A stretch of 64,000 nucleotides of DNA from Chloroflexota bacterium (GTDB lineage: Bacteria > Chloroflexota > UBA11872). Under the pieces are notes generated by a model. It did no database searches. It was not told the DNA's origin and saw only the letters and a program-made list of their open reading frames with translations. This document shows, in pieces, positions 1 to 64,000 of this stretch. The translations under genes and the position numbers were made by a program. The number at the start of each line of letters is the position of its first letter. Position 1 is the first letter of the stretch. The stretch spans positions 2,035-66,034 of the forward strand of contig JAPOWQ010000069.1 of the NCBI GenBank assembly GCA_026707585.1, given 5' to 3'.

Positions 1-3000
1 GATCCCCAACACACGGCGCCACCGTCCTCGCGCAGCGCGCAGGTGTGTTGCTCGCCGCTGCTCACGGCCGCAAAGCGCTCGTCCGCTGGCGGCGAGGCCT
101 GTCCGTGCGTGTCGTCGCCCCAACAGAGCGGCGCGCCGTCCTCGCGCAGCGCGCAGGTATGCAACTCCCCACTGCCGACCGCAACAAACGGGCCGCCGGC
201 GATAGGCGGATAGCGCGCCGCGCCGGACTCGAAGCGCCCGCCCCAGCAGACCGGCGTCCCGTCCGTGCGAAGGCCGCACGTAAAGTCACCGCCACTGCTC
301 ACCGCGCTAAGTTGCTCGCCGTGCGGCGCTACCGCTCGTCCGCCAGGGGTTTCATAACCGCCGGCGTTTGAGCCCCAGCAGACCGGCGTCCCGTCCGCGA
401 GCAATCCACACGTGTGCTGTCGGCCGCTGCTCAGGGCGGTAAACGCCACGCCGTGCGGCGGTGACGTCACGCTCCCGGCCATGCCCCAGCAGACCGGCGT
501 GCCATCGGCGCGCAGCGCGCAGGTGTGCTCCTCGCCGCTGCTCACGGCAACGAATCGCTCGGCCCGCGTTGGCGTCGACTTGCCGTGCTCGTCGTCCCCC
601 CAGCAAACCGCCACGCCGTCGGTTCGCACGCCGCAGGTGTGGATCGCGCCGCTGCTCAGCGCTGTGAACTGCACGCCTTCGGGCGGCGACGCCTCACCGT
701 AGTCGTCGCTCCCCCAGCAGATCGCGGCGCCGTCGCTACGCAGCCCGCAGGTGTGAGTGCTTCCGCTGCTGAGCGCCGTAAACCGTTCGTCCTCCGGCGG
801 CGACGCCTGCCCCTGCTCGTCGTATCCCCAGCAGACCGCCACGCCGTCCGACCGCAACCCGCACGTGTGCGAGCCGCCGCTCGTCAGCGAGGAATACGTC
901 TCGCCCTGCGGCGCCGCGGTCCGCCCTGCTCCGCTCGAACCCCAGCAGGCAGCCGTCCCGTCCTCGCGCAGCGCGCAGACATGCCCGTAGCCGCTGCTGA
1001 TGGCGACGAAGCTCTGAACACTGACCGTCTCGAACTGCGAACGTACGGCCGATTCGGTCGGCGTGACGAAGCCGCTGCCCCAACAGATGGGACGGCCGTC
1101 CGTACGCAGCGCGCAGGTATGCACCGCGCCGATGCTGATCGTGCTGAAGTGCTCGCCCGGCGGAGCGACCGCATTTCGTTCCCCCCAGCAGACCGGCGTG
1201 CCGTCGGCGCGCAGTCCGCACGCGTGATCCGGGCCGGTGCTGATCGCGACGAAGCGCTCGACATATGGCGGCGTCGACGTCTCGTCATCCGGATCGCCCC
1301 AGCAGAACGGGCTGCCGTCCTCGTACAGGGCGCAGGTGTAGTCCGAGCCACTGCTAATGGCGGAAAACCGCGAATCTTCCGGCGGCGAGGCCTGGCCGTC
1401 GTAGTCCTGGCCCCAGCACACCGCCGACTCATCCTGGCGCAGCGCGCACGTGTGCGTGAGCCCGCTACTGATGGCGCTGAAGCGTTCGTCCACCGGCGGC
1501 GACGCCTGGCCATCATGGTCCTTGCCCCAGCACGCGGCCGAGCCGTCGTCACGCAGCGCACAGCTGTGAGCCCAGCCACTGCTGATTGCAACGAACTGCT
1601 CGCCGGCCGGCGGCTCGGTCCGGCCATCCGCCGCATCGCCCCAGCAGATCGCCTCGCCGTCGTCGCGCAGGGCACACGTATGTCGCCCTCCGCTGCTGAC
1701 CGCAATGAACGTCCCTTCCGCGGGAGGCGTGGCCTGGCCGTAGTCATTGAGACCCCAGCACCGCAGCGTGCCGTCGGGGTCGATCGCACAGGTATATCGG
1801 TTGCCGCTGCTGACGGCCGTCAGCGCGTGATCGCCTACAGCCCAGAATCGCTCGCGGCCGACGGTGTCGAGGTCGAACCCGAGCTTTGCGGGGCCGAATC
1901 GCCAGCATGCGTAGGTGCCGTCCGCCCGCAGGCCGCAGGTGAAGGTGTTTCCGCTGCTCACCGACACAAACCGTTCCCCGGGACGCGGCGACGCCTGGCC
2001 GCGGTCCGACCACGGATCGGCTGCGCCCCAACACACGGGCGTGCCGTCTTCTCTCAGCGCGCAGGTGTGGTAGCTGTTCGTGCTGATGTCCACGAAACGC
2101 TCGTGCTCCGGCGGCGTGGCCTGGCCGTCGGTGTCGCGGCCCCAGCAGACGGCCGCGCCGTCCTCGCGCAGTCCGCAGGTGTGCTGCCAGCTACTGGTGA
2201 TCGCCGTGAACTTCTGACCCTCCGGGGGCGTGGTCCGGGCATCCCCGTCGGAGCCCCAGCAGACCGCCTCGCCGTCGGCCCGTAGCGCGCAGGTGTGGCT
2301 CCAGCCGGCACTGATGGCCGTGAACTGTTCGTCCGCTACCGCCGCGGTTTCTTCGGCGCTCTCGCGGCCCCAGCAGACCGGCGTTCCGTCCTCGCGCAGG
2401 GCGCAGGTTCGGCCGGGGCCGCTGCTGATTGAGACGAACCGCTCGCCTGCCGGCGGCGAGAACTCACCATCCTCGTCATCCCCCCAGCAGACGGCCACGC
2501 CATCCAGGCGGATGCCGCAGGTGTGAAGCGACGCGCTGCTGATGGCGGCGAATTTCACACCGGGCGGCGGCGATGCCTGACCGTAATGGTCGTTGCCCGC
2601 GCACCAGGCGAAGCCTTCATTGGTGATACCGCAGACGTGTCCACCGCCGCTGCTCAGCGCCACCAGCGGCGCCCCAGGATCGTAGGGATCGGGCGGGATC
2701 GGCTCGGAACCCAGGTACCGCGCACCCTCGGGCGGGGACGCCTGACCGTACGAATCGTCGCCCCAGCAGGCCACGGTGCCGTCGTCGGCGCGCAGCCCGC
2801 AGGTGTGCGCCATCCCGCTGCTGAGCGACGCGAATTTCTGCCCCGGCGGCGGGCTGTCCGCCAGATCCCCCCAGCACACCGGCGTTCCGTCCTTCGTGAG
2901 CCCACAGGCATGGGCTCCGCCGCCGCTGACGGCGATCAACCAGAGGTCCGGCGGCGGATACCTCGCAAGGTTGGGCATCTCCGAATAGCTCCCCCAGCAG

Positions 3001-3785
3001 AACGGCGAGCCTTCCAGCGGCACGCCGCACGTATAGCCGTGGGCCCCCTCGATCGACGCAAACTCGGCTTCCGGCGGAGCTTCCCAACCGCCAAACGGAC
3101 CCGGCCCCGGCTCCGGCCCCCAGCAGACGACGGTTCCGTCCTCGCGAATGCCGCAGGCGTGATTGGCGCCGCTGGTGATGGCCGTGAAGCGCTCGTCGTC
3201 GGGCGGCGAAGCCTGCCCGGATTCGTCATTCCCCCAGCAGGCCACCGAGCCATCCTCACGCAGCCCGCAGGTATGCGCGCCGCCGCTGCTGATGTCGGTG
3301 AAGACTTCGCCATCCGGCGGGACGGTCTGGCCGAACCCCACCTGGCCCAGGCCCTCGGACTGGTCGTCCAGACCGGCGCCCCAGCACGCCACGCTTCCGT
3401 CGTCCCTCACACCGCAGATGTGAAAGCCGCCACTGCTGATGGCCACGAATCGTTCGCCGGCTGGCGGCGACGCCTGACCGAAGTCCACGAGGCCAGGTTC
3501 CGCCCCATCGTCGGGGGGACCGGCACCCCAGCACAGAACTTCGCCATTCGCCCGTAGGGCGCACGTATGAAAGTTCCCGCTGCTCACGGTCACGAACCGC
3601 TGGTCCGGCTTCGGAGGTTCGGCCGCACCCGTCGGAATCAGCGCCGGGCCCGGGCTGGGCTCCTGCGCCTGCACCGCGGGCTGCAAGGCCGCTACCAGCG
3701 CCAGGGCCAACGCCGCCACGGCTGGACCACCCGTCCGCAGAATGCCGCGAAACGAGAGGTGCGCCAACGAGCGGTTCCCCAACAT
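1..3785 (-). CDS. Secreted RCC1-like (ATS1/regulator of chromosome condensation type) beta-propeller repeat protein; 3' end lies outside the window
   Basis: Reverse-strand translation from the ATG at 3785 gives MLGNRSLAHLSFRGILRTGGPAVAALALALVAALQPAVQA/QEPS, a signal peptide. About 30 tandem units (by-eye count) follow, of the form F(V/T)A(I/V)SSGxxHTC(A/G)LRxDG(T/S)xVCWG..GQ(A/S)(S/T)PP. The frame is open to base 1, so it is absent from the ORF track. Confidence 0.85.
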   Translation of the reverse strand, partial: MLGNRSLAHLSFRGILRTGGPAVAALALALVAALQPAVQAQEPSPGPALIPTGAAEPPKPDQRFVTVSSGNFHTCALRANGEVLCWGAGPPDDGAEPGLVDFGQASPPAGERFVAISSGGFHICGVRDDGSVACWGAGLDDQSEGLGQVGFGQTVPPDGEVFTDISSGGAHTCGLREDGSVACWGNDESGQASPPDDERFTAITSGANHACGIREDGTVVCWGPEPGPGPFGGWEAPPEAEFASIEGAHGYTCGVPLEGSPFCWGSYSEMPNLARYPPPDLWLIAVSGGGAHACGLTKDGTPVCWGDLADSPPPGQKFASLSSGMAHTCGLRADDGTVACWGDDSYGQASPPEGARYLGSEPIPPDPYDPGAPLVALSSGGGHVCGITNEGFAWCAGNDHYGQASPPPGVKFAAISSASLHTCGIRLDGVAVCWGDDEDGEFSPPAGERFVSISSGPGRTCALREDGTPVCWGRESAEETAAVADEQFTAISAGWSHTCALRADGEAVCWGSDGDARTTPPEGQKFTAITSSWQHTCGLREDGAAVCWGRDTDGQATPPEHERFVDISTNSYHTCALREDGTPVCWGAADPWSDRGQASPRPGERFVSVSSGNTFTCGLRADGTYACWRFGPAKLGFDLDTVGRERFWAVGDHALTAVSSGNRYTCAIDPDGTLRCWGLNDYGQATPPAEGTFIAVSSGGRHTCALRDDGEAICWGDAADGRTEPPAGEQFVAISSGWAHSCALRDDGSAACWGKDHDGQASPPVDERFSAISSGLTHTCALRQDESAVCWGQDYDGQASPPEDSRFSAISSGSDYTCALYEDGSPFCWGDPDDETSTPPYVERFVAISTGPDHACGLRADGTPVCWGERNAVAPPGEHFSTISIGAVHTCALRTDGRPICWGSGFVTPTESAVRSQFETVSVQSFVAISSGYGHVCALREDGTAACWGSSGAGRTAAPQGETYSSLTSGGSHTCGLRSDGVAVCWGYDEQGQASPPEDERFTALSSGSTHTCGLRSDGAAICWGSDDYGEASPPEGVQFTALSSGAIHTCGVRTDGVAVCWGDDEHGKSTPTRAERFVAVSSGEEHTCALRADGTPVCWGMAGSVTSPPHGVAFTALSSGRQHTCGLLADGTPVCWGSNAGGYETPGGRAVAPHGEQLSAVSSGGDFTCGLRTDGTPVCWGGRFESGAARYPPIAGGPFVAVGSGELHTCALREDGAPLCWGDDTHGQASPPADERFAAVSSGEQHTCALREDGGAVCWG

Positions 3786-4073
3786 CAGTCCCGGTACATT
3801 TTGATACGTTGCTATAGAGTACGCACAAAACGGTTCAACCGTTCCCTCGGACGTCTGGATTCTCAGACGCTGTGTGCTGCCGGAGCCCCCGGTTGCCGTC
3901 GTGCCAACGACCGCGTTAGCGTCACCCCCGCCACGCCGCCATTCGTTCCGTCATCCTGATTGACCGCGCGGCCGGAGGTGGTGCGTCGACTCTCCACAGT
4001 CGGTTCGCCGCCTGCACCGGTGCTCCCGAGGCTCGCAGGTGGCCGGCTGGACGGCCTCCAAACGAAGTCGGCG

Positions 4074-4385
4074 CTAGAGCTCCGAACTCGCCAGCCGGCT
4101 GTCCAGTATTGACGGCTTGACGCTAATTTGGTCCTGACGCTGGCGTGCCTGCGCCAGGTCGTAGGCGGTCTGGAGACGCAGCCAAAACTCGGCATTCGAC
4201 CAGCCGGCCTTTTCGAGTCGAATCGCCATCTCCGGCGAAATCGCCGCGTGCCCGTTCAATACGCGCGAGAGCGTATGTCTCGCTACACCCAGGCCCTTAG
4301 CCGCATCGGTCACGCTAAGGCCCAGCGGCTCAAGGCAAGTCATCTGAATGCTGCGTCCCGGATGTGGGGGATCGTACATCGGCAT
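4074..4385 (-). CDS. higA: HigA-family antitoxin (XRE-type HTH)
   Basis: 103-aa [43 protein letters not shown] is a typical HigA/VapI helix-turn-helix. It lies 16 nt downstream of the toxin gene on the same strand. Confidence 0.8.
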
Positions 4386-4401
4386 TTATTTCTCCTTTGA
4401 C

Positions 4402-4680
4402 CTAGTGGTAGTCGACGAAGTCCACGTCGAAGACGTCGTCACCGTCGAATCGAAAGACAATCCTCCAATTCCCAGTGATCCTGATGCTCCAGAATCCTCG
4501 AAGACGTCCCTTCAGTTGATGTAATCGAAATCCCGGAACCGCCAGGTCGTCTGGTGACCGCGCCGAGTCAAGGATCGCCAAAGCAACCCTGATCCGCTCC
4601 CGCTGATCCGCTCGCAGCCCGCTGGCATCGCCTTGGTCGTGGAGCCGCTTGAGCCCACGGTGTCGGATTGTCCGAATCAC
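4402..4680 (-). CDS. higB: HigB-family toxin (RelE/ParE fold, plasmid maintenance system killer type)
   Basis: 92 aa. FRLHQLKGRLRGFWSIRITGNWRIVFRFDGDDVFDVDFVDYH matches the HigB signature. The toxin-first order with higA is typical. Confidence 0.8.
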   Translation of the reverse strand: MIRTIRHRGLKRLHDQGDASGLRADQRERIRVALAILDSARSPDDLAVPGFRLHQLKGRLRGFWSIRITGNWRIVFRFDGDDVFDVDFVDYH

Positions 4681-4740
4681 TCTGGAGTGTACCGCGTATC
4701 GGTACGAGTATCAAGATTGACTTGGCTGGGGAGTGGGCGC

Positions 4741-5016
4741 CTAGCCAGCTGGCGATTTCGACCCGCCGGGCCTTCCCGCCCGCCACGCCATCTTCATGTA
4801 CACGTCTCCCTGCTCCAGTTCGTCCAGCATCTGCTGAAGACGGCGGGCCTTCGTCTCGGGCCGCTTGGCCCGGTCGATCCAGCCCAGATAATCGTTCCGC
4901 TGGTACGGCGGGCGGGCCTGGTAAAGCTCCATCAGGCCGGCATCCGCCAGGGCGCGTTCGACCTCGGCCGGCATGGGGTTGAGTGGTCGGGTGAGACGAG
5001 ACGAACGGTCAGACAT
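4741..5016 (-). CDS. YdeI/OmpD-associated family protein (short form)
   Basis: ARPPYQRNDYLGWIDRAKRPETKARRLQQMLDELEQGDVYMKM resembles the C-terminal YdeI-type domain. The start is uncertain: ATG at 5016 or at 5040. Confidence 0.55.
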   Translation of the reverse strand: MSDRSSRLTRPLNPMPAEVERALADAGLMELYQARPPYQRNDYLGWIDRAKRPETKARRLQQMLDELEQGDVYMKMAWRAGRPGGSKSPAG

Positions 5017-5158
5017 CAGTCGGCCGAAGGATGGAGGCATTCGTCGCCGAGGCTACCGCAGGCCCGTAGTGACTACGGAATGCCGTGCCGTCATTGCCCA
5101 ACCTGCTCGAACCGTCGCATGCTGCGGGGATTCACTCCCCCAATCCAAGGACTCCCCA

Positions 5159-6367
5159 ATGCCAACCCCCGCCGCGCTCTCCTGGTGGCACGACGCCCGC
5201 TTCGGCATGTTCATCCATTGGGGGCTGTACTCCCTCCTGGCCCGCCACGAGTGGACGATGTACCAGGAGAGCATTCCCCCCGAGGAATACAAGGTCCTGG
5301 CCGACCAATTCGATCCCCAGCACTACAACCCCGACGAGTGGGTGGCGCTGGCCCAGGACGCGGGCATGCGCTACATGATCCTCACCTCGCGCCACCACGA
5401 AGGCTTCAGCCTCTGGGACTCCCAGGTCTCCGACTTCACGGCTCCCAAAACGGCCGCCAGGCGCGACTTGCTGGCCGAGTTCGTCAACGCCTGCGAGAAG
5501 CGCGGCATGCGCTACGGCTTCTACTACTCGCTGCTGGACTGGCGCTACCCGGCCTACTTCCGCGGCAAGGCCCGCGACCCGGAGGGCTGGGCCGAGTTCC
5601 TGGATTACGTCCACGCGCAGGTGCTGGAACTGTGTACCGAATACGGCGACCTCTCCGTGCTCTGGTACGACGGCGGCTGGCCCTACACGCCCGAGGACTG
5701 GAACTCGACCCCGCTCAACGCCGAAGTCCGGCGCTTGCACCCCGACATTCTCATCAACAACCGCTCCATGCAGCCGGAGGACTTCGACACGCCCGAGCAG
5801 CACGTCACGCCCTCCCCGGATCGGCTCTGGGAAAGCTGCATGACCATGAACACGACCTGGGGCTACTCGACCATCGACCGCGAGTGGAAGTCCCCCCGCC
5901 AGCTCATTCACTACCTGGTCACCGCGGCCAACGGCGGCGGCAACTACCTGCTGAACGTGGGACCCGATCCCGACGGCCGCATCCCGTTCGAATCCGTGGA
6001 GCGCCTGCGCGTCATGGGCCGCTGGCTGGATGTCTACGGCGAATCGATCTACGGCAGCGAACCGACTGCCGACCGGCTGCGCATTAGCAGCGCGGGCCGC
6101 ACCCACACCAAGATCGGCAACACGCTCTACCTGCACTGCTGGCGCTGGCCCGGCGAGGAGATCGTGGTCGGCGGCGTGGGTGGACGCATCCTCGGCGCGC
6201 GCCTGCTGGGATCGGATGCACCGGTCGCCGTGGAGCAACGCGGACACCGCGCCTGGCTGCGGGGCCTTCCGGCCTACGCTCCCGATCCCATCGACACGGT
6301 TATCGCCCTGGAGTTCGACGGCCTGCCCCAGGAGCACGATCGCTTCGGCGACGAGCCTGGAGTCTGA
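5159..6367 (+). CDS. Alpha-L-fucosidase, glycoside hydrolase family 29
   Basis: WWHDARFGMFIHWGLYS...MILTSRHHEGFSLWDS are GH29 hallmarks. The ATG at 5159 is preferred over the track start at 4973, whose N-terminus is an Arg-rich extension. Confidence 0.85.
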   Translation: MPTPAALSWWHDARFGMFIHWGLYSLLARHEWTMYQESIPPEEYKVLADQFDPQHYNPDEWVALAQDAGMRYMILTSRHHEGFSLWDSQVSDFTAPKTAARRDLLAEFVNACEKRGMRYGFYYSLLDWRYPAYFRGKARDPEGWAEFLDYVHAQVLELCTEYGDLSVLWYDGGWPYTPEDWNSTPLNAEVRRLHPDILINNRSMQPEDFDTPEQHVTPSPDRLWESCMTMNTTWGYSTIDREWKSPRQLIHYLVTAANGGGNYLLNVGPDPDGRIPFESVERLRVMGRWLDVYGESIYGSEPTADRLRISSAGRTHTKIGNTLYLHCWRWPGEEIVVGGVGGRILGARLLGSDAPVAVEQRGHRAWLRGLPAYAPDPIDTVIALEFDGLPQEHDRFGDEPGV

Positions 6368-6388
6368 TCTTTCAGCCGGGCTGAGCGT

Positions 6389-7006
6389 TCAGCTTGGCGC
6401 TTGTTGCCCGTCGCCGGTGAGCGGCACGAAGCGCACCGGGCCGAGGTTTGTTGACGTCTCACCCTCCTCGGTCCGCTCCACCACCCACAGCGTCTGGTCC
6501 CAGGCGTTCGAACCCACCGGAACAACCAGCCGCCCACCGACACGCAACTGGGGGATCAACGGCCGCGGAATCCGGCTGGCCGCCGCCGTGACGATGATGG
6601 CGTCGTAGGGGGCGTGCTCTTCCCAGCCGAGGTAGCCGTCAGCGGTGTCTAACTCGATGCCGCGATAGCCGGCATTCCGCAGATTCGTCGCTGCCCAGGC
6701 GCTGAGCTGCGGAATGATCTCCACACTGAATACCCTGGCGCCCATCTCGGCCAGCACCGCCGCCTGGTAGCCCGATCCCGTTCCGATCTCCAGTACCCGG
6801 TCGCCTGAGCCGATGGCTAGGGCCTCGGACATCAGCGCCACCACCAGCGGCTGCGAGATGGTCTGGCCCCGGCCGATCGACAGCGGTGCGTTGTCGTAGG
6901 CCTCGCGCTCGTCATCGGGCCTGACGAAGTGGCGCCGCTCAACCCGCTCGATGGCTTCCAGAACCGGCTCGGAATGCACGATGCCGGCCCGCCGGATCTC
7001 CGCCAT
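6389..7006 (-). CDS. pcm: Protein-L-isoaspartate O-methyltransferase
   Basis: GQTISQPLVVALMSEAL...VLEIGTGSGYQAAVLAEMG...DAIIVTAAA are PIMT motifs. The ATG is at 7006. Similarity to the paralogue continues upstream, so a GTG near 7069 is also possible. Confidence 0.8.
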   Translation of the reverse strand: MAEIRRAGIVHSEPVLEAIERVERRHFVRPDDEREAYDNAPLSIGRGQTISQPLVVALMSEALAIGSGDRVLEIGTGSGYQAAVLAEMGARVFSVEIIPQLSAWAATNLRNAGYRGIELDTADGYLGWEEHAPYDAIIVTAAASRIPRPLIPQLRVGGRLVVPVGSNAWDQTLWVVERTEEGETSTNLGPVRFVPLTGDGQQAPS

Positions 7007-7170
7007 CAACTTCTCGCGCCCACGCCGCCGCTTCCAGAACACTTGGTATCCGTCGTGGTCAAACACCTGCAAATCGCAGCTTGTCACACCCTGCGCTCCG
7101 GGCGGACGTCGTCGCGATGCCCTATGTTGAGAGCCGCCGACCGCGGTCGCTGCGGCGTGGAGGCTTGCGG

Positions 7171-9780
7171 ATGACGGCCGGAGTGTCTCCGTCGAGTCAA
7201 CGGACCGGGGTCTGGATCTGGTGCCGGGGCGAGCCCAAGCCCTACCACTACTATCTATACGCCCGCCGCTCATTTGCGCTCACCCGGCAGCCCAGCCAGG
7301 CGCGCTTGCACGTCACGGCATCGGATCGCTATGTCGTGTACGTCAACGGGGCCTACCTGGGCCGCGGCCCGGCGCGCAGCGATCCCAGGCGCAAGAGCTA
7401 CGACACGTACGACCTGGCCTCCAAACTCCGTTCCGGCGCCAACGTCATCGCCGTCCGCGGCTACCACTACGGGGCGGCGAGCCAGGGCGAGGGCTGGCAC
7501 TCGCAGAGCGGCAACGCCTACACCGTGGGCGAACGCGCCGGCCTCTGGGCTGAACTGGAGATCACGCTTCCGGACGGCACGTCTGAGGTCTTCGGAACGG
7601 ATTCCCGCTGGAAGCTGCGAGCGGCCGCGGCCTGGAGCCGGGACGTGCCGCCGCTCGAGGGAACCTTCGGCAGCCCCGAGGTCTATGACGCCAGCGCCGA
7701 CCCGCCGGACTGGATGCGGCTGGAATTCGACGACTCGGGCTGGTCCCCGGCCTGGCAGATACCGCCCCGCGAATTGGACTGGTTCCTGCTGGAGCCCCGT
7801 TCGACGCCGCTGCTGCGAGAGCGCGAGGTATTACCCACCCGGTTGGTGACGGTCGGCGAGGTAATCGACCAGGAACCACCCGCGTTCGCCTACGGCCCGC
7901 CCACGAAACGCCGCCGCCGATCAAGCCTCGACGTGGCGCGCCTCCTGGCCGCCGAGCTCCGGCTTCCCCTGGAACACGTGCGTGCGCAGCGGCCGGACGC
8001 CGTCCTCACCGGCGACGACACCGCCGCCTTGTTCCAGGGCGCCGTCGTCGCCGGGCACGGCATCCGCCAGCCCTTCCTTGTGCTTGACTTCGGTCGCCAG
8101 GTATTTGGCTTTCCACGCATCCGGCTGGACGCCCCGCCGGGCGCGAAGCTGGACCTGACCTACGACCAACTGTTGGTCGACAACCTCGTGCCGTCCAGGC
8201 TCCCAGTTGCCGACCGCTACCTGGCCCGCGCCGGTGAGCAGGTGTGGGAGGTAGCGGCCTATCGCCAGTTTCGCTACCTGCATCTCACCGTCCGCAGCCC
8301 CGAAACCCCGGTCCGCATCCGCGGCATCGCGCTGAACTCGTACGAGTACCCGGCCGAGCGGCGCGGCGCCTTCGCCTGCGCCGATCCCCTCCTTACAAAG
8401 TTGTGGACGGCCTGCGCCGACACCGTCTATCTGAACATGGAGGACACGCTCACCGGCGACGCCTGGCGCGAGCGCGCCCAATGGGCCGGCGGCGACCCGC
8501 GTCAGGGCATCCAGGGCATGTACGTGGCCTACGGCGACCTGCCGCTGGCCGACCGGCTGCTGCGAACCTTCCCCGCCACCGATCGCGGCGACGGCAGGCT
8601 CGAGATCACGTTTCCGCCGGCCCGGATCGATCCACGCATCTTCATCCCCCAGCACCTGCTCGCCTGGAGCCTGAACGTTCGTGAGCACTACCTCTTCACC
8701 GGGCGACGCGACGTAGCCGAAGACCTGTACCCCAGCGTGCAGCGGCAAATCGACTGGTACGAACCGTACCGGGACAACCTGGGCCTGCTGCGTGACCTGC
8801 CCGGCTGGAACTGGCTGGACTGGGCGCCCGTGGACCTGCGAGGCGCCAATCTGGCCACCAACATCTTCTACGCCATCGGCCTGGAGGCCGCGGCCTGGCT
8901 GGCCGAGCAGTTGGATCACAAGGCGGACGCGCGCCGCTGGAACGGCATCGCGCAATCGGTTCGGGCACAGATCCGCCGCGTATTCTGGAACCCAGAGCGC
9001 GGCCTGTACGAAGACAGCCACCACCACGGCAAGCTGACGGGCCTCGCCAGCGAACACGGCAATGCCCTCGCCCTGATCCATGGCCTGGCGACCTCCAAAC
9101 AGGCCGAGCGGATCGCTGCCAGGCTCAGCGTCCGGGATCCGTCGCTGACACCGGCAAGTCCCGCCTACTTCGGCGACGTGCTCACCGCGCTGCTGCGCGT
9201 CGGGCTGTCGGCGCGGGCCCTGGAAGGGGTCCGCGAGCGCTTTCGTCCCATGCTCGAACTCATGGACAACCCCACGGTCTGGGAAGCCTGGGGCCCCTTC
9301 ATCTCGCATCACGACCCCATTACCTCGGACGAACAGGTGGCCACGCGCCACCAGATGCGTCACGCCGCCCCGCGCAGCCTCACGCATGTGAGCGCGGTGG
9401 GAGCCGGCGTGGCGCTGACGACCGACCTCCTGGGCGTGACCCCAACTGGTCCGGGGTTTCAGACCTGCCGGATTCGCCCGCACCCCGGCGTGCTGGACTG
9501 GGCCAACGGCGTGGTCCCCACGCCCCACGGCGACCTACGAGTGTCCTGGGAACGCACCGGCACCGGCCTGGCCCTCACCGCCGACCTCCCCGACGGCGTG
9601 CAAGCTGACCTCACGCTGGATCGGGACGCGCACCGGCCGCAGACGCTCGTCGTCAACGACCGGATCCACGACCTGCAGAACCCTGACGCGGGCGTGCAGC
9701 TAGCCCCCGCTACCGTCAGCGTGCGGCTATCCCCTGGCGAACACCGCATCGAGCTCAGGCGCAGTGACACAGGCGGCTAA
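7171..9780 (+). CDS. GH78-like alpha-L-rhamnosidase family protein, (alpha/alpha)6 barrel
   Basis: The N-terminal YYLYARRSF..L.VTASDRYVVYVNGAYLGRGPARSD block and the later TGDAWRERAQWAGGD block resemble bacterial rhamnosidase N-terminal and six-hairpin domains. The ATG at 7171 is preferred. Confidence 0.65.
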   Translation: MTAGVSPSSQRTGVWIWCRGEPKPYHYYLYARRSFALTRQPSQARLHVTASDRYVVYVNGAYLGRGPARSDPRRKSYDTYDLASKLRSGANVIAVRGYHYGAASQGEGWHSQSGNAYTVGERAGLWAELEITLPDGTSEVFGTDSRWKLRAAAAWSRDVPPLEGTFGSPEVYDASADPPDWMRLEFDDSGWSPAWQIPPRELDWFLLEPRSTPLLREREVLPTRLVTVGEVIDQEPPAFAYGPPTKRRRRSSLDVARLLAAELRLPLEHVRAQRPDAVLTGDDTAALFQGAVVAGHGIRQPFLVLDFGRQVFGFPRIRLDAPPGAKLDLTYDQLLVDNLVPSRLPVADRYLARAGEQVWEVAAYRQFRYLHLTVRSPETPVRIRGIALNSYEYPAERRGAFACADPLLTKLWTACADTVYLNMEDTLTGDAWRERAQWAGGDPRQGIQGMYVAYGDLPLADRLLRTFPATDRGDGRLEITFPPARIDPRIFIPQHLLAWSLNVREHYLFTGRRDVAEDLYPSVQRQIDWYEPYRDNLGLLRDLPGWNWLDWAPVDLRGANLATNIFYAIGLEAAAWLAEQLDHKADARRWNGIAQSVRAQIRRVFWNPERGLYEDSHHHGKLTGLASEHGNALALIHGLATSKQAERIAARLSVRDPSLTPASPAYFGDVLTALLRVGLSARALEGVRERFRPMLELMDNPTVWEAWGPFISHHDPITSDEQVATRHQMRHAAPRSLTHVSAVGAGVALTTDLLGVTPTGPGFQTCRIRPHPGVLDWANGVVPTPHGDLRVSWERTGTGLALTADLPDGVQADLTLDRDAHRPQTLVVNDRIHDLQNPDAGVQLAPATVSVRLSPGEHRIELRRSDTGG

Positions 9781-9835
9781 CGCCACCTCGCGTGTGACGA
9801 TCTATTGACCAGCGCATCCAGTCGGCTGTGATTCC

Positions 9836-12169
9836 GTGAGACTCAGGCTCCTCGCAGGCTTGGTGCTGGTCTCGGCCGCCAGCCTGCTGTTCGAGATCGC
9901 CCTCACCCGCGTCTATGCGATCGCCCACGGCCACCACTTCGCCTTCGTCGCCATCGCCATGGCCCTCCTCGGCATCGGCGCGGCCGGAACCCTCACGGCA
10001 ACGTCAGCTCGCGTGGCCGGAGCCGCGCCGCACACGGCCATCGGCTGGGCCGGCGCGCTCTTCGCCCTCACCGCCGTTGGCGCCTACGTCACGGCCGACC
10101 GTATCCCCCTGGACACCTATCGGATTGGCACGGATGCCACCCAGCTCGCCTGGCTCGCCCTCTTCTTCATCGTGGCCGCCGTCCCCTTCACCTGCGCCGG
10201 CGTCGCCGTGGTCGCCGCGCTACGCCACAGCCCGTCCGGTGCGGGCACGACCTATGGCGCCAGTCTCGCCGGGTCGGCCGCCGGCGCCGCCCTGGCCGTA
10301 CCGCTCCTTGGCCTCGTTGGATCGGCTGCAACGATCCTGCTCGCCGGGGCGCTGGCCATGGCCGCGCCGCTGCTCCTGGCCTCTCGACTGCCGGCCACCA
10401 TCGGCGCCCTGTCGGGATTGGGCCTCATCGCCGTAGCCATCGCCATCGCTCCGGCAGGGCCCCGTGTCTCCGTCCACTCACAACTCGCCCAGGCCCTGCA
10501 ACGTCCGGACGCCCACCGCCTCGACACGAAACTCTCATCCAATTCACGCGTCGACATCCTCCAAAACGCCGGCTTCCGAACCGCCACCGGCCTAAGCCTG
10601 AACTACGCCGGATCCGTCCCCCGACCCCGCCTTGGCCTTACTGTCGATGGCGGCAACGCGGCGGCGCTGGACGTTCCGCTCACCGAAGCCCTCGACCACG
10701 TCCCCCTCGCCCATGCCATCACCCTGCGGCCCGTCGCGTCGGCCCTGCTACTCGATCCAATCGGCGCGTTCGACACCGCCGTCCTGCTCCGCGCCGGCAT
10801 TGACGAAATCGACCTCGTCCAGCCCGACGCCGCGCTGCGCAACGCCTGGCAGTCTGCAGGCGAGGACACCGTCCTGAACGACAACCGCGTCCGCATCCTC
10901 GATCGCGGCGTCCGCTCGGTCCTTCGATCGGCCACCGGCTACGACCTGATCGTCTGGCCCTTGCGCGAGTCCTTCCAGGGCGTCGCCGCCGGCACCTTCG
11001 GCCTGCGCGAGACCTACGCCCTCACCCGCAACGCCCTCGCCGACGGCTGGCGCGCCCTGGCGCCCACCGGCCGCCTGGTCGTCACCCGCTGGCTGCAAGC
11101 CACCCCCTCCGAGTCCGTCCGCATGTGGGCATCCCTGCTCGACGCGCTTCGCCAATCCGGCATCACCGACCCCGCCCCCCACGTCCTGGCCTGGCGCTCA
11201 CTCGAAGTCGTCACCATGCTCGCCTCCCCAACACCCTTTACGGAGACAGAACGCCAGGCGCTATCAACCGAACTCGAACGCGACGGCTTCGACTGGGTGT
11301 TCCACGCCAACCTCGACGAAGCCGATTCCAACCGCTTCAACCGCCTGCCCGACACCTCGCTATTCCGCGCCTTTCAAGCCGTGATTCAGGGCAAACCAAC
11401 CCCCGCGGCCTGGGCGCCCGTCACCGACGACCGCCCCTACTTCTTCCACTACTTCGACTGGACCCAGTGGCGCCAGGTCCTGTCCACCACCGGACGCACC
11501 TGGCAGCCCTTCGGCGGAGCCGGATTCCTGGTCCTTGTCCCGCTGGCGGCGGCTGCCACCGGCGCGGCCGTCCTCACAATGATCGCGCCACTCATGGGCC
11601 AACGCCGACGCGGTGCAACCCGTGTTGGCGTCCGCCGTCTCGCCTTCGTCGCCGCCGCCGGCGTCGCCTTCACCGCCACCCAGATCGCCCTGCTGCAGCG
11701 CCTCATCCTCGTGCTCGACGCGCCCACAGTGGCCTTCGCCACCGGCATCGCCGCCATGCTCGCCTGGGCCGGTCTCGGCAGCCTGACCTCGCGCTGGTGG
11801 CGGCCTCACCCACGAACGGCTGCCCTCATGGCCGCAATCAGCGTGTTTCTCCTGGGTGGCCTGCTGCTGGCTGCCCCGGTCGCCCTGGGTACGCCCCTGG
11901 CCGTTCGCCTGGCCTCAGCTGTCCTGGCGGCCTCGCCGTCCCTGGCCCTGGGAACCGTCATGCCCGCCGCCATCCGCGCGCTGGCCAACGACGGCGCCGC
12001 CATCTCCTGGGCCTGGGCCGTCAACGGCACCGCCTCCGTGGCCGCCGCCTTCGTCGCCGCCATCCTCATCGTCTCCATCGGCTTCGCCTGGACCCTCCTC
12101 GCCGCCGCCCTCGCCTACGCCCTCGCCGCGCCCCTCTGGAAGCCTCTGCACATCGCCCCGGATCCCTAA
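9836..12169 (+). CDS. Multi-pass membrane protein with a central spermidine-synthase-like (PABS/methyltransferase-fold) domain
   Basis: 777 aa. The N-terminal LLFEIALTRVYAIAHGHHFAFVAIAMALLG and many hydrophobic spans flank a soluble domain (about aa 230-540). This is typical of fused MFS/spermidine-synthase-like proteins. Confidence 0.55.
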   Translation: MRLRLLAGLVLVSAASLLFEIALTRVYAIAHGHHFAFVAIAMALLGIGAAGTLTATSARVAGAAPHTAIGWAGALFALTAVGAYVTADRIPLDTYRIGTDATQLAWLALFFIVAAVPFTCAGVAVVAALRHSPSGAGTTYGASLAGSAAGAALAVPLLGLVGSAATILLAGALAMAAPLLLASRLPATIGALSGLGLIAVAIAIAPAGPRVSVHSQLAQALQRPDAHRLDTKLSSNSRVDILQNAGFRTATGLSLNYAGSVPRPRLGLTVDGGNAAALDVPLTEALDHVPLAHAITLRPVASALLLDPIGAFDTAVLLRAGIDEIDLVQPDAALRNAWQSAGEDTVLNDNRVRILDRGVRSVLRSATGYDLIVWPLRESFQGVAAGTFGLRETYALTRNALADGWRALAPTGRLVVTRWLQATPSESVRMWASLLDALRQSGITDPAPHVLAWRSLEVVTMLASPTPFTETERQALSTELERDGFDWVFHANLDEADSNRFNRLPDTSLFRAFQAVIQGKPTPAAWAPVTDDRPYFFHYFDWTQWRQVLSTTGRTWQPFGGAGFLVLVPLAAAATGAAVLTMIAPLMGQRRRGATRVGVRRLAFVAAAGVAFTATQIALLQRLILVLDAPTVAFATGIAAMLAWAGLGSLTSRWWRPHPRTAALMAAISVFLLGGLLLAAPVALGTPLAVRLASAVLAASPSLALGTVMPAAIRALANDGAAISWAWAVNGTASVAAAFVAAILIVSIGFAWTLLAAALAYALAAPLWKPLHIAPDP

Positions 12170-12304
12170 ACGTGCATCCGCCTCTTAGGTCTCTTTCCTG
12201 GGAGACTCATGCAAAACTTCCCAAGACCTCGAATCTGCGGCTGCTCGTACTCCAGCCCCGGGGGAGAGCAACGGTGTTCGGCTTCAATCTATTCAAGCGG
12301 ACGC

Positions 12305-12795
12305 CGATCTTTACCCTCTCCTGGGGGAGAGGCGGATTCCGGCGTCTTCGCCGGAAATCGGTGAGGGGTCTTCCGGGCAACCAGCCTCGGGATACGCAAG
12401 GGTCTCAACTGGGAGAGAGAGTCGGAGCCTGCCCCGGTCACGATCCGGGGGTGAGGGTCTTCCGGTCTCGATCCACCCGCCCGCACCCGCAGACGGACTC
12501 CAACCTCCAATGGGCGCGGCGCTCTTCACCCTCTCCTGGGGGAGAGGCAGATTCCGGCGTCTTCGCCGGAAATCGGTGAGGGGTCTTCCGGTCGCGATCG
12601 CCCCGCCAGCGACCACGCACAGCCGCAGTCCACCACTCGGGCCACCATTCTTCTCCCTCGCCCTTGAGGGAGAGGGCTGGGGTGAGGGTGGCTGCCTCGG
12701 TGAAGCAGCCAAGCCTCAGTCGAGCACCTCCCCCGGGGCCGCCCCTCTTCACCCTCTCCTGGGGAAGAGGATGAGAGGCCTTCCGCGCACCCACC
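12305..12795. repeat. Cluster of hairpin-forming intergenic repeats (families A and B)
   Basis: Family A, CTCTTCACCCTCTCCTGGGGGAGAGGCAGATTCCGGCGTCTTCGCCGGAAATCGGTGAGGGGTCTTCCG, occurs at about 12311, 12520 and, in degenerate form, 12745. Family B, CCCTCGCCCTTGAGGGAGAGGGCTGGGGTGAGGGTGGCTGCCTCGGTGAAGCAGCC, occurs at about 12655. Confidence 0.9.
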
Positions 12796-12825
12796 CTCGA
12801 ACTACGCAAACGTCTCTCTGCCCCA

Positions 12826-13617
12826 CTACCGATCCACCGCCGACATCTCCCCCGTAAGCGGCACGAACCGCACCAGCCCCAGGTTCTCCGCCACCACCCC
12901 GTCCGCCGTCTGCTCGATCAGCCACAGCGTCTGGTAAAACCCCGGCGGCCCCACCGGCACGATCATCCGCCCGCCCAGCTTCAGCTGCCGGATCAGCGGT
13001 TGCGGCACGTGGTCCGGCGCCGCCGTCACGATGATGCCGTCAAAGGGCGCTTCGTCCTCCCAGCCGAAATAGCCGTCGTCCGTCCGCTGCTCGATGCCCT
13101 CGTAACCCGCGCCCCGCAGGTTCTCCTCCGACCACCCGGCCAGCGCCGGAATAATCTCCACGCTGTAGACCTTGGCGCCCATCTCCGCCAGCACCGCCGC
13201 CTGGTACCCCGAGCCGGTCCCGATCTCCAGCACCCGGTCCCCCGGCGAGATTCCCAGCGCCTCCGTCATCATCGCCACGATCAGCGGCTGCGAGATCGTC
13301 TGCCCCTCGCCGATCGGCAGCGGCCGGTTCTCGTACGCCTCGTTCACATTCTCCGGCCGCACGAACCGGTGCCGGTCCACCCGCTCCACCGCCTCCAGCA
13401 CCGGCTCCGAAATCCCACGCTCCGACGCCCGGATTTCGGCCATGAGCTTCGAACGCCGTTCGGCAAACACACCGTCGTCACGGCCATCGGCCGCAGGCGT
13501 TCTGCTGGCCGACTCGCCGCACGCCGCCAACACCAGGGCCGCGATCAGAACCGCGAATCCGGCAAGCAGGGCGACCCTACGGAACATCCGAAACCCCATC
13601 TCCCGGTCAGGCGACAT
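12826..13617 (-). CDS. pcm: Protein-L-isoaspartate O-methyltransferase with N-terminal lipoprotein-type signal
   Basis: It has the same PIMT motifs as 6389-7006 (GQTISQPLIVAMMTEAL, VLEIGTGSGYQAAVLAEMG). The N-terminus MFRRVALLAGFAVLIAALVLAAC/GES has a lipobox (LAAC). The start could be 13617 or 13587. Confidence 0.8.
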   Translation of the reverse strand: MSPDREMGFRMFRRVALLAGFAVLIAALVLAACGESASRTPAADGRDDGVFAERRSKLMAEIRASERGISEPVLEAVERVDRHRFVRPENVNEAYENRPLPIGEGQTISQPLIVAMMTEALGISPGDRVLEIGTGSGYQAAVLAEMGAKVYSVEIIPALAGWSEENLRGAGYEGIEQRTDDGYFGWEDEAPFDGIIVTAAPDHVPQPLIRQLKLGGRMIVPVGPPGFYQTLWLIEQTADGVVAENLGLVRFVPLTGEMSAVDR

Positions 13618-13862
13618 GGGCCTTCGTCACCCTTGCGCTGCCCGAAGCTTGGCACACGCCACTACAAACCGATCACAGCCCTCCCGCCCAAAGAGACCCT
13701 TGTCCCCGGGGCCCTCGGGCTCGCAGTTGCTCCTTAGCCCCTCACCTCTGCGGACTGCGGACATCCCCGCCTACAATGCTGTAGGGCGGTTGTTCATTGA
13801 CATTCGACTCGTTGTCACCTGATCGGCGGGGAACAAGAATCCCCGTCACGGAGGACCCGCCC

Positions 13863-14111
13863 ATGGACACCACCCCCATTGTTGTGACGATTGTCAGCGT
13901 TGGAGCAGCCATGCTCGTCACATTCGTCGGGGTAGCGTTCAGGCTGGGCGCAGTGCTGGGCAAGATTCAAGAGCAGGTCGAGGCTATCCCGCAACTTCGC
14001 CAGGATGTGCACGCGTTGTCCGGTCGCGTCGACGGATTGACCGAGCGGGTTTCCCGCATCGAAGGCGTCATCGAAGGCGTCCTGTCCAGCCGCGCCCCTC
14101 CGTCCGGCTGA
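13863..14111 (+). CDS. Small membrane protein with C-terminal coiled-coil-like segment (hypothetical)
   Basis: MDTTPIVVTIVSVGAAMLVTFVGVAFRLGAVLG is one TM helix. It is followed by heptad-like KIQEQVEAIPQLRQDVHALSGRVDGLTERVSRIEGVIEGV. No family was recognised. Confidence 0.4.
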   Translation: MDTTPIVVTIVSVGAAMLVTFVGVAFRLGAVLGKIQEQVEAIPQLRQDVHALSGRVDGLTERVSRIEGVIEGVLSSRAPPSG

Positions 14112-14304
14112 TACCTGGTCGATCCCGACACCCAGCCCACTGGACCTCGCCGGGTTGGCCCCTCGGCCCGTTCAGCGCCTACCCGAACCTGCGGAACAGA
14201 TCGATGGCGATTCCACGAACCGGTCTAACGCGCAACCGACCGCGACGCTGCCTCTTCCTACCTCTCGTCGGAGACCCTTGTACCACGGCCTCGAAGTCGC
14301 AGGC

Positions 14305-14862
14305 GCGGCGCTCTTCACCCTCTCCCAGGGGAGAGGCAGAACCTGCCCCGGACTTGATCCGGGGTTCGGCCGTCCCCGGCCCAAACCGGTGAGGGACGTC
14401 CGCGCACCCACCCCGGCTACGACGCGGCTCGGGCCAGGGTCGAATTCCTTCTGTGAGACGCCGTTCTTTCTCCCTCTCCATTGAGGGAGAGGGTTGGGGT
14501 GAGGGTGGATGCCTCGGTGAATCAACCAAGCCAAAGTCGAGCACCTTCCGCCGGGGCCGCCGCTCTTCACCCTCTCCAAGGGGGAGAGGCAGACTCGGCC
14601 GTCTTCGGCCGAATTCGGTGAGGGGTCTCCGCCCCAAGCCGGACCCCACCACCCACTCCCGGGCCACTGACTCGCACTCAGCAGGCCGGCCTCTTCCTCC
14701 CTCTCCATTGAGGGAGAGGGCTGGGGTGAGGGTGGCTGCCTCGGTGAAGCAGCCAAACCGAAGTCGAGCACACTCCTCCGGAGCCGCCCCTCTTCACCCT
14801 CTCCTGGGGGAGAGGCAGATTCGGGCGTCTTCGGCCGAAATCGGTGAGGGGTCTTCCGCGCA
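14305..14862. repeat. Second cluster of family A/B hairpin repeats (B-A composite units)
   Basis: Family A copies lie at about 14305, 14560 and 14780. Family B copies lie at about 14470 and 14695. They share the CCCTCTCC-N4-GGAGAGGG hairpins of the 12.3-12.8 kb cluster. Confidence 0.9.
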
Positions 14863-15032
14863 ACCAAGCCCTATTCATCCCCACCGTACTGTCTCTCTCA
14901 CCCCCTCACTTCTCTCCGCTCACTCCTTTCCTTCGAGTAAGAGTCCTCCTGCCACCCGCCCAGTGTCACGCCAACATCGCTCAATGCCAGAATACGCCCA
15001 ACTCACCACCCCCACTCCAAGCGAGCAAAACC

Positions 15033-15794
15033 ATGGCAGACCTCAAAGAACGCGTCGCCGTCGTCACCGGCGGCGGCACCGGCATCGGCAAAGGCATCGC
15101 CACGCGGCTGGCGGCCGAAGGGTGCCGCCTCATGGTCTCCGCCTCCGCCAACATCGCCGGGGCCGAACAGCTACGCGATGAGCTGCGCGCCAACGGCGCC
15201 GAGATCGAAATCACCCAGGCCGACTTCCGCGACCCCGATACCGCCCGCGGCGTCGTCACCGGCGCGATTGAGCGCTACGGCCAGCTCGACATCCTCGTCA
15301 ACAACGCCGGCTGGACCCTCAGCGAAGACTTCCTCGAAGGCAACACCCAGAACTGGCTGGACATCTTCAACATCAACCTCATCGCCATGATCGTCGCCAG
15401 CCAGGAAGCCGGCCGACACATGGTCCAGCGCGGCTCCGGCCGCATCATCAACATCAGCTCCGTCCACGGCTACGTCCACCTCGTCCAGAACGTCGTCTAC
15501 GCCGGGACCAAGGGCGGCATCAACGGCTTCACCCGCGCCCTGGCGCTGGCCCTGGCCCCCCACGGCGTCACCTGCAACGTCATCGCCCCCGGCGCCATCC
15601 AGGTCGACCGCTACGCCGACCAGAACCTCAACCCCTCCACCATCGGCACCACCATCCCCGCCGGCCGCGTCGGCCAGCCCTCAGAGATCGCCGCCGCCGT
15701 CGTCTACCTCGCCTCCGACGACGCCTCCTACGTCAACGGCGAAACCCTCTACGTCGACGGCGCCCTCACCACCCGCATGGCCATCGGCATCTAA
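15033..15794 (+). CDS. Short-chain dehydrogenase/reductase (FabG / glucose 1-dehydrogenase-like)
   Basis: It starts MADLKERVAVVTGGGTGIGKGIA (TGxxxGIG), then NNAG, then S..YAGTKGG (YxxxK) and a PG motif. The ATG is at 15033. Confidence 0.85.
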   Translation: MADLKERVAVVTGGGTGIGKGIATRLAAEGCRLMVSASANIAGAEQLRDELRANGAEIEITQADFRDPDTARGVVTGAIERYGQLDILVNNAGWTLSEDFLEGNTQNWLDIFNINLIAMIVASQEAGRHMVQRGSGRIINISSVHGYVHLVQNVVYAGTKGGINGFTRALALALAPHGVTCNVIAPGAIQVDRYADQNLNPSTIGTTIPAGRVGQPSEIAAAVVYLASDDASYVNGETLYVDGALTTRMAIGI

Positions 15795-15818
15795 CCCCGC
15801 CGCCCGCGCCCCCTCTTT

Positions 15819-16010
15819 CGTAGGGGCGGGTCCCCGACCCGCCCGTCTTCCGGTCGAGATGCCCACCCGTCCCCGTGCCCATGTGGCCCTGGCTGCGTGC
15901 AGCCTGGGACCTCCGATCACCGCCAGCCCCACCAGGCAACCCAACCAGGCTCCCGCCCGCCGTATCCAATTCCTCGTAGGGGCGGCGTCCGAGACCCGCC
16001 CGTCTTCCGT
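15819..16010. repeat. Two further small repeat families (C and D)
   Basis: Family C, CGTAGGGGCGG(G/C)..CCGA(C/G)ACCCGCCCGTCTTCCG, occurs at 15819-15855 and 15974-16010. Family D, GGCCC(T/A)GGCTGCG(T/C)(G/A)CAGCCTGGGACCTCC, occurs at 15885-15914 and again at 16441-16470. Confidence 0.85.
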
Positions 16011-16652
16011 CTACCGCCGTTCGTCGTGAGCCCGTCCCGTCTACCCACCGTCCCGAGTCAAACCCCATCCCCACCAGCCTTGCCTGCAATACCCGCAACG
16101 CCTCCGATCAAACGACCCGCCTCCAGATGAGTCGCCTGCGGGCATCGTCCAGACCGACGCCATGAACTTTCCTGCTGACCTTCGGACTGGCGCGATCCGA
16201 AACTGCGGAAAGCGTCTACCCAACTGCGTCTGAAGCCGGCGGCCTCAGGTCAATCCGCATCTCCGCAATCCGTTCCGAATCCCTCGCCACGCCGCGCCGT
16301 TCCAGCACGGCCAGCATGTCCTCCTGCCTCGGCTGACCGAACGCCAGTCGATACAGCGCCAGCGACTCCTGCAACCGTGCCCACCGCTCCTCGTCCCGAC
16401 TCAGCGGAAACGCCATGCTGCGCCGCTGGATCCGCCTTGTGGCCCAGGCTGCGCACAGCCTGGGACCTCCCAAATCCGTTCGCAGTGAGCCGCTCCGGAG
16501 TCTTTCAAAGAGCCTGGCCCGAGCTCTTCGAACGCGGAGGCGAACCGAACTACGAACCAAGACTCTCGACACCCAAGTCTGAACCGCCGCAGAGCGCGTA
16601 GACTGCTTCTCGAAGATCGAAGCATCCAAGTCCATTTGGCGGGGCGGATTTC

Positions 16653-17768
16653 ATGATGACCGATGACGGTCAACTGACGGCACAGGCCGATGCGGGGTCC
16701 GAAGAGATCGAAGGCCTGGGATACGACCAGCCCGGCTCTTGGGGTGACTACCCAATCGACACGCTGCTAATTCGACACGAGCCGCGCACTGTGCACGACG
16801 TTCTACGGCGAATCGAACAGGGCCGCTTCGTTATGGACCCGGATTTCCAGCGTGAGTTCATCTGGGACGATGACAAGCAAAGCAAGCTCATCGAATCTGT
16901 AATGATGCGAATCCCTCTTCCAGTCTTCTATCTTGCCGAGGATCCCCAAGGTCGCATGGTGGTTGTTGACGGCCTGCAGCGCCTATCGACCTTCCATCGC
17001 TTCGTAAATAACGAACTTCGGCTTCGACTCAGCGAACGACCCGAGCTGGATGGGAAGAGATTCTGTGATCTGCCTCACAGGATACAGAATCGCGTAGAGG
17101 ACTGCAATCTTATCCTCTATATACTCGACGCTAAGGTTCCCGACCAGACCCGATTGGACATCTTTGAGCGCGTTAATGGTGGCGTGCCGTTAACCCGGCA
17201 ACAGATGCGCAACTGCCTGTACATGGGCGACGCCACCCGTTTCCTGAGAAAGGAGTCGCGGACGGATCTCTTCAAGCGTGCGACCGGCGGAAGTCTACGA
17301 TGGCAGACGATGCGAGACCGCGAGTTCGTCAATCGCTTCTGCGCATTCCAGATCCTTGACCTCGATGAGTACCGTGACATGGATGAATTCCTGGCGAGAT
17401 GCTTGACTAAGATGAACAAACAGGTAGATGTACTGCCGATATTATCGAGGCAGTTCGAATTGACGCTTGGCAACAATCTCCATCTATTTGGTAAACATGC
17501 CTTCCGTAAGCATGCGCCGGATCAAGAGCATCGAAGCGTGATTAACGCTTCGATTTGGGATGTAATGTCCACCGGGCTCTCGCGATACTCGCAGCAATCG
17601 GTGGAAGAACACTCGGAGAGATTGCAGGCTGAATTCTATCGACTCTTGCAAGACGAAGACTTTATGAATGCGATCACTTATGGAACAAGCGATGCAAAGC
17701 GAGTGCATCGTCGATTTGAGATGTCAAACGCTATGTTAGAGGATGTTCTTGGTGCTTACGCAGCTTGA
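16653..17768 (+). CDS. DUF262 (ParB/GmrS-like N-terminal domain) protein, no DUF1524/His-Me nuclease domain
   Basis: 371 aa. PDFQREFIW (aa 63-71), QSKLIESVMMRIPLPVFYL, VVVDGLQRLSTF (DGQQR-type motif, aa 106-110) and IFERVNGGVPLT are DUF262 hallmarks. The C-terminal half shows no recognisable catalytic motif. Confidence 0.8.
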   Translation: MMTDDGQLTAQADAGSEEIEGLGYDQPGSWGDYPIDTLLIRHEPRTVHDVLRRIEQGRFVMDPDFQREFIWDDDKQSKLIESVMMRIPLPVFYLAEDPQGRMVVVDGLQRLSTFHRFVNNELRLRLSERPELDGKRFCDLPHRIQNRVEDCNLILYILDAKVPDQTRLDIFERVNGGVPLTRQQMRNCLYMGDATRFLRKESRTDLFKRATGGSLRWQTMRDREFVNRFCAFQILDLDEYRDMDEFLARCLTKMNKQVDVLPILSRQFELTLGNNLHLFGKHAFRKHAPDQEHRSVINASIWDVMSTGLSRYSQQSVEEHSERLQAEFYRLLQDEDFMNAITYGTSDAKRVHRRFEMSNAMLEDVLGAYAA

Positions 17769-18894
17769 ATTACGCTCGTTCAAATGCTTCGATATCCTGC
17801 GGCTGCCCCTAGCGCAACTGACACTGCTGACGGGTCTTAACAGCGCAGGCAAGTCGTCAGTTCTGCAAGCGCTAGTTCTCTTGCACCAAACCATGCGCGA
17901 ACATGAATGGTCGACTCGGCTTGCGCTAAATGGCATTGGCGTTCGATTGGGTGCGGTGGCTGACGTGGTCGACGAGCAATCCAGCAGCACTGGATTCGAG
18001 ATCGCACTAGAGGATCAGACCAATTCCTATCGTTGGGCGTTCGTTGGCGACCGACGCGACATGTCCATGCAAGTCCAACGTGTTGTGTTCAACGACCGAA
18101 TGCTGGAGCAACCCAAGGAACTGCGATACTTGTTGCCCTTACGCGCACCAGACTCGGTTGAGTCGCTGGCAATGCGCATAAGGAATCTAGTCTATGTAAC
18201 CGCGGAGCGACTTGCCCCACAGGATTCGTATGTGCTTGAAGACCCGCACGTCGTAACCGATGTTGGACCTCGCGGCGAACACGCGCTGAGTGTGTTGCAC
18301 TGGGGACGTGATGACTCTGTGCCTGATCAGCTTACTTTGCCCGACGTCTCTCCTCTCCGACTCCGACAGGTTGAGGCGCGTATGGGGAGTCTATTCCCAG
18401 GCTTTGCGATTGATCTCCAGCAGGCACCACGGGCGACCGTCGTGACGCTGGGGTTGCGAACATCGGAGGCTGAAGAATTTCACCGTCCAGTACACACTGG
18501 TTTTGGCCTTACACAGGTGTTACCCGTCGTCGTTGCCGCCCTCTCAGCGGTCAAGGGCGATATCCTCTTGATCGAGAACCCGGAGGTACATCTCCATCCG
18601 GCCGGTCAGGCCATGATGGGACAGTTCACAGTCGACGCAGCGCGCGCTGGGATTCAGGTCATCGTTGAGACCCACAGCGACCATGTGCTAAACGGAATTC
18701 GTCGGGCGGTCAAGGCAGGTCGGCTGTCTGCGGAGCAAGTGGCTATTCACTTCTTCAGGCCTCGGTCCGACGAAGGACCGCAAGTCTTGAGTCCGGTGCT
18801 TGACGACACCGGGAACATCGACGACTGGCCCGATGGATTCTTTGACCAGTTCGATAAGGATGCAAACTACTTCGCTGGCTGGGCTGACGTCTAG
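17743..18894 (+). CDS. ABC/SMC-type AAA ATPase with DUF3696-like C-terminus
   Basis: The motifs are Walker A GLNSAGKS (aa 31-38), ILLIENPEVHLHP (Walker B/D-loop, aa 274-286), ETHSDH (H-loop) and the tail DDWPDGFFDQFDKD. It overlaps the upstream gene by 26 nt. An in-frame GTG at 17752 with GAGG 10 nt upstream is an alternative start. Confidence 0.8.
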   Translation: MFLVLTQLELRSFKCFDILRLPLAQLTLLTGLNSAGKSSVLQALVLLHQTMREHEWSTRLALNGIGVRLGAVADVVDEQSSSTGFEIALEDQTNSYRWAFVGDRRDMSMQVQRVVFNDRMLEQPKELRYLLPLRAPDSVESLAMRIRNLVYVTAERLAPQDSYVLEDPHVVTDVGPRGEHALSVLHWGRDDSVPDQLTLPDVSPLRLRQVEARMGSLFPGFAIDLQQAPRATVVTLGLRTSEAEEFHRPVHTGFGLTQVLPVVVAALSAVKGDILLIENPEVHLHPAGQAMMGQFTVDAARAGIQVIVETHSDHVLNGIRRAVKAGRLSAEQVAIHFFRPRSDEGPQVLSPVLDDTGNIDDWPDGFFDQFDKDANYFAGWADV

Positions 18895-18895
18895 T

Positions 18896-19843
18896 ATGGA
18901 GTTGATGTTCAACGATTGCTCGATACATGGACAATTCCAAGACCTGAAGACCTTTCAGGTGGCGATTGAGCGAGTGATGACTATTCGCCACACGGCTCGA
19001 CGCTTCGGAAGGAACCTGCAATGCCACCGAAATGTGTCCAGTGCGGAGGTTATGCCCGGTTGGATAATGCAAAGAGCCGTTCAAACGCTAGGCATGGATA
19101 AAAGGCGCGTTGTGATGCAATGGCTGAATCAGCTTGGGCCATTTTGGGACAAGTCTCAACAGCACTCGAGCGATGACTGGCTGGAATGCAATGGCGAACC
19201 TGTAACTGACACCGCGATTGGTGAAGCCGCTCACTGTCTTGCTCTTGGCCTTGACCGTAGACTGGTAAGCATGGATCCCTCAGCCTGGCTGAGTTCACCG
19301 TTGTCCGTGGAGTTTGAGAGCGGACCGAATAGGCACGTCGATGTCCTAAACTACTGGCTCGTCGAGGCGATTCAGACTGCTCTTTCCGTCGCTCCCACTC
19401 CCGTCCGATCCTGGGACGACTTGGCTGCCGTAGCTCGAGTTCGCTTTCCAGATCTGACGTTTTCGACAAACAGCTTTGCTCCCCTCCGTGGCCATCCGTT
19501 CGGCAGAGGTCCTGCCGAACGTATGATCGCTTTGCTGACTGTACTGCACGACTTCAAGAACTGCTTCAATGAGCAGGGCCAACGAACATCGGAAGGGCAC
19601 GAGATATATCAGCAACACTTCACGGGCGAAAAGGCTTGGTTTTCGGATTCGTCAAATACGGAGAAATCGCAATTCAATTCAGACCTAACGTTCCCACATC
19701 CGGCAAGACCAGGAGAGACGTTATTCTGCACGTGGCATGGCAAAGTCAAAACACCCCAATTGAGAATTCACTTCTCATGGCCGGTACGAGCGAATGAACC
19801 AATGTATGTTGTATATGTCGGACCCAAGATTACCAAGCGTTAG
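18896..19843 (+). CDS. Hypothetical protein, third gene of the DUF262/ATPase operon
   Basis: 315 aa from an ATG that lies 1 nt after the ATPase stop. It shares the low GC of the two upstream genes. I recognise no motif. The C-terminus is LFCTWHGKVKTPQLRIHFSWPVRANEPMYVVYVGPKITKR. Confidence 0.6.
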   Translation: MELMFNDCSIHGQFQDLKTFQVAIERVMTIRHTARRFGRNLQCHRNVSSAEVMPGWIMQRAVQTLGMDKRRVVMQWLNQLGPFWDKSQQHSSDDWLECNGEPVTDTAIGEAAHCLALGLDRRLVSMDPSAWLSSPLSVEFESGPNRHVDVLNYWLVEAIQTALSVAPTPVRSWDDLAAVARVRFPDLTFSTNSFAPLRGHPFGRGPAERMIALLTVLHDFKNCFNEQGQRTSEGHEIYQQHFTGEKAWFSDSSNTEKSQFNSDLTFPHPARPGETLFCTWHGKVKTPQLRIHFSWPVRANEPMYVVYVGPKITKR

Positions 19844-19879
19844 GCATACGACGCGGTGATCCCTTTATGCCGAGCTTCC

Positions 19880-22800
19880 CTACGTAGCTAGTAGGATCGC
19901 TCCAATCCGCCTCGCCACCTCACTGAAATACCCCACCTCTTCGACCCGTAGGTCCCGACCCAACACCTTCCGTTCCCGATACGACAACCACTTCTTCAGC
20001 ACTTGGTACCCACCCAGCCGGTAGTTCCACACGTTCGCTGGCACATTCCGCCAGTAGGCGTTGTCGTTCAGGCGGATGTCATAGGTCGTCTCACCTAACC
20101 TGTCTGCAGCAGCACCAAGGGCGGCGCGCTCCGATCCCGTATACGCTCGCTCCTCCGTACGACCCTGCCCCGGCATAACCGCCTGGCCCGGCCCGAAGTG
20201 TCCCCAACCGGCCGTCAGGCCAAAGTCGTCGCCGAACATGTCGCGCCCGTGCGTCGTGGCCGTCACGGCAATGGCAGCGATCTCAGGCCGAAGCTGGCCT
20301 GCGGTTACGCCAGGAACAGGAGTCTCAGGATCCAGCAGCGCGGACAGTTTGCGCCCACGGGCAGCAGAAGCGGCCAGAGAATCGCTGGCCGCTCCTACCT
20401 TGGCTGCCAAGTCGCTCTCCCCGGTGCCGGCGTGGGCTGACAGTTCGGACCAGTGCGTCAGTGGTATCCGCGGCCACTCCATCCGCAGAGCACCAGCATT
20501 CGCTTTCCGGTATTCAGGGTCGTGCAGCACGACTAACACGTGGTGAAATAGGTCCTCAACGGTCAGGTCGCAGTGTTCGAGGTAGCGGCGAGCGGCGGCT
20601 GACAGGTTGGGACGACGCGACTTCAGTGGGTCGGCACCCAACGTTTCTTCGCGAAGCCACACGGGAAACATGCTGACGCCCCACTCTATTAGGTGAAGCG
20701 ACGCCAGATTTGGCGTGAAGGTGGCTTGCGGTTCGGTTGCGTCCTGCCTGAGTCTGGGAACGGCCGATAGCCACAAGTTTCCTTGGAATACGTGCGGACG
20801 GTACTCGGGGCGAGGTCGATCTAGCAGTCCGTGCTCGGTTTCCCAATAGAGCCAGCGTACGTCGAATGGGCGGTACGCGTAGCGGACGAATCCGGCTTCA
20901 TTTGGGCCGCCACGTTTAAGCAGCGTGTCGCGAACCGTCTGGGCGTTGAAGCCGCCAGAGCTTCGCATTATCGCAGGATGAATCCGCGCGATCTCGGCGT
21001 GACTCAACTTTTGGTCGAAATAATCGCCGATGCGCCTGTGTAACTGATCGAAGTCAGTGTCGACCAAGAATGCATCCCGGCTGGTTTTGACTCCCGGAAA
21101 CGACGTTGGAAATAGGTCTGCCAGGGTTGGCCAGTCAAACCAACCCCGGCTCACAGCCAGCGGTGCGAGCGGCAGCCCCAGCGGCAAAATGGGATCCACA
21201 GGGTCGTAGAGCGCTTCAGGCTTGGCCTCCGCCGATTCCGTCAGTGCTTCAAGTTTTGTCTGGCCCCACAAGTCGCGGAACTGAACATTCGGCGCAGGCG
21301 AGTGCGGTCGCTTACGCACCAGCGTGGCAATCGCCGTTCCGACTTGGATTCCCACCGGATCGTCGGCCGTCGAGAAGATGCTGGGATCCGGCGAACCGTC
21401 GGGCGCCACCTTGCCGGTGCGGAACTTATCGCCGTTCAGGTTGTCGATGCGAATCACGTCAAACGCTTCCAGGTACCGCTCTCGCATCCCCGGACACGAC
21501 AGGCTGTCCAACCACGAGTAGTTGGAAATGAAGCACACCACGCCCTGCCCGGTCTTCTCGGCAATCCGCCGCTCGGCCATCCGGAAGAAGCGCACGTACA
21601 GGTCGTTCAGACCCTGCCCCTCGGGACGCCGCACCCTTCGGGTCGTGCGGTAGGCCGTCAAGAGTTCCTGCTCCTCGTCCACGGCCACGCCAGCGAACCC
21701 GTTGTACGGCGGATTGCCGAGGATCACTAGGATTGGTTTCTTTTGTTTCACTTCCTCCGCGCGATCACGTTCCTCCGCTAGTTCGGGAATCGAAAGCGGA
21801 ACCTGCTTCTGCGAAGCCCAGCCTGTCAGCGCATTGGTCAGAAATATCCCCGCCCGTTCCTCCGCGTCCTCCGCCAGCGGCGCATCCAGGTCCTGCATGG
21901 TCAGGCCCACCTGCAAGTGCGCCACCACGAATGGCGCGGGCATGATCTCGAACCCGAACACTCGCTCCGTAGCCGCTTGCTTGACCCGCGCCCCGGTCAG
22001 CGCGCCCGGGTCCTGGTCTTGAAGGTTTTTGGCAATCCGTTGCAGCGTCTCGGCCAGGTACGCGCCCGTGCCGCAGCACGGGTCCAGTACGTATACGTTC
22101 TGGGCCGCCAGCCCGTCGGCGATTCCCAGGTCGTCCTTTAGCGCGCGATCCACCCGCGCGACCATGTAGCGCACCACCTCCGGCGGCGTGTACCAGACGC
22201 CCAGCTGCTTGCGCAGCGCCGGGTCGAAAGCTTGCAGGAACGGCTCGTAGAAATACTGGACCGCCTGCCCCTCGCTGAACCTCGCGAAGAAAGCGTCACG
22301 CTCCACCCGGTTCAGCGCCGCCGCCGTCCAGTCCAGCACCTCCACCAGCCCTAGCGGTTGCAGCCGCCCCGGATCCGAGAGTTGCTGGAACAGCGCCCGC
22401 AGCACCGGCGCGCGCAGATGCCAGACGGACGTCTTCCAGTCGAACTCGCCCCTTGGCGGGGGCGTCTGCCGCGCCCACAGCACCCACGCCGAAAACACAC
22501 CGTAGAACAGTGTCTGAACCAGAGTCGACCTGAAGAATTGCGCTCCTTGCTCGCCCGTGAACTGCACGCCCAGCGCCTCTTCAAGTGCATCGCGCACTGC
22601 CCCAAGCGGTGCCGTGCCAGCCCCCGACTGGGCTTCGGCAGCCTCAACTCGAGCCAACGCGTCCCGAGCATGCGAGGCCAGCAGTTCGGCTAGGTCCCGA
22701 GGTTCTGCCAGCCGTGCCCGGTGCGACAGCACCCGCCGCAGGTATTCCCCCAGCCCAACGCCGACCTGCCCCGCGAATGCCCGCGGCTTCTCCAACTGCC

Positions 22801-23275
22801 GCTCGAAATCCTCCGCGTCCCTCGACAGCCGAAAGCTCTCCAATCGCGTCGGACTCCCGTTCGCGTCCTCGCCCACCAGCAGGAAGTCGCGGTAATTCGT
22901 CACCAGCACCTGCCGGTACCGCCCCCAGTACTTGCTCACCTGGTCGCTCTCGGCCGTCAGCCAGGCGTCGTCCTCAGCCGACTTCACTTCCACCACGCCA
23001 TGCTCCGGCAACTCGCCCACCGTTCGTGGCGAGCCTGTCGAACCACTCCCGCGCTGCACTTGCTTCGCCGCGTACAGCCCAAAGTCCGGATGCCCGGCCC
23101 CTTGGTCGGCCAGTTCGCCGACGCAGAACACCTTCGGCTTCAGCCCACCGCCGACGTCATTGAGCAGATTCGCCAGCGGCCCATACCCCGACCGCTCCCC
23201 CGTCGCCCCACCCGACGCCCGGATCTTCCGCAAATTCGCCAGGTAGTCCTCAACGACCCTCGGAAACTTCTTCAT
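19880..23275 (-). CDS. Fused PD-ExK nuclease / gamma-class N6-adenine DNA methyltransferase / type ISP-like C-terminal specificity domain (type IIG/IIL-like R-M enzyme)
   Basis: 1131 aa. Motifs are N-terminal GHPD64FGLY...VVE96VK98S, then YFYEPFLQAFDPALRKQLGVWYTPPEVV, motif I VLDPCCGTGAYL (aa 396-407) and motif IV NPPY (aa 521-524). The C-terminal YRPFDVRWLYWE ... YRLGGYQVLKKWLSYRE resembles type ISP/MmeI-like enzymes. Confidence 0.75.
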   Translation of the reverse strand: MKKFPRVVEDYLANLRKIRASGGATGERSGYGPLANLLNDVGGGLKPKVFCVGELADQGAGHPDFGLYAAKQVQRGSGSTGSPRTVGELPEHGVVEVKSAEDDAWLTAESDQVSKYWGRYRQVLVTNYRDFLLVGEDANGSPTRLESFRLSRDAEDFERQLEKPRAFAGQVGVGLGEYLRRVLSHRARLAEPRDLAELLASHARDALARVEAAEAQSGAGTAPLGAVRDALEEALGVQFTGEQGAQFFRSTLVQTLFYGVFSAWVLWARQTPPPRGEFDWKTSVWHLRAPVLRALFQQLSDPGRLQPLGLVEVLDWTAAALNRVERDAFFARFSEGQAVQYFYEPFLQAFDPALRKQLGVWYTPPEVVRYMVARVDRALKDDLGIADGLAAQNVYVLDPCCGTGAYLAETLQRIAKNLQDQDPGALTGARVKQAATERVFGFEIMPAPFVVAHLQVGLTMQDLDAPLAEDAEERAGIFLTNALTGWASQKQVPLSIPELAEERDRAEEVKQKKPILVILGNPPYNGFAGVAVDEEQELLTAYRTTRRVRRPEGQGLNDLYVRFFRMAERRIAEKTGQGVVCFISNYSWLDSLSCPGMRERYLEAFDVIRIDNLNGDKFRTGKVAPDGSPDPSIFSTADDPVGIQVGTAIATLVRKRPHSPAPNVQFRDLWGQTKLEALTESAEAKPEALYDPVDPILPLGLPLAPLAVSRGWFDWPTLADLFPTSFPGVKTSRDAFLVDTDFDQLHRRIGDYFDQKLSHAEIARIHPAIMRSSGGFNAQTVRDTLLKRGGPNEAGFVRYAYRPFDVRWLYWETEHGLLDRPRPEYRPHVFQGNLWLSAVPRLRQDATEPQATFTPNLASLHLIEWGVSMFPVWLREETLGADPLKSRRPNLSAAARRYLEHCDLTVEDLFHHVLVVLHDPEYRKANAGALRMEWPRIPLTHWSELSAHAGTGESDLAAKVGAASDSLAASAARGRKLSALLDPETPVPGVTAGQLRPEIAAIAVTATTHGRDMFGDDFGLTAGWGHFGPGQAVMPGQGRTEERAYTGSERAALGAAADRLGETTYDIRLNDNAYWRNVPANVWNYRLGGYQVLKKWLSYRERKVLGRDLRVEEVGYFSEVARRIGAILLAT

Positions 23276-23454
23276 CCCAGCCCGTCAGCCTTCCCCTCAT
23301 TCGCGGCCACGCTACCCCGCCACCGACGCCACGACGAAATACTCGCCTCCGTCGCCTGCGTCATAGTGGCCGAGGCTGCGCGCCGCCTGAAAACTCGCAT
23401 CCCCGGCGCACCGCCCAGGCCGCCAGACCGCCCCACCAACTCCCTCTTCATCAG

Positions 23455-23883
23455 CCCCTGGCCGCCAACCACTTGCCCTTCGTTCTCGCCTAGTGTACAC
23501 TACCCATGTACCGAACGCAACACCTTTCCCGGAGCCCCTCCCCTGCCCCCGCCAACCAACCCACAGTCGTCCCCTGCCCGCCAATCCGGCCGCCGCCATT
23601 GGCCAGCCTCTCCTCCCCCCGCAACCCTGCTCCGCCTGCTCCAGCTGTTCCTGTCCGCCCTGCGCCTGCCCATGCCCCTCCTTCCCTCACCCTCCCCCGC
23701 CCCGACTCCCCAACCGCGCACCACGCACCCTCTCCAGGCCCGGCCAAGAACCTCCCCACCCACCCACCTGCCCTCCCCACGCCGCTCGCGCTCCACCCCG
23801 GCCCCCGCAGACCCCAAAACCCCGCCAAAATGCACCCCGCCGCGCCTCAAGAGTTTTTTGGAAAAAACTCTTACGCGCACGAA
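23455..23883 (+). repeat. Bipartite promoter/palindrome cassette, copy A (module 1 at 23455-23548, C-rich spacer, module 2 at 23824-23883)
   Basis: Module 1 and module 2 recur near-identically, reverse-complemented, at 60709-60802 and 60578-60637. Module 2 contains the perfect 24-bp palindrome AAGAGTTTTTTGGAAAAAACTCTT (23849-23872). Confidence 0.85.
23473..23501 (+). promoter_or_regulatory. Predicted sigma70-type promoter inside cassette copy A
   Basis: TTGCCC (23473-23478), a 17-nt spacer, then TACACT (23496-23501). The same hexamers and spacing are conserved in copy B. It points toward the DUF1801 gene at 24008. Confidence 0.4.
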
Positions 23884-24007
23884 GGCGCCCCATTCCGCGC
23901 CCCCGCCACCCGCCCGCGGCCTCGTCCGATCCCCGCGACCGCCGGTTGCGCTGCCGCCGCCCGCCACTCGAAACTTAGTGCGATCCACAACCGGAAAACG
24001 ATGACAG

Positions 24008-24451
24008 ATGGTTTCCAGCAAAGCAGCCACCGTCGAGGAGTACCTGGCCGAGCTCCCCGAGAACCGGCGCGCCGACATCCAGCAGATCCGCGAGGTCATC
24101 CTGGCCAACCTGCCGGACGGCTTCGAGGAGTGCATGCAGTACGGCATGATCGGCTACGCCATCCCGCTCGAGCGGTTTCCAGACACCTACAACGGGCAGG
24201 CCCTGGGCGTGGCCGCGCTGGCGGCTCAGAAACGCCACATTTCGGTCTACCTGCACGGCCTCTACGCCGACCCCGAGCTGACCGAGTGGTTTGTGCACGC
24301 CTACAAGCAGTCCGGCAAGCGGCTCAACATGGGCAAGTCCTGCGTCCGCTTCCCCAGGGCCGAGGCCGCCGCGCTGGACCTCATCGGCGAGGTCGTCGCC
24401 CGCATTTCCCCCGAGCAACTGATCGCCCAACACGAAGCCGCCCACGGATAG
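24008..24451 (+). CDS. DUF1801 (YdhG-like) domain protein
   Basis: 147 aa. TVEEYLAELPENRRADIQQIREVILANLP...MIGYAI...HISVYL is the usual DUF1801 pattern. Confidence 0.65.
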   Translation: MVSSKAATVEEYLAELPENRRADIQQIREVILANLPDGFEECMQYGMIGYAIPLERFPDTYNGQALGVAALAAQKRHISVYLHGLYADPELTEWFVHAYKQSGKRLNMGKSCVRFPRAEAAALDLIGEVVARISPEQLIAQHEAAHG

Positions 24452-24464
24452 GGGATGAAGCCTG

Positions 24465-25436
24465 ATGCCAAGCATTGACTGGCCGATCGAACAGCTCCGC
24501 ACGTACGTCCCTCCGGCAACCGCGCCGGACGGCCTGGACGACTTCTGGGCCCAAACCCTGGCTGAGCAGCAGCACCCGTACGACGAAGACATCACGCCGG
24601 TCGACTACCCGGTCGACGGGCTAACTGTCGAGGACGTCACTGTTGCCGGCTACGGCCAGGGCCGCGTGGCCGGCACGCTGCTGGTCCCCGACGGCGACGC
24701 CGAACTCCCCGGCATCGTGATCTTCCACGGCTACACCGGCAACCGCGCCGCCGTCTTCGACGCCGCCGCCTGGGCGCTCCAGGGCTTCGTCGTGTACGCG
24801 ATCGACATTCGCGGCCAGACCGGCTTCAGCACCGACCCGGACGCTGATCCGCGCGGCCACGCTCTCGGCTGGATGACCCAGGGCATCCAGTCGCCCGACA
24901 CCTACTACTACCGCCGGGTCTACGTGGACTGCGTGCGAGCTGTCCGTTTCGTGCAGTCACTTCCCCGGGTACGCGCCGACCGCGTCGGCTGCACCGGCAT
25001 CAGCCAGGGAGGAGGCCTGACCCTGGCCACGGCCGCGCTCGAGCCCAGCGTCGCGCTGGCGATGGCCGAAGTCCCCTATCTCTGCGACTTCCCCCGCGCC
25101 GCCCAGATCGCCGGACCGGCCGGCCTGGTGCAGACCATCTACGGTGAAATCGGCGCCTACTGCCGCGCCTATCCCGACCGCTACGACGAAGCCTTCCGCA
25201 CCCTCAGCTACTTCGACGTGGTCAACCTGGCGCCCAGCATTCGCTGCCCCACCCTGGTCAGCGTTGGCCTATGGGACGACATCTGCCCACCGTCCACCGT
25301 GTTCGGCGCCTACAACCGCCTGACCTGCGAACCACGCGAGATCGACGTCTACCCTTTCCTCGACCACTCCAGCACCTCGACCCACCGCGACGCCAAAGTC
25401 CGCTGGGCCTGGCGCTGGCTACACGACCGGGAATAG
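24465..25436 (+). CDS. Acetyl xylan esterase / cephalosporin-C deacetylase family (CE7)
   Basis: The start MPSIDWPIEQLRTYVP..PDGLDDFW, then HGYTGN, the nucleophile elbow GISQGGG and a C-terminal DxxCPP..H pattern are typical of AXE1/CE7. Confidence 0.8.
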   Translation: MPSIDWPIEQLRTYVPPATAPDGLDDFWAQTLAEQQHPYDEDITPVDYPVDGLTVEDVTVAGYGQGRVAGTLLVPDGDAELPGIVIFHGYTGNRAAVFDAAAWALQGFVVYAIDIRGQTGFSTDPDADPRGHALGWMTQGIQSPDTYYYRRVYVDCVRAVRFVQSLPRVRADRVGCTGISQGGGLTLATAALEPSVALAMAEVPYLCDFPRAAQIAGPAGLVQTIYGEIGAYCRAYPDRYDEAFRTLSYFDVVNLAPSIRCPTLVSVGLWDDICPPSTVFGAYNRLTCEPREIDVYPFLDHSSTSTHRDAKVRWAWRWLHDRE

Positions 25437-25458
25437 CGCCAGCTCTCGGATCCGGCGC

Positions 25459-26892
25459 CTACATGCTCGTGTTGCGAGTGATCTTGAACGCGAAGGCGCT
25501 GTCACACGGCCGCCGCTCAGGCCGTTCGATCTCCAGCCCCTCAGCCGACATGCGCCACGCCAACTCGCCGTCGTTACCCAGCAACTCCACCGACCGGATC
25601 TCGCCCGGATACAGCGTCTTCAGCGACTCGATCGTGAAGGTCGGCGCCGGCCAGCTCAGGCAGATCGCGTAAAGCACGTTGCCCTTCACCGTGAAGCGGA
25701 TGTCACTGCCCTGGTAGGCCAGCTTCTCCTTGGTGTCGCTGAAGGCCCCTGAAACCGACATCTGGGTCGGGCCTTCGCCATAGGTCCACCACGGCGTGGT
25801 TCCGTAGATCGCCTCGCCATTCACGCGCAGCCAGTCGCCGATGCCTTCCAGTGCCGTGACCGCCTCGTCCGGGATCGTCCCGTCGGGCTTCGGCCCCACG
25901 TTCAGCAGCATCAGCCCGTTCTTGCTGACGTTGTCCACCAGGTACTGCACGAGCTCGGTGGCCGACTTGTACGTCGTCTCGCGCAGATAGCCCCAGCCCG
26001 AGCCATCGTCCACCGTGGTGTCGGTAATCCACTCGTGATACGCCTGATCCGGCATCTTGCCCAGCTCGATATCCAGCACCCCCACGCCCGGCGGCAGGTT
26101 GTCCCACTTGTAGGTCACCACCACCCCGCGGCCCCATTCGGATTCCTTGTTGTAGTAGTACGCCAGGAAGTCCTGCTTGTACTGCTCGTGGACGGCCTTC
26201 AGGCCAAAGTCGAACCAGATGTAGTCCGGCTCGTACTTGTCCACCACCTCAACCAGCTTCGCCTTCCAGATTTCAAGAAACGCCCTGCTCGGCTTGTCCT
26301 GCTCGTCCCACTCCACGTCGCGCACCGGAAAATCCAGGTTGTGCGGCTCGCCATATAGCCCGGAATAGCGCGGATCGGATGTATCGAAATCTGTCCGCCA
26401 GTGCGGGAAGAACCACCAGTTCTCCGCATGGTGCATAGCCACCATGTAGCGCATGCCCTGTCGTCGAACGGCCTCCGCCAGTTCGCCCACCACGTCGCGC
26501 TTCGGCCCCATCCGGGCCGCGTTCCACTCGGTGTGCGCGCTGTCCCAGAGCGCAAATCCGTCGTGATGCTCCGCCACCGGCCCCGCAAACTGCGCCCCGG
26601 CCCGCCGGAACAGATCGGCCCACGCGTCGGCGTCGAACTTCGCGCCGTTGAAGTCGGGAATGAAGTCCTTGTACCCGAACTTCGAGGGATGTCCGTAGGT
26701 CTTCACGTGATGCGCGTAGTGCGGCTCGCCCTCGCGATACATCCGGTACGGATACCAAGTGGCATTAGGACCCCACGCGGGCACGCAGTAGATGCCCCAA
26801 TGGGTGTAGATGCCGAACTTGGCATCGGTGAACCAGCGGGGCGTCTGGTGCTGACGCAACGAGCGCCAGTTCGGTTCATAACGGGTCGTCAT
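25459..26892 (-). CDS. Alpha-L-fucosidase, glycoside hydrolase family 29 (second copy)
   Basis: RWFTDAKFGIYTHWGIYCVPAWG...AEHHDGFALWDS are GH29 hallmarks. The ATG at 26892 is preferred. Confidence 0.85.
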   Translation of the reverse strand: MTTRYEPNWRSLRQHQTPRWFTDAKFGIYTHWGIYCVPAWGPNATWYPYRMYREGEPHYAHHVKTYGHPSKFGYKDFIPDFNGAKFDADAWADLFRRAGAQFAGPVAEHHDGFALWDSAHTEWNAARMGPKRDVVGELAEAVRRQGMRYMVAMHHAENWWFFPHWRTDFDTSDPRYSGLYGEPHNLDFPVRDVEWDEQDKPSRAFLEIWKAKLVEVVDKYEPDYIWFDFGLKAVHEQYKQDFLAYYYNKESEWGRGVVVTYKWDNLPPGVGVLDIELGKMPDQAYHEWITDTTVDDGSGWGYLRETTYKSATELVQYLVDNVSKNGLMLLNVGPKPDGTIPDEAVTALEGIGDWLRVNGEAIYGTTPWWTYGEGPTQMSVSGAFSDTKEKLAYQGSDIRFTVKGNVLYAICLSWPAPTFTIESLKTLYPGEIRSVELLGNDGELAWRMSAEGLEIERPERRPCDSAFAFKITRNTSM

Positions 26893-26964
26893 GGCGGAGC
26901 TCTCACCAGGGACGGCTGGAACGCGGCGCGCCAGCATACGAACCGATCCCCGGCTCCGCCCGCG

Positions 26965-27717
26965 CTAGTGCCCCGGATGCGGGACGAACGGCACCCGCTT
27001 CAGCCACAGCCGCAGCGCGTGCCAGTAGATGGCCGCGGTAACGCGGGCAGTCAGCAAAGGATGCCGCGCCAGGGCAATTGCCAGATTCCCTGCGCTGAGA
27101 GCCCTCCGGCGTAGCATCAGGTTGGCCTCGAATAGCGGCGCTCCGCCGCGTGCCACCTCAATCCCCACGCCAAGCTGCTCGCCCGGAACCGTGGCCGTCA
27201 ACCGATAGCGCTGGTCCATGTGCATGAACGGCGAAACGTGCAGCGCCTTGGCAAAACCGACCCTGAGCCGCCCAGCATTGGCATCCGGCTCAGGCTCGAC
27301 CACGTAGACGTGCCGCTCGCCCCAGGGAGTATTGGTTACCTCGACCACCAGCGCCTGTACGCGGGACTCATCGGGCGTGAAGCAGTAGTACACGCTAATG
27401 GGGTTCATCACGTAGCCGAAATACCGCAGGTGTGTCAGCAGGCGAATCGGTCCTTCGGGCCGACGGCCCCTCACTTCCGCCACGCGTGTACGCACCGCCT
27501 CGTCCAGCGACATGTCCGGATCGCCGAAGTGATCCCCGCGCCGAAACCAGGCCAGCGCCGGACGCCGCGCCGACCAGAACAGTCGCCCGTCAAATAGCCC
27601 TGGCAACTCCGCCAGGTCCAGATAGACCATGAACAAATCGAATCGAAATCCGTGGGACGCCGGCTCGCGTCGGTGGTGCGTGACGTATCCCGAATAGAGG
27701 GCACTGGCGCCACTCAT
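26965..27717 (-). CDS. DUF1365 family protein
   Basis: [34 protein letters not shown]...[12 protein letters not shown] is the DUF1365 N-terminal signature. It has an ATGA start/stop overlap with the upstream oxidase gene. Confidence 0.8.
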
Positions 27718-28955
27718 GCGCTGGCGAGCAGGGCTCGCGCCGCGCGCAGGCCGCTGATGACCCCGTCCTCGTGAAAGCCATAGCGCCAGTACGCGCCCGC
27801 ATACCACGTGCGGCGCACGCCGTTGATCTCGCCCCAGCGATCCTGCGCGTCGATGGCCGCCTGGTTGAAGACCGGATGGTGATACCTGAGCCGCTTGATG
27901 ACGGACTCGTCGTCGATGCAGTCAGTCTGATTCAGCGTGACGCAGTACGTCTGGGGCGCGTCCAGGCGTTGTAGTCGATTCATGATGTATGTGGCGGGCA
28001 CGCCGTCCGCGTGGTCCCGCGGAATGCGGTAGTTCCACGAAGCCCAGGCGCGTCGTCGATGTGGGAGGACGTCGGTGTCGGTGTGCAGCGCCACGTCGTT
28101 CGGCTGGTATTCGATAGCGCCCAGCACTTCCCGTTCCCGAGAACTGGGATCTTGCAGCGCGCCAAGCGCCTGGTCACTATGGGTCGCAAAGAGCACCTGA
28201 TCGAACCGCACTTCGCCGGCCCCGGCAACCGCGACCGTGACGTGATCGCCTGACCGTCGCACCCCCACCACAGGCGCTCGAACCCGAATCCGGTCCCGAA
28301 ATGGCTGAATCAGCGCTTCCACGTACCGTCGCGCGCCCCCAACGATCGAGAGCCATCGAGGCTTTCCCCAGATTCCCAGCAGCCCGTGGTTGTAGAAGAA
28401 GCGCGCGAACGTTCGAACGGGGATGCCGCTGAACGTCGAGGGATCGGCCGACCAGACTGCGGCGCCCATCGGCACCAGGTACAGGTCCCGGAACACGCGC
28501 GAAAACCCGGCGTCGTTCAGGTACTCGCCCAACGTGCGTCGTTCACCGGGGCCGAGCAGGCCCGTGGCCAGGCGATTGAAGCGCAAGTAGTCAACGAGCA
28601 GCCGCAGGAATGCTGGTCGCAGCAAGTTTTGGCGCTGGGCGAAGAGCGCGTTCAATGAGCCGCCGCTGTATTCGACGCCGCTTCGGTCGCAGCGCACCGA
28701 GAAGCTCATCTCCGAGGGCTGGCTTCGAATGCGTAGCTCGCCCAGAATCCGGCGCAACTCCGGATACGTCCGGTGGTTGAAGACCACGAAACCCGTGTCG
28801 ACGGCGTAGGTGCGCGAGCCGTACGTCACGTCCACGGTGTGCGCGTGGCCGCCGGGCGTGGCGCCGGCTTCGAAGATCGTGACCTGGTGATGCGGCGCCA
28901 GTTCGCGAGCCGCGACCAGTCCCGAGACTCCGGCACCGATGACGGCGATATGCAT
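27714..28955 (-). CDS. FAD/NAD(P)-binding amine-oxidase / desaturase-like oxidoreductase
   Basis: It starts [36 protein letters not shown], a dinucleotide-binding fold. The true start is the ATG at 28955. The 651-aa track ORF is an out-of-frame run-on into the next gene. Confidence 0.8.
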
Positions 28956-28968
28956 GGTGGCGCTTCCC

Positions 28969-29994
28969 CTAGACCCGCTGCGCGGGCTCGAGCAGGTGGT
29001 GGGCGACCACCCATTCGCGACCGCAGCGATAGGCGAACAGTTCTTCGCAGGCGATGAAGAACAGCCGCCAGCGGGCGATCCATAGGTCAGCCGCTCCGTC
29101 ACCGTAGACCCGTTCGAAGAGTGCTCGGACGGCTTGGCGGTGACTGTCGAGGTTGCACAGCCAGCACCGCAACGTCCGCGCATAGTGGCGACCGTTGACG
29201 ATCTGGCGATCGACGGTTCGCACCGCTGGCGTACAGTCGTCGAACAGACCCAGGCTCGGCATCGTGCCGCCGCTGAAAAACCAGCGCGCCATCCAGCCGT
29301 CCTCCGGCTCAAAGGTGTAGGCGTGCCGTCGGTGGCTGAAGACGTGCACGAAAATCCGCCCGCTCGGTGCCAGCGCGTTGACCAACGTCGCCAGCAACGG
29401 CTCGGGGTTGCGCACGTGCTCCAGTATCTCGATGCTGACGATGCGGTCGAACTGACCAGGCAGCTCCAGCGCCGCCGCGTTCCCGGCAACGACCTGCAGG
29501 TTTGACAGGCCGAGTTCGGCGGCTCGCGCTTCCATGAAGTGACGCTGCGTGCGCGAGTTGCTGAGCGCCGTGAAGCTGGCTGTCGGAAAGCGTTCGGCCG
29601 CCCACAGCGACAACGCGCCCCAGCCGCTGCCCAGGTCCAGCACGCGCTGCCCGTCCGCCAGCTGCGCACGCCGCGCCGTGAGCTCCAGCATCGCCTCTTC
29701 GGCTTGCGCCAGCGTGGTGTCGCCGTTGGGCCAGAATGCGCTGCTGTATTTGAGCCGCGGGCCGAGGATCAAGCGAAAAAAGTCTGTCGGCACCTCGTAG
29801 TGCTGCCGGTTAGCGGCCTCGGTCTCGACGGCGACGGGTCCGCCTTGAAATCGGTGCATGCGTTCTCGGGTGGCGCCACGCTCCAGGGTTCGCAGGCGCT
29901 TTCGCAGCGCCATCCGAACCCCCAGCCGCAGCAGTCCGTCGGGCACCATCCCGCCGGCCGCCAGCCGCTCGAACCACGCCTGTTCGTCAGCCAC
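28969..29994 (-). CDS. Cyclopropane-fatty-acyl-phospholipid synthase-like SAM-dependent methyltransferase
   Basis: ANRQHYEVPTDFFRLILGPRLKYSSAFW...VLDLGSGWGALSLWAAE...IVSIEILEHV are CFA synthase/mycolic acid methyltransferase motifs. The GTG at 29994 gives an 8-nt overlap with the upstream gene, but the start is uncertain. Confidence 0.8.
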   Translation of the reverse strand: MADEQAWFERLAAGGMVPDGLLRLGVRMALRKRLRTLERGATRERMHRFQGGPVAVETEAANRQHYEVPTDFFRLILGPRLKYSSAFWPNGDTTLAQAEEAMLELTARRAQLADGQRVLDLGSGWGALSLWAAERFPTASFTALSNSRTQRHFMEARAAELGLSNLQVVAGNAAALELPGQFDRIVSIEILEHVRNPEPLLATLVNALAPSGRIFVHVFSHRRHAYTFEPEDGWMARWFFSGGTMPSLGLFDDCTPAVRTVDRQIVNGRHYARTLRCWLCNLDSHRQAVRALFERVYGDGAADLWIARWRLFFIACEELFAYRCGREWVVAHHLLEPAQRV

Positions 29995-30778
29995 GGCGGC
30001 GCAGTCCTGGGATCCGTGGAAGGAAAGCCGGCGTCGATTCCACGTACTCGCGGTAGCCGGGCTTGGTGTCAACCATCGTGCGCTCCAGCATTGCCACGCC
30101 CGAGACGCGCCAGAGCAGGAACGTCATCAGAACCGGACTGACCAGCGCCCACCAGGCCCCCACAGCCAGCCCCAGGCAGCCGAAGCCCCACCAGACCACG
30201 GCGTCGCCGAAGTAATTCGGGTGGCGCGTTAGCCCCCAGAACCCGCCGGAGAGGACTCGACCGCGATTGGCCGGATTGGCCTTGAAGCGCGCGAGCTGAA
30301 GATCGCCGCCGGCTTCAAAGGCGAAGCCCACGACCCACAGCGCCACGGCAACGATGTCCCACGGCACGAGAGCCTTAGGCTCGGGTGCGGCCAGCGCCGC
30401 GATCAGCGGGAGCGCCACCACCCACATCACGCTCCCTTGCAAGAGGAAGACGGTGAAGTAGCTGCGCCACCAGAAGGCCGGGCCGGCATTCCGCCGGAAC
30501 TCCTGGTATCGAAAGTCCTCCGGCTTGCCCCGACTGCGCCAGCCGATGTGTGCCGCCAGCCGTATGCCCCATACCGACACCAGAACCAGCGTCAGCGCAG
30601 ATCGGCCGGGATCGCCCGAACCCAGCCAGATTGCGAAGCCGGCCAGGATAGTGAAGCCCAGCCCCCAGTACACGTCCACGATCCCGGCGTTGCGCAGCGC
30701 CAGGCTCAGCAGCCACACCAGGGTCATGCCGGCGGCAATGACCGCCGCGGCCACGCCCAGCAGCCAGAAGTCCGTCAT
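29987..30778 (-). CDS. DUF1295 membrane protein (steroid 5-alpha-reductase / ICMT-like fold)
   Basis: It has multiple TM helices and the C-terminal GLTRHPNYFGDAVVWWG motif typical of DUF1295. Confidence 0.75.
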   Translation of the reverse strand: MTDFWLLGVAAAVIAAGMTLVWLLSLALRNAGIVDVYWGLGFTILAGFAIWLGSGDPGRSALTLVLVSVWGIRLAAHIGWRSRGKPEDFRYQEFRRNAGPAFWWRSYFTVFLLQGSVMWVVALPLIAALAAPEPKALVPWDIVAVALWVVGFAFEAGGDLQLARFKANPANRGRVLSGGFWGLTRHPNYFGDAVVWWGFGCLGLAVGAWWALVSPVLMTFLLWRVSGVAMLERTMVDTKPGYREYVESTPAFLPRIPGLRRRG

Positions 30779-30835
30779 CAGACGTCGACGACCAGCCGCC
30801 AGCGGACGCCAATCTGTTGACTGCGCAGCATGGCG

Positions 30836-31207
30836 TCAGGTCCGGGAGGCTGGCTCTCGCGATCGCCCGGCCAGCAAGATTGCGGCCGCCGCGACCTCAA
30901 ACGCCAGGCTAATCCAGTTGGACTGCTCGCCTGCGGATCCGTCAGCGAACATGAACGGTGCGCGCACCGCCGCAATGGCCAGATATACGAGACCGAGAAC
31001 ACGCTCGGCCGGCGTCTTCAGAAACAGCGGCGCAAGCCCAAGCCCTATGAACACGCCGCCCATTGCCGCGCGGATTTCGGTGATTCCGCGTGCCGTGTCC
31101 GGGGCCAGACCCGTGAACCCGCTGACGCTCTCAGGCCGCACCAGCAGCACAAGTCCGGACACTACCGTGGCCGCCAGCACGGCGTATCGCAGTAAACGCA
31201 GGAGCAT
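30836..31207 (-). CDS. DUF4345-like small membrane protein
   Basis: Four predicted hydrophobic helices (MLLRLLRYAVLAATVVSGLVLLV...). It is the first gene of the minus-strand lipid-modification operon. Confidence 0.5.
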   Translation of the reverse strand: MLLRLLRYAVLAATVVSGLVLLVRPESVSGFTGLAPDTARGITEIRAAMGGVFIGLGLAPLFLKTPAERVLGLVYLAIAAVRAPFMFADGSAGEQSNWISLAFEVAAAAILLAGRSREPASRT

Positions 31208-31450
31208 GTCCGGACCCTTCGGCGTCAACGCCGACTCCAGGCTCGATTCCCAATCCTAGTGTGGCGGACGCCGACGAAGCGATTCCGTAGGTATTCATCC
31301 GATCAGACAGCGCCGCCATCCGATCGGACACCTGATCATCAGCCCATGGATCGCGCGATTTGCCCGATTCGCTGCCTTTCCGGAGGTCTAGCGGCACCAA
31401 TCGCCTCAGAACGGCTGTTTACCTGCCGTCACGCCGCGCGGGGAACCGTG

Positions 31451-31726
31451 TTGGGTTCGTCGCCGTCGGCCATCTACTCGTTCATCCATCACTGGAACGA
31501 TTCCCTCAATCCCCTAATCTTCGTGAACAGCGAAGAGTGGCGGACGCTGGCGCTGTACCTGCGTTTCTTCCTCTACACCGAGATCGGTGGTAGCGCCGGA
31601 CTTACCCGCACGAACCTCATGATGGCAGCATCCGACGTCAAGCTGATTCCGATCCTCGTCATCTTCGACCTGGCTCAGTGCTGGTTCATCCGCGGCGTTG
31701 CGCTGACCGGGATCGCAGGGCGGTAG
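31451..31726 (+). pseudogene. Remnant: C-terminal fragment of a MalG-type carbohydrate ABC transporter permease
   Basis: Only the last 90 or so aa are present: AIYSFIHHWNDSLNPLIF...TLALYLRFF...MMAASDVKLIPILVIFDLAQCWFIRGVALTGIAGR. No EAA loop or N-terminal TM helices lie upstream. Confidence 0.6.
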
Positions 31727-31812
31727 GGTCCATGGATTTCCGTACCGCAGTTGGCAGGCCAGATCGAGCGTCCGCTGGTGGACGCCGGCCTGCCTGAAGA
31801 CAGGAGTGACTG

Positions 31813-32418
31813 ATGGCTACCGAGGCCACTGACAAGCGCATCACCGGCTACCCGAACGATCCGCCGCGCGAGCGCAAGGCGCTCAATCTCACAACCTACG
31901 AGTACGAGTTCCCCTTCAACTACCCCAACGTGCTCGTGGACCGTGTATGGGTTGGCGGCGAGCGCCACGGCATCGAGCTGTTTCCGATCAAGACCACGGA
32001 CGGCTCCACGGCCACTACCCAGACACCGTCCGACTGGATCGTGATCGAGGAAGACCACCCGATGGTGCAGGTTGCCGTCATCGGCAGTGCCTGCACCCCG
32101 CCTGGATCCATCCTTGTTGAATGCGACACGATCGATAACTTCAGACACGACGGCGAAAACGAACGCGCCGTGTCCGCGCGCTTCCGGGTGGACAACCTGT
32201 GGGGGATGCACCTGCGCGCTGACCTCCTGCAGCAGGGCGGCTCCTACCACGCGCTGCCGGTTGCCGGCATGAGCTGCGCGGTGTTCGAGATTCCACCCTC
32301 GGTCAGGGTTCGCGTCGCCGGCATGGGCGCGATTCCCGCCTGGTCCGAGGACGGCTATCCCGACGACGTGCACTATTCCATCCGCTACATCCGCACAACC
32401 GTTGCGGAGGCCTACTAG
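31813..32418 (+). CDS. Hypothetical protein (201 aa)
   Basis: Clean ORF with an ATG. The composition is acidic and non-repetitive, with no signal peptide and no motif I recognise. Confidence 0.45.
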   Translation: MATEATDKRITGYPNDPPRERKALNLTTYEYEFPFNYPNVLVDRVWVGGERHGIELFPIKTTDGSTATTQTPSDWIVIEEDHPMVQVAVIGSACTPPGSILVECDTIDNFRHDGENERAVSARFRVDNLWGMHLRADLLQQGGSYHALPVAGMSCAVFEIPPSVRVRVAGMGAIPAWSEDGYPDDVHYSIRYIRTTVAEAY

Positions 32419-32622
32419 CCGCTGAGCGGCCCGGCGCGGCGGATGTTGCCTGCCGGCTGTCGCGACGGAACAAAGGACTGCGCTACGCGGCTCAGCAAGG
32501 CGACTCGCGTCGCCGGGATTTTCTCGTGGCAGCACGAGTTTTGCCCACGCGCTAAACTTCCGCGCCCGGTTCGGCATCGAACTGTCCGATGCCACGCCAC
32601 GACAGGCTAGGAGAGGACCGTC

Positions 32623-33573
32623 ATGGCGTTAGCCGAACAGCCGGATCTTCCACGATCCAGGCGCCGCGCCCTGATTCCCGGGTGGACTTGGCGTGAGACG
32701 CAAGGGTTTCTCTTCATCCTGCCCTGGCTGCTTGGCTTCGTCGTCTTCATCGCCGGGCCGTTCTTCTTTTCCTTCTTTGTAAGCCTGACGGAGTGGAGCT
32801 TCATCGGCGACATCAAGTGGTTGGGACTGGATCACTACGTTCGACTGCTGTCCGCCGATGACCCGCGCTTCGTCCAGGCGGTCTACAACACCACCTATTA
32901 CGTGGCCTTTCACGTGCCCGGCGTGCTGCTCATCTCGTTCATCATCGCCGGGCTACTGAATCAGAAGGTGCGCGGCATCGCGATCTACCGGACGTGCTTC
33001 TACCTGCCGTCGATCACCACGGGCGTGGCTACGGCCGTTCTCTGGTTCTGGGTCCTGCAGCCAAACGGCCTGCTCAACAATTTCCTGGACATTTTCCTGG
33101 AGCCCTTTGGCGTGAGTGGGCCGAACTGGCTCGGTTCCACGGCGTGGGCGATGCCGGGGCTCATCATCATGAGCTTCTGGACCGTCGGGACCACCATGAT
33201 CATCTTCCTGGCCGGATTCCAGGGCATACCCCAGCACCTCTACGAAGCCGCCGAAATCGACGGCGCGGGCTGGTGGGGCAAGGTCCGCAATGTCACGATC
33301 CCGATGATGACGCCGCAGATCTTTCTGACCTCGGTCATCGGCGTTATCGGGTCATTCCAGGTGTTTACGGCGGCGCTCATCATCACCGACGGCGGCCCGG
33401 CCGACGCCACGCTGTTCATTCTGCTGCTGCTGTATCAGATGGGATTCCGGGCGTTCAACATGGGCTACGCGTCAGCCATTGCCTGGGTCCTTTTCCTGAT
33501 CATTCTGTTTTTCACGATCGTCCAGTTCATCAGCGCGCGGCGCTGGGTGTACTACGAGGGCGTGCGCGCCTAA
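32623..33573 (+). CDS. Carbohydrate ABC transporter permease (MalF/UgpA type)
   Basis: Six TM helices and the EAA-loop motif YEAAEIDGAGWWGKVRNVTIPMMTP. Confidence 0.85.
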   Translation: MALAEQPDLPRSRRRALIPGWTWRETQGFLFILPWLLGFVVFIAGPFFFSFFVSLTEWSFIGDIKWLGLDHYVRLLSADDPRFVQAVYNTTYYVAFHVPGVLLISFIIAGLLNQKVRGIAIYRTCFYLPSITTGVATAVLWFWVLQPNGLLNNFLDIFLEPFGVSGPNWLGSTAWAMPGLIIMSFWTVGTTMIIFLAGFQGIPQHLYEAAEIDGAGWWGKVRNVTIPMMTPQIFLTSVIGVIGSFQVFTAALIITDGGPADATLFILLLLYQMGFRAFNMGYASAIAWVLFLIILFFTIVQFISARRWVYYEGVRA

Positions 33574-33637
33574 CGAAGTTTCGCCACCCAGTTGCCGCTC
33601 CTCTGGCGCCTCAGATGGCGTCAGGATTGGCGTAGAT

Positions 33638-34660
33638 ATGGTTTGCCATGGAAGTTCGTCGCAAAGACGTTCGGCCATCCAACGGCTGACTGAGACGCGG
33701 CGCCGCGGCGCGGAATGGCTCCTGGCGCGGGTCGGACCCGACGGTAGCGTCGGGCCCCTGGACGAGGGGTTCCGCTTCTACCGCCTGCCCTGGTCCCTCA
33801 CCGTGTCCGGCCACACCCACGCCGCCACCGCCGTCTGCGGCTGGATCCGCGAGCACATGTTGACGCCGGACGGCGACTTTGACCGTGGCCACCGCCGGCT
33901 CTACGACGCCTACGCCTACCGCAACGCCACCCTGGTATACGGCGCGCACATGGCCCGCCAATTCGACATCAGCTCACGCGGACTGGGATTCGTTCTCTCC
34001 ATGCAGGACGAGTCGTCCGGCGGCTTTGCGAACGACCGCGACCCCGATGGAACCCTTGGGGACGTGATGGACCTGCCCTACACCTGCGGATGCGGGCTTG
34101 CGTGTATCGCGCTCGGCCGGCTGGACACAGCCCGACAGGTTTACCGTTTCCTGGTGCGGGTCTGGAATGAACAAGCCGACGTATCCGAACGCCTGTACTA
34201 CTCCTACTCGCGGCGGCGGCAGGCCGTCATCACCGATTACGACGAGCAAGACGTCTTCTGGCACGTCGTCGAGTCACAGGAACCAAGGGCGCAACGCTGG
34301 ACCGTGGGCGGGCTCTCGGCCGCGTTTCTCTGCCGGCTGTACCTGGTCGATCCCAATCCCGACTACCTCGCGCTGGCGCGCGACTTTCAGCAGTTCTCTA
34401 TCCAAAGCACGCCGCAACAGTTCGAGTTCCCGCAGGTCTGCAAGAGCGGCTGGGGCGCCAGTCTTCTCTTCCAGGTCACCGGCGAGGAACCTTACGCCGC
34501 CTGGGCCGTCAAGCTGGCCCACTGGTTCGCCGACACCCAGACCCACGACGGCTCCTGGGTCTTCGACCGCGACCCCACGGAGGGACGCACACTGGAACTG
34601 ACGGCCGAGTTCGTGGCGCACGTCGACACCATCATCGGTTGCCTCGCAAGCCGCCCCTGA
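33638..34660 (+). CDS. Hypothetical protein, possibly (alpha/alpha)-toroid fold
   Basis: 340-aa ORF with coding-like composition and repeated aromatic/Asp-rich helical segments. The function call is weak. Confidence 0.4.
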   Translation: MVCHGSSSQRRSAIQRLTETRRRGAEWLLARVGPDGSVGPLDEGFRFYRLPWSLTVSGHTHAATAVCGWIREHMLTPDGDFDRGHRRLYDAYAYRNATLVYGAHMARQFDISSRGLGFVLSMQDESSGGFANDRDPDGTLGDVMDLPYTCGCGLACIALGRLDTARQVYRFLVRVWNEQADVSERLYYSYSRRRQAVITDYDEQDVFWHVVESQEPRAQRWTVGGLSAAFLCRLYLVDPNPDYLALARDFQQFSIQSTPQQFEFPQVCKSGWGASLLFQVTGEEPYAAWAVKLAHWFADTQTHDGSWVFDRDPTEGRTLELTAEFVAHVDTIIGCLASRP

Positions 34661-35787
34661 TGAGGACGACTAGCGCGGTGCTGGTGGCACCCGAGTCGAT
34701 TGAGCTCCACGAGTTTCCCGTTCCCACGATCGGCGAAGACGACGGCCTGCTACGGATGGAGCTGGCCGGGATCTGCGGAAGCGACGTCTTGCATTGGGGC
34801 GGCCACTCCGCCGTGAGCCGCAACCTGCCCGCCATTCTTGGCCACGAAATCGTCGGTCGAATTGAGCACGTCGGCGCGCTCGCGTCCCGACGCTGGGGCG
34901 TGACGCACGGTGACCGCGTGATCGTGGAAGCCAGCTTCGGCTGCGGCCTCTGCGAACTGTGCCTTCGCGGTAGCTACCAGATGTGCGCGCAGGGCCAGGG
35001 CTACGGCGGCCGCATTTCGGCAAGCGTCACGCCCTACCTATGGGGCGCGTACGGGCAGCACCTCTATCTGCCGCCGCGAGCGCGCGTCCACCGGATCGGC
35101 GACGCCGTCTCACCCGAAGTCGGCGTCGTCATCGGAGCGGTCCTGGCCAACGGGGTGCGCTGGGTCCACACCATCGGCGGCGCCGGAGTCGGCGACACCG
35201 TCATCGTATTTGGACCGGGTCCGCAAGGGCTGGCCGCCGTCATCGCCGCTCAGGCTGCAGGCGCCGAGCGGATCGTCGCGGTTGGCCTGCGCAGGGACCG
35301 GGCGCGCCTGACCTTCGCCCGCGACTGCGGCGCCACCCATACGCTGAGCTTCGACGAGCACACCATTGAGGCCATCGCCGATCTGACCAGCGGTCGCCTG
35401 GCCGACGTCGTGATCGACGTGACGGGCAGCGCCGCGTCACCGGCCGTCGCGGCTGAAGCCGTGCGACCGCTGGGAACTTTCGTGATGGCCGGCTCCACAG
35501 CCGCCGCCAGCGTCGAACTCCCCTGGAACGAATTGGTGCGCAAGGAAGTCCGCGCCCAGGGCGTGAACAGCCACGACCAGGCCGCCGTCCGTGCCGCCAT
35601 AAGCCTGGCCGCCTCAGGACACTATCCCCTGGAGCGCATGGTCACCCACCGTTTCCCACTCGGTTCCGCCGGCCATGCCCTCAGCCTGGTCCGAGATGCC
35701 GCGGCGAGCGACGGCGTGATCAAGGCGGTGCTGGATCCGTTCGATGAGGCAGGCCGACAGCCGGCCGAAACAGAATTGCCGGGCTAG
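34660..35787 (+). CDS. Zinc-dependent alcohol dehydrogenase family (MDR) oxidoreductase
   Basis: GICGSDVLHWGGH and GHEIVGRIEHVG are the catalytic Zn motif. CGLCELCLRGSYQMC is the structural Zn motif. FGPGPQGLAA is the Rossmann motif. The ATG at 34660 overlaps the upstream stop. Confidence 0.8.
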   Translation: MRTTSAVLVAPESIELHEFPVPTIGEDDGLLRMELAGICGSDVLHWGGHSAVSRNLPAILGHEIVGRIEHVGALASRRWGVTHGDRVIVEASFGCGLCELCLRGSYQMCAQGQGYGGRISASVTPYLWGAYGQHLYLPPRARVHRIGDAVSPEVGVVIGAVLANGVRWVHTIGGAGVGDTVIVFGPGPQGLAAVIAAQAAGAERIVAVGLRRDRARLTFARDCGATHTLSFDEHTIEAIADLTSGRLADVVIDVTGSAASPAVAAEAVRPLGTFVMAGSTAAASVELPWNELVRKEVRAQGVNSHDQAAVRAAISLAASGHYPLERMVTHRFPLGSAGHALSLVRDAAASDGVIKAVLDPFDEAGRQPAETELPG

Positions 35788-35802
35788 TCTGGAGGGATTC
35801 AC

Positions 35803-36834
35803 ATGCCACTCGAAGTCGTCTCGACTGACGGCCGATCGTTCCGATATCGGGACTACCAGGTCGCCGAGCTTGGCCCGTTTGACGTGCGCGTGCAGGTGGA
35901 GTTCGCCGCGCCGAAGCACGGTACCGAGCTCCACTCCCTCACGGGAAACCCACACCACCGCAAACGCTGGGACGAGAAGCTGCGAATCTATCTACCCCTG
36001 TCGGAACCCCTCCCGCTGACCGAGCGTCCCGTGGGAAACATGGTGGTCGGGTCGGTGACCGACCTGGGATCCGAGGTCACGAGTTGCTCCCCGGGCGACC
36101 GCGTCTTCGGTTACGGGTCGATCAGCGAGGAACACCAACAGCCCGAAGGCTCCTGGAGGCCCCTGGACGGCCTCTCCGAAACCGACGCCGTGTGCTCCGA
36201 TCCGGCTCACGTGGCCCTGGTCGCGGTCCGGGACGGCAATGTACGTGTCGGCGACGCCGTGGCAGTGTTCGGCATGGGCGCCATCGGCCTGATGACCATT
36301 CAGATCGCCGCCTGCAGCGGGGCTACCACGGTGATCGCGGTCGACCCGGTGGAGAGCCGTCGAGCAACGGCCCGGGACCTTGGTGCCGACGTGGTCGTCG
36401 ATCCAAGCGCCGAGGACGCCGGCCTGCGCATTAAGCGAGCCACCGGCAACCATGGCGTGGACGTGGCTATCGAGACCTCGGCCAACGCCGCCGCCTTGCA
36501 CGAAGCCATTCGCGCCATTCGCCAGTGCGGAACCATCGTCCACGTGCCCTACGGCCCAAAGGATGCCTCAACGCTTCATCTGGACGAGGAGTTCCATGTG
36601 AATCGTCCAACCATCGTCGGCAGCCAGGCCGTCTGGCGAAACCCCGACCGTTCCTACCCGCTCTGGGACGAAGCGCGCGCTCGCGCAACGGCGATTGATC
36701 TGTTCAAGCGAGGCAAGGTCTCGTCCGAAGGCATCGTCACGCCCATTGTCAGTTTCAGGGATGCGGCCCAGGCACTGACCAGCGGGCTGGCCGCCCCTGA
36801 TCGCGCAATCAAGATCGGCGTTCGCTTTCCATAG
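35803..36834 (+). CDS. MDR-superfamily dehydrogenase (zinc-binding dehydrogenase-like)
   Basis: It has a GroES-like N-terminal part and a Rossmann motif VFGMGAIGLMTIQIA. The classic GHE motif is missing. Confidence 0.65.
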   Translation: MPLEVVSTDGRSFRYRDYQVAELGPFDVRVQVEFAAPKHGTELHSLTGNPHHRKRWDEKLRIYLPLSEPLPLTERPVGNMVVGSVTDLGSEVTSCSPGDRVFGYGSISEEHQQPEGSWRPLDGLSETDAVCSDPAHVALVAVRDGNVRVGDAVAVFGMGAIGLMTIQIAACSGATTVIAVDPVESRRATARDLGADVVVDPSAEDAGLRIKRATGNHGVDVAIETSANAAALHEAIRAIRQCGTIVHVPYGPKDASTLHLDEEFHVNRPTIVGSQAVWRNPDRSYPLWDEARARATAIDLFKRGKVSSEGIVTPIVSFRDAAQALTSGLAAPDRAIKIGVRFP

Positions 36835-37023
36835 CTGAAACGGGCGGACGCATCCCTGTATGTCGGCGGCAACCGGTCCAGACCTTCGAGCCCGGCATCC
36901 TTCGAGTAATACCGACCTCGACCCGTCTCACGCTTGACGCACAAGAAGTTTCGTGGCCTAATCCTTAGTTGCACGGTAATTCAAGATGGAACCATATTGG
37001 TTCTTGCTTGAACGGGGGGCGAT

Positions 37024-38694
37024 ATGCAGACCAACATCACACGACGCCGAGTTCTGATTGGCGCAACGGGAGCAATCAGCGCAATCGCGCTTGCAGCCTG
37101 CGGCGAGACGCAGGTGGTCACCAAGGAAGTCCCGGTCGACCGAGTTGTGGTCAAAGAGGTTGAAGTCGAGAAGATCGTCACGCAACAGGTCGAAAAGGTC
37201 GTCACCCAGGAAGTCGAAAGGGTGGTCCGACAGGAAGTCCCGGTCGAGAAGGTCGTCGAGGTCAAGCAGGTCGTCGAGGTCCCGGTCGAAAAGGTCGTCG
37301 AAAAGGTCGTCACCAAGGAAGTCCAGAAAATCGTCGAGAAAGTCGTCCAGGTCGCACCGCAGGCCCCGCCAGTACGGTTCGTCTTTCACTCCGACCACAC
37401 CTCCGGTCCGCGCGGCGCCGCCATGGGCTGGGCGCTGGACAACTTCGCCAGGGAGTTCCCCAACATCGACGTGAAGTTCGTCCTCTCGCCGGACGCGAAC
37501 CAGGAAATGATCGCCATCATGATCGCCGCGGGTACGCAGCCCGAGGCCGTGCTCATGCCGGGCTGGTTCGCGGCTCAGTTCCTGACCGACGGCGCGTTCA
37601 CGGTTATTGACGACGTACTGCAGAAGCATGACGACTTCGATCCCACCGACTGGTATTGGTGCCCCGACGAATCCAGCGTGAACCTGGTCAACGAACGCCC
37701 CTTCCCGCACCGTGATGGGTTGCGAGGGCCGTTCCACGGCCTGCCCTACCAGGGCAACTTGAACGTCCTCTCGGCCAATCTGGCGTTAATGGAGAGCGCG
37801 GGCGTCGAGTTTCCAACGCCTGGGAACTGGGGCATCCAAGCCGAGTTTTCTGACGCCTTAAGGCGCATCACCGACCCCGAGACGGAAAGCTATGGCTTAT
37901 GGGACTCCGGGACGCTTGTGAGTAGCAATGCCATCTCGTGGGGCTGGGCGCTGTCCGACGAAGAGAACCTGATGTACTACAACAAGGACGCCACGCGCTG
38001 GACCGTGTTTGATTCCGGCGCGGACGTTGGGTTGCGGATGCTCCGGGACTTCGTGCTCGAAGAGGGCGTGGTACCGTCGCGCGCACGGTACCGGGAGATC
38101 AGAGGCGATGCCGGCGAACCGTTCTCGAACGGGAAGATTGGGTTCTTCCACTGGGGCGGCGGCGTGGGCGGACCCATCAACCGCATCAAGGATCGCTTCC
38201 CGTGGGCCTTGATCCCTCTGCCGGAAGGACCGCGCGGCCCGCAGCCACAGAAGTTCAGCGACGAGCCGCACTTGATCACCCAGATGGCCGACCTGCGCGG
38301 CAACACCGAAGCCGTGGTCGAGTGGCTCTTGTACCTGGCGGGACCGAAGACCCAATCGCGCGTGGCGATTGACCGAGGTTCTGTTACCTGGCGCAAGGAT
38401 GTGGTGCGGTCACCCGAATACGCGGCGGGACCGCCCGAGAATCACGTGCAGCAACTGCACTACCTGGAAAGCGACAACCCCGCCTACCAGCAGCGCATGC
38501 ATCCGGCGTGGCAGGAAATGGTGGCGCAGTCCGGGTACGCCAGCAATAGCAAGGTCATGTTGGGCGAGGTGTCCGTGGAACAGGGCATCGAGGAAATGTT
38601 GGGGATTCTCGACCGGTACATGGAAGAGCACCACGACCGCTTCCTGGAGCTCAAGGGCTGGGCTGAAAGCCAGCCGAACCCGGTCACCCCCTAG
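37024..38694 (+). CDS. ABC transporter extracellular solute-binding lipoprotein (Tat signal, repeat tether)
   Basis: The start MQTNITRRRVLIGATGAISAIALAAC/GETQ carries a twin-arginine motif and a lipobox. About 75 aa of degenerate VxKVVTQEV repeats follow, then a family-1 SBP-like body. Confidence 0.8.
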   Translation: MQTNITRRRVLIGATGAISAIALAACGETQVVTKEVPVDRVVVKEVEVEKIVTQQVEKVVTQEVERVVRQEVPVEKVVEVKQVVEVPVEKVVEKVVTKEVQKIVEKVVQVAPQAPPVRFVFHSDHTSGPRGAAMGWALDNFAREFPNIDVKFVLSPDANQEMIAIMIAAGTQPEAVLMPGWFAAQFLTDGAFTVIDDVLQKHDDFDPTDWYWCPDESSVNLVNERPFPHRDGLRGPFHGLPYQGNLNVLSANLALMESAGVEFPTPGNWGIQAEFSDALRRITDPETESYGLWDSGTLVSSNAISWGWALSDEENLMYYNKDATRWTVFDSGADVGLRMLRDFVLEEGVVPSRARYREIRGDAGEPFSNGKIGFFHWGGGVGGPINRIKDRFPWALIPLPEGPRGPQPQKFSDEPHLITQMADLRGNTEAVVEWLLYLAGPKTQSRVAIDRGSVTWRKDVVRSPEYAAGPPENHVQQLHYLESDNPAYQQRMHPAWQEMVAQSGYASNSKVMLGEVSVEQGIEEMLGILDRYMEEHHDRFLELKGWAESQPNPVTP

Positions 38695-38789
38695 CGACCG
38701 CTGTATCGACGCGCCGAATCGGACGCCACCGGCCAACCCCAGCAGTGGGGTTGGCCGGTGCGCGCTAGACGGGGATTGAGGCTGTAGCC

Positions 38790-40277
38790 ATGCTGCGCGT
38801 ACTTGGTGGACCGTCGGAAATGCAGGTCCAGGAGGCAACCTTTTTCGCCTTCGACGACGTCTGCATCCCCTTCCGTACCAACTTCCAGCTGCACCTCATC
38901 CACGGCAAGCGGACCCCGGGCTGGCGCGATGGGCCGACCGTGGTCGTCCCCAGGGGCCCGCCCGGCTCGCATGACGAGGGCGTCCACTACTACGGCAGCA
39001 CCATCCGCGTGGGCGACGAGTTCCACATGTGGTACATCGGACGCGTCGGCCGCAATCCGAACTGGGCCAACTACGAGGGCTTTGACGGGCGCTTGTGCTA
39101 CGCGAACAGCCGCGACGGCATCCACTGGACCAAGCCGGAACTCGGGCTGGTCGAATACCAGGGCTCCAGGGCCAACAACATCGTGGACTTTCCCCGTCAC
39201 ATCGACATGTTCATGGCCCCGATCATTCACGATCCCGAGGACCCCGACCCCAACCGCCGGTTCAAGATCACCTTTAGTCACCGAACCGGGCCCTCTGGCG
39301 ACCGCCGCGGCGGCTTGTCGGTGGCCTACAGCCCGGATGGGCTGCACTGGACGCCCAGCCCCAACAACCCGCGTGGCAGCGTCGCCTTCGAACACTCGGG
39401 CCTGATCAAGTGGAACGGCTGCTACTTCGCGAACGGCCACAGCGTTGGCCATCCGGGTCCCGGTCGCAAGATGGAGACCTACGCCTCCTACGACTTCGAG
39501 CACTGGACCGAAGGCAGCGCGCTGAGCATGACGCGTAGTCCGCGGCTCGAAGGACCGGACCTCGAAGACCGGCAGAACATCTGGGAGGAAATCCACCTGG
39601 GCGCGGGGCTGCACTCCTGGGGCAACGTGATCCTGGCCATCTACGGCCAATGGCACGGCTACCCCTACGGCGACCGGCGCTACGTCACGATCGATCTTGG
39701 CCTGGCCATCAGCCACGACGCGATCCACTTTCATGAACCAATCCCGGACTTTCGGTTCATTCCCTCGCGGGAGGAGCGCGACACGCGGCTGGGAGCGGGA
39801 CCCGCGCTCCAGCAGGGGCAGGGCATGGAGAACATCGGCGACAAAACCCTTTACTGGTACTCGATCTGGCGCGGCGACGGTCAGGTGCGTTTGGCCCAGT
39901 GGGAACGCGACCGACTGGGCTACGTGCAGCCCTACGCGGCGGGCACGCGGGCGCAGTTCATCACCTGTCCGTTTAGCCTCCCGACGGCTGGGGTGCCAGT
40001 CCACCTGAATGTGTCGGGCTTGGGCGAGTACGCCGCGGCGCGGGTCGAAGTTGTCGATCTAGAGTTTCGTCCGCTGCCCGGCTACTCGGGCGACGATGCC
40101 GCCACGCTGCGCGAATCCGGGCTGCGGGTACCAGTGCGCTGGCCCAACAACAACACGCTGCCGTCGGCCGACTCGCCGCTGCGCCTGAAAGTCGAAGTCG
40201 GACCGGTCAGCCGCGACTGCCTGCGGCCCGAGGACGTCAAGCTCTACGCGGCGTATGTGGGTTCACGGTCTGAGTGA
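38790..40277 (+). CDS. Predicted beta-propeller glycoside hydrolase-like protein (GH32/43/130-superfamily-like), copy 1
   Basis: 495 aa. SRDGIHWTKPELGLVEY and similar blade-like segments are present. The family assignment is tentative. Its closest paralogue is immediately downstream. Confidence 0.5.
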   Translation: MLRVLGGPSEMQVQEATFFAFDDVCIPFRTNFQLHLIHGKRTPGWRDGPTVVVPRGPPGSHDEGVHYYGSTIRVGDEFHMWYIGRVGRNPNWANYEGFDGRLCYANSRDGIHWTKPELGLVEYQGSRANNIVDFPRHIDMFMAPIIHDPEDPDPNRRFKITFSHRTGPSGDRRGGLSVAYSPDGLHWTPSPNNPRGSVAFEHSGLIKWNGCYFANGHSVGHPGPGRKMETYASYDFEHWTEGSALSMTRSPRLEGPDLEDRQNIWEEIHLGAGLHSWGNVILAIYGQWHGYPYGDRRYVTIDLGLAISHDAIHFHEPIPDFRFIPSREERDTRLGAGPALQQGQGMENIGDKTLYWYSIWRGDGQVRLAQWERDRLGYVQPYAAGTRAQFITCPFSLPTAGVPVHLNVSGLGEYAAARVEVVDLEFRPLPGYSGDDAATLRESGLRVPVRWPNNNTLPSADSPLRLKVEVGPVSRDCLRPEDVKLYAAYVGSRSE

Positions 40278-40329
40278 CGCAGCCCAATATGGCCCACGTC
40301 GGCGCTGAGCGGACCTCGCGGTTGTAGCC

Positions 40330-41823
40330 ATGCTGCGCGTGCAGGGCGGGCCTTCGGAGATGCAGGTCCAGGAAGCCACCTTCTTTGCGTTCGACGACGT
40401 CTGCATCCCCTTCCGCACGAACTTCCAGCTTCACCTAATCCATGGGAAGCGAACCCCCGGCTGGCGCGATGGCCCCACCGTCGTGGTACCCAGTGGCGAG
40501 CCCGGCGCGCACGACGAGCAGGTCCACTACTACGGAAGCGCCGTCCGCGTGGGTGACGAGTTTCGCTTGTGGTACGTCGGCCGAGTGGGTTGCAACCCGA
40601 CGTGGGTCGGCGGCTACCAGGGCTACGACGGGCGTCTCTGCTCCGCGGTCAGCCGCGACGGTATCCACTGGACCAAGCCCAATCTCGGGCTGGTCGAATA
40701 CCGGGGCTCAACGGCCAACAACCTGGTGGACTTCCCTCAGCACATCGACCTCGGGTGGGCCCCGATCATCCACGACCCCGACGACCCTGACCCTGACCGG
40801 CGTTTCAAGCTCGCCTTCACCCACCGGACCGGTCCTTCGGGAAATCGTCGAGGCGGCCTGTGCGTGGCCTACAGCCCCGACGGCTTGCACTGGAGGCTCA
40901 GCCCCAGCAATCCAGTCGGCAGCGTCGCCTTCGAGCACTCGGGCCTGATCAAGTGGAACGGCTGCTACTACGTAAACGGGCACAGCGTTGGGCATCCGGG
41001 ACCCGGCCGCAAAATGGAGACCTATGCCTCCTACGACTTCGAGCACTGGACCGAAGGCAGCGCCCTCAGCCTGACGCGCAGTCCCCGCATCGAAGGTCCG
41101 GATCTGGAAGATCGCCAGAACATCTGGGAAGAAATCCACATGGGCGCGGGGCTGCACTCCTGGGGCAACGTGATCCTTGGGGTGTACGGCCAGTGGCACG
41201 GCTACCCCTACAGCGACCGGCGCTACGTCACGATCGACCTGGGCCTGGCCATTAGCCACGACGCCCTGCACTTCCACGAACCGATCCCCGGATTTCGCTT
41301 CGTTCCCGCCTTCGAGGAGCGCGACACGCGCCTGGGAGCAGCCCCCGCGCTCCAGCAGGGGCAGGGCATGGAAAACGTGGGCGACAAGACCCTCTACTGG
41401 TATTCCGTCTGGCGCGGCGACGGCCAGGTCCGGCTGGCGCAGTGGGAACGAGACCGCCTGGGCTACGTACAGCCCTACGTGGCCGGCACGCGGGCGCAGT
41501 TCATCACATGTCCGTTCAGTGTCGAGGCGGATGGATCGCCAGTCCATTTGAACGTGTCTGGTCTCGGCGAATTCGCATCGGCGCGGGTCGAAGCCGTCGA
41601 CCTCCAGTTCCGCCCCCTGCCGGGCTTCTCCGGGGACGACGCGGCCACCCTGCGAGAGTCGGGTCTTCGCGTGCCGGTTCGGTGGGCGCACCACGATTCA
41701 CTTCCGGTGACCGACACGCCGCTGCGCCTGAAGGTGGACGTCGGCCCCGTTAGTCGCGACTGTCCGAGGCCCGAGGACGTCAAGCTCTACGCGGCCTACG
41801 TAGGTTCAAAGCCGGCCCACTAG
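40330..41823 (+). CDS. Predicted beta-propeller glycoside hydrolase-like protein, copy 2 (tandem paralogue)
   Basis: 497 aa and collinear with 38790-40277 over the full length. The first 60 aa are almost identical. The 10 or so nt upstream (GYTGTAGCC) are also conserved. Confidence 0.5.
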   Translation: MLRVQGGPSEMQVQEATFFAFDDVCIPFRTNFQLHLIHGKRTPGWRDGPTVVVPSGEPGAHDEQVHYYGSAVRVGDEFRLWYVGRVGCNPTWVGGYQGYDGRLCSAVSRDGIHWTKPNLGLVEYRGSTANNLVDFPQHIDLGWAPIIHDPDDPDPDRRFKLAFTHRTGPSGNRRGGLCVAYSPDGLHWRLSPSNPVGSVAFEHSGLIKWNGCYYVNGHSVGHPGPGRKMETYASYDFEHWTEGSALSLTRSPRIEGPDLEDRQNIWEEIHMGAGLHSWGNVILGVYGQWHGYPYSDRRYVTIDLGLAISHDALHFHEPIPGFRFVPAFEERDTRLGAAPALQQGQGMENVGDKTLYWYSVWRGDGQVRLAQWERDRLGYVQPYVAGTRAQFITCPFSVEADGSPVHLNVSGLGEFASARVEAVDLQFRPLPGFSGDDAATLRESGLRVPVRWAHHDSLPVTDTPLRLKVDVGPVSRDCPRPEDVKLYAAYVGSKPAH

Positions 41824-41865
41824 CGGCGCCTGACGGCCGTCGCTTCCAACGCGTTACCAACCTGC

Positions 41866-43149
41866 TCAGTCGTCGCCCGCAAGCACCCAGTCCAGGTTAA
41901 ACCGAGCCGCGCTGATCTTCTCGTGGTAGCGCTGCTTGCCGCCTTCCCAAATACACAGAATCGTCTTGTCCGGCAACACCGAAAGGTCCGAATAGCCGGC
42001 CAGCTCGCTGGTCACGGTTCGCGATAGGGGCCAGGTCCGGCCGTCGTCATGGCTGACCCGAATGGTCAAGTTTCTGCGGCCCGGTCCTCGTGGATTGCTG
42101 AATAGCAGCACGTTCTCGCCGCCCTCGTCCGTGCTCGAGTATCGAACGAGCCCGGAGTGGCAGCACGGCGTGATCTGCTCCTCGTGCTGCCCGTGCGCGT
42201 CGAAGCTCTCCCCGCTGTCCGAACTGCGCGCAAACCAGCGCAGCCCGTTGTAGTAGGGCCGATTCTTCCGGTAATTCACGTAGATTCCGCCGTCTTCCGT
42301 CTCTTCCATGATGAGTTCGTCCGAACCCGCGGGTAAGACGGCGCCCGCATGCCAAGTCTCGCCATGGTCGTCGCTGTACACCAGGCCGCCGCGAACGCCG
42401 GGGGCCTGCCCTTCCTCGCCGGCCTTGAAGAGAAACGCCGCGATCACGTGTCGCCCGGCGCGCGGCCCCCGAGCCAGTTGCACGCCGCGCGACGAGTTGT
42501 TCACCCAGGCGACCCACCCCTCCGCGTTCGGCGCCGGGCGGACGAAATACGGCTCGGACCAGCTCTGGCCCTCGTCAGAACTTCGCACCATCCAGAACCC
42601 ACCGCCCATTTCGGCATAGGGAGCGAAGTAGCCCAGCCCGTTGCCCTCCGCCTGCGGCAGCTTCCAATACGTCACGAACACATCGTTCGTGAAGCGGTCT
42701 GCAAGGATCGGTCCAAGGAACGTATTGATTCCCGCTTCCGCGAACAGCACCTCCTGCCGCGCCCAGTTCCTGCCGCCGTCCTCGCTGCGCGTCACCAGGA
42801 CATTCGTCGCGTGGCCGCCATCGGCCAGGGAGCCCACACGCTGCTGGCAGACCGCAATGACCGTGCCGCGAGGCGTGACGAGGATTCCGGGTATGCGAAC
42901 CCCGAAGCCCTCAATCACGTGGTGTGCCCACCCGGCATCAACGATCACGGGCCGTTCGGTCAGGAGGCGCCGCTGATCCGCAGTCAGGCCTGACAGGTGG
43001 AGCATGACCTCCTCCTGTCCGCGCTGCCCCAGAAAGATCTGCGCTGTCAGGCTTTCGCTCGCTTGCCAATGGACGGCCACGTCCTGGTTGAGCGTCTCGC
43101 CAACCCCAGGCAGGAAAACGTCCACCGTCTCGTACAACTCAGCGGACAC
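41866..43149 (-). CDS. BNR/Asp-box repeat exo-alpha-sialidase-like protein (GH33-like)
   Basis: Asp-boxes are SEDGGRNW, SSDEGQSW, SDDHGETW, SSDSGESF and SHDDGRTW. I see no signal peptide. Confidence 0.7.
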   Translation of the reverse strand: MSAELYETVDVFLPGVGETLNQDVAVHWQASESLTAQIFLGQRGQEEVMLHLSGLTADQRRLLTERPVIVDAGWAHHVIEGFGVRIPGILVTPRGTVIAVCQQRVGSLADGGHATNVLVTRSEDGGRNWARQEVLFAEAGINTFLGPILADRFTNDVFVTYWKLPQAEGNGLGYFAPYAEMGGGFWMVRSSDEGQSWSEPYFVRPAPNAEGWVAWVNNSSRGVQLARGPRAGRHVIAAFLFKAGEEGQAPGVRGGLVYSDDHGETWHAGAVLPAGSDELIMEETEDGGIYVNYRKNRPYYNGLRWFARSSDSGESFDAHGQHEEQITPCCHSGLVRYSSTDEGGENVLLFSNPRGPGRRNLTIRVSHDDGRTWPLSRTVTSELAGYSDLSVLPDKTILCIWEGGKQRYHEKISAARFNLDWVLAGDD

Positions 43150-43323
43150 AGTTCGGCTCCTTCATCAGACCAGGAAGCACGCAGCCTGATACGGCAGGCG
43201 TTTGCTGGTGCGCACGGCGATTTGGGTACAGGGACACGCAAATGACAAATGCGCTAGGGGCACGAGCAGCACCTGGGGCAGGTAGTCCGGTGTTTGCACA
43301 GCGCTTCGCCACCGTGCCCGGCG

Positions 43324-43569
43324 CTATGGCGCCGCGGCACCGCTGGTCGGCGTCACCTTAGACAGTTGCTTGCTCGCGTAGCTGTCCTGGAGCTTCTGCC
43401 GATCCGCATCGCTCATTCCGGGGCCGTAATCCCCGTGCCGCATCATCTGCCGCTCACTCTTCATGTACTCGAATTCATCGCTTTCAGCGCACCCCGCAAT
43501 CATTGTGGCCATCAACAACGCAAGTGCCGCGCCCGTCACGTACCTGGTCAACTTCTTTGACGAGTGCAT
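43324..43569 (-). CDS. Small lipoprotein (hypothetical)
   Basis: MHSSKKLTRYVTGAALALLMATMIAGC/AES has a lipobox. The protein is 81 aa. Confidence 0.5.
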   Translation of the reverse strand: MHSSKKLTRYVTGAALALLMATMIAGCAESDEFEYMKSERQMMRHGDYGPGMSDADRQKLQDSYASKQLSKVTPTSGAAAP

Positions 43570-43725
43570 AGCGTCATCCTCCACAAACGCCACCTTCGGC
43601 CGGCGGGTTGACAATAGGGGCATCGGACTCGCGCAGGCGGCCGCGACCCTCCAGTGCATGTACAGGTTGCAAGCGACGCATGCCGCGAGGCACTAAGGTT
43701 CACGACAGACGTGCCGGCGCGACTC

Positions 43726-45102
43726 TCAAACTGCCGAGGCAAACAACCACTCCTGGTTAAAGCGAGCGAGCGTGAGTTTTTCGCTGTCACGTACCTCGCC
43801 AACGGTATATATGCAGAGCACCGTCCCGTCCTCGGTCACAGCCAGGTCGGAGTACCGACACGGTCTCTCATCAATGAGTTTCGAAACCGGCCAGGTACGT
43901 CCCCCGTCGCGGCTCACGTAGATTGTCATGTCCGCACCTCCGGGGATCAGGTGATTCACGCCCGTGGGGTGCGAGAAGAGCAGCACGTCCGGATGGTTGT
44001 TGGCAGCCGCTCCATGCCGGGCCAGGCCTACGTGCACGGGCCGGCCACTCAAGTCCTCATGCTCGCCGAGCTCATAGAATCCCTGGCCGCCGTCCCGGCT
44101 TCGCGCGAACGTCCGCCCATCCCGTCGGCAGGTGTTCCTCCGATAGCTGACGTAGATCTCGCCGCCCGTGGTTTCTACGAGCGACACCTCGTCCGATCCC
44201 TCGGGGAGCACGGCGCCAACCGCCCAGGTCGCGCCATGGTCGTCGGTGTACAGCAACCCTCCACGCACGCCAGGTACTTCTCCGGGTTCGCCCTCCTTGT
44301 AGAGAAACCCCGGAATCACCATCCGCCCGCAATGCGGCCCCGCGGTTAACTGAATCCCATGCACGCTGTTATTGGGCCAGCCGGTCCACCCATCGGGATT
44401 TGGCCTTGGATCGACCTGCCGCGCCTCTGACCACGTCACTCCATCATCGTCACTCTGGACGATCCAAAAACCGCCGCCCTTCTCGGCATACGTGCTGAAG
44501 TACCCGAGGTCATCGACAACGCCCGCCGGCATGTCCCAACCCACAACCAAGAGCGTGCCCGAGATACGGTCCTCAACGATGGCGCCCAGAAACGTGTATT
44601 GGCCCGGCTTCGCATAGATCACCCGCTGCCGAGACCACGTCTTGCCGCCGTCCGCGCTGCGCGACATGAGGACATCGTTCTCGTGGCCGCCGTCACCCAT
44701 GCCCCCGTGACGCCGTTGGCAAACGGCGACCACGCTCCCGGCAGCCGTGACGATCAGTCCTGGCAGATGGATGCCGAAACCATCGAAGTCGTGGTACTTC
44801 AGGTTGGTGAAGTCCATCGTGATCTTCGCTCGCGCCAGCTTCTTTCGTTCGGCGCGGTCCGTCCCAATCACCGCCACGAGAACCGAATTGGGATCGCGGG
44901 TGTTGCTGTAGAAGTTGGCGGTCACGCCAAGGGTGTGCAAGGCACTGGATTGCGGCCGCTCCGTGTGTTCGGATAGGCCTTCCTTGGCGGAAACCTCGGT
45001 CGGCGCCGCGGTTCGCTCCCAGTGATAGGCCGGCGCCTGAGTGAGCGTGTCACCTTGACCGGGCAGGAACACATCAACGTATTCAAGAAGCGGATCTGTC
45101 AT
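43726..45102 (-). CDS. BNR/Asp-box repeat exo-alpha-sialidase-like protein (paralogue)
   Basis: Asp-boxes are SADGGKTW, SDDDGVTW, TDDHGATW, SRDGGQGF and SRDGGRTW. The N-terminus LEYVDVFLPGQGDTLTQ parallels that of 41866-43149. The ATG is at 45102. Confidence 0.7.
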   Translation of the reverse strand: MTDPLLEYVDVFLPGQGDTLTQAPAYHWERTAAPTEVSAKEGLSEHTERPQSSALHTLGVTANFYSNTRDPNSVLVAVIGTDRAERKKLARAKITMDFTNLKYHDFDGFGIHLPGLIVTAAGSVVAVCQRRHGGMGDGGHENDVLMSRSADGGKTWSRQRVIYAKPGQYTFLGAIVEDRISGTLLVVGWDMPAGVVDDLGYFSTYAEKGGGFWIVQSDDDGVTWSEARQVDPRPNPDGWTGWPNNSVHGIQLTAGPHCGRMVIPGFLYKEGEPGEVPGVRGGLLYTDDHGATWAVGAVLPEGSDEVSLVETTGGEIYVSYRRNTCRRDGRTFARSRDGGQGFYELGEHEDLSGRPVHVGLARHGAAANNHPDVLLFSHPTGVNHLIPGGADMTIYVSRDGGRTWPVSKLIDERPCRYSDLAVTEDGTVLCIYTVGEVRDSEKLTLARFNQEWLFASAV

Positions 45103-45213
45103 TCCTGATCGCACTTTCTGGCGGCGTTGATCATGTCGCGGTTGCCCGCCACCGTCGCCGGCCCCACGCACGCTTGCGGCATAGCGGGGCCGGCGACGGC
45201 AGCGTGACGTCGG

Positions 45214-46812
45214 CTATCGGCTGACGCGACCGGCGTCCAAATCGGCCTTGTACTTGGCCATCTGATCGCTCACGTCCTTCTCGGCGATCTCGACCGTCTC
45301 GTCGACCGAAAGGTCGCCGGCAAACAGCTTCTGAACGGGCCGCACCCACATGCCTTCGACTTCGCCGCGCCCTGAGGGCGATCCGGGTACGTAGATGCCG
45401 CCAGGCCGCATCAGGCACTTCTCGTATATCAGGTACAGCTCCTCCATGCGCTCCGGCGGGGGCGCGACGGCGGCGGGATTGTCTTGGACACCGCGCCGGC
45501 AAGGATAAAAGCCTCGGTCAATACCGTTGCGACCCTGAACCTCAGGCCCTGCCATGAAGATCGCGAAATCAACCACCTGCTCTTCGGTGCCTGTAAGCGT
45601 GGCCGTGGAGGCCACGAGATGCGGCTGATCGACGTACTCGTTGTCGCCCGTTGAAGTCGGGTGTGGCCCACGCGGCTTCGGAGCCTGCGCCCACCGGAAG
45701 CGATCCCCAATCCGGGTCAGGTTAAAGCCCGTGCTGCGGCCTCGCCCGTGGTCAAAGCCCTGCAACCCCGCGTTGAAGGGGTTGCCGTACTCGCCGCCAA
45801 TCTCCTGCCGCTGCTCCGCTCTGAACTGCACATCGTAGGTGTGGATGTAGTCATAGGCTCTCTGGAGCGACTCTCTCCCGGCGCCTTGGAAGTTGCCCAG
45901 GACCAGGTGCCCCTCCGGACCCACGATGTACTTCTGGAGCCCGTTAAAGCCCCAACACTGGTGCTGCATGCCAAGGATGCCGGAGTTGAGTCCCCAGACC
46001 CCCGTCTCCTGATCACGGACTTGCATGGCGCCCTCGAGCATGTCGTCGTATGACCAGCCATCCGTCGGCGCCGGAATGCCTGCGGCATCCAGGAGATCGA
46101 CGTTGTAGATGAATGCCGCGATGCCAGCGCCCTGATAGGGCATCCCGTATTGCGGACCGCGCATCGTGTCGTCGTAGGGCAGCGGACCGGGCGACTCCTT
46201 ATTGTCCGTATAGACCTCGCCTGAGAAGTGGTATTCGGCGGGTGTGAAATCGGGATTCTTGGCTAGCAGATCGTTGATCTGAAGCCACGTCCCGGCATCA
46301 ACCCACTGTTGAAACGTCGAGTCGCCCAACAGACTGATCTCGGAGAGCGTGCCCGCCACCGCCTGGATGTTGATCTTCTCGCTGAATTGGTCTGGCTGCG
46401 CTATGAACTTGACGATCGTGTTTGGCTTGATCTGGTTGTAGCGATCGATCGCCCACTGCGTCGACTTGCCTCGAGGACCGGACGTATGGTCCGTCTCAAA
46501 ATTGAACTTCACCGTGCGGGCCGCTGGTGGCGCCTCAACGACCTTCTCGACGACCTGGGTTACGACCCGGTCCACCTGGACTTCCTTGATTTGAGTCTGC
46601 GTCACTATCTTCTCGACCTGGACTTCCTTGATCTGCGTCTGCGTCACAATCTTCTCGACCGGGACTTCCTTGATCACTTCCTGGGTAACGACCTTCTCCA
46701 CCTCAACCACCTGGGTCTCGCCACAGGCCGCCAATACGGTGGCGCCGGCTACACCCAGAGATCCGGCAAGCAAACGTCGACGCGTGATCGTTGGTGCCAT
46801 TACGCCCCCCAT
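45214..46812 (-). CDS. ABC transporter extracellular solute-binding lipoprotein (Tat signal, repeat tether)
   Basis: It has APTITRRRLLAGSLGVAGATVLAAC/GETQVVEVEKVVTQEVIKEVPVEKIVTQTQIKEV..., then an SBP body. Confidence 0.8.
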   Translation of the reverse strand: MGGVMAPTITRRRLLAGSLGVAGATVLAACGETQVVEVEKVVTQEVIKEVPVEKIVTQTQIKEVQVEKIVTQTQIKEVQVDRVVTQVVEKVVEAPPAARTVKFNFETDHTSGPRGKSTQWAIDRYNQIKPNTIVKFIAQPDQFSEKINIQAVAGTLSEISLLGDSTFQQWVDAGTWLQINDLLAKNPDFTPAEYHFSGEVYTDNKESPGPLPYDDTMRGPQYGMPYQGAGIAAFIYNVDLLDAAGIPAPTDGWSYDDMLEGAMQVRDQETGVWGLNSGILGMQHQCWGFNGLQKYIVGPEGHLVLGNFQGAGRESLQRAYDYIHTYDVQFRAEQRQEIGGEYGNPFNAGLQGFDHGRGRSTGFNLTRIGDRFRWAQAPKPRGPHPTSTGDNEYVDQPHLVASTATLTGTEEQVVDFAIFMAGPEVQGRNGIDRGFYPCRRGVQDNPAAVAPPPERMEELYLIYEKCLMRPGGIYVPGSPSGRGEVEGMWVRPVQKLFAGDLSVDETVEIAEKDVSDQMAKYKADLDAGRVSR

Positions 46813-46931
46813 ACAATTCAGATCTGAAAAGTTCGTCGCCCCAGCAGTCTATCGCCTCGACGCGGCACCATCAATCTGGCCGTTGGCGCCGGTGCCCCGA
46901 ACTACCCCTCCAAACCTGCTAGCGTGAACGC

Positions 46932-47026
46932 GGAGGTGGACGGGGCCGGGTGGTCCTCGCGGTCTTCAAAACCGTTGTGGGGCGCTGGTGAGCGTTCCAG
47001 GTGGGTTCGACTCCCATGCACCTCCG
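46932..47026 (+). tRNA. selC: tRNA-Sec (anticodon UCA)
   Basis: 95 nt. The anticodon arm CGGT-CTTCAAA-ACCG has UCA at 46966-46968. The long variable arm is GGGGCGCT-GGTG-AGCGTTCC (8 bp). The T arm is GTGGG-TTCGACT-CCCAT. The acceptor is GGAGGTG(G)/(G)CACCTCC with discriminator G. The layout parallels E. coli selC. No CCA is encoded. Confidence 0.8.
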
Positions 47027-47172
47027 CCCGGGAGTCCCCTCAGCGAGCGAGGGGCCGCACACACCAACGCGCGGCGCGGCATCCGCGACCGCGCCTGTGT
47101 CTCGCGACGGTCAAGGCTCCCTCAACGCGAGCAGCAGTACCGCCCAAAGTGTCCCAGGACGCTCACCTCGGC

Positions 47173-47682
47173 TCAGCTGGGGTCGTCAGGCTCCGTTTGC
47201 TCTGAGTAGCGCGCTGCGTTGACCTTGACCTTTTGCACAGTGCGAAGGAATCCTTCGAGTTCGTCCCGCGTGACCCCGTCCAGGAGCGCGGTGTCAATGA
47301 CCTTCATCCGTTGCGCAATCTCCGGGAATAAGGCTCGGGCGTCGTCCGTAAACGTCAGACGCACGATGCGCCGGTCACGCTCAAGCCGCTGCCGTTGAAG
47401 CAGGCCGAGCCGCACCAACTGTTCCACATTGCGGCTCACGGTCGCGGAGTCGACCGGAAGGACTTGTGACAGCGCCGTGGCCGTGGCGCCCTCAGTGCGG
47501 GAGCAGTTTTGAAGGATGGCCCACTGGACCGGCACGATCCTGAACGGTGCCAGTACGTCGCCAGCCAGCTTCGAGTAGGCGATGACGACGGCGCTGGCCA
47601 TAGGGCCTAACGGTCCGGTGGGCTCCCTCTGCTCTTCCGCCACAACGCACCCCGCGTCCTCGCCGGTCGCTGTTCGTCTCAA
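47173..47682 (-). CDS. MarR-family transcriptional regulator
   Basis: A winged-helix core: ATALSQVLPVDSATVSRNVEQLVRLGLLQRQRLERDRRIVRLTFTDDA. The ATG at 47601 is a likelier start than the TTG at 47682. Confidence 0.8.
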   Translation of the reverse strand: MRRTATGEDAGCVVAEEQREPTGPLGPMASAVVIAYSKLAGDVLAPFRIVPVQWAILQNCSRTEGATATALSQVLPVDSATVSRNVEQLVRLGLLQRQRLERDRRIVRLTFTDDARALFPEIAQRMKVIDTALLDGVTRDELEGFLRTVQKVKVNAARYSEQTEPDDPS

Positions 47683-47690
47683 TCGGACTC

Positions 47691-47719
47691 ATAGTAGTTG
47701 TCTTAGCACTCATTGTCAA
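47691..47719 (-). promoter_or_regulatory. Near-consensus sigma70-type promoter for the marR-like gene
   Basis: On the minus strand: TTGACA (47719-47714), a 17-nt spacer, then TACTAT (47696-47691). It lies in an AT-rich patch just upstream of the MarR ORF. Confidence 0.45.
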
Positions 47720-47987
47720 GAGCATCGAATGTTTGTGCATCAGGTTTGGGCGCGCTCCGGTAGCTGAGGGGAGCCGCAGAGGCCCAGCCTATTGGGCAAC
47801 CAAGCTCAGGCCAACGCGCGACGCGGGCCGGCACAGGGAGGACTCGCGGCGAATCCCTGGCTGCCAACGTCCCCGCCTGTTCCACGTGCCGCGTTCAGCT
47901 CGTGCGGTTCGCTAGGGGACGGATGACGATCTAGGCTGCCGCTGCCTGGGCGCAGCACGTCTGGGGTGATGGCAAGCGAGGCGTTCC

Positions 47988-49289
47988 ATGCCCGTCGCCG
48001 GCGACTACAGGTGCTTCAGCGACGACTGGCGTCGCACAAACCCCGATCTGGTCCTCTTCCTTCCCAGGCAGCCGCCGCAGTTCGTGGAGGCCGTGGATCA
48101 CGTGCTGGTGGACGTGACGCCGGGTGGCGACCTGCTGGCCGTCTGGACTTTCGGTGCCAAGGCTGACGCGTCGGACCAAACCGTGCTCTACGCGCGCAGC
48201 GAGGATGGCGGCCGCACCTGGTCCAGGCCCGGCGAGTTCGACCCGCCGGGCCCGAAGTATGGCCAGGTGGCCTGCTTCGGGTTTCCGGTGATCAGCCGCA
48301 CGGGCCGCATCTACGTCTTCTACAACAAGGCTGCCGGCGTCGGAACCAACTACACCTCCAGCTTCCTGCGCTGCAGCTACTCCGACGATGACGGTCGCAG
48401 CTGGATGCCGGGCAACGTGGACATCCCATATCGGCGAAGCCTCCTCAGCCACCCCGACCCGAGCGTGGGCACCAACGCCCTGGTGTGGCAGAAGCCAATC
48501 CGGGACGCGCGGGACCGCTGGCTCGTGGGCTACACCGAGTGGTCGTCGCTGGCGGCCGAACGGCCGCTGGCCGTGCGCAAGCCGGATAGCTCGGCAAAAG
48601 ACTTCAACAGTGAGTGCCGCTGCGGCTTCATGCGCTTCGACAATATCGACGAAGGGCCCGAGCCTCGAGACGCGCAAATCACCTGGCTCCCGGACGGCAA
48701 CGAGCTCATTTCGGTTCCCATCACAACCGATCCGGATGCGCCGGCAGATCTTTCCTTCTGCCAGGAACCGGCCGTCGCGCTGCTGCCCGATGATCGCCTG
48801 TTCACGGTGATGCGCACTCGCAACGGACAGATCTGGTACACGGTGTCCGACGACCACGGCCGCTCGTGGCGGCCAACGGAAATGCTGCGTTACAGCGACG
48901 GGGCATCTCCCCTGGAGAATCCCGTGTCACCAACGCCGCTCTTTCGATTGCGGGACGGCCGTTACTTGCAGTTCCTCCAGAATCACGATGGTTGGGGACA
49001 CGGGGCTGCAGGGCCAACCGACAGCACACGTACACGGCGGCCCCAATTCATTTCAGTCGGCGAGTTCCGGCCCGCGGCGCACCAGCCCATCTGGTTCAGT
49101 GAGCCGAAGTTTCTCTTCGACACCGACGGCGTCGGCGTGCCGCCGTTCTACCGCCCGTGGCTCTCCATGTACGCCAGCCTGACCGAGCACAACGGCGAGC
49201 GGGTCCTCTGGTACTCGGACCGCAAGATGTTCGGGCTCGGGCGCTTCATCACCGACGACATGCTGGCCGGGATGACGGTCCCGTCCTGA
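47988..49289 (+). CDS. BNR/Asp-box repeat exo-alpha-sialidase-like protein (third paralogue)
   Basis: Asp-boxes are SEDGGRTW, SDDDGRSW and SDDHGRSW. 433 aa, with no signal peptide seen. Confidence 0.7.
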   Translation: MPVAGDYRCFSDDWRRTNPDLVLFLPRQPPQFVEAVDHVLVDVTPGGDLLAVWTFGAKADASDQTVLYARSEDGGRTWSRPGEFDPPGPKYGQVACFGFPVISRTGRIYVFYNKAAGVGTNYTSSFLRCSYSDDDGRSWMPGNVDIPYRRSLLSHPDPSVGTNALVWQKPIRDARDRWLVGYTEWSSLAAERPLAVRKPDSSAKDFNSECRCGFMRFDNIDEGPEPRDAQITWLPDGNELISVPITTDPDAPADLSFCQEPAVALLPDDRLFTVMRTRNGQIWYTVSDDHGRSWRPTEMLRYSDGASPLENPVSPTPLFRLRDGRYLQFLQNHDGWGHGAAGPTDSTRTRRPQFISVGEFRPAAHQPIWFSEPKFLFDTDGVGVPPFYRPWLSMYASLTEHNGERVLWYSDRKMFGLGRFITDDMLAGMTVPS

Positions 49290-49329
49290 CTGGAGGGGGC
49301 GCTATGCAGCACGGAAGCTGCGGCGCTGC

Positions 49330-49653
49330 CTAGAAGTGCGACTTGTCCGGGTGCCCGTCGATCGGAACCATGTGGTAGCGCACGACATCCGACGGACCGG
49401 CTCGGTGCTCGGCCGCCAGTTCGCTGAAGGCCTTCATGTGCGGCGCGGCCGCGTGGGCCGCCAGGTGTTCCTCCGACTCCCAGCGCTCGATCACGACCAG
49501 GGCGTCGGGATTGTCGATGCCCCGGTGGTACGTGTAGTGCAGGCAACCGTCTTCCTCATGCACGTTGCGCACGTTGTCCTGCATCTTGCGGATCAGTGCG
49601 TCGGTGTGACCCGGCTTCGGGTAGATGGTGGCGACTACGGTGACTTCGGGCAT
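49330..49653 (-). CDS. Antibiotic-biosynthesis-monooxygenase (ABM) domain protein
   Basis: MPEVTVVATIYPKPGH...CLHYTYHRG..DALVVIERWESEEHLAAHAAAPHMKAF is the ferredoxin-like ABM pattern. The ATG is at 49653. Confidence 0.7.
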   Translation of the reverse strand: MPEVTVVATIYPKPGHTDALIRKMQDNVRNVHEEDGCLHYTYHRGIDNPDALVVIERWESEEHLAAHAAAPHMKAFSELAAEHRAGPSDVVRYHMVPIDGHPDKSHF

Positions 49654-49794
49654 TGCGACCCTCCAGGGCGGCACGGAGGCGTGCACGGCGTCGGCAGTGT
49701 AGGGGGCAGAGACGAGTGCGGCGCACCGATCATGCATCCGCTGCCCGACGGCCCGGCTGGGCCGCGGGAATCTCGGATCTAGCCCGCTCGCGGC

Positions 49795-51453
49795 CTACCT
49801 GTCGTAGAGCCGTGCCTCTGGCGCCATCGACAGTTCGCGCGTCTCGGCGGTGCTCACGTCCACCACGGCAGGCTGCCCCTCGTTCACGGCATGCAGGGCA
49901 CGCATGAGCGCTGGTCGCAGGTCGCCGAGGGCGGACACCGACTCCGCATGGCATCCCAGCGCCGCGGCAACGCCGGCGTAGTCGCCGTGCAGCGTGGACG
50001 CGCCGAACTTCTCGATTGACTCCGGAATGTTCTTGTCGTATCCGCTGAAGATCGCGTCGTGCTTGATGACGCTGAGGATCGGCAGGTTTTCGCGCGCCGC
50101 CGTCTCCCAGTCCATGCCGGTCATCCCCACGGCCCCGTCGCCCATGACGTTGACGACGGTCTTGTCCGGGTTGGCCATCTTCGCGCCCATCGCCAGCCCA
50201 ATGGAGAACCCAAGCTGTGACGACTGTCCCCAGCCGAGATAGCTGCGGGGAACGGTGGACTGGTAAAACACGCTCTGGATGTCGCGCGACGCGCCGGACT
50301 CGTGCGTCAGCATGGTCGTGTCCGGATCCAGCACGCTCCAGAGTTCACGCAGCATGCGGTAGGCATTGATTGGCTCTGAGTCGTCGTTGAAGTGCGCGGC
50401 GTAGTCCGCGAACCAGTTGCGCTTCATGGTGGCGATGTCGGCCGCGGTCTGCTGGCGCTGAGCTTCGCGGCCGTCGCCAACCCGCTTGCGCAGCTCGTCG
50501 GCCAACTGGCGCAGGAACAGCTTGGCGTCAGCCAGGATGGGTACGGCCGTCTCGTAGCTCTTGTTCAAGTCCACCGTGTCGTTCGTGGCGTGAATGATGG
50601 TCTTGCCCTCGGGCAGATCGGGCGTAAAGGACATGCGGCTGAGGCTGGAGCCGACGACCAGCACCGTGTCTGCCGTCTCCAGGTAGTGCGCCGCCATCGC
50701 CGTGCGTACGTACGCGCCGACGCCGGCGGAGAGTTCGTGCTTCTCGGAGATGGCGCTCTTGCCTTGCAGGGTGCTCATGACGGGGGCGCCCAGCAACTCG
50801 GCGACTTCCTGCAACTCGGCCGAAGCCTCCGCGTACAGCACGCCCTGGCCGGCCCAGATGAGGATGGAGCCGGCTCGCAGCAGCAGATCCGCGGCTTCGG
50901 ATACCGCCCCGCTGTCGGCGGCCGAGCGCGCGGGCCGGATCGGCGTGTAGTCCAGCGGTCCGACAAACTCTTCCGCGCAAACCTCCACCGGCATTTCCAA
51001 CATCACGGGACCGGGTCGGCCTGATCGCAGGGCGGTGAAGGCCATGCGCGCTCGCTGCGGAACCTCGGCCGCCGAGCCCACAACGGCCCCGTGGCGAATG
51101 GTGGCCTGGTAGTTGCGCACGCCCTCAAAGGCCGGGGGGACGCTGGTCTTCGGCATGCCGGGATGGCCGGGCACGAACAACACCGGCGTGGAGTCGGTGT
51201 AGGAGTGCGCGATTGCGGCAAAGGCGTTTTCCACGCCGGCCGATTGCTGCACGGTCCAGGTGCCAATCTCGCGTCCGTTCGTCGAACGGGAAACACCGTC
51301 GGCCATGTTGCCGGCCACCCGTTCCTGCCGGGTCAACAGGATGCGGAGATCGGCACGGGCCATGGCTTCCATGACCGGCGTATAGGGAAAGCAGAACACC
51401 TGCTTCACGCCTTCGGCTTTGAGGATCTGGACCAGGGCATCGGCGCCAGTCAC
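49795..51453 (-). CDS. Thiamine-pyrophosphate-dependent enzyme (acetolactate synthase large-subunit-like)
   Basis: TGADALVQILKAEGVKQVFCFP is the N-terminal TPP-Pyr domain. GDGAVGMTGMDWETAARENLPI is the GDG..N TPP-binding motif. The start is uncertain: GTG at 51453 or upstream, as far as 51522. Confidence 0.8.
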   Translation of the reverse strand: MTGADALVQILKAEGVKQVFCFPYTPVMEAMARADLRILLTRQERVAGNMADGVSRSTNGREIGTWTVQQSAGVENAFAAIAHSYTDSTPVLFVPGHPGMPKTSVPPAFEGVRNYQATIRHGAVVGSAAEVPQRARMAFTALRSGRPGPVMLEMPVEVCAEEFVGPLDYTPIRPARSAADSGAVSEAADLLLRAGSILIWAGQGVLYAEASAELQEVAELLGAPVMSTLQGKSAISEKHELSAGVGAYVRTAMAAHYLETADTVLVVGSSLSRMSFTPDLPEGKTIIHATNDTVDLNKSYETAVPILADAKLFLRQLADELRKRVGDGREAQRQQTAADIATMKRNWFADYAAHFNDDSEPINAYRMLRELWSVLDPDTTMLTHESGASRDIQSVFYQSTVPRSYLGWGQSSQLGFSIGLAMGAKMANPDKTVVNVMGDGAVGMTGMDWETAARENLPILSVIKHDAIFSGYDKNIPESIEKFGASTLHGDYAGVAAALGCHAESVSALGDLRPALMRALHAVNEGQPAVVDVSTAETRELSMAPEARLYDR

Positions 51454-51573
51454 GTCGTTCGTCCTTCCGCGCACGCGCTTCGGAGCGGTCGTGCGCCTAC
51501 CGTGACACGCAGCACCCGGCACGGCAACCGGAATAGGCCAACAGCCGATTCCGGCTGGCGTAAGCTCGCGCGC

Positions 51574-51861
51574 ATGTTCCGGGGAGGCCGCTGGCGCCGT
51601 ACGCTTGCAGTCAGCGCACTGGCATTCGGGGTAGTGCTGGCGGGCTCGTTCTTTCTGATCGAGAACGTACGCGCCGCCGGTGCAATCCTCATTGCGGTCA
51701 CCGTTGCCCTCGCCGCCTATCTCGCTCTCAACGCGCCCAACCCAAGCGGACGGCGCGGACAGTCCACGGGGGTGCTGGTGGCCAGCAGTGCCCTGGCAAT
51801 TGCCGTGGGAATCAGCGGGTTCGCTGCGGCCATTCTGCTGGTCGCGCTGAGTCGAACGTAG
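51574..51861 (+). CDS. Small membrane protein (hypothetical, 3 TM segments)
   Basis: The ATG at 51574 gives MFRGGRWRRTLAVSALAFGVVLAGSFFLI..., which is hydrophobic throughout. The longer track ORF from 51091 is antisense to the TPP enzyme. Confidence 0.4.
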   Translation: MFRGGRWRRTLAVSALAFGVVLAGSFFLIENVRAAGAILIAVTVALAAYLALNAPNPSGRRGQSTGVLVASSALAIAVGISGFAAAILLVALSRT

Positions 51862-51952
51862 TCAAAACAAGCCCAAAAAAACCACGCAAAAGCCGAAACT
51901 GGTGCGTCGGTTTGGGCTAGACTTCCAAGAATTTCGACCCCGACATACCACC

Positions 51953-52939
51953 ATGCACCTCACAGCCGAACAACTGGCCGACTTCGACCGTGACGGCTAC
52001 GTCATCGCCCGCGGCATCTTGTCCCCCGTAGAGGACCTGCAACCGGTCATGGACGAGTACGCCGAGATTCTCGACCGGGAAGCCGAGCGGATGTTTCGCG
52101 ACGGCGAGATTTCCAGCACCTATGCCGAGCTGCCCTTCGACCGGCGCACCATCGCCATTACCCGAGAGGCCGGACTGCTGGATCCGCAGGCATTCGACAT
52201 CACGATTCCAATCAACACCGCCCTGCTGAATCGGGAAACCAGGTACCACTTTGGGCCAGCCGTCTTTGCCCTGTTACGCAACGAGCGCTTGCTGGACGCC
52301 GTGGAGTCCCTGATTGGGCCCGAGATCACGTCCAACCCTGTCCAGCACGTGCGGATCAAGCCGCCGGAACGCTTTGTCACGAAGAACGAGGGGACCGGCC
52401 TGGTTACGACCACCGGCTGGCACCAGGACAACGGCGTGGTCCACGAGGAAGCCGACGACACCAACATGCTCACGGTCTGGTTGCCGCTCACCGAAGCTAC
52501 CGAGCGCAACGGGTGCCTGATGGTCGTGCCCGGAAGTTACAAGGACGGCCTGCAGGTGCACTGCACGATGCCCAACGAACGCGGGCTCAAGGCCACCACG
52601 ATTCCAACCCAGTTGATCCCCAAGGAACGCGCCAAGCCGCTGCCGATGTCGCCGGGCGACGTGCTCTTGATGCACAAGGGCTGCATGCACGCGTCGTTGA
52701 CTAACCACAGCGACGACGTCCGCTGGAGCTTTGATCTCAGGTATAACCCCACGGGTCAGTCCACCGGCCGCACCTACTTCCCAAGCTGGGTGGCGCGCAG
52801 CCGCGCGAACCCCGAGACGGAGTTGCGTGACGCGGCGGCCTGGGAACAGTCCTGGGTCGACACGATGAACCGCCTCATGGACAGCCCGGAGCCAATTCGC
52901 GCCCACCGCTGGGACAACAGCCACGAGCTTTGCGCCTGA
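51953..52939 (+). CDS. Phytanoyl-CoA dioxygenase (PhyH) family Fe(II)/2-oxoglutarate oxygenase
   Basis: MHLTAEQLADFDRDGYVIARGIL, WHQDNG (HxD) and a later H in MHKGCMHAS fit the PhyH family. Confidence 0.7.
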   Translation: MHLTAEQLADFDRDGYVIARGILSPVEDLQPVMDEYAEILDREAERMFRDGEISSTYAELPFDRRTIAITREAGLLDPQAFDITIPINTALLNRETRYHFGPAVFALLRNERLLDAVESLIGPEITSNPVQHVRIKPPERFVTKNEGTGLVTTTGWHQDNGVVHEEADDTNMLTVWLPLTEATERNGCLMVVPGSYKDGLQVHCTMPNERGLKATTIPTQLIPKERAKPLPMSPGDVLLMHKGCMHASLTNHSDDVRWSFDLRYNPTGQSTGRTYFPSWVARSRANPETELRDAAAWEQSWVDTMNRLMDSPEPIRAHRWDNSHELCA

Positions 52940-52981
52940 GTCGGCCGACCTGACCGCCAATCGCGGTCGCTCGGGAGGTAT

Positions 52982-53629
52982 CTAGGACGTCGGGCCGTCT
53001 CCGTACGCCAGCGTTTCACGCCAAGCGGCGGCGACTCGCTGTTGTAGATCCTGAAGATCGGTGCTGTTGTCAATACGCCACACCGGACGACCCGGACGGC
53101 GCGCCCTGAACAAGCCTTCCTTGGCGTCGGGCCTGGATTGCACAGCCAGGCGTCGGCGAGCCTCGGCAGCAGAGATTCGGCCGGTGGCCGTCGCGCGCTC
53201 TATCTGAACCTCGGGCGTCGCCTCAACAAGCCATAGCGCGTCCAGCCGATCGACGTTCGGTCCCTCGACGATCTTGATTGCCTCGATCACCGTCGCCGCC
53301 GCCACGGTGGATTCCGCAAGCAGTTCCGCCGTACGCTCGCCGACCCGCGGGTAGATGGTCGCTTCCAATCGGGCGAGTTCGGCCGGATCGTGGAATACGA
53401 TCCGCGCCAATGCCGCCCGGTCGGGGCGGCCGTCCAGCATGACCTCGGCGCCAAACGCGCGCTCGATGCTCAGCGCCAATTCGGGATCATTCGCCAGCAG
53501 GTCGCGCACTGTCTGGTCCGAATCGATCACACGTGCGCCCAACTCACCTGCAATCCGCCCAACGGTCGACTTCCCCGCTCCCAGGTTGCCGGTCAGGCCG
53601 ATCACCCTGTGATGGTCCGGCATCATCAC
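52982..53629 (-). CDS. coaE: Dephospho-CoA kinase
   Basis: VIGLTGNLGAGKSTVGRI is the P-loop at the N-terminus. The size and layout are typical of CoaE. Confidence 0.8.
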   Translation of the reverse strand: MMMPDHHRVIGLTGNLGAGKSTVGRIAGELGARVIDSDQTVRDLLANDPELALSIERAFGAEVMLDGRPDRAALARIVFHDPAELARLEATIYPRVGERTAELLAESTVAAATVIEAIKIVEGPNVDRLDALWLVEATPEVQIERATATGRISAAEARRRLAVQSRPDAKEGLFRARRPGRPVWRIDNSTDLQDLQQRVAAAWRETLAYGDGPTS

Positions 53630-53727
53630 GCCACGCTCCGGCCGCGGTCAGCAGTTCCGATGTCGAGCATACGGCGGCTATTGGACGCTGCCGCCCGCGG
53701 GCGTATGCTTGACCCACGCACACACGT

Positions 53728-53871
53728 GCCTTCGGGGCAGGGTGATCCCGGCGCCAGCGCCGCGAAATTCCCGACCGGCGGTGAGGCCCAGGGCCAAGCC
53801 CGCGAGCTGGCAAACGCTGGCTGATCCGGTGCGAATCCGGAGCCGACGGTACAGTCCGGAAGGGAGAAGGC
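53728..53871 (+). promoter_or_regulatory. FMN riboswitch (RFN element) upstream of the rib operon
   Basis: GCCTTCGGGGCAGGGTGA...AAATTCCCGACCGGCGGTGAGGCCCAGGGCCAAGCCCGCGAGC...GATCCGGTGCGAATCCGGAGCCGACGGTACAGTCCGGAAGGGAGAAGGC matches the conserved RFN core. P1 is GCCTTC/GAAGGC. It lies 125 nt upstream of ribD. Confidence 0.9.
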
Positions 53872-53995
53872 GCCGTGGGCGTGCGACGCGTGCACGCCTG
53901 CGCCCCGGCGGTTTGACGCGTCGGGGGCCCGCGACCTGACGACCGCCCTGAGCGAACGCCATAGCGCCCACGCCGCCGTGAGACACGAGTCCGCC

Positions 53996-55063
53996 ATGGC
54001 TCGTGCCCTGGAAGTGGCGCGCGAGGCGCGGGGCCGCACGCATCCCAATCCCCCGGTTGGCGCCGTGGTCGTCGGCGACGACGGGACGATTCTCGGCGAC
54101 GGCGCCACCCAACCAGCCGGAGGCCACCACGCCGAGGTCATGGCCCTGCGCGCCGCCGGTCCCCGTGCGCGCGGCGCCACGCTGGCCGTCACCCTCGAAC
54201 CCTGCAATCACCACGGGCACACCCCCCCGTGCACAGAGGCGATCCTTCGGGCCGGCATCAACCGCGTAGTCGCGGCGATTCCGGACACCAACCCCGGCGT
54301 ACGTGGCGGCGGCTTCGACTTTCTGCGCGGTCAGGGAGTGCAAGTCGTCACCGGTGTCGGCGCACGCGCGGCCAGCGACCTTGCGCAGGGACATTTCAAG
54401 CTCGCCGAAACCGGCCGGCCCCACGTCACCGCCAAATGGGCTGTGACATCGGACGGCAAGGTCGCCAGGCCGTCCGGCGGCGGTCGGATCACCGGAGACG
54501 CAGCCTGGCGGCTCGTCCACGAAATGCGCGACGCGGCCGATGCCATCATCACCGGCGTCGATTCGATTCTGATCGACGACTCACGTCTCACAGTTCGCCC
54601 TCCCCCTGCCGACGCCCGTCAGCCCCTCCGTGTGATCCTTGACTCGCATGCGCGCACCAGGCCGTCATCTCGAGTTGTTGGTCAGGACGGGAGAGCGCTG
54701 ATTCTGACGACAGCAGCCGCGCCACCGATGCACGTTCGTCAACTCAAAGAAGCCAGCGCTGAGGTGCTGACCTGTGCGCCTTCCGCCGCCGGGCACATCG
54801 ACATCGATGCGGCGCTGGACGTCCTTGGTGCGCTCCGTCTCTCGACCGTGCTGCTCGAAGCCGGACCGACGCTTACCGGTGCGGTACTGGCCGCCGGCGC
54901 TGTCGACAGCCTTGCGGTCTTCGTCGCGCCCTGGACCATGGGGGACGGTCTCTCAGCGCCCGCCGCGGTCGAAACGCTGCTGGCTCGCCCGCAGATGAGC
55001 CGAGTCGGCGAAGACACCCTGTTCGAGGGCGACCTGCATCGCTACGGACCGGCGGTGGACTGA
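53996..55063 (+). CDS. ribD: Bifunctional diaminohydroxyphosphoribosylaminopyrimidine deaminase / 5-amino-6-(5-phosphoribosylamino)uracil reductase
   Basis: NPPVGAVVV, HAEVMAL and TLEPCNHHGHTPPC are the CMP/dCMP deaminase zinc motif. A reductase domain follows. Confidence 0.9.
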   Translation: MARALEVAREARGRTHPNPPVGAVVVGDDGTILGDGATQPAGGHHAEVMALRAAGPRARGATLAVTLEPCNHHGHTPPCTEAILRAGINRVVAAIPDTNPGVRGGGFDFLRGQGVQVVTGVGARAASDLAQGHFKLAETGRPHVTAKWAVTSDGKVARPSGGGRITGDAAWRLVHEMRDAADAIITGVDSILIDDSRLTVRPPPADARQPLRVILDSHARTRPSSRVVGQDGRALILTTAAAPPMHVRQLKEASAEVLTCAPSAAGHIDIDAALDVLGALRLSTVLLEAGPTLTGAVLAAGAVDSLAVFVAPWTMGDGLSAPAAVETLLARPQMSRVGEDTLFEGDLHRYGPAVD

Positions 55064-55064
55064 G

Positions 55065-55715
55065 ATGTTCACCGGCATTGTGGAGGACCTCGGACGCGTG
55101 GTTCACCTCGAGGACGCCGAGGGCCTGCGCCGCTTCACCCTTCGATCGGACATCTGCTCCGACGGAGTACGTGTAGGTGACTCCATCGCCGTCAACGGCG
55201 CCTGCCTGACGGCCGTCAGCGTGGCTGCCAACGAAATATCGGTAGAAGCCATCCCCGAGACCCTGCGACTAACCAACCTCGGCCAGCTCGCCGTCGACAG
55301 TCTCGTCAACCTGGAACGCCCGCTCGCCTACGGCGACCGCATAGGCGGGCACTATGTGCAGGGCCACGTGGACGCTACCGCCGAACTAATCGAGCGCCAA
55401 CCTGACGGCGAGTCAGAAGTCGTGCGATTCACCGTTCCGTCCCGCCTCATGCAATACATCGTCTCCAAGGGCTTCGTAGCCCTCGACGGCGTCAGCCTGA
55501 CCGTGGTTGATCCCCGCGACGCGACCTTCGCGGTCGCTCTTATTCCCCACACCATCCGTTCGGTCACCCTGGGCGCCGCACCCATCGGGTATCGCGCCAA
55601 CCTCGAAGCCGACATCCTGGCCAAGTACGGAAGCGTGCCGGAGCCCGAGGATTCAAGCAGGCCCTCCATCGCCCAGTTGCGCGCGGCCGGCTACCGGCTG
55701 GACGCGACACGATGA
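55065..55715 (+). CDS. ribE: Riboflavin synthase (alpha chain)
   Basis: MFTGIVEDLGRV... with an internal duplicated lumazine-binding repeat (SLTV / CLTA). Confidence 0.9.
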   Translation: MFTGIVEDLGRVVHLEDAEGLRRFTLRSDICSDGVRVGDSIAVNGACLTAVSVAANEISVEAIPETLRLTNLGQLAVDSLVNLERPLAYGDRIGGHYVQGHVDATAELIERQPDGESEVVRFTVPSRLMQYIVSKGFVALDGVSLTVVDPRDATFAVALIPHTIRSVTLGAAPIGYRANLEADILAKYGSVPEPEDSSRPSIAQLRAAGYRLDATR

Positions 55716-56905
55716 CTCGCGACGCGGTTGCCTCGGCGACTGAATGCATCAGGCGGGGCGGCATTGTGGCGGTCGTCGACGACGGCCTGGCGCAGCCGGA
55801 TCTGGACGTTGTGGCAGCCGGTGAGAACCTCCGAGCCGAGACATGGGACCGCCTGCGCGACCTGGGCAACGGCCGGATTTACGCCCCTTCCGCCGCACGG
55901 CGGCTCGACGAACTTGGGCTGTCCGAACAGCCGCCGGGTCCAGAAGACCCCCTGGCGCGCCGACCGGCGCTCGCTGCCTCGGTAGGGCTGGCCGACGCTT
56001 CCGTTGCAGCAGGCGATGAGCAGGCGGTCGCCGTCGTTCGGGCCCTGGCGTCCAATCGCAATGGCGCGGCTTTCCGCTCCCCCGGTCCGGTTACGCCGAT
56101 CCGGGCACGCGAGGGCGGCGTGCTCCGCCGCCTCGGCCATACCGAGGCCGCCGTCGATCTGGCCGTGCTGGCGGGACTCGCGCCCGTGGCGGTGCTTTCG
56201 CACGTCGACACGCCGGACGCCGCAGCCTTCGAGGAACCCTGGCTGCCCTCGACGTCGAGCGATTCACCCATCCCCGTGGTACACATCAGCCAAATCGTCC
56301 ACCACCGGCGAGCCAACGAGCGCGTCGTCTATCAAGTTGCCGCGGCTGAATTGCCGACTTCCCACGGGGCCTACCAGGCTGTGGCCTTTCATGACACGAC
56401 GACCGGGGAAGACCACGTGGCGTTGACGCTGGGCGAACTGAGTGGCGACTCGCCGCCGCTGGTTCGGGTGCACTCGGAGTGCCTGACCGGCGACGTGTTC
56501 GGCTCGATGCGCTGCGATTGCGGCGACCAACTGAACGCGGCCCTGGCGCGAATTGCCGACGAGGGCCGCGGCGTGGTGCTCTATATGCGGCAGGAAGGCC
56601 GTGGCATCGGACTGGCGAACAAGCTGCGGACCTACGAACTGCAAGACCGGGGGCTGGACACCGTGGATGCCAACCGACACCTGGGATTCGCCGCCGACCT
56701 GCGCGACTACGGCGTGGGCGCGCAGATCCTCCGCGAGCTTGGGATCACCGACCTGCGCCTGCTTACCAACAACCCCAAGAAAACTGCGGGCTTCCGCGCC
56801 TACGGACTGAAAGTTGTGGAGCAGTTGGGGCTGGCGGTAGAGCCGGGCGCGCATAACCGCCGATATCTGGAGACCAAACGCGAACGAATGGGGCACGAGC
56901 TATGA
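55712..56905 (+). CDS. ribBA: Bifunctional 3,4-dihydroxy-2-butanone-4-phosphate synthase / GTP cyclohydrolase II
   Basis: The C-terminal VRVHSECLTGDVFGSMRCDCGDQL...LYMRQEGRGIGL is GTP cyclohydrolase II. The N-terminal half is DHBP-synthase-like. It has a 4-nt overlap with ribE. Confidence 0.85.
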   Translation: MTRDAVASATECIRRGGIVAVVDDGLAQPDLDVVAAGENLRAETWDRLRDLGNGRIYAPSAARRLDELGLSEQPPGPEDPLARRPALAASVGLADASVAAGDEQAVAVVRALASNRNGAAFRSPGPVTPIRAREGGVLRRLGHTEAAVDLAVLAGLAPVAVLSHVDTPDAAAFEEPWLPSTSSDSPIPVVHISQIVHHRRANERVVYQVAAAELPTSHGAYQAVAFHDTTTGEDHVALTLGELSGDSPPLVRVHSECLTGDVFGSMRCDCGDQLNAALARIADEGRGVVLYMRQEGRGIGLANKLRTYELQDRGLDTVDANRHLGFAADLRDYGVGAQILRELGITDLRLLTNNPKKTAGFRAYGLKVVEQLGLAVEPGAHNRRYLETKRERMGHEL

Positions 56906-57393
56906 GCGAACGAGCAGACGAAGCGCGAGTGATCGATCCGCCGCTGGACGGCGAGGGGTTGCGTGTCGGCATCGCGGCCGCGCGCTTCAACGAGTTCTTC
57001 GTCGGGCACCTGCTGGAGGCCTGCCAGCGCGAACTGCGGCGGCATGGCGTAGCCGAGGGAGACCAGACGATCGCCTGGGTCCCCGGCTCGTTTGAGCTTC
57101 CGGTAGCGGCCCGTGACCTGATCGACGCCGAAAAGCCCGACGTCGTGATCTGCCTCGGCTGCATCATCCGCGGCGAGACCACCCACTACGACCACGTGGC
57201 CCAGGAATCGGCGCGGGGAATCGCGCAGGTGGCGCTGAACTCGAAGACGCCGGTGATCTACGGGATCGTGACCGCGGAAACGGTGGAGCAGGCCATCAAC
57301 CGCTGCGGCGGCAAGTTCGGCAACCGCGGTGGGGACGCGGCCCTGGCGGCTATCGCCATGGCTCGCAGCCTGGAGCAGATTCGCGGGGTCTAG
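56902..57393 (+). CDS. ribH: 6,7-dimethyl-8-ribityllumazine synthase
   Basis: RVGIAAARFNEFF...WVPGSFELP...G.IIRGETTHYD is the lumazine synthase signature. It has an ATGA overlap with ribBA. Confidence 0.9.
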   Translation: MSERADEARVIDPPLDGEGLRVGIAAARFNEFFVGHLLEACQRELRRHGVAEGDQTIAWVPGSFELPVAARDLIDAEKPDVVICLGCIIRGETTHYDHVAQESARGIAQVALNSKTPVIYGIVTAETVEQAINRCGGKFGNRGGDAALAAIAMARSLEQIRGV

Positions 57394-58559
57394 CTCGGAA
57401 AGTCCTCGAAGGCCTGCGCGGCGGCCTGGATATCGGTGGCGTCGTTGAAGGCGTGGAATGAGAGGCGCACGGCAGAGTAGCCGTCGGCGGCGCGGCAGAG
57501 GATGCGGTGCGCATGCAGGCAGTGCTCCGCCAGCGCCATGCCGTCGGCGCCTTCGAGGCCCACCGTAAAGATGCCTGAACGCGCGTCACCTTGCTCGGGC
57601 GTGCGAATGCTGGCGCCGGGAAGATCGCTGAAGACGGCGCGAGCTTCGGCCGCCAGCTCGGCGCCGCGCTGCTGGACCGCCTCCATACCCAGGTCGCTCA
57701 GAATCTTGATCGAGGCGCGCCAGGCGGCGTAGAGGGCGTAGGGGCGGGCGCCGAATTCATAGCGCTGGGCGTTGTCGTGTAAATGGGCCTCGCCCGGCGG
57801 GAAGCTTGACTGGGATACCGCGCCGGCGCCGCTGCCCCAGGGGCGCAGGCGCTCCTGCGCGTCGCGCCGAACGTACATGGCGCCGACACCGTAGGGGCCC
57901 ATGCTCCACTTGAAGGCGGGGAAGGCGTACACGTCGCAGCCAAGCTGCTGCATGTCCGTCGGTCGCGCACCAAATGACTGGGCGGCGTCCACTACGGTCA
58001 CCACGCCGTGCTCGCGAGCCAGTGCCGAAACCCTGTCGACCGGCAGCACGATGCCGCGTTCGGTGGTCACGTGGCTCAGGCAGAACGCGCGAGTGTTGGG
58101 GGTCATCGCCGCTTCCACGTCGCGGACGAACGCATCGTCGTTGCCGTCGGCTTCGATGGCGACGATCTCCAGGCCAAGCCGGTCCCGCAGCGTCAGCCAG
58201 GCCAGGTAGCCGCTGGGGTGTTCGGCGGCGGTGAGGATCACGCGGTCGCCGCGCTGTAAATCAAGGGCGGCGGCGACGAAGGAGACGGCCTCGGAGACGG
58301 CGCGGATAAGTGCAATCTCGTCGGAGTCGGCGTTGAGCATGGCGGCGATCTCGCCGCGCAGGGCAGCAATCTCCTCGTTGTAGATCTCGCGCAGGTCGGG
58401 GTTGGTAGTGGTCATCACCGCTTCGCGGTCGTACCAGGATTGCTGGAGATCAAGCGTGGCCTGCGGGGTCGGGGCCACGCCGCCGGAGTTGAGGCAGTGG
58501 TAGTGGCGGATGGCCGGGATGGCCTCACGCAGGTCGGCGAGAACGCTGGGGTCAGCCAT
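57390..58559 (-). CDS. Class V aminotransferase-fold PLP enzyme (cysteine desulfurase / epimerase-like)
   Basis: 389 aa. It has the typical class V layout, with FCLSHVTTERG and a FKW..GP.G segment (candidate PLP lysine in AFKWSMGPYG). Confidence 0.7.
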   Translation of the reverse strand: MADPSVLADLREAIPAIRHYHCLNSGGVAPTPQATLDLQQSWYDREAVMTTTNPDLREIYNEEIAALRGEIAAMLNADSDEIALIRAVSEAVSFVAAALDLQRGDRVILTAAEHPSGYLAWLTLRDRLGLEIVAIEADGNDDAFVRDVEAAMTPNTRAFCLSHVTTERGIVLPVDRVSALAREHGVVTVVDAAQSFGARPTDMQQLGCDVYAFPAFKWSMGPYGVGAMYVRRDAQERLRPWGSGAGAVSQSSFPPGEAHLHDNAQRYEFGARPYALYAAWRASIKILSDLGMEAVQQRGAELAAEARAVFSDLPGASIRTPEQGDARSGIFTVGLEGADGMALAEHCLHAHRILCRAADGYSAVRLSFHAFNDATDIQAAAQAFEDFPS

Positions 58560-59637
58560 GGGTCGGGGGTACGTCGACCCAGCGGCGGGTCCGGGCGGCT
58601 TCGAGGGCGCTGTCGATGACTTCCTGGGTGCGCAGGCCGTCCATGAGCGTGGGCGGCACGTCGCGGTCCTCGCGGATGGAGTCCACGAAGCCGCGCATCA
58701 TGCGCTCGCCGAAGAAGGCCAGGATGCCGGCGTGGTCGGCATCGTCCAGGGGCAGACCGGGGTCAACGAGTTCGGGCTCCTGACCCACCCGGTTGATCGT
58801 GGCCTGCAACACACAGTCGGTCAGTACACCGGCCTCGGTGCCGTTGATCAGGAAGCTGCTGCGGCCCAGCGGCAGGTGCGAGTCCACGGCGCCGACGCGG
58901 CTGGTGGAAATCGTGCCGTGGGCGCCGCTGGCGAAGCGGACGCTGAGCACTGCATCGTCATCCAGCGTGAGCGGTACCTCGGCGCCGGTCTCGGGATCCA
59001 GGGCGTGGGGCCTTACGGTGTTCAGGTCGGCGGCCACGGCGGTGATCGGACCTGCCAGGAATTGGGCCAGGTCAATCATGTGGCTGCCAAGGTCGCCCAG
59101 GACACCGCTGCGACCACGGGTTGGGTCGTAGCGCCATTCCATGACTGGCACGTCGCCCAGCAGGCGTCGATTGAAACGCTGGCAGTGGACGCTGACGAGC
59201 TGGCCCAGTTCGCCGGCCTGGACCATGGCGGAAATGCGCTCGATCAGGGGATTCCAGCGCAGGGTGAAGCCGACGCCGGTTCGGACGCCGGCGGACATGG
59301 CGGCCATGTACATCTCACGGGCCTGCATGGCGTCGAGGGATATTGGCTTCTCGACGAAGACGTGCTTGCCGGCCTGGATGCAGGCCATGGTCTGTGCGTA
59401 GTGCTGGTCGTCGGGTGAGGTGATGACTACGGCGTCGACGGACGGGTCGGCGAGCAGGGCGTGCTCGTCGGGATAGACGGACGGAACGCCGTGGGCGGCG
59501 GCGACGGCGGAGGCGCGTCGTTGGTTGGGTCCCGCGATGGCGGTGACGCGGGCGTTGGGAACCTGGCCGAGGCCGGAGAGGTGGGCGGCGGCCATGAAGC
59601 CGTAGCCGACCATGCCCACGCCAACGGTCTCAGGCAC
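58552..59637 (-). CDS. Gfo/Idh/MocA-family NAD(P)-dependent oxidoreductase
   Basis: VGVGMVGYGFMAAAH is the Rossmann motif, followed by EKP (VFVEKPISL). The GTG at 59637 gives an 8-nt overlap with the upstream gene, but the start is uncertain. Confidence 0.75.
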   Translation of the reverse strand: MPETVGVGMVGYGFMAAAHLSGLGQVPNARVTAIAGPNQRRASAVAAAHGVPSVYPDEHALLADPSVDAVVITSPDDQHYAQTMACIQAGKHVFVEKPISLDAMQAREMYMAAMSAGVRTGVGFTLRWNPLIERISAMVQAGELGQLVSVHCQRFNRRLLGDVPVMEWRYDPTRGRSGVLGDLGSHMIDLAQFLAGPITAVAADLNTVRPHALDPETGAEVPLTLDDDAVLSVRFASGAHGTISTSRVGAVDSHLPLGRSSFLINGTEAGVLTDCVLQATINRVGQEPELVDPGLPLDDADHAGILAFFGERMMRGFVDSIREDRDVPPTLMDGLRTQEVIDSALEAARTRRWVDVPPTHG

Positions 59638-60490
59638 CGGTGGACTCCCCAAAGGCGGCAGCGGCCACCGCCAGCATATGACGGCGGGCGCGTCCGAGTT
59701 CGACATCAATGGCGTCGGCGCCGGAAACGTCGACGCGTTCGTTGGTCAGGGTGCCGTTGAAACCGGCGGCGGCGAGTTTGGCGAGCACGGCCTGGTGGTC
59801 GATATCACCGTCGCCGGGGGTCCGGAAGACGGGGGCTGCGCGGGGACCGACGTGGTCTTTCATGATGAGCTGGCGGCAGAGGCCGGCGACGGGCTTGATG
59901 TCCTCCACCGGGTCCAGCCCCTCGTAGTAGTGGACGTTGCCGGTGTCGTAGCAGACGCCGACGGCGGGCGAGTTGAAGCGGTCGTGCAGCTCGCGGAGGG
60001 CGGCGCCGTGCTTGCCGACGCCGGTGTGCGGCTTGGGGAGGAGCAGGACGCCGGCGTCCTCGGCGGCGCGGACACCGGGCTCGAAGGCGGCGTAGAAGCC
60101 ATCCACTTCGGCCTGCCAGGCGGAGCCGGACTTGGGGCGGTCTGGGAAGCCATCGGCCGGGTATTCGTAGGGGCCCCAGCAGACGAGGGCGGGGACGCCG
60201 GATTCCGCGGCGAGCTCGATGGCCTTGAGAAAACGTTCGGGTTCGCCGGGGTCGGAGGTGACGCCGCCGTGAGACTTGTGGTCGACCTGGAGGCCAGCAT
60301 CGAGGGCCGGCTGGACGGCGGCGCGGGCCGCGGCGGCATCCGCGCCGTCGGGCCAGAGGGGGCCCTCGTCGTGGCGGTCGTAGAGGCCGACGTGGGTGAA
60401 GCCGGCGCGGGCGATGCCGGCGTAGGCGCGGCGGCGGGTGAGGCCGTCGCGGGCGTAGGGGATGGTGAGGGCGGCGAGGCGGTAGGGCAT
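59630..60490 (-). CDS. Sugar phosphate isomerase/epimerase (xylose-isomerase-like TIM barrel)
   Basis: From the ATG at 60490: MPYRLAALTIPYARDGL...GFTHVGLY...VCYDTGNVHYYEG...HLIMKD-like segments typical of AP endonuclease 2/TIM-barrel isomerases. Confidence 0.65.
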   Translation of the reverse strand: MPYRLAALTIPYARDGLTRRRAYAGIARAGFTHVGLYDRHDEGPLWPDGADAAAARAAVQPALDAGLQVDHKSHGGVTSDPGEPERFLKAIELAAESGVPALVCWGPYEYPADGFPDRPKSGSAWQAEVDGFYAAFEPGVRAAEDAGVLLLPKPHTGVGKHGAALRELHDRFNSPAVGVCYDTGNVHYYEGLDPVEDIKPVAGLCRQLIMKDHVGPRAAPVFRTPGDGDIDHQAVLAKLAAAGFNGTLTNERVDVSGADAIDVELGRARRHMLAVAAAAFGESTGA

Positions 60491-60577
60491 GGGCGTGCAT
60501 TGCTCCGGGGCGCGGCTTGGGTCAATCGTGCCGGTGTGGGGTGGGCTGTCAAACGGGGACGGCTGGAAGTGGGGACC

Positions 60578-60802
60578 TCGCGCGCAATAAGAGTTTTTTC
60601 CAAAAAACTCTTGAGGCGCGGCGGGGTGCATTTTGGCCGAGTTCGGGACGCGTCAGGGGAGGGCATGAATCCCGGTCTGCGCGGGTATGGCGGGTGGTGG
60701 AGTTGGGAGGGCAGGGGAGGGGCTCCGGGGGAGGGGTTGCGTTTGGTACATGGATAGTGTACACTGGGCGAGAACGAAGGGCAAGCGGTTGGCGGTCAGG
60801 GG
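60578..60802 (-). repeat. Bipartite promoter/palindrome cassette, copy B (module 2 at 60578-60637, G-rich spacer, module 1 at 60709-60802)
   Basis: It is the reverse complement of copy A, with only a few substitutions in the 94-bp and 60-bp modules. It contains the palindrome AAGAGTTTTTTCCAAAAAACTCTT (60589-60612) and the TTGCCC-17-TACACT promoter (minus strand, 60784-60756). Confidence 0.85.
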
Positions 60803-60908
60803 CAGACCGCCGGCACACCAAGGCGGGATCGGGTAGGCGGTTGTACTTGCAGGGGGGAGCGGGGCGCGTTGTAATTCGTTGGGCGGAATCGCGTGTGAGG
60901 GAAAGTTC

Positions 60909-62132
60909 ATGGCGCCGGCTGGGCTTGCGTGGCTTGACTATTCGGAGACCGACCAGCGACGGGCTAGGGAAATCATCAGGTTCATTACGCAGCCCGAGAG
61001 TCGCGACGAGCTGGGGCTCGGGCGGATCCGGGACGCGCTGAGCGACACGCTGTTTCCGGGAACCTCGTTCCTGCTCACGCGCGCCCGGTACCTGCTGTTC
61101 GTGCCCTGGCTGTATCGCGAGGGGGCGCGCCGGGGACACGGCGGCCCGAAGCTCACGCAGTGGGTCGAATGGAACGAACGGCAGCTCATCGGCGCACTGC
61201 ATCGCGGCGGAGATCGCGAGGGACTGATCGGCCGGTACGCGGGGGCCGCGGTTCGAATCCTCCCGTCGAGCGTTTACTGGCACAGCCTGCGGCGATTCGG
61301 CATCTTGCGGCGCGACGGAACGGAGGGCCAGGTCGCCGGTCTTCGCCAGATTGCGCGCCCGCAGGACGAAGCGACCGAATTCCTCGAACACTCGGACGCG
61401 GTGTGGGCGCCCTCGATTCCGGCGGCTCCAGGCGACTTCTTCACCTACGAGAGTTGCAACTTCGCCCTGACGCACGACGAGGCGACCTGGCTGGCCGAGC
61501 GGATCGTCGACGCGGTGCCCGAGAGCCTGCTCCAGTTCCTGGTGATGCGAGGGAAGCGCCACCCGGACAGCACCAGATATGCCTGGGAGGATCCCGAGGC
61601 TGTCGCATCGATAGGACCGGTCCGGGAGGCGCTGGACGAGGCTCGCCGGTTTTCCGTCGCGATGCATGGGGCCTCGTTGCTCTACAACCTGTTGCTGGCC
61701 GAACGGGCCGAGGAACTTGGTCTGGCCGGAAACGAGGGAAGACGTGACCGATACACGGCCCGGCTTGACGAGTGGCAGGAGGATTCTGAAGCAATCAACC
61801 CGGGGGCCTGGGATCTGAACCGGCTGTGGGCGCTCGTCGCTGTGCAGGGGAGGCCCGCCGCGCTGGCAACGCGCACCTTCGTGTCCGAGTGGGTCGACAT
61901 TGCGCACGGGAGCACGGGCACGCGGCTGGCGGACGACGGCAATGCGCGGGAGCTCATTCGGAGACGGGAACACCTGCAGAAGCGAGGCCAGGCGCGGCTC
62001 AGCAACGACAAGCTCATGCGGCAGTGGGGCGGCGCATCCGGATCCGGCCGCCTCACGTTCCGGTGGCCGGTCGTCAGGCGAATCCTGAATGAGATCGTGG
62101 AGGGAAAGGCGGACGGTCGTGCTGGCGCCTGA
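60909..62132 (+). CDS. Conserved hypothetical protein, first gene of the PLD-nuclease operon (I recall similar proteins labelled DUF6361; unverified)
   Basis: 407 aa from the ATG at 60909. LAWLDYSETDQRRAREIIRFITQPESRDELGLGRIRDALSDTLFPGTSFLLTRARYLLFVPWLY has no catalytic motif that I recognise. Its stop overlaps the next ORF. Confidence 0.6.
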   Translation: MAPAGLAWLDYSETDQRRAREIIRFITQPESRDELGLGRIRDALSDTLFPGTSFLLTRARYLLFVPWLYREGARRGHGGPKLTQWVEWNERQLIGALHRGGDREGLIGRYAGAAVRILPSSVYWHSLRRFGILRRDGTEGQVAGLRQIARPQDEATEFLEHSDAVWAPSIPAAPGDFFTYESCNFALTHDEATWLAERIVDAVPESLLQFLVMRGKRHPDSTRYAWEDPEAVASIGPVREALDEARRFSVAMHGASLLYNLLLAERAEELGLAGNEGRRDRYTARLDEWQEDSEAINPGAWDLNRLWALVAVQGRPAALATRTFVSEWVDIAHGSTGTRLADDGNARELIRRREHLQKRGQARLSNDKLMRQWGGASGSGRLTFRWPVVRRILNEIVEGKADGRAGA

Positions 62133-63921
62133 CAGCCGGGCGCTGCTGCTCGACGCGCTGCGACCGCCCGCGGGCTACTCGCTGGACCGGGCCGTCGCGA
62201 CGACGTTTACGCTCGATCTGGAAACGGCTCTGACGGTTCCCCTGGCGTTCGCCGGTTTTCGATTGGAGGAACAGCCCGATCCCATCGAGGTGATGCAGTC
62301 ACTGCGCGGGATGAGCGAACGGCTGGATATTTTCTGCCAGGCCGGCGCGATTGGCGCCAGCCGGTGGCCATCAGATCTGCTGGCGCTGCTCGAAGACGTG
62401 GTCCACCCGGTTCGGCGCCCCAGGCCGGGCCACATCTTCCATCCGAAGACCTGGGTGCTGCGATTCCGCGGCGAAGCCCAGGAACTCTCGTATCGACTGC
62501 TGGTGCTCTCCCGAAATCTCACCGCCGATCGCAGCTGGGACACGATTCTCTGGCTCGATGGCAGGCGTGCGGGACGGATCAACCACGGTAATGCGCCGTT
62601 GGTTCGATTTGTTCGCGCGCTGCGCGGGCTGGCCGTGACGCCGTTGTCTCAAGGCCGTCACGCGGTCTTGACCGAGCTTGCCGAGGAGTTGCGGCGGGTC
62701 GAGTGGGAGTTGCCGAACGGCGTTCGCGAGGTGCGTTTCCATCCGATCGGACTCCGGTATTCGCGCCGGTTTCCCGTCGAGGAGCACTTTCGCGGGTATC
62801 GAAAGCTGGTGATTTCACCATTCGTCCGCAAAGGCGCGATTCGGCGGATCTTCCAGCGACGGGCCGGCCATACGGAAGTGCTCATCTCGCGTGGCACGGA
62901 GCTAGAGACGCTGCCGACGGACGTTCTGGACAACGTGGACGTCTTCGAACTCGATCCGACAGCGAGCCTCGCCGGCGATTTCGACGACGGAGAGACGAAC
63001 CAGAGCTTCCTGACGCAGCTGCACGCCAAGGTCTTTGCGGTCGAGCGCGACAAGCGCGCGCATCTCTTCGTGGGCTCGGCCAATGCGACGGACGCGGGAT
63101 TGAGCCAGAACGTCGAGTTCCTCTGTGAGCTCGTCGGTGCGGCAAAGACGCTTGGGGTCGACGCGCTGGTGGGCGAAGACGCGCCGCTGCGGGCCATGTT
63201 GACGCCGTATGAACCCTCGACGGGGCCACCAGACAACGGCAACGGCGCGGACAGCCGAGCGCTGGACGATCTACTTCTCGACATTGCGGGGGGAGTGCGC
63301 TTCCAGACAGCCGTCAGGAAGGCAACCGAGGGCTGGGTCGCTCGCATAACGTCCGACTCAGCGCCGCGGCGCATCCCCGATGGGGCCTGCGTCACGATCG
63401 CGCCCCACAACCGTCCGGATGAGACTTTTCCCCTCAGTCAACAAGATCCCGTTGACGCCTGTCTGCCGCCCCGTGAACTCGCGGATATCACGGCATTTCT
63501 GCGGCTCACGGCGAGCCGGAGGGTCAAGGGGACGTTGCTGAAGCGCTCGACGGTCGTCTGCTCGCAACTCGAGGGATCGCCCGACGACCGCTTTCGCCAA
63601 ATCCTGGCGCGGCAGATCGACACGCCGGAGAAGTTCCTGCGGCTGCTCGCGCTGCTTATCGGCTTCGCGTCCGGAATCGGCGCCGATGTCAGCGCGACCG
63701 GCGGCGGGTCGGCAAGCTGGTCGGGAGGTCCCGGGCAAGGCGTCCTGGAGCTGCTGGCGCGCGCCCTGGCGGAGAATCCCGAGTCCATCGATCACCTGGA
63801 CGAGATCATTGAGCACCTGAGGCAGTCACCCCACGCGCCAGAGATCCTGCCGCAGGGTTGGGACGACGTGTGGCTGCCGGTGCTGGAGGCGCGGCGCGCG
63901 ATGCGCGGGGACGCTTCGTGA
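62089..63921 (+). CDS. Phospholipase-D-superfamily nuclease with two HKD motifs
   Basis: HKD 1 is FH118PK120TWVLRF...LVLS141RN143. HKD 2 is LH312AK314VFAVERDKRAHLFVG329SAN332ATDAG. The start is the ATG at 62089 or the GTG at 62119, and both overlap the upstream gene. Its stop overlaps the next start (GTGA). Confidence 0.8.
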   Translation: MRSWRERRTVVLAPDSRALLLDALRPPAGYSLDRAVATTFTLDLETALTVPLAFAGFRLEEQPDPIEVMQSLRGMSERLDIFCQAGAIGASRWPSDLLALLEDVVHPVRRPRPGHIFHPKTWVLRFRGEAQELSYRLLVLSRNLTADRSWDTILWLDGRRAGRINHGNAPLVRFVRALRGLAVTPLSQGRHAVLTELAEELRRVEWELPNGVREVRFHPIGLRYSRRFPVEEHFRGYRKLVISPFVRKGAIRRIFQRRAGHTEVLISRGTELETLPTDVLDNVDVFELDPTASLAGDFDDGETNQSFLTQLHAKVFAVERDKRAHLFVGSANATDAGLSQNVEFLCELVGAAKTLGVDALVGEDAPLRAMLTPYEPSTGPPDNGNGADSRALDDLLLDIAGGVRFQTAVRKATEGWVARITSDSAPRRIPDGACVTIAPHNRPDETFPLSQQDPVDACLPPRELADITAFLRLTASRRVKGTLLKRSTVVCSQLEGSPDDRFRQILARQIDTPEKFLRLLALLIGFASGIGADVSATGGGSASWSGGPGQGVLELLARALAENPESIDHLDEIIEHLRQSPHAPEILPQGWDDVWLPVLEARRAMRGDAS

Positions 63922-64000
63922 CTGACACGACCCCCGGGGGCCAGAAACTCGGGCTCAGCGACTTTCAGCGAGCGACGGCGAAGCACGCATTTCAGCGGCT
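63918..64000 (+). CDS. 5' end of a third, translationally coupled ORF (truncated by window end)
   Basis: The GTG at 63918 overlaps the PLD stop (GTGA). It reads VTDTTPGGQKLGLSDFQRATAKHAFQR.. and stays open to base 64000. Its identity cannot be determined from 27 codons. Confidence 0.5.
   Translation, partial: MTDTTPGGQKLGLSDFQRATAKHAFQR

What the first reader, a model, noticed from the sequence alone, without database searches (positions are those of the whole stretch)
60909..64000. Translationally coupled operon of an unknown 407-aa protein, a two-HKD PLD nuclease and a truncated third gene: second candidate defence system
**Seen.** Three same-strand ORFs have overlapping stops and starts. 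The PLD start (ATG 62089 or GTG 62119) overlaps the first gene, and there is a GTGA overlap at 63918.

**Gene content (seen).**
- The middle protein has two HKD motifs: H118-x-K120 with S-R-N, and H312-x-K314 with G-S-A-N. This matches PLD-family nucleases (Nuc/BfiI/DrmC type).
- The first protein has no catalytic motif.
- The third gene is cut by the window after 27 codons.

**Established.** PLD nucleases serve as effectors in several anti-phage systems, such as DISARM DrmC and Mokosh.

**Memory only, unverified.**
- Proteins like the first gene are annotated DUF6361.
- They usually precede a PLD protein and a large helicase.
- That trio may correspond to the Azaca (ZacABC) type.

**Other points.** Unlike the 16.6-23.3 kb island, GC here is genome-like (68% at 61501-61560). 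No methyltransferase is visible within the window.
Basis: partly seen in the sequence, partly recalled or inferred. Interest (0 to 1): 0.7.

Follow-up and report, generated by a model that had tools for sequence, protein, structure and literature searches.

The report
Azaca anti-phage operon, cut short
The three overlapping genes at the end of the window are an ordinary copy of Azaca (ZacA-ZacB-ZacC), an already described bacterial anti-phage system, with its third gene (the helicase) cut off by the window edge.

Summary

**Identification**
- Gene 1 (60909-62132) is a full-length DUF6361/ZacA protein (PADLOC ZacA E 1.6e-121).
- Gene 2 is a full-length ZacB PLD-family nuclease (E 8.1e-160). Both HxK...N motifs are invariant across 43 homologues of 32-91% identity.
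- The 27 codons of gene 3 match 20/27 the N-terminus of a 1066-aa ZacC SF2 helicase. That gene follows zacB with the same 4-nt overlap in all close relatives.
- 70 of 82 related loci carry the full zacA-zacB-zacC triad.

**Correction**
- The likely ZacB start is GTG 62119, giving 600 aa and a 14-nt overlap, not ATG 62089.

**Mechanism (from a 2025 preprint on a Bacillus Azaca)**
- All three proteins are needed to cut phage T4 DNA.
- The PLD site and the ZacC Walker A motif are both required.

**What could not be shown**
- ZacC could not be seen beyond 64000; no public contig extends the window.
- ZacA gives a confident all-helical model with no known structural relative.

**Extra finding**
- In close relatives, Azaca sits where this window has a Menshen + type IIG restriction island (16.4-23.9 kb).
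- A 69-codon zacC relic survives at that site (16228-16434, minus strand).

**Verdict:** a known system, a new member in Chloroflexota, and low novelty.

The parts
60847..60875 (+). Promoter-like element TTGCAG-N17-TGTAAT upstream of zacA
   Evidence: ACTTGCA and TGTAAT/TATAAT are conserved, with the same spacing, in loci whose further upstream sequence is unrelated (alignments). The first hexamer matches consensus at only 3/6, so the consensus scan missed it. Promoter function is inferred, not shown.
60897..60901 (+). Shine-Dalgarno-like GAGGG, 7 nt before ATG 60909
   Evidence: Read directly from the sequence. GTGTGAGGnAA-GTTCATG is conserved in relatives. This supports ATG 60909 rather than TTG 60879 as the zacA start.
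60909..62132 (+). zacA: 407-aa DUF6361 protein, the required third subunit with no known biochemical activity
   Evidence: Pfam DUF6361 E 1.4e-72, profile positions 4-385/388. PADLOC ZacA E 1.6e-121, 5-394/396. dN/dS against relatives is 0.23-0.33. The AF2 model has pLDDT 79.8 and pTM 0.80 and is all-helical. Foldseek found no match in PDB or BFVD; best E 0.23 and 0.85.
62119..63921 (+). zacB: PLD-family nuclease with two HxK...N motifs, 600 aa from GTG 62119 (alternative ATG 62089 gives 610 aa); overlaps zacA by 14 nt
   Evidence: PADLOC ZacB E 8.1e-160, 2-583/586. Both motifs are invariant in 43 homologues. A family profile hits the PLD nucleases SauUSI (7clg_A, E 5.1e-5), BfiI (2c1l), NucT and Zucchini-like 4ggj at the second motif. 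Pfam PLDc_2 scores only 20 bits, below its cut-off of 27. dN/dS is 0.18-0.21.
63918..64000 (+). zacC 5' end: the first 27 codons of the SF2 helicase-like ATPase; GTGA overlap with the zacB stop; cut by the window before the Walker A motif
   Evidence: 20/27 residues are identical to the N-terminus of the 1066-aa gene in the same position in L002. That gene scores 1091 bits on PADLOC ZacC, 12-1016/1019, and has Pfam DEAD and Helicase_C domains. The 27 residues alone hit no profile.
16228..16434 (-). Relic of a second Azaca locus: the last 69 codons of a zacC gene, at the site where relatives carry their whole Azaca operon
   Evidence: tblastn gives 83% identity to L002 ZacC residues 995-1063. 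The enclosing ORF 16216-16635 hits PADLOC ZacC E 2.1e-19, positions 942-1016/1019. Flank synteny with L003, L005 and L011 supports the location.

Best explanation
Window 60792-64000 is the promoter-proximal part of an Azaca (ZacABC) anti-phage operon in a Chloroflexota genome.

**Proposed mechanism**
- The three genes are translated as a coupled unit, with a 14-nt overlap and a 4-nt overlap, and their products form one complex.
- ZacB is the effector. Its two HxK...N half-sites sit in one polypeptide and are expected to fold into a single PLD-type active site. That site cuts DNA through a phosphohistidine intermediate.
- ZacC is a ~1066-aa SF2 helicase-like ATPase that licenses or drives cleavage by ATP binding or hydrolysis.
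- ZacA is an all-helical protein of a fold with no solved relative. It is an obligatory subunit whose role is probably structural or in target recognition.
- No methyltransferase belongs to the system. Self DNA is therefore probably spared because the complex recognises a feature of phage DNA, rather than because host DNA is marked. The tested Bacillus system prefers hypermodified T4 DNA. [quoted passage not shown]

**Shown here**
- Gene identities.
- Conservation of the catalytic motifs.
- Operon architecture.
- Purifying selection.
- Presence of ZacC in relatives.

**Taken from one preprint on a Bacillus homologue**
- The three-subunit requirement.
- The need for the PLD site and the Walker A motif.
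- The preference for T4 DNA.

**Inferred**
- That this copy is complete and active.
- The modification-sensing logic.
- The role of ZacA.
For: **Identity**
- PADLOC ZacA 1.6e-121 and ZacB 8.1e-160, both full length. Pfam DUF6361 1.4e-72.

**Third gene**
- Relatives with 87-91% identical ZacB carry a 1066-aa gene with the same 4-nt overlap.
- That gene hits PADLOC ZacC at 1091 and 1085 bits.
- Its N-terminus matches the window's 27 codons 20/27.

**Architecture**
- 70 of 82 non-redundant loci from many phyla have all three full-length genes in this order.
- The modal overlaps are 14 or 8 nt, and 4 nt.
- The same triad is annotated on a Rhizobium conjugative plasmid.

**Catalytic residues**
- Both HxK...N motifs are invariant in 43 homologues.
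- A family profile reaches SauUSI, BfiI, NucT and Zucchini-like PLD nucleases.

**Selection**
- dN/dS is 0.18-0.33 against relatives.

**Expression signals**
- A conserved promoter-like element and Shine-Dalgarno sequence lie upstream.

**Function (bioRxiv 10.1101/2025.07.10.664194)**
- Azaca gives more than 1e6-fold protection against T4.
- Only ZacA+B+C together cut T4 DNA.
- The nuclease mutant and the ZacC Walker A mutant are both dead.
- The cut sites are degenerate (A/NT).

**No cognate methylase**
- Neighbours at 47988-60631 are housekeeping genes: the riboflavin operon, an aminotransferase, an oxidoreductase and a TIM-barrel protein.
Against: - ZacC is not visible beyond 27 codons. The Walker A and all helicase motifs lie outside the window.
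- The source contig could not be extended.
- The same window holds a decayed zacC relic at another site. Azaca loss does therefore happen in this lineage.
- All functional data come from one preprint on a distant Bacillus homologue. The family members most distant from the window share only about 32-35% ZacB identity with it.
- Modification dependence is only suggested there, not demonstrated.
- ZacA point mutants in that study had no effect.
- Pfam PLDc_2 is below its threshold (20 against 27 bits), and both motifs lack the canonical Asp.
Confidence: 0.85

Rival explanations
1. The locus is an Azaca remnant rather than a working system. zacA and zacB are intact, but zacC is truncated, disrupted or chimeric beyond the window edge, for example as the result of the rearrangement that put the cassette at this site.
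For: - A zacC 3' relic lies at 16228-16434, exactly where relatives carry Azaca.
- Relative L087 shares the housekeeping flank (84-87% nt identity over window 49984-60552) but has no Azaca there, so this copy is a lineage-specific insertion or relocation.
- A few related loci do have broken zacB or zacC: L061 and L072.
Against: - zacA and zacB keep every family-invariant residue.
- Both genes show dN/dS of 0.18-0.33.
- The upstream promoter-like region is conserved.
- 70 of 82 loci are complete.
- The zacB/zacC junction and the first 27 codons are intact.
Confidence: 0.1
2. It is a working Azaca, but it does not act as a modification-dependent restriction enzyme. Instead the helicase senses another infection cue, such as free DNA ends, replication intermediates or a phage protein. 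The nuclease then degrades DNA indiscriminately, possibly including host DNA in an abortive-infection manner.
For: - BmAzaca cut sites are highly degenerate.
- The T4 modification cue is offered in the preprint only as a possibility.
- Related nuclease-helicase systems such as Hachiman sense DNA integrity rather than sequence (abstract of PMC12278908, listed).
- No recognisable modified-base reader domain (SRA, EVE or similar) was found in ZacA or ZacB.
Against: - In vitro, BmAzaca showed a clear preference for T4 DNA over the other DNAs tested. This held without any infection cue, using purified proteins only.
- Protection in vivo is narrow (T-even phages), which fits a DNA-feature trigger.
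Confidence: 0.25
3. It belongs to another PLD-containing defence system (DISARM DrmC with DrmA/DrmD helicase, or Mokosh), or it is a housekeeping phospholipase D or cardiolipin-synthase-like enzyme, as the public annotation 'phospholipase D family protein' suggests.
For: - ZacB gives weak DrmC hits at the second HKD motif: PADLOC E 2e-4 to 0.03, and NCBIfam DISARM_DrmC_I 22.5 bits.
- The relatives' ZacC gives weak DrmD, DrmA, DpdE and BrxH hits at the C-terminal helicase motif.
Against: - NCBIfam DrmC scores 22.5 bits against a cut-off of 133.
- The ZacB and ZacC profiles win by hundreds of bits and cover the full length.
- There is no DrmB (DUF1998), no DrmMI/MII methylase and no Mko protein nearby.
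- The obligatory DUF6361 partner and helicase partner argue against lipid metabolism.
Confidence: 0.02

Closest known systems
Azaca (ZacA/ZacB/ZacC), defined by Millman et al. 2022; the Bacillus 'BmAzaca' and 'KpAzaca' operons were studied biochemically in bioRxiv 10.1101/2025.07.10.664194
   Same: - Same three protein families, in the same order and on the same strand.
- Full-length profile matches for ZacA and ZacB in the window, and for ZacC in close relatives.
- The PLD motifs are conserved.
- There is no associated methyltransferase.
   Different: - The host is a high-GC Chloroflexota lineage rather than Bacillus or Klebsiella. The closest named relatives are Chloroflexota and Dehalococcoidia MAGs.
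- zacC is not visible in this window.
- The locus stands next to housekeeping genes, not inside a defence island.
- Nothing here has been tested experimentally.
[quoted passage not shown]
   Same: - It combines a PLD-family nuclease with an SF2 helicase-like ATPase.
- It has no methyltransferase.
- It attacks modified (5mC/5hmC) foreign DNA.
- The ZacB family profile finds the SauUSI PLD motif as its best solved relative (E 5.1e-5).
   Different: - SauUSI is a single 953-aa polypeptide with one HKD per chain that dimerises, and it carries a dedicated target-recognition domain.
- Azaca is split into three proteins.
- ZacB carries two HxK motifs in one chain, plus a C-terminal region of about 250 residues that matched no Pfam family.
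- ZacA has no counterpart in SauUSI.
- The similarity is limited to about 50 residues. This is a 'works like' comparison, not membership.
DISARM DrmC (PLD nuclease) with DrmA/DrmD helicases
   Same: A PLD-family protein is encoded next to a large SF2 helicase in a defence context. There are weak local hits at the second HKD motif and at the helicase C-terminal motif.
   Different: - The score is far below the family cut-off: 22.5 against 133 bits.
- There is no DrmB and no methylase.
- DrmC is about 240 aa with one HKD, whereas ZacB is 600 aa with two.
PADLOC candidate system PDC-M27 (M27B/M27C)
   Same: The relatives' ZacC hits PDC-M27C at 1e-23 to 3e-13. ZacB gives a marginal PDC-M27B hit at E 0.067. 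This may be a distant PLD-plus-helicase cousin.
   Different: The matches are local only (about 60 residues) and far weaker than those to the Zac profiles. Not examined further.

Membership tests
Azaca (ZacABC) | ZacA: a DUF6361-family protein of about 400 aa encoded first | tested here: met
   PADLOC ZacA E 1.6e-121, 5-394/396. Pfam PF19888 E 1.4e-72 against a cut-off of 25 bits.
Azaca (ZacABC) | ZacB: a PLD-family protein of about 600 aa with two conserved HxK...N catalytic motifs | tested here: met
   PADLOC ZacB E 8.1e-160, 2-583/586. Both motifs are present and invariant in 43 homologues.
Azaca (ZacABC) | ZacC: an SF2 helicase-like ATPase of about 1000-1100 aa with a Walker A motif, encoded third | tested here: inconclusive
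   Only 27 codons lie in the window, and they hit no profile. They match 20/27 the N-terminus of the 1066-aa ZacC of close relatives. The Walker A motif (GLGKT, about residue 45-49 in L002) lies beyond 64000. Extension failed.
Azaca (ZacABC) | Co-directional zacA-zacB-zacC operon with overlapping gene junctions | tested here: met
   The window has overlaps of 14 nt and 4 nt. The same values are modal in 82 related loci: 14 nt in 35, 8 nt in 27, and 4 nt in 59 of 77.
Azaca (ZacABC) | Protects against phage; DNA cleavage needs all three subunits, the PLD site and the ZacC Walker A motif | not testable with these tools
   Known only for BmAzaca and KpAzaca (bioRxiv 10.1101/2025.07.10.664194).
DISARM (DrmC) | The protein reaches the DrmC family threshold and is accompanied by DrmA, DrmB and a DrmM methylase | tested here: not met
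   NCBIfam DISARM_DrmC_I scores 22.5 bits against a cut-off of 133. The neighbours are housekeeping genes.
Mokosh | MkoA/MkoB (or fused MkoC) profiles match | tested here: not met
   No Mko profile appears among the PADLOC hits at E up to 1 for the window's proteins, or at E up to 0.1 for the relatives' ZacC.
PLD superfamily nucleases (Nuc/BfiI/SauUSI type) | HxK(x)4D(x)6G(G/S)xN motif recognisable by the family profile | tested here: inconclusive
   Pfam PLDc_2 scores 20 bits, below its cut-off of 27, and on the second motif only. A ZacB family profile reaches SauUSI at E 5.1e-5, and BfiI, NucT and 4ggj at E 0.09-0.7. His, Lys, Gly-Ser and Asn are invariant, but the Asp position holds Arg in motif 1 and Glu in motif 2.

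The most novel reading that the evidence does not exclude
Two readings go beyond the known description and are not excluded by the evidence.
- **Mobile cassette.** In this Chloroflexota lineage Azaca may behave as a self-contained cassette of about 6.5 kb with its own promoter, moving between chromosomal sites.
  - It has been displaced from a shared defence hot spot by Menshen plus a type IIG enzyme, leaving a zacC stub.
  - A copy sits about 44 kb away next to housekeeping genes.
- **ZacA as sensor.** ZacA, a confident all-helical fold with no structural relative, may be the subunit that reads a phage-DNA feature. That would make Azaca a three-part, ATP-dependent type IV restriction machine built around a new kind of sensor.
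Probability: 0.2. Interest if true: 0.45.

Novelty: new member of a known kind. Interest (0 to 1): 0.2.

Why it matters
**Practical value**
- This candidate 'second defence system' can be annotated as Azaca and dropped from the list of unknowns.

**Modest wider value**
- Azaca is abundant in uncultured Chloroflexota and Dehalococcoidia. Relatives occur in at least 580 species-level genomes and on 46 plasmids.
- The work supplies a corrected ZacB start codon and family-invariant residues for mutagenesis.
- ZacA (DUF6361) folds confidently but resembles nothing solved. Its role remains the open question in Azaca biology.
- The locus documents one defence cargo (Azaca) replaced by another (Menshen plus a type IIG enzyme) at a conserved hot spot, with a molecular scar left behind.

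Tried and rejected
**Extending the window beyond 64000 (failed)**
- The exact ZacA and ZacB proteins were returned only on a 3.1-kb Logan contig that ends 48 nt after zacB.
- The last 62 nt of the window have no exact match in genome contigs or metagenome contigs.
- The exact 333-aa neighbour protein is not on record.

**Structure and remote homology (no relatives found)**
- The first AF2 run of ZacA used a shallow alignment (63-91% identity) and was unusable at pLDDT 52.9.
- A more diverse alignment gave pLDDT 79.8.
- Foldseek then found nothing in PDB (best E 0.23, TM 0.2 or less) or in BFVD.
- Sequence and profile searches of PDB with ZacA gave only chance hits.
- A single-sequence search of PDB with ZacB also gave nothing. 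Only the family profile reached PLD nucleases.

**Other searches**
- Rfam on 56000-64000 gave one sub-threshold CRISPR-DR9 hit inside a coding region (20.7 bits against 45, E 0.78). I take it as chance.
- The consensus promoter and terminator scan found no promoter. Its one terminator-like hairpin lies inside zacB, no more than expected by chance.

**Ideas considered and dropped**
- DISARM, Mokosh and lipid-metabolism readings were rejected on scores and context.
- I considered whether the relic at 16.2 kb and the copy at 60.8 kb come from different Azaca lineages. The relic is about 200 nt, and its identities to relatives (81-89%) are within sampling error. No conclusion can be drawn.
Full report
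**1.

ORF listing and direct reading show three plus-strand genes.
- Gene A runs from ATG 60909 to TGA 62132 (407 aa). A GAGGG Shine-Dalgarno-like sequence sits 7 nt upstream of the ATG.
- Gene B runs to TGA 63921, from either ATG 62089 (610 aa) or GTG 62119 (600 aa).
- Gene C starts at GTG 63918. It overlaps the gene B stop as GTGA and is cut by the window after 27 codons.

L-S-R-N, and H312-A-K314 ... G-S-A-N, in 610-aa numbering.

GC is genome-like: 66.5% for the operon, 65.6% for the window and 60.0% for the 16.4-23.9 kb island.

**2. What the genes are**

- Gene A is a full-length DUF6361 protein (Pfam E 1.4e-72) and matches the PADLOC ZacA profile end to end (E 1.6e-121).
- Gene B matches PADLOC ZacB end to end (E 8.1e-160).
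- Generic PLD models only graze gene B's second motif.
  - Pfam PLDc_2 scores 20 bits, below its cut-off of 27.
  - DrmC profiles score E 2e-4 or worse, and NCBIfam DrmC scores 22.5 against 133 bits.
- The 27 residues of gene C are too short for any profile.

The window could not be extended, so I used relatives.
- Contigs encoding ZacB proteins 91% and 87% identical to the window's carry a 1066-aa gene at the same position, with the same 4-nt overlap.
- That gene hits PADLOC ZacC at 1091 and 1085 bits over 12-1016/1019.
- It has Pfam DEAD and Helicase_C ends.
- It begins VTDTTSRGHELRLSDFQRATAEHAFRR, against the window's VTDTTPGGQKLGLSDFQRATAKHAFQR, which is 20/27 identical.

**3. The family is large and the architecture is fixed**

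- ZacB has 3117 representatives at E 0.001 or better in the 50%-clustered library.
- A scan of species-representative genomes found at least 580 encoding a relative.
  - The closest are Chloroflexota and Dehalococcoidia MAGs at 61-91% identity.
  - Further relatives occur in many Actinomycetota, Proteobacteria, Bacillota, Planctomycetota and others.
- In 82 non-redundant loci, 70 have all three genes full-length, in this order and on one strand. Most exceptions are contig ends.
- The zacA/zacB overlap is 14 nt in 35 loci and 8 nt in 27. The zacB/zacC overlap is 4 nt in 59 of 77. The window has 14 and 4.
- This overlap pattern, the homologue N-termini and the PADLOC profile register all indicate GTG 62119 as the real ZacB start. 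The motifs are then H108/K110 and H302/K304.
- ZacB relatives also sit on 46 plasmids. A Rhizobium conjugative plasmid is annotated 'DUF6361 family protein', 'phospholipase D family protein', 'helicase-related protein', with overlapping junctions.
- Phage genomes essentially lack it.

**4. The catalytic site and selection**

- Across 43 ZacB homologues of 32-91% identity, the invariant residues include:
  - F107-H108-P109-K110, W112 and R132-N133;
  - H302-A303-K304, G319-S320, N322-A323-T324, N331 and E333.
- Both half-sites are therefore under strict constraint. The canonical Asp is replaced by Arg in motif 1 and by Glu in motif 2.
- A profile of this alignment finds PLD nucleases in the PDB at the second motif:
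  - 7clg_A at E 5.1e-5, which is the SauUSI structure (7CLG is cited in PMC7913695);
  - BfiI (2c1l), NucT and the Zucchini-like 4ggj.
- dN/dS between the window and two relatives is 0.23-0.33 for zacA and 0.18-0.21 for zacB. This is consistent with genes in use.

**5. ZacA**

- No solved structure is related by sequence or by profile.
- AlphaFold2 with a shallow alignment failed at pLDDT 52.9.
- With 21 added sequences of 35-47% identity it gave pLDDT 79.8 and pTM 0.80.
  - The protein is all-helical.
  - Residues 1-31 and 144-162 are predicted with low confidence (pLDDT below 50).
- Foldseek found no significant match in PDB (best E 0.23) or in BFVD (best E 0.85).
- ZacA thus remains a protein of unknown activity, with a fold that has no characterised relative.

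**6. How it most likely works**

The only biochemical study I found is bioRxiv 10.1101/2025.07.10.664194. It reports the following.
- Azaca operons give more than 1e6-fold protection against T4 and protect against T-even phages.
- Purified BmAzaca prefers T4 DNA, which carries glucosyl-hydroxymethylcytosine.
- Only ZacA+ZacB+ZacC together cleave.
- The nuclease mutant and the ZacC Walker A mutant are inactive.
- Mutations of conserved ZacA residues had no effect.
- Cut sites are degenerate (A/NT).

Combined with the absence of any methyltransferase beside the operon, the best-supported model is an ATP-dependent PLD nuclease-motor complex. It would recognise a property of phage DNA, rather than the absence of a host mark.
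- This is functionally akin to the type IV enzyme SauUSI (PMC3141236, PMC7913695), but split into three proteins.
- For this window, gene identity, motifs, architecture and selection are shown.
- Activity, completeness and the target cue are inferred.

**7. Context, and a finding outside the given coordinates**

- *Neighbourhood.* Upstream of the operon are housekeeping genes: ribD, ribE and ribBA, an aminotransferase, a Gfo/Idh/MocA oxidoreductase and a TIM-barrel protein. This is not a defence island.
- *Cassette boundary.* Homology with the relatives' Azaca loci starts at 60792, 117 nt before zacA. That stretch includes a conserved TTGCAG-N17-TGTAAT element.
- *Different flanks in relatives.* The flanks of Azaca in the relatives match a different part of this window, on the other strand.
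  - L005 upstream corresponds to window 30075 to 23909.
  - L003, L005 and L011 downstream correspond to window 16430 to about 7800.
- *What occupies that site here.* In those genomes Azaca occupies the site where this window has its 16.4-23.9 kb segment. That segment encodes:
  - Menshen NsnA, NsnB and NsnC (E 7e-112, 1e-101 and 5e-122);
  - a 1131-aa type IIG/ISP-like restriction-methylase.
- *The scar.* At the edge of that segment, 16228-16434 on the minus strand still encodes the last 69 residues of a ZacC.
  - It is 83% identical to L002 ZacC.
  - It hits PADLOC ZacC at E 2.1e-19.
- *The 60.8-kb site in a relative.* A metagenomic relative that shares the housekeeping flank of the 60.8-kb site has ordinary genes where the window has Azaca: GNAT, M32 peptidase, SurE, SDR, ThrRS and Obg (L087, 84-87% nt identity).
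- *Interpretation.* Azaca was replaced at a shared hot spot and is present at a lineage-specific second site. Whether that copy moved within the genome or was acquired separately cannot be decided.

**8. Verdict**

- The finding is real and correctly interpreted, but it is a described system.
- It is a new member of a known kind, in a Chloroflexota host.
- The one caveat is that zacC is inferred rather than seen.
- Interest is low (0.2). The residual interest lies in the unknown role and fold of ZacA, and in the hot-spot replacement scar.

Noticed in passing
window 16228-16434 (minus strand), inside ORF 16216-16635: A 69-codon relic of the 3' end of a zacC gene (83% identical to a relative's ZacC C-terminus; PADLOC ZacC E 2.1e-19). 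It lies exactly where relatives L003, L005 and L011 carry their complete Azaca operon. It is a scar of Azaca replacement at a conserved hot spot between a DUF1801 gene (window 24008-24451) and an adh_short gene (about 14980-15796).
   Followed up: yes
Menshen comprises NsnA at 16653-17768 (GmrSD_N), NsnB at 17743-18894 (AAA_15/AAA_21 ATPase) and NsnC at 18800-19843, all on the plus strand. A 1131-aa type IIG/ISP-like restriction-methylase lies at 19880-23275 on the minus strand (N6_Mtase plus Type_ISP_C).
   Followed up: partly
window 12302-12383, 12517-12598, 14559-14640, 14785-14866 (82-nt family); 12648-12766, 14465-14583, 14692-14810 (119-nt family): Dispersed intergenic repeats containing two short hairpins (CACCCTCTCC...GGAGAGG and TTCCGGCG...CGCCGGAA), resembling REP or MITE elements. 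Copies also occur next to the Azaca locus of relatives (L002 8003-8108; L003 9302-9469 and 11071-11155), so they flank the defence hot spot.
   Followed up: partly
L002 8136-8399, L003 1229-1492, L005 7387-7650: Relatives carry a conserved 87-aa ORF about 400 nt upstream of zacA, with a coiled-coil N-terminus and a hydrophobic C-terminus. It has no significant family match (weak DUF2730 hit at E 0.0035). It is absent from the window by tblastn. L005 also has a 120-aa ORF and a 210-aa ORF of unknown family flanking its Azaca.
   Followed up: partly
L087 1-10000 (LXNI01000895.1) compared with window beyond 60552: A relative collinear with window 49984-60552 (84-87% nt identity) has GNAT, M32 carboxypeptidase, SurE, SDR, ThrRS and Obg genes where the window has Azaca. 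The cassette at 60.8 kb is therefore a lineage-specific insertion or relocation, and its right-hand boundary lies outside the window.
   Followed up: partly
window 60741-60767: A motif GTTTGGTACATGGATAGTGTACACTGG, containing the palindrome GTGTACAC, lies between the TIM-barrel gene and the conserved Azaca leader. Similar sequences occur further upstream of zacA in L002 and L011 (GTTTACACAGGTGGTGTACACTGG). It could be an operator or a junction sequence.
   Followed up: no
window 46932-47028 (plus strand): A tRNA-Sec gene (anticodon TCA) is the only tRNA in the window. It is not adjacent to either defence locus.
   Followed up: no
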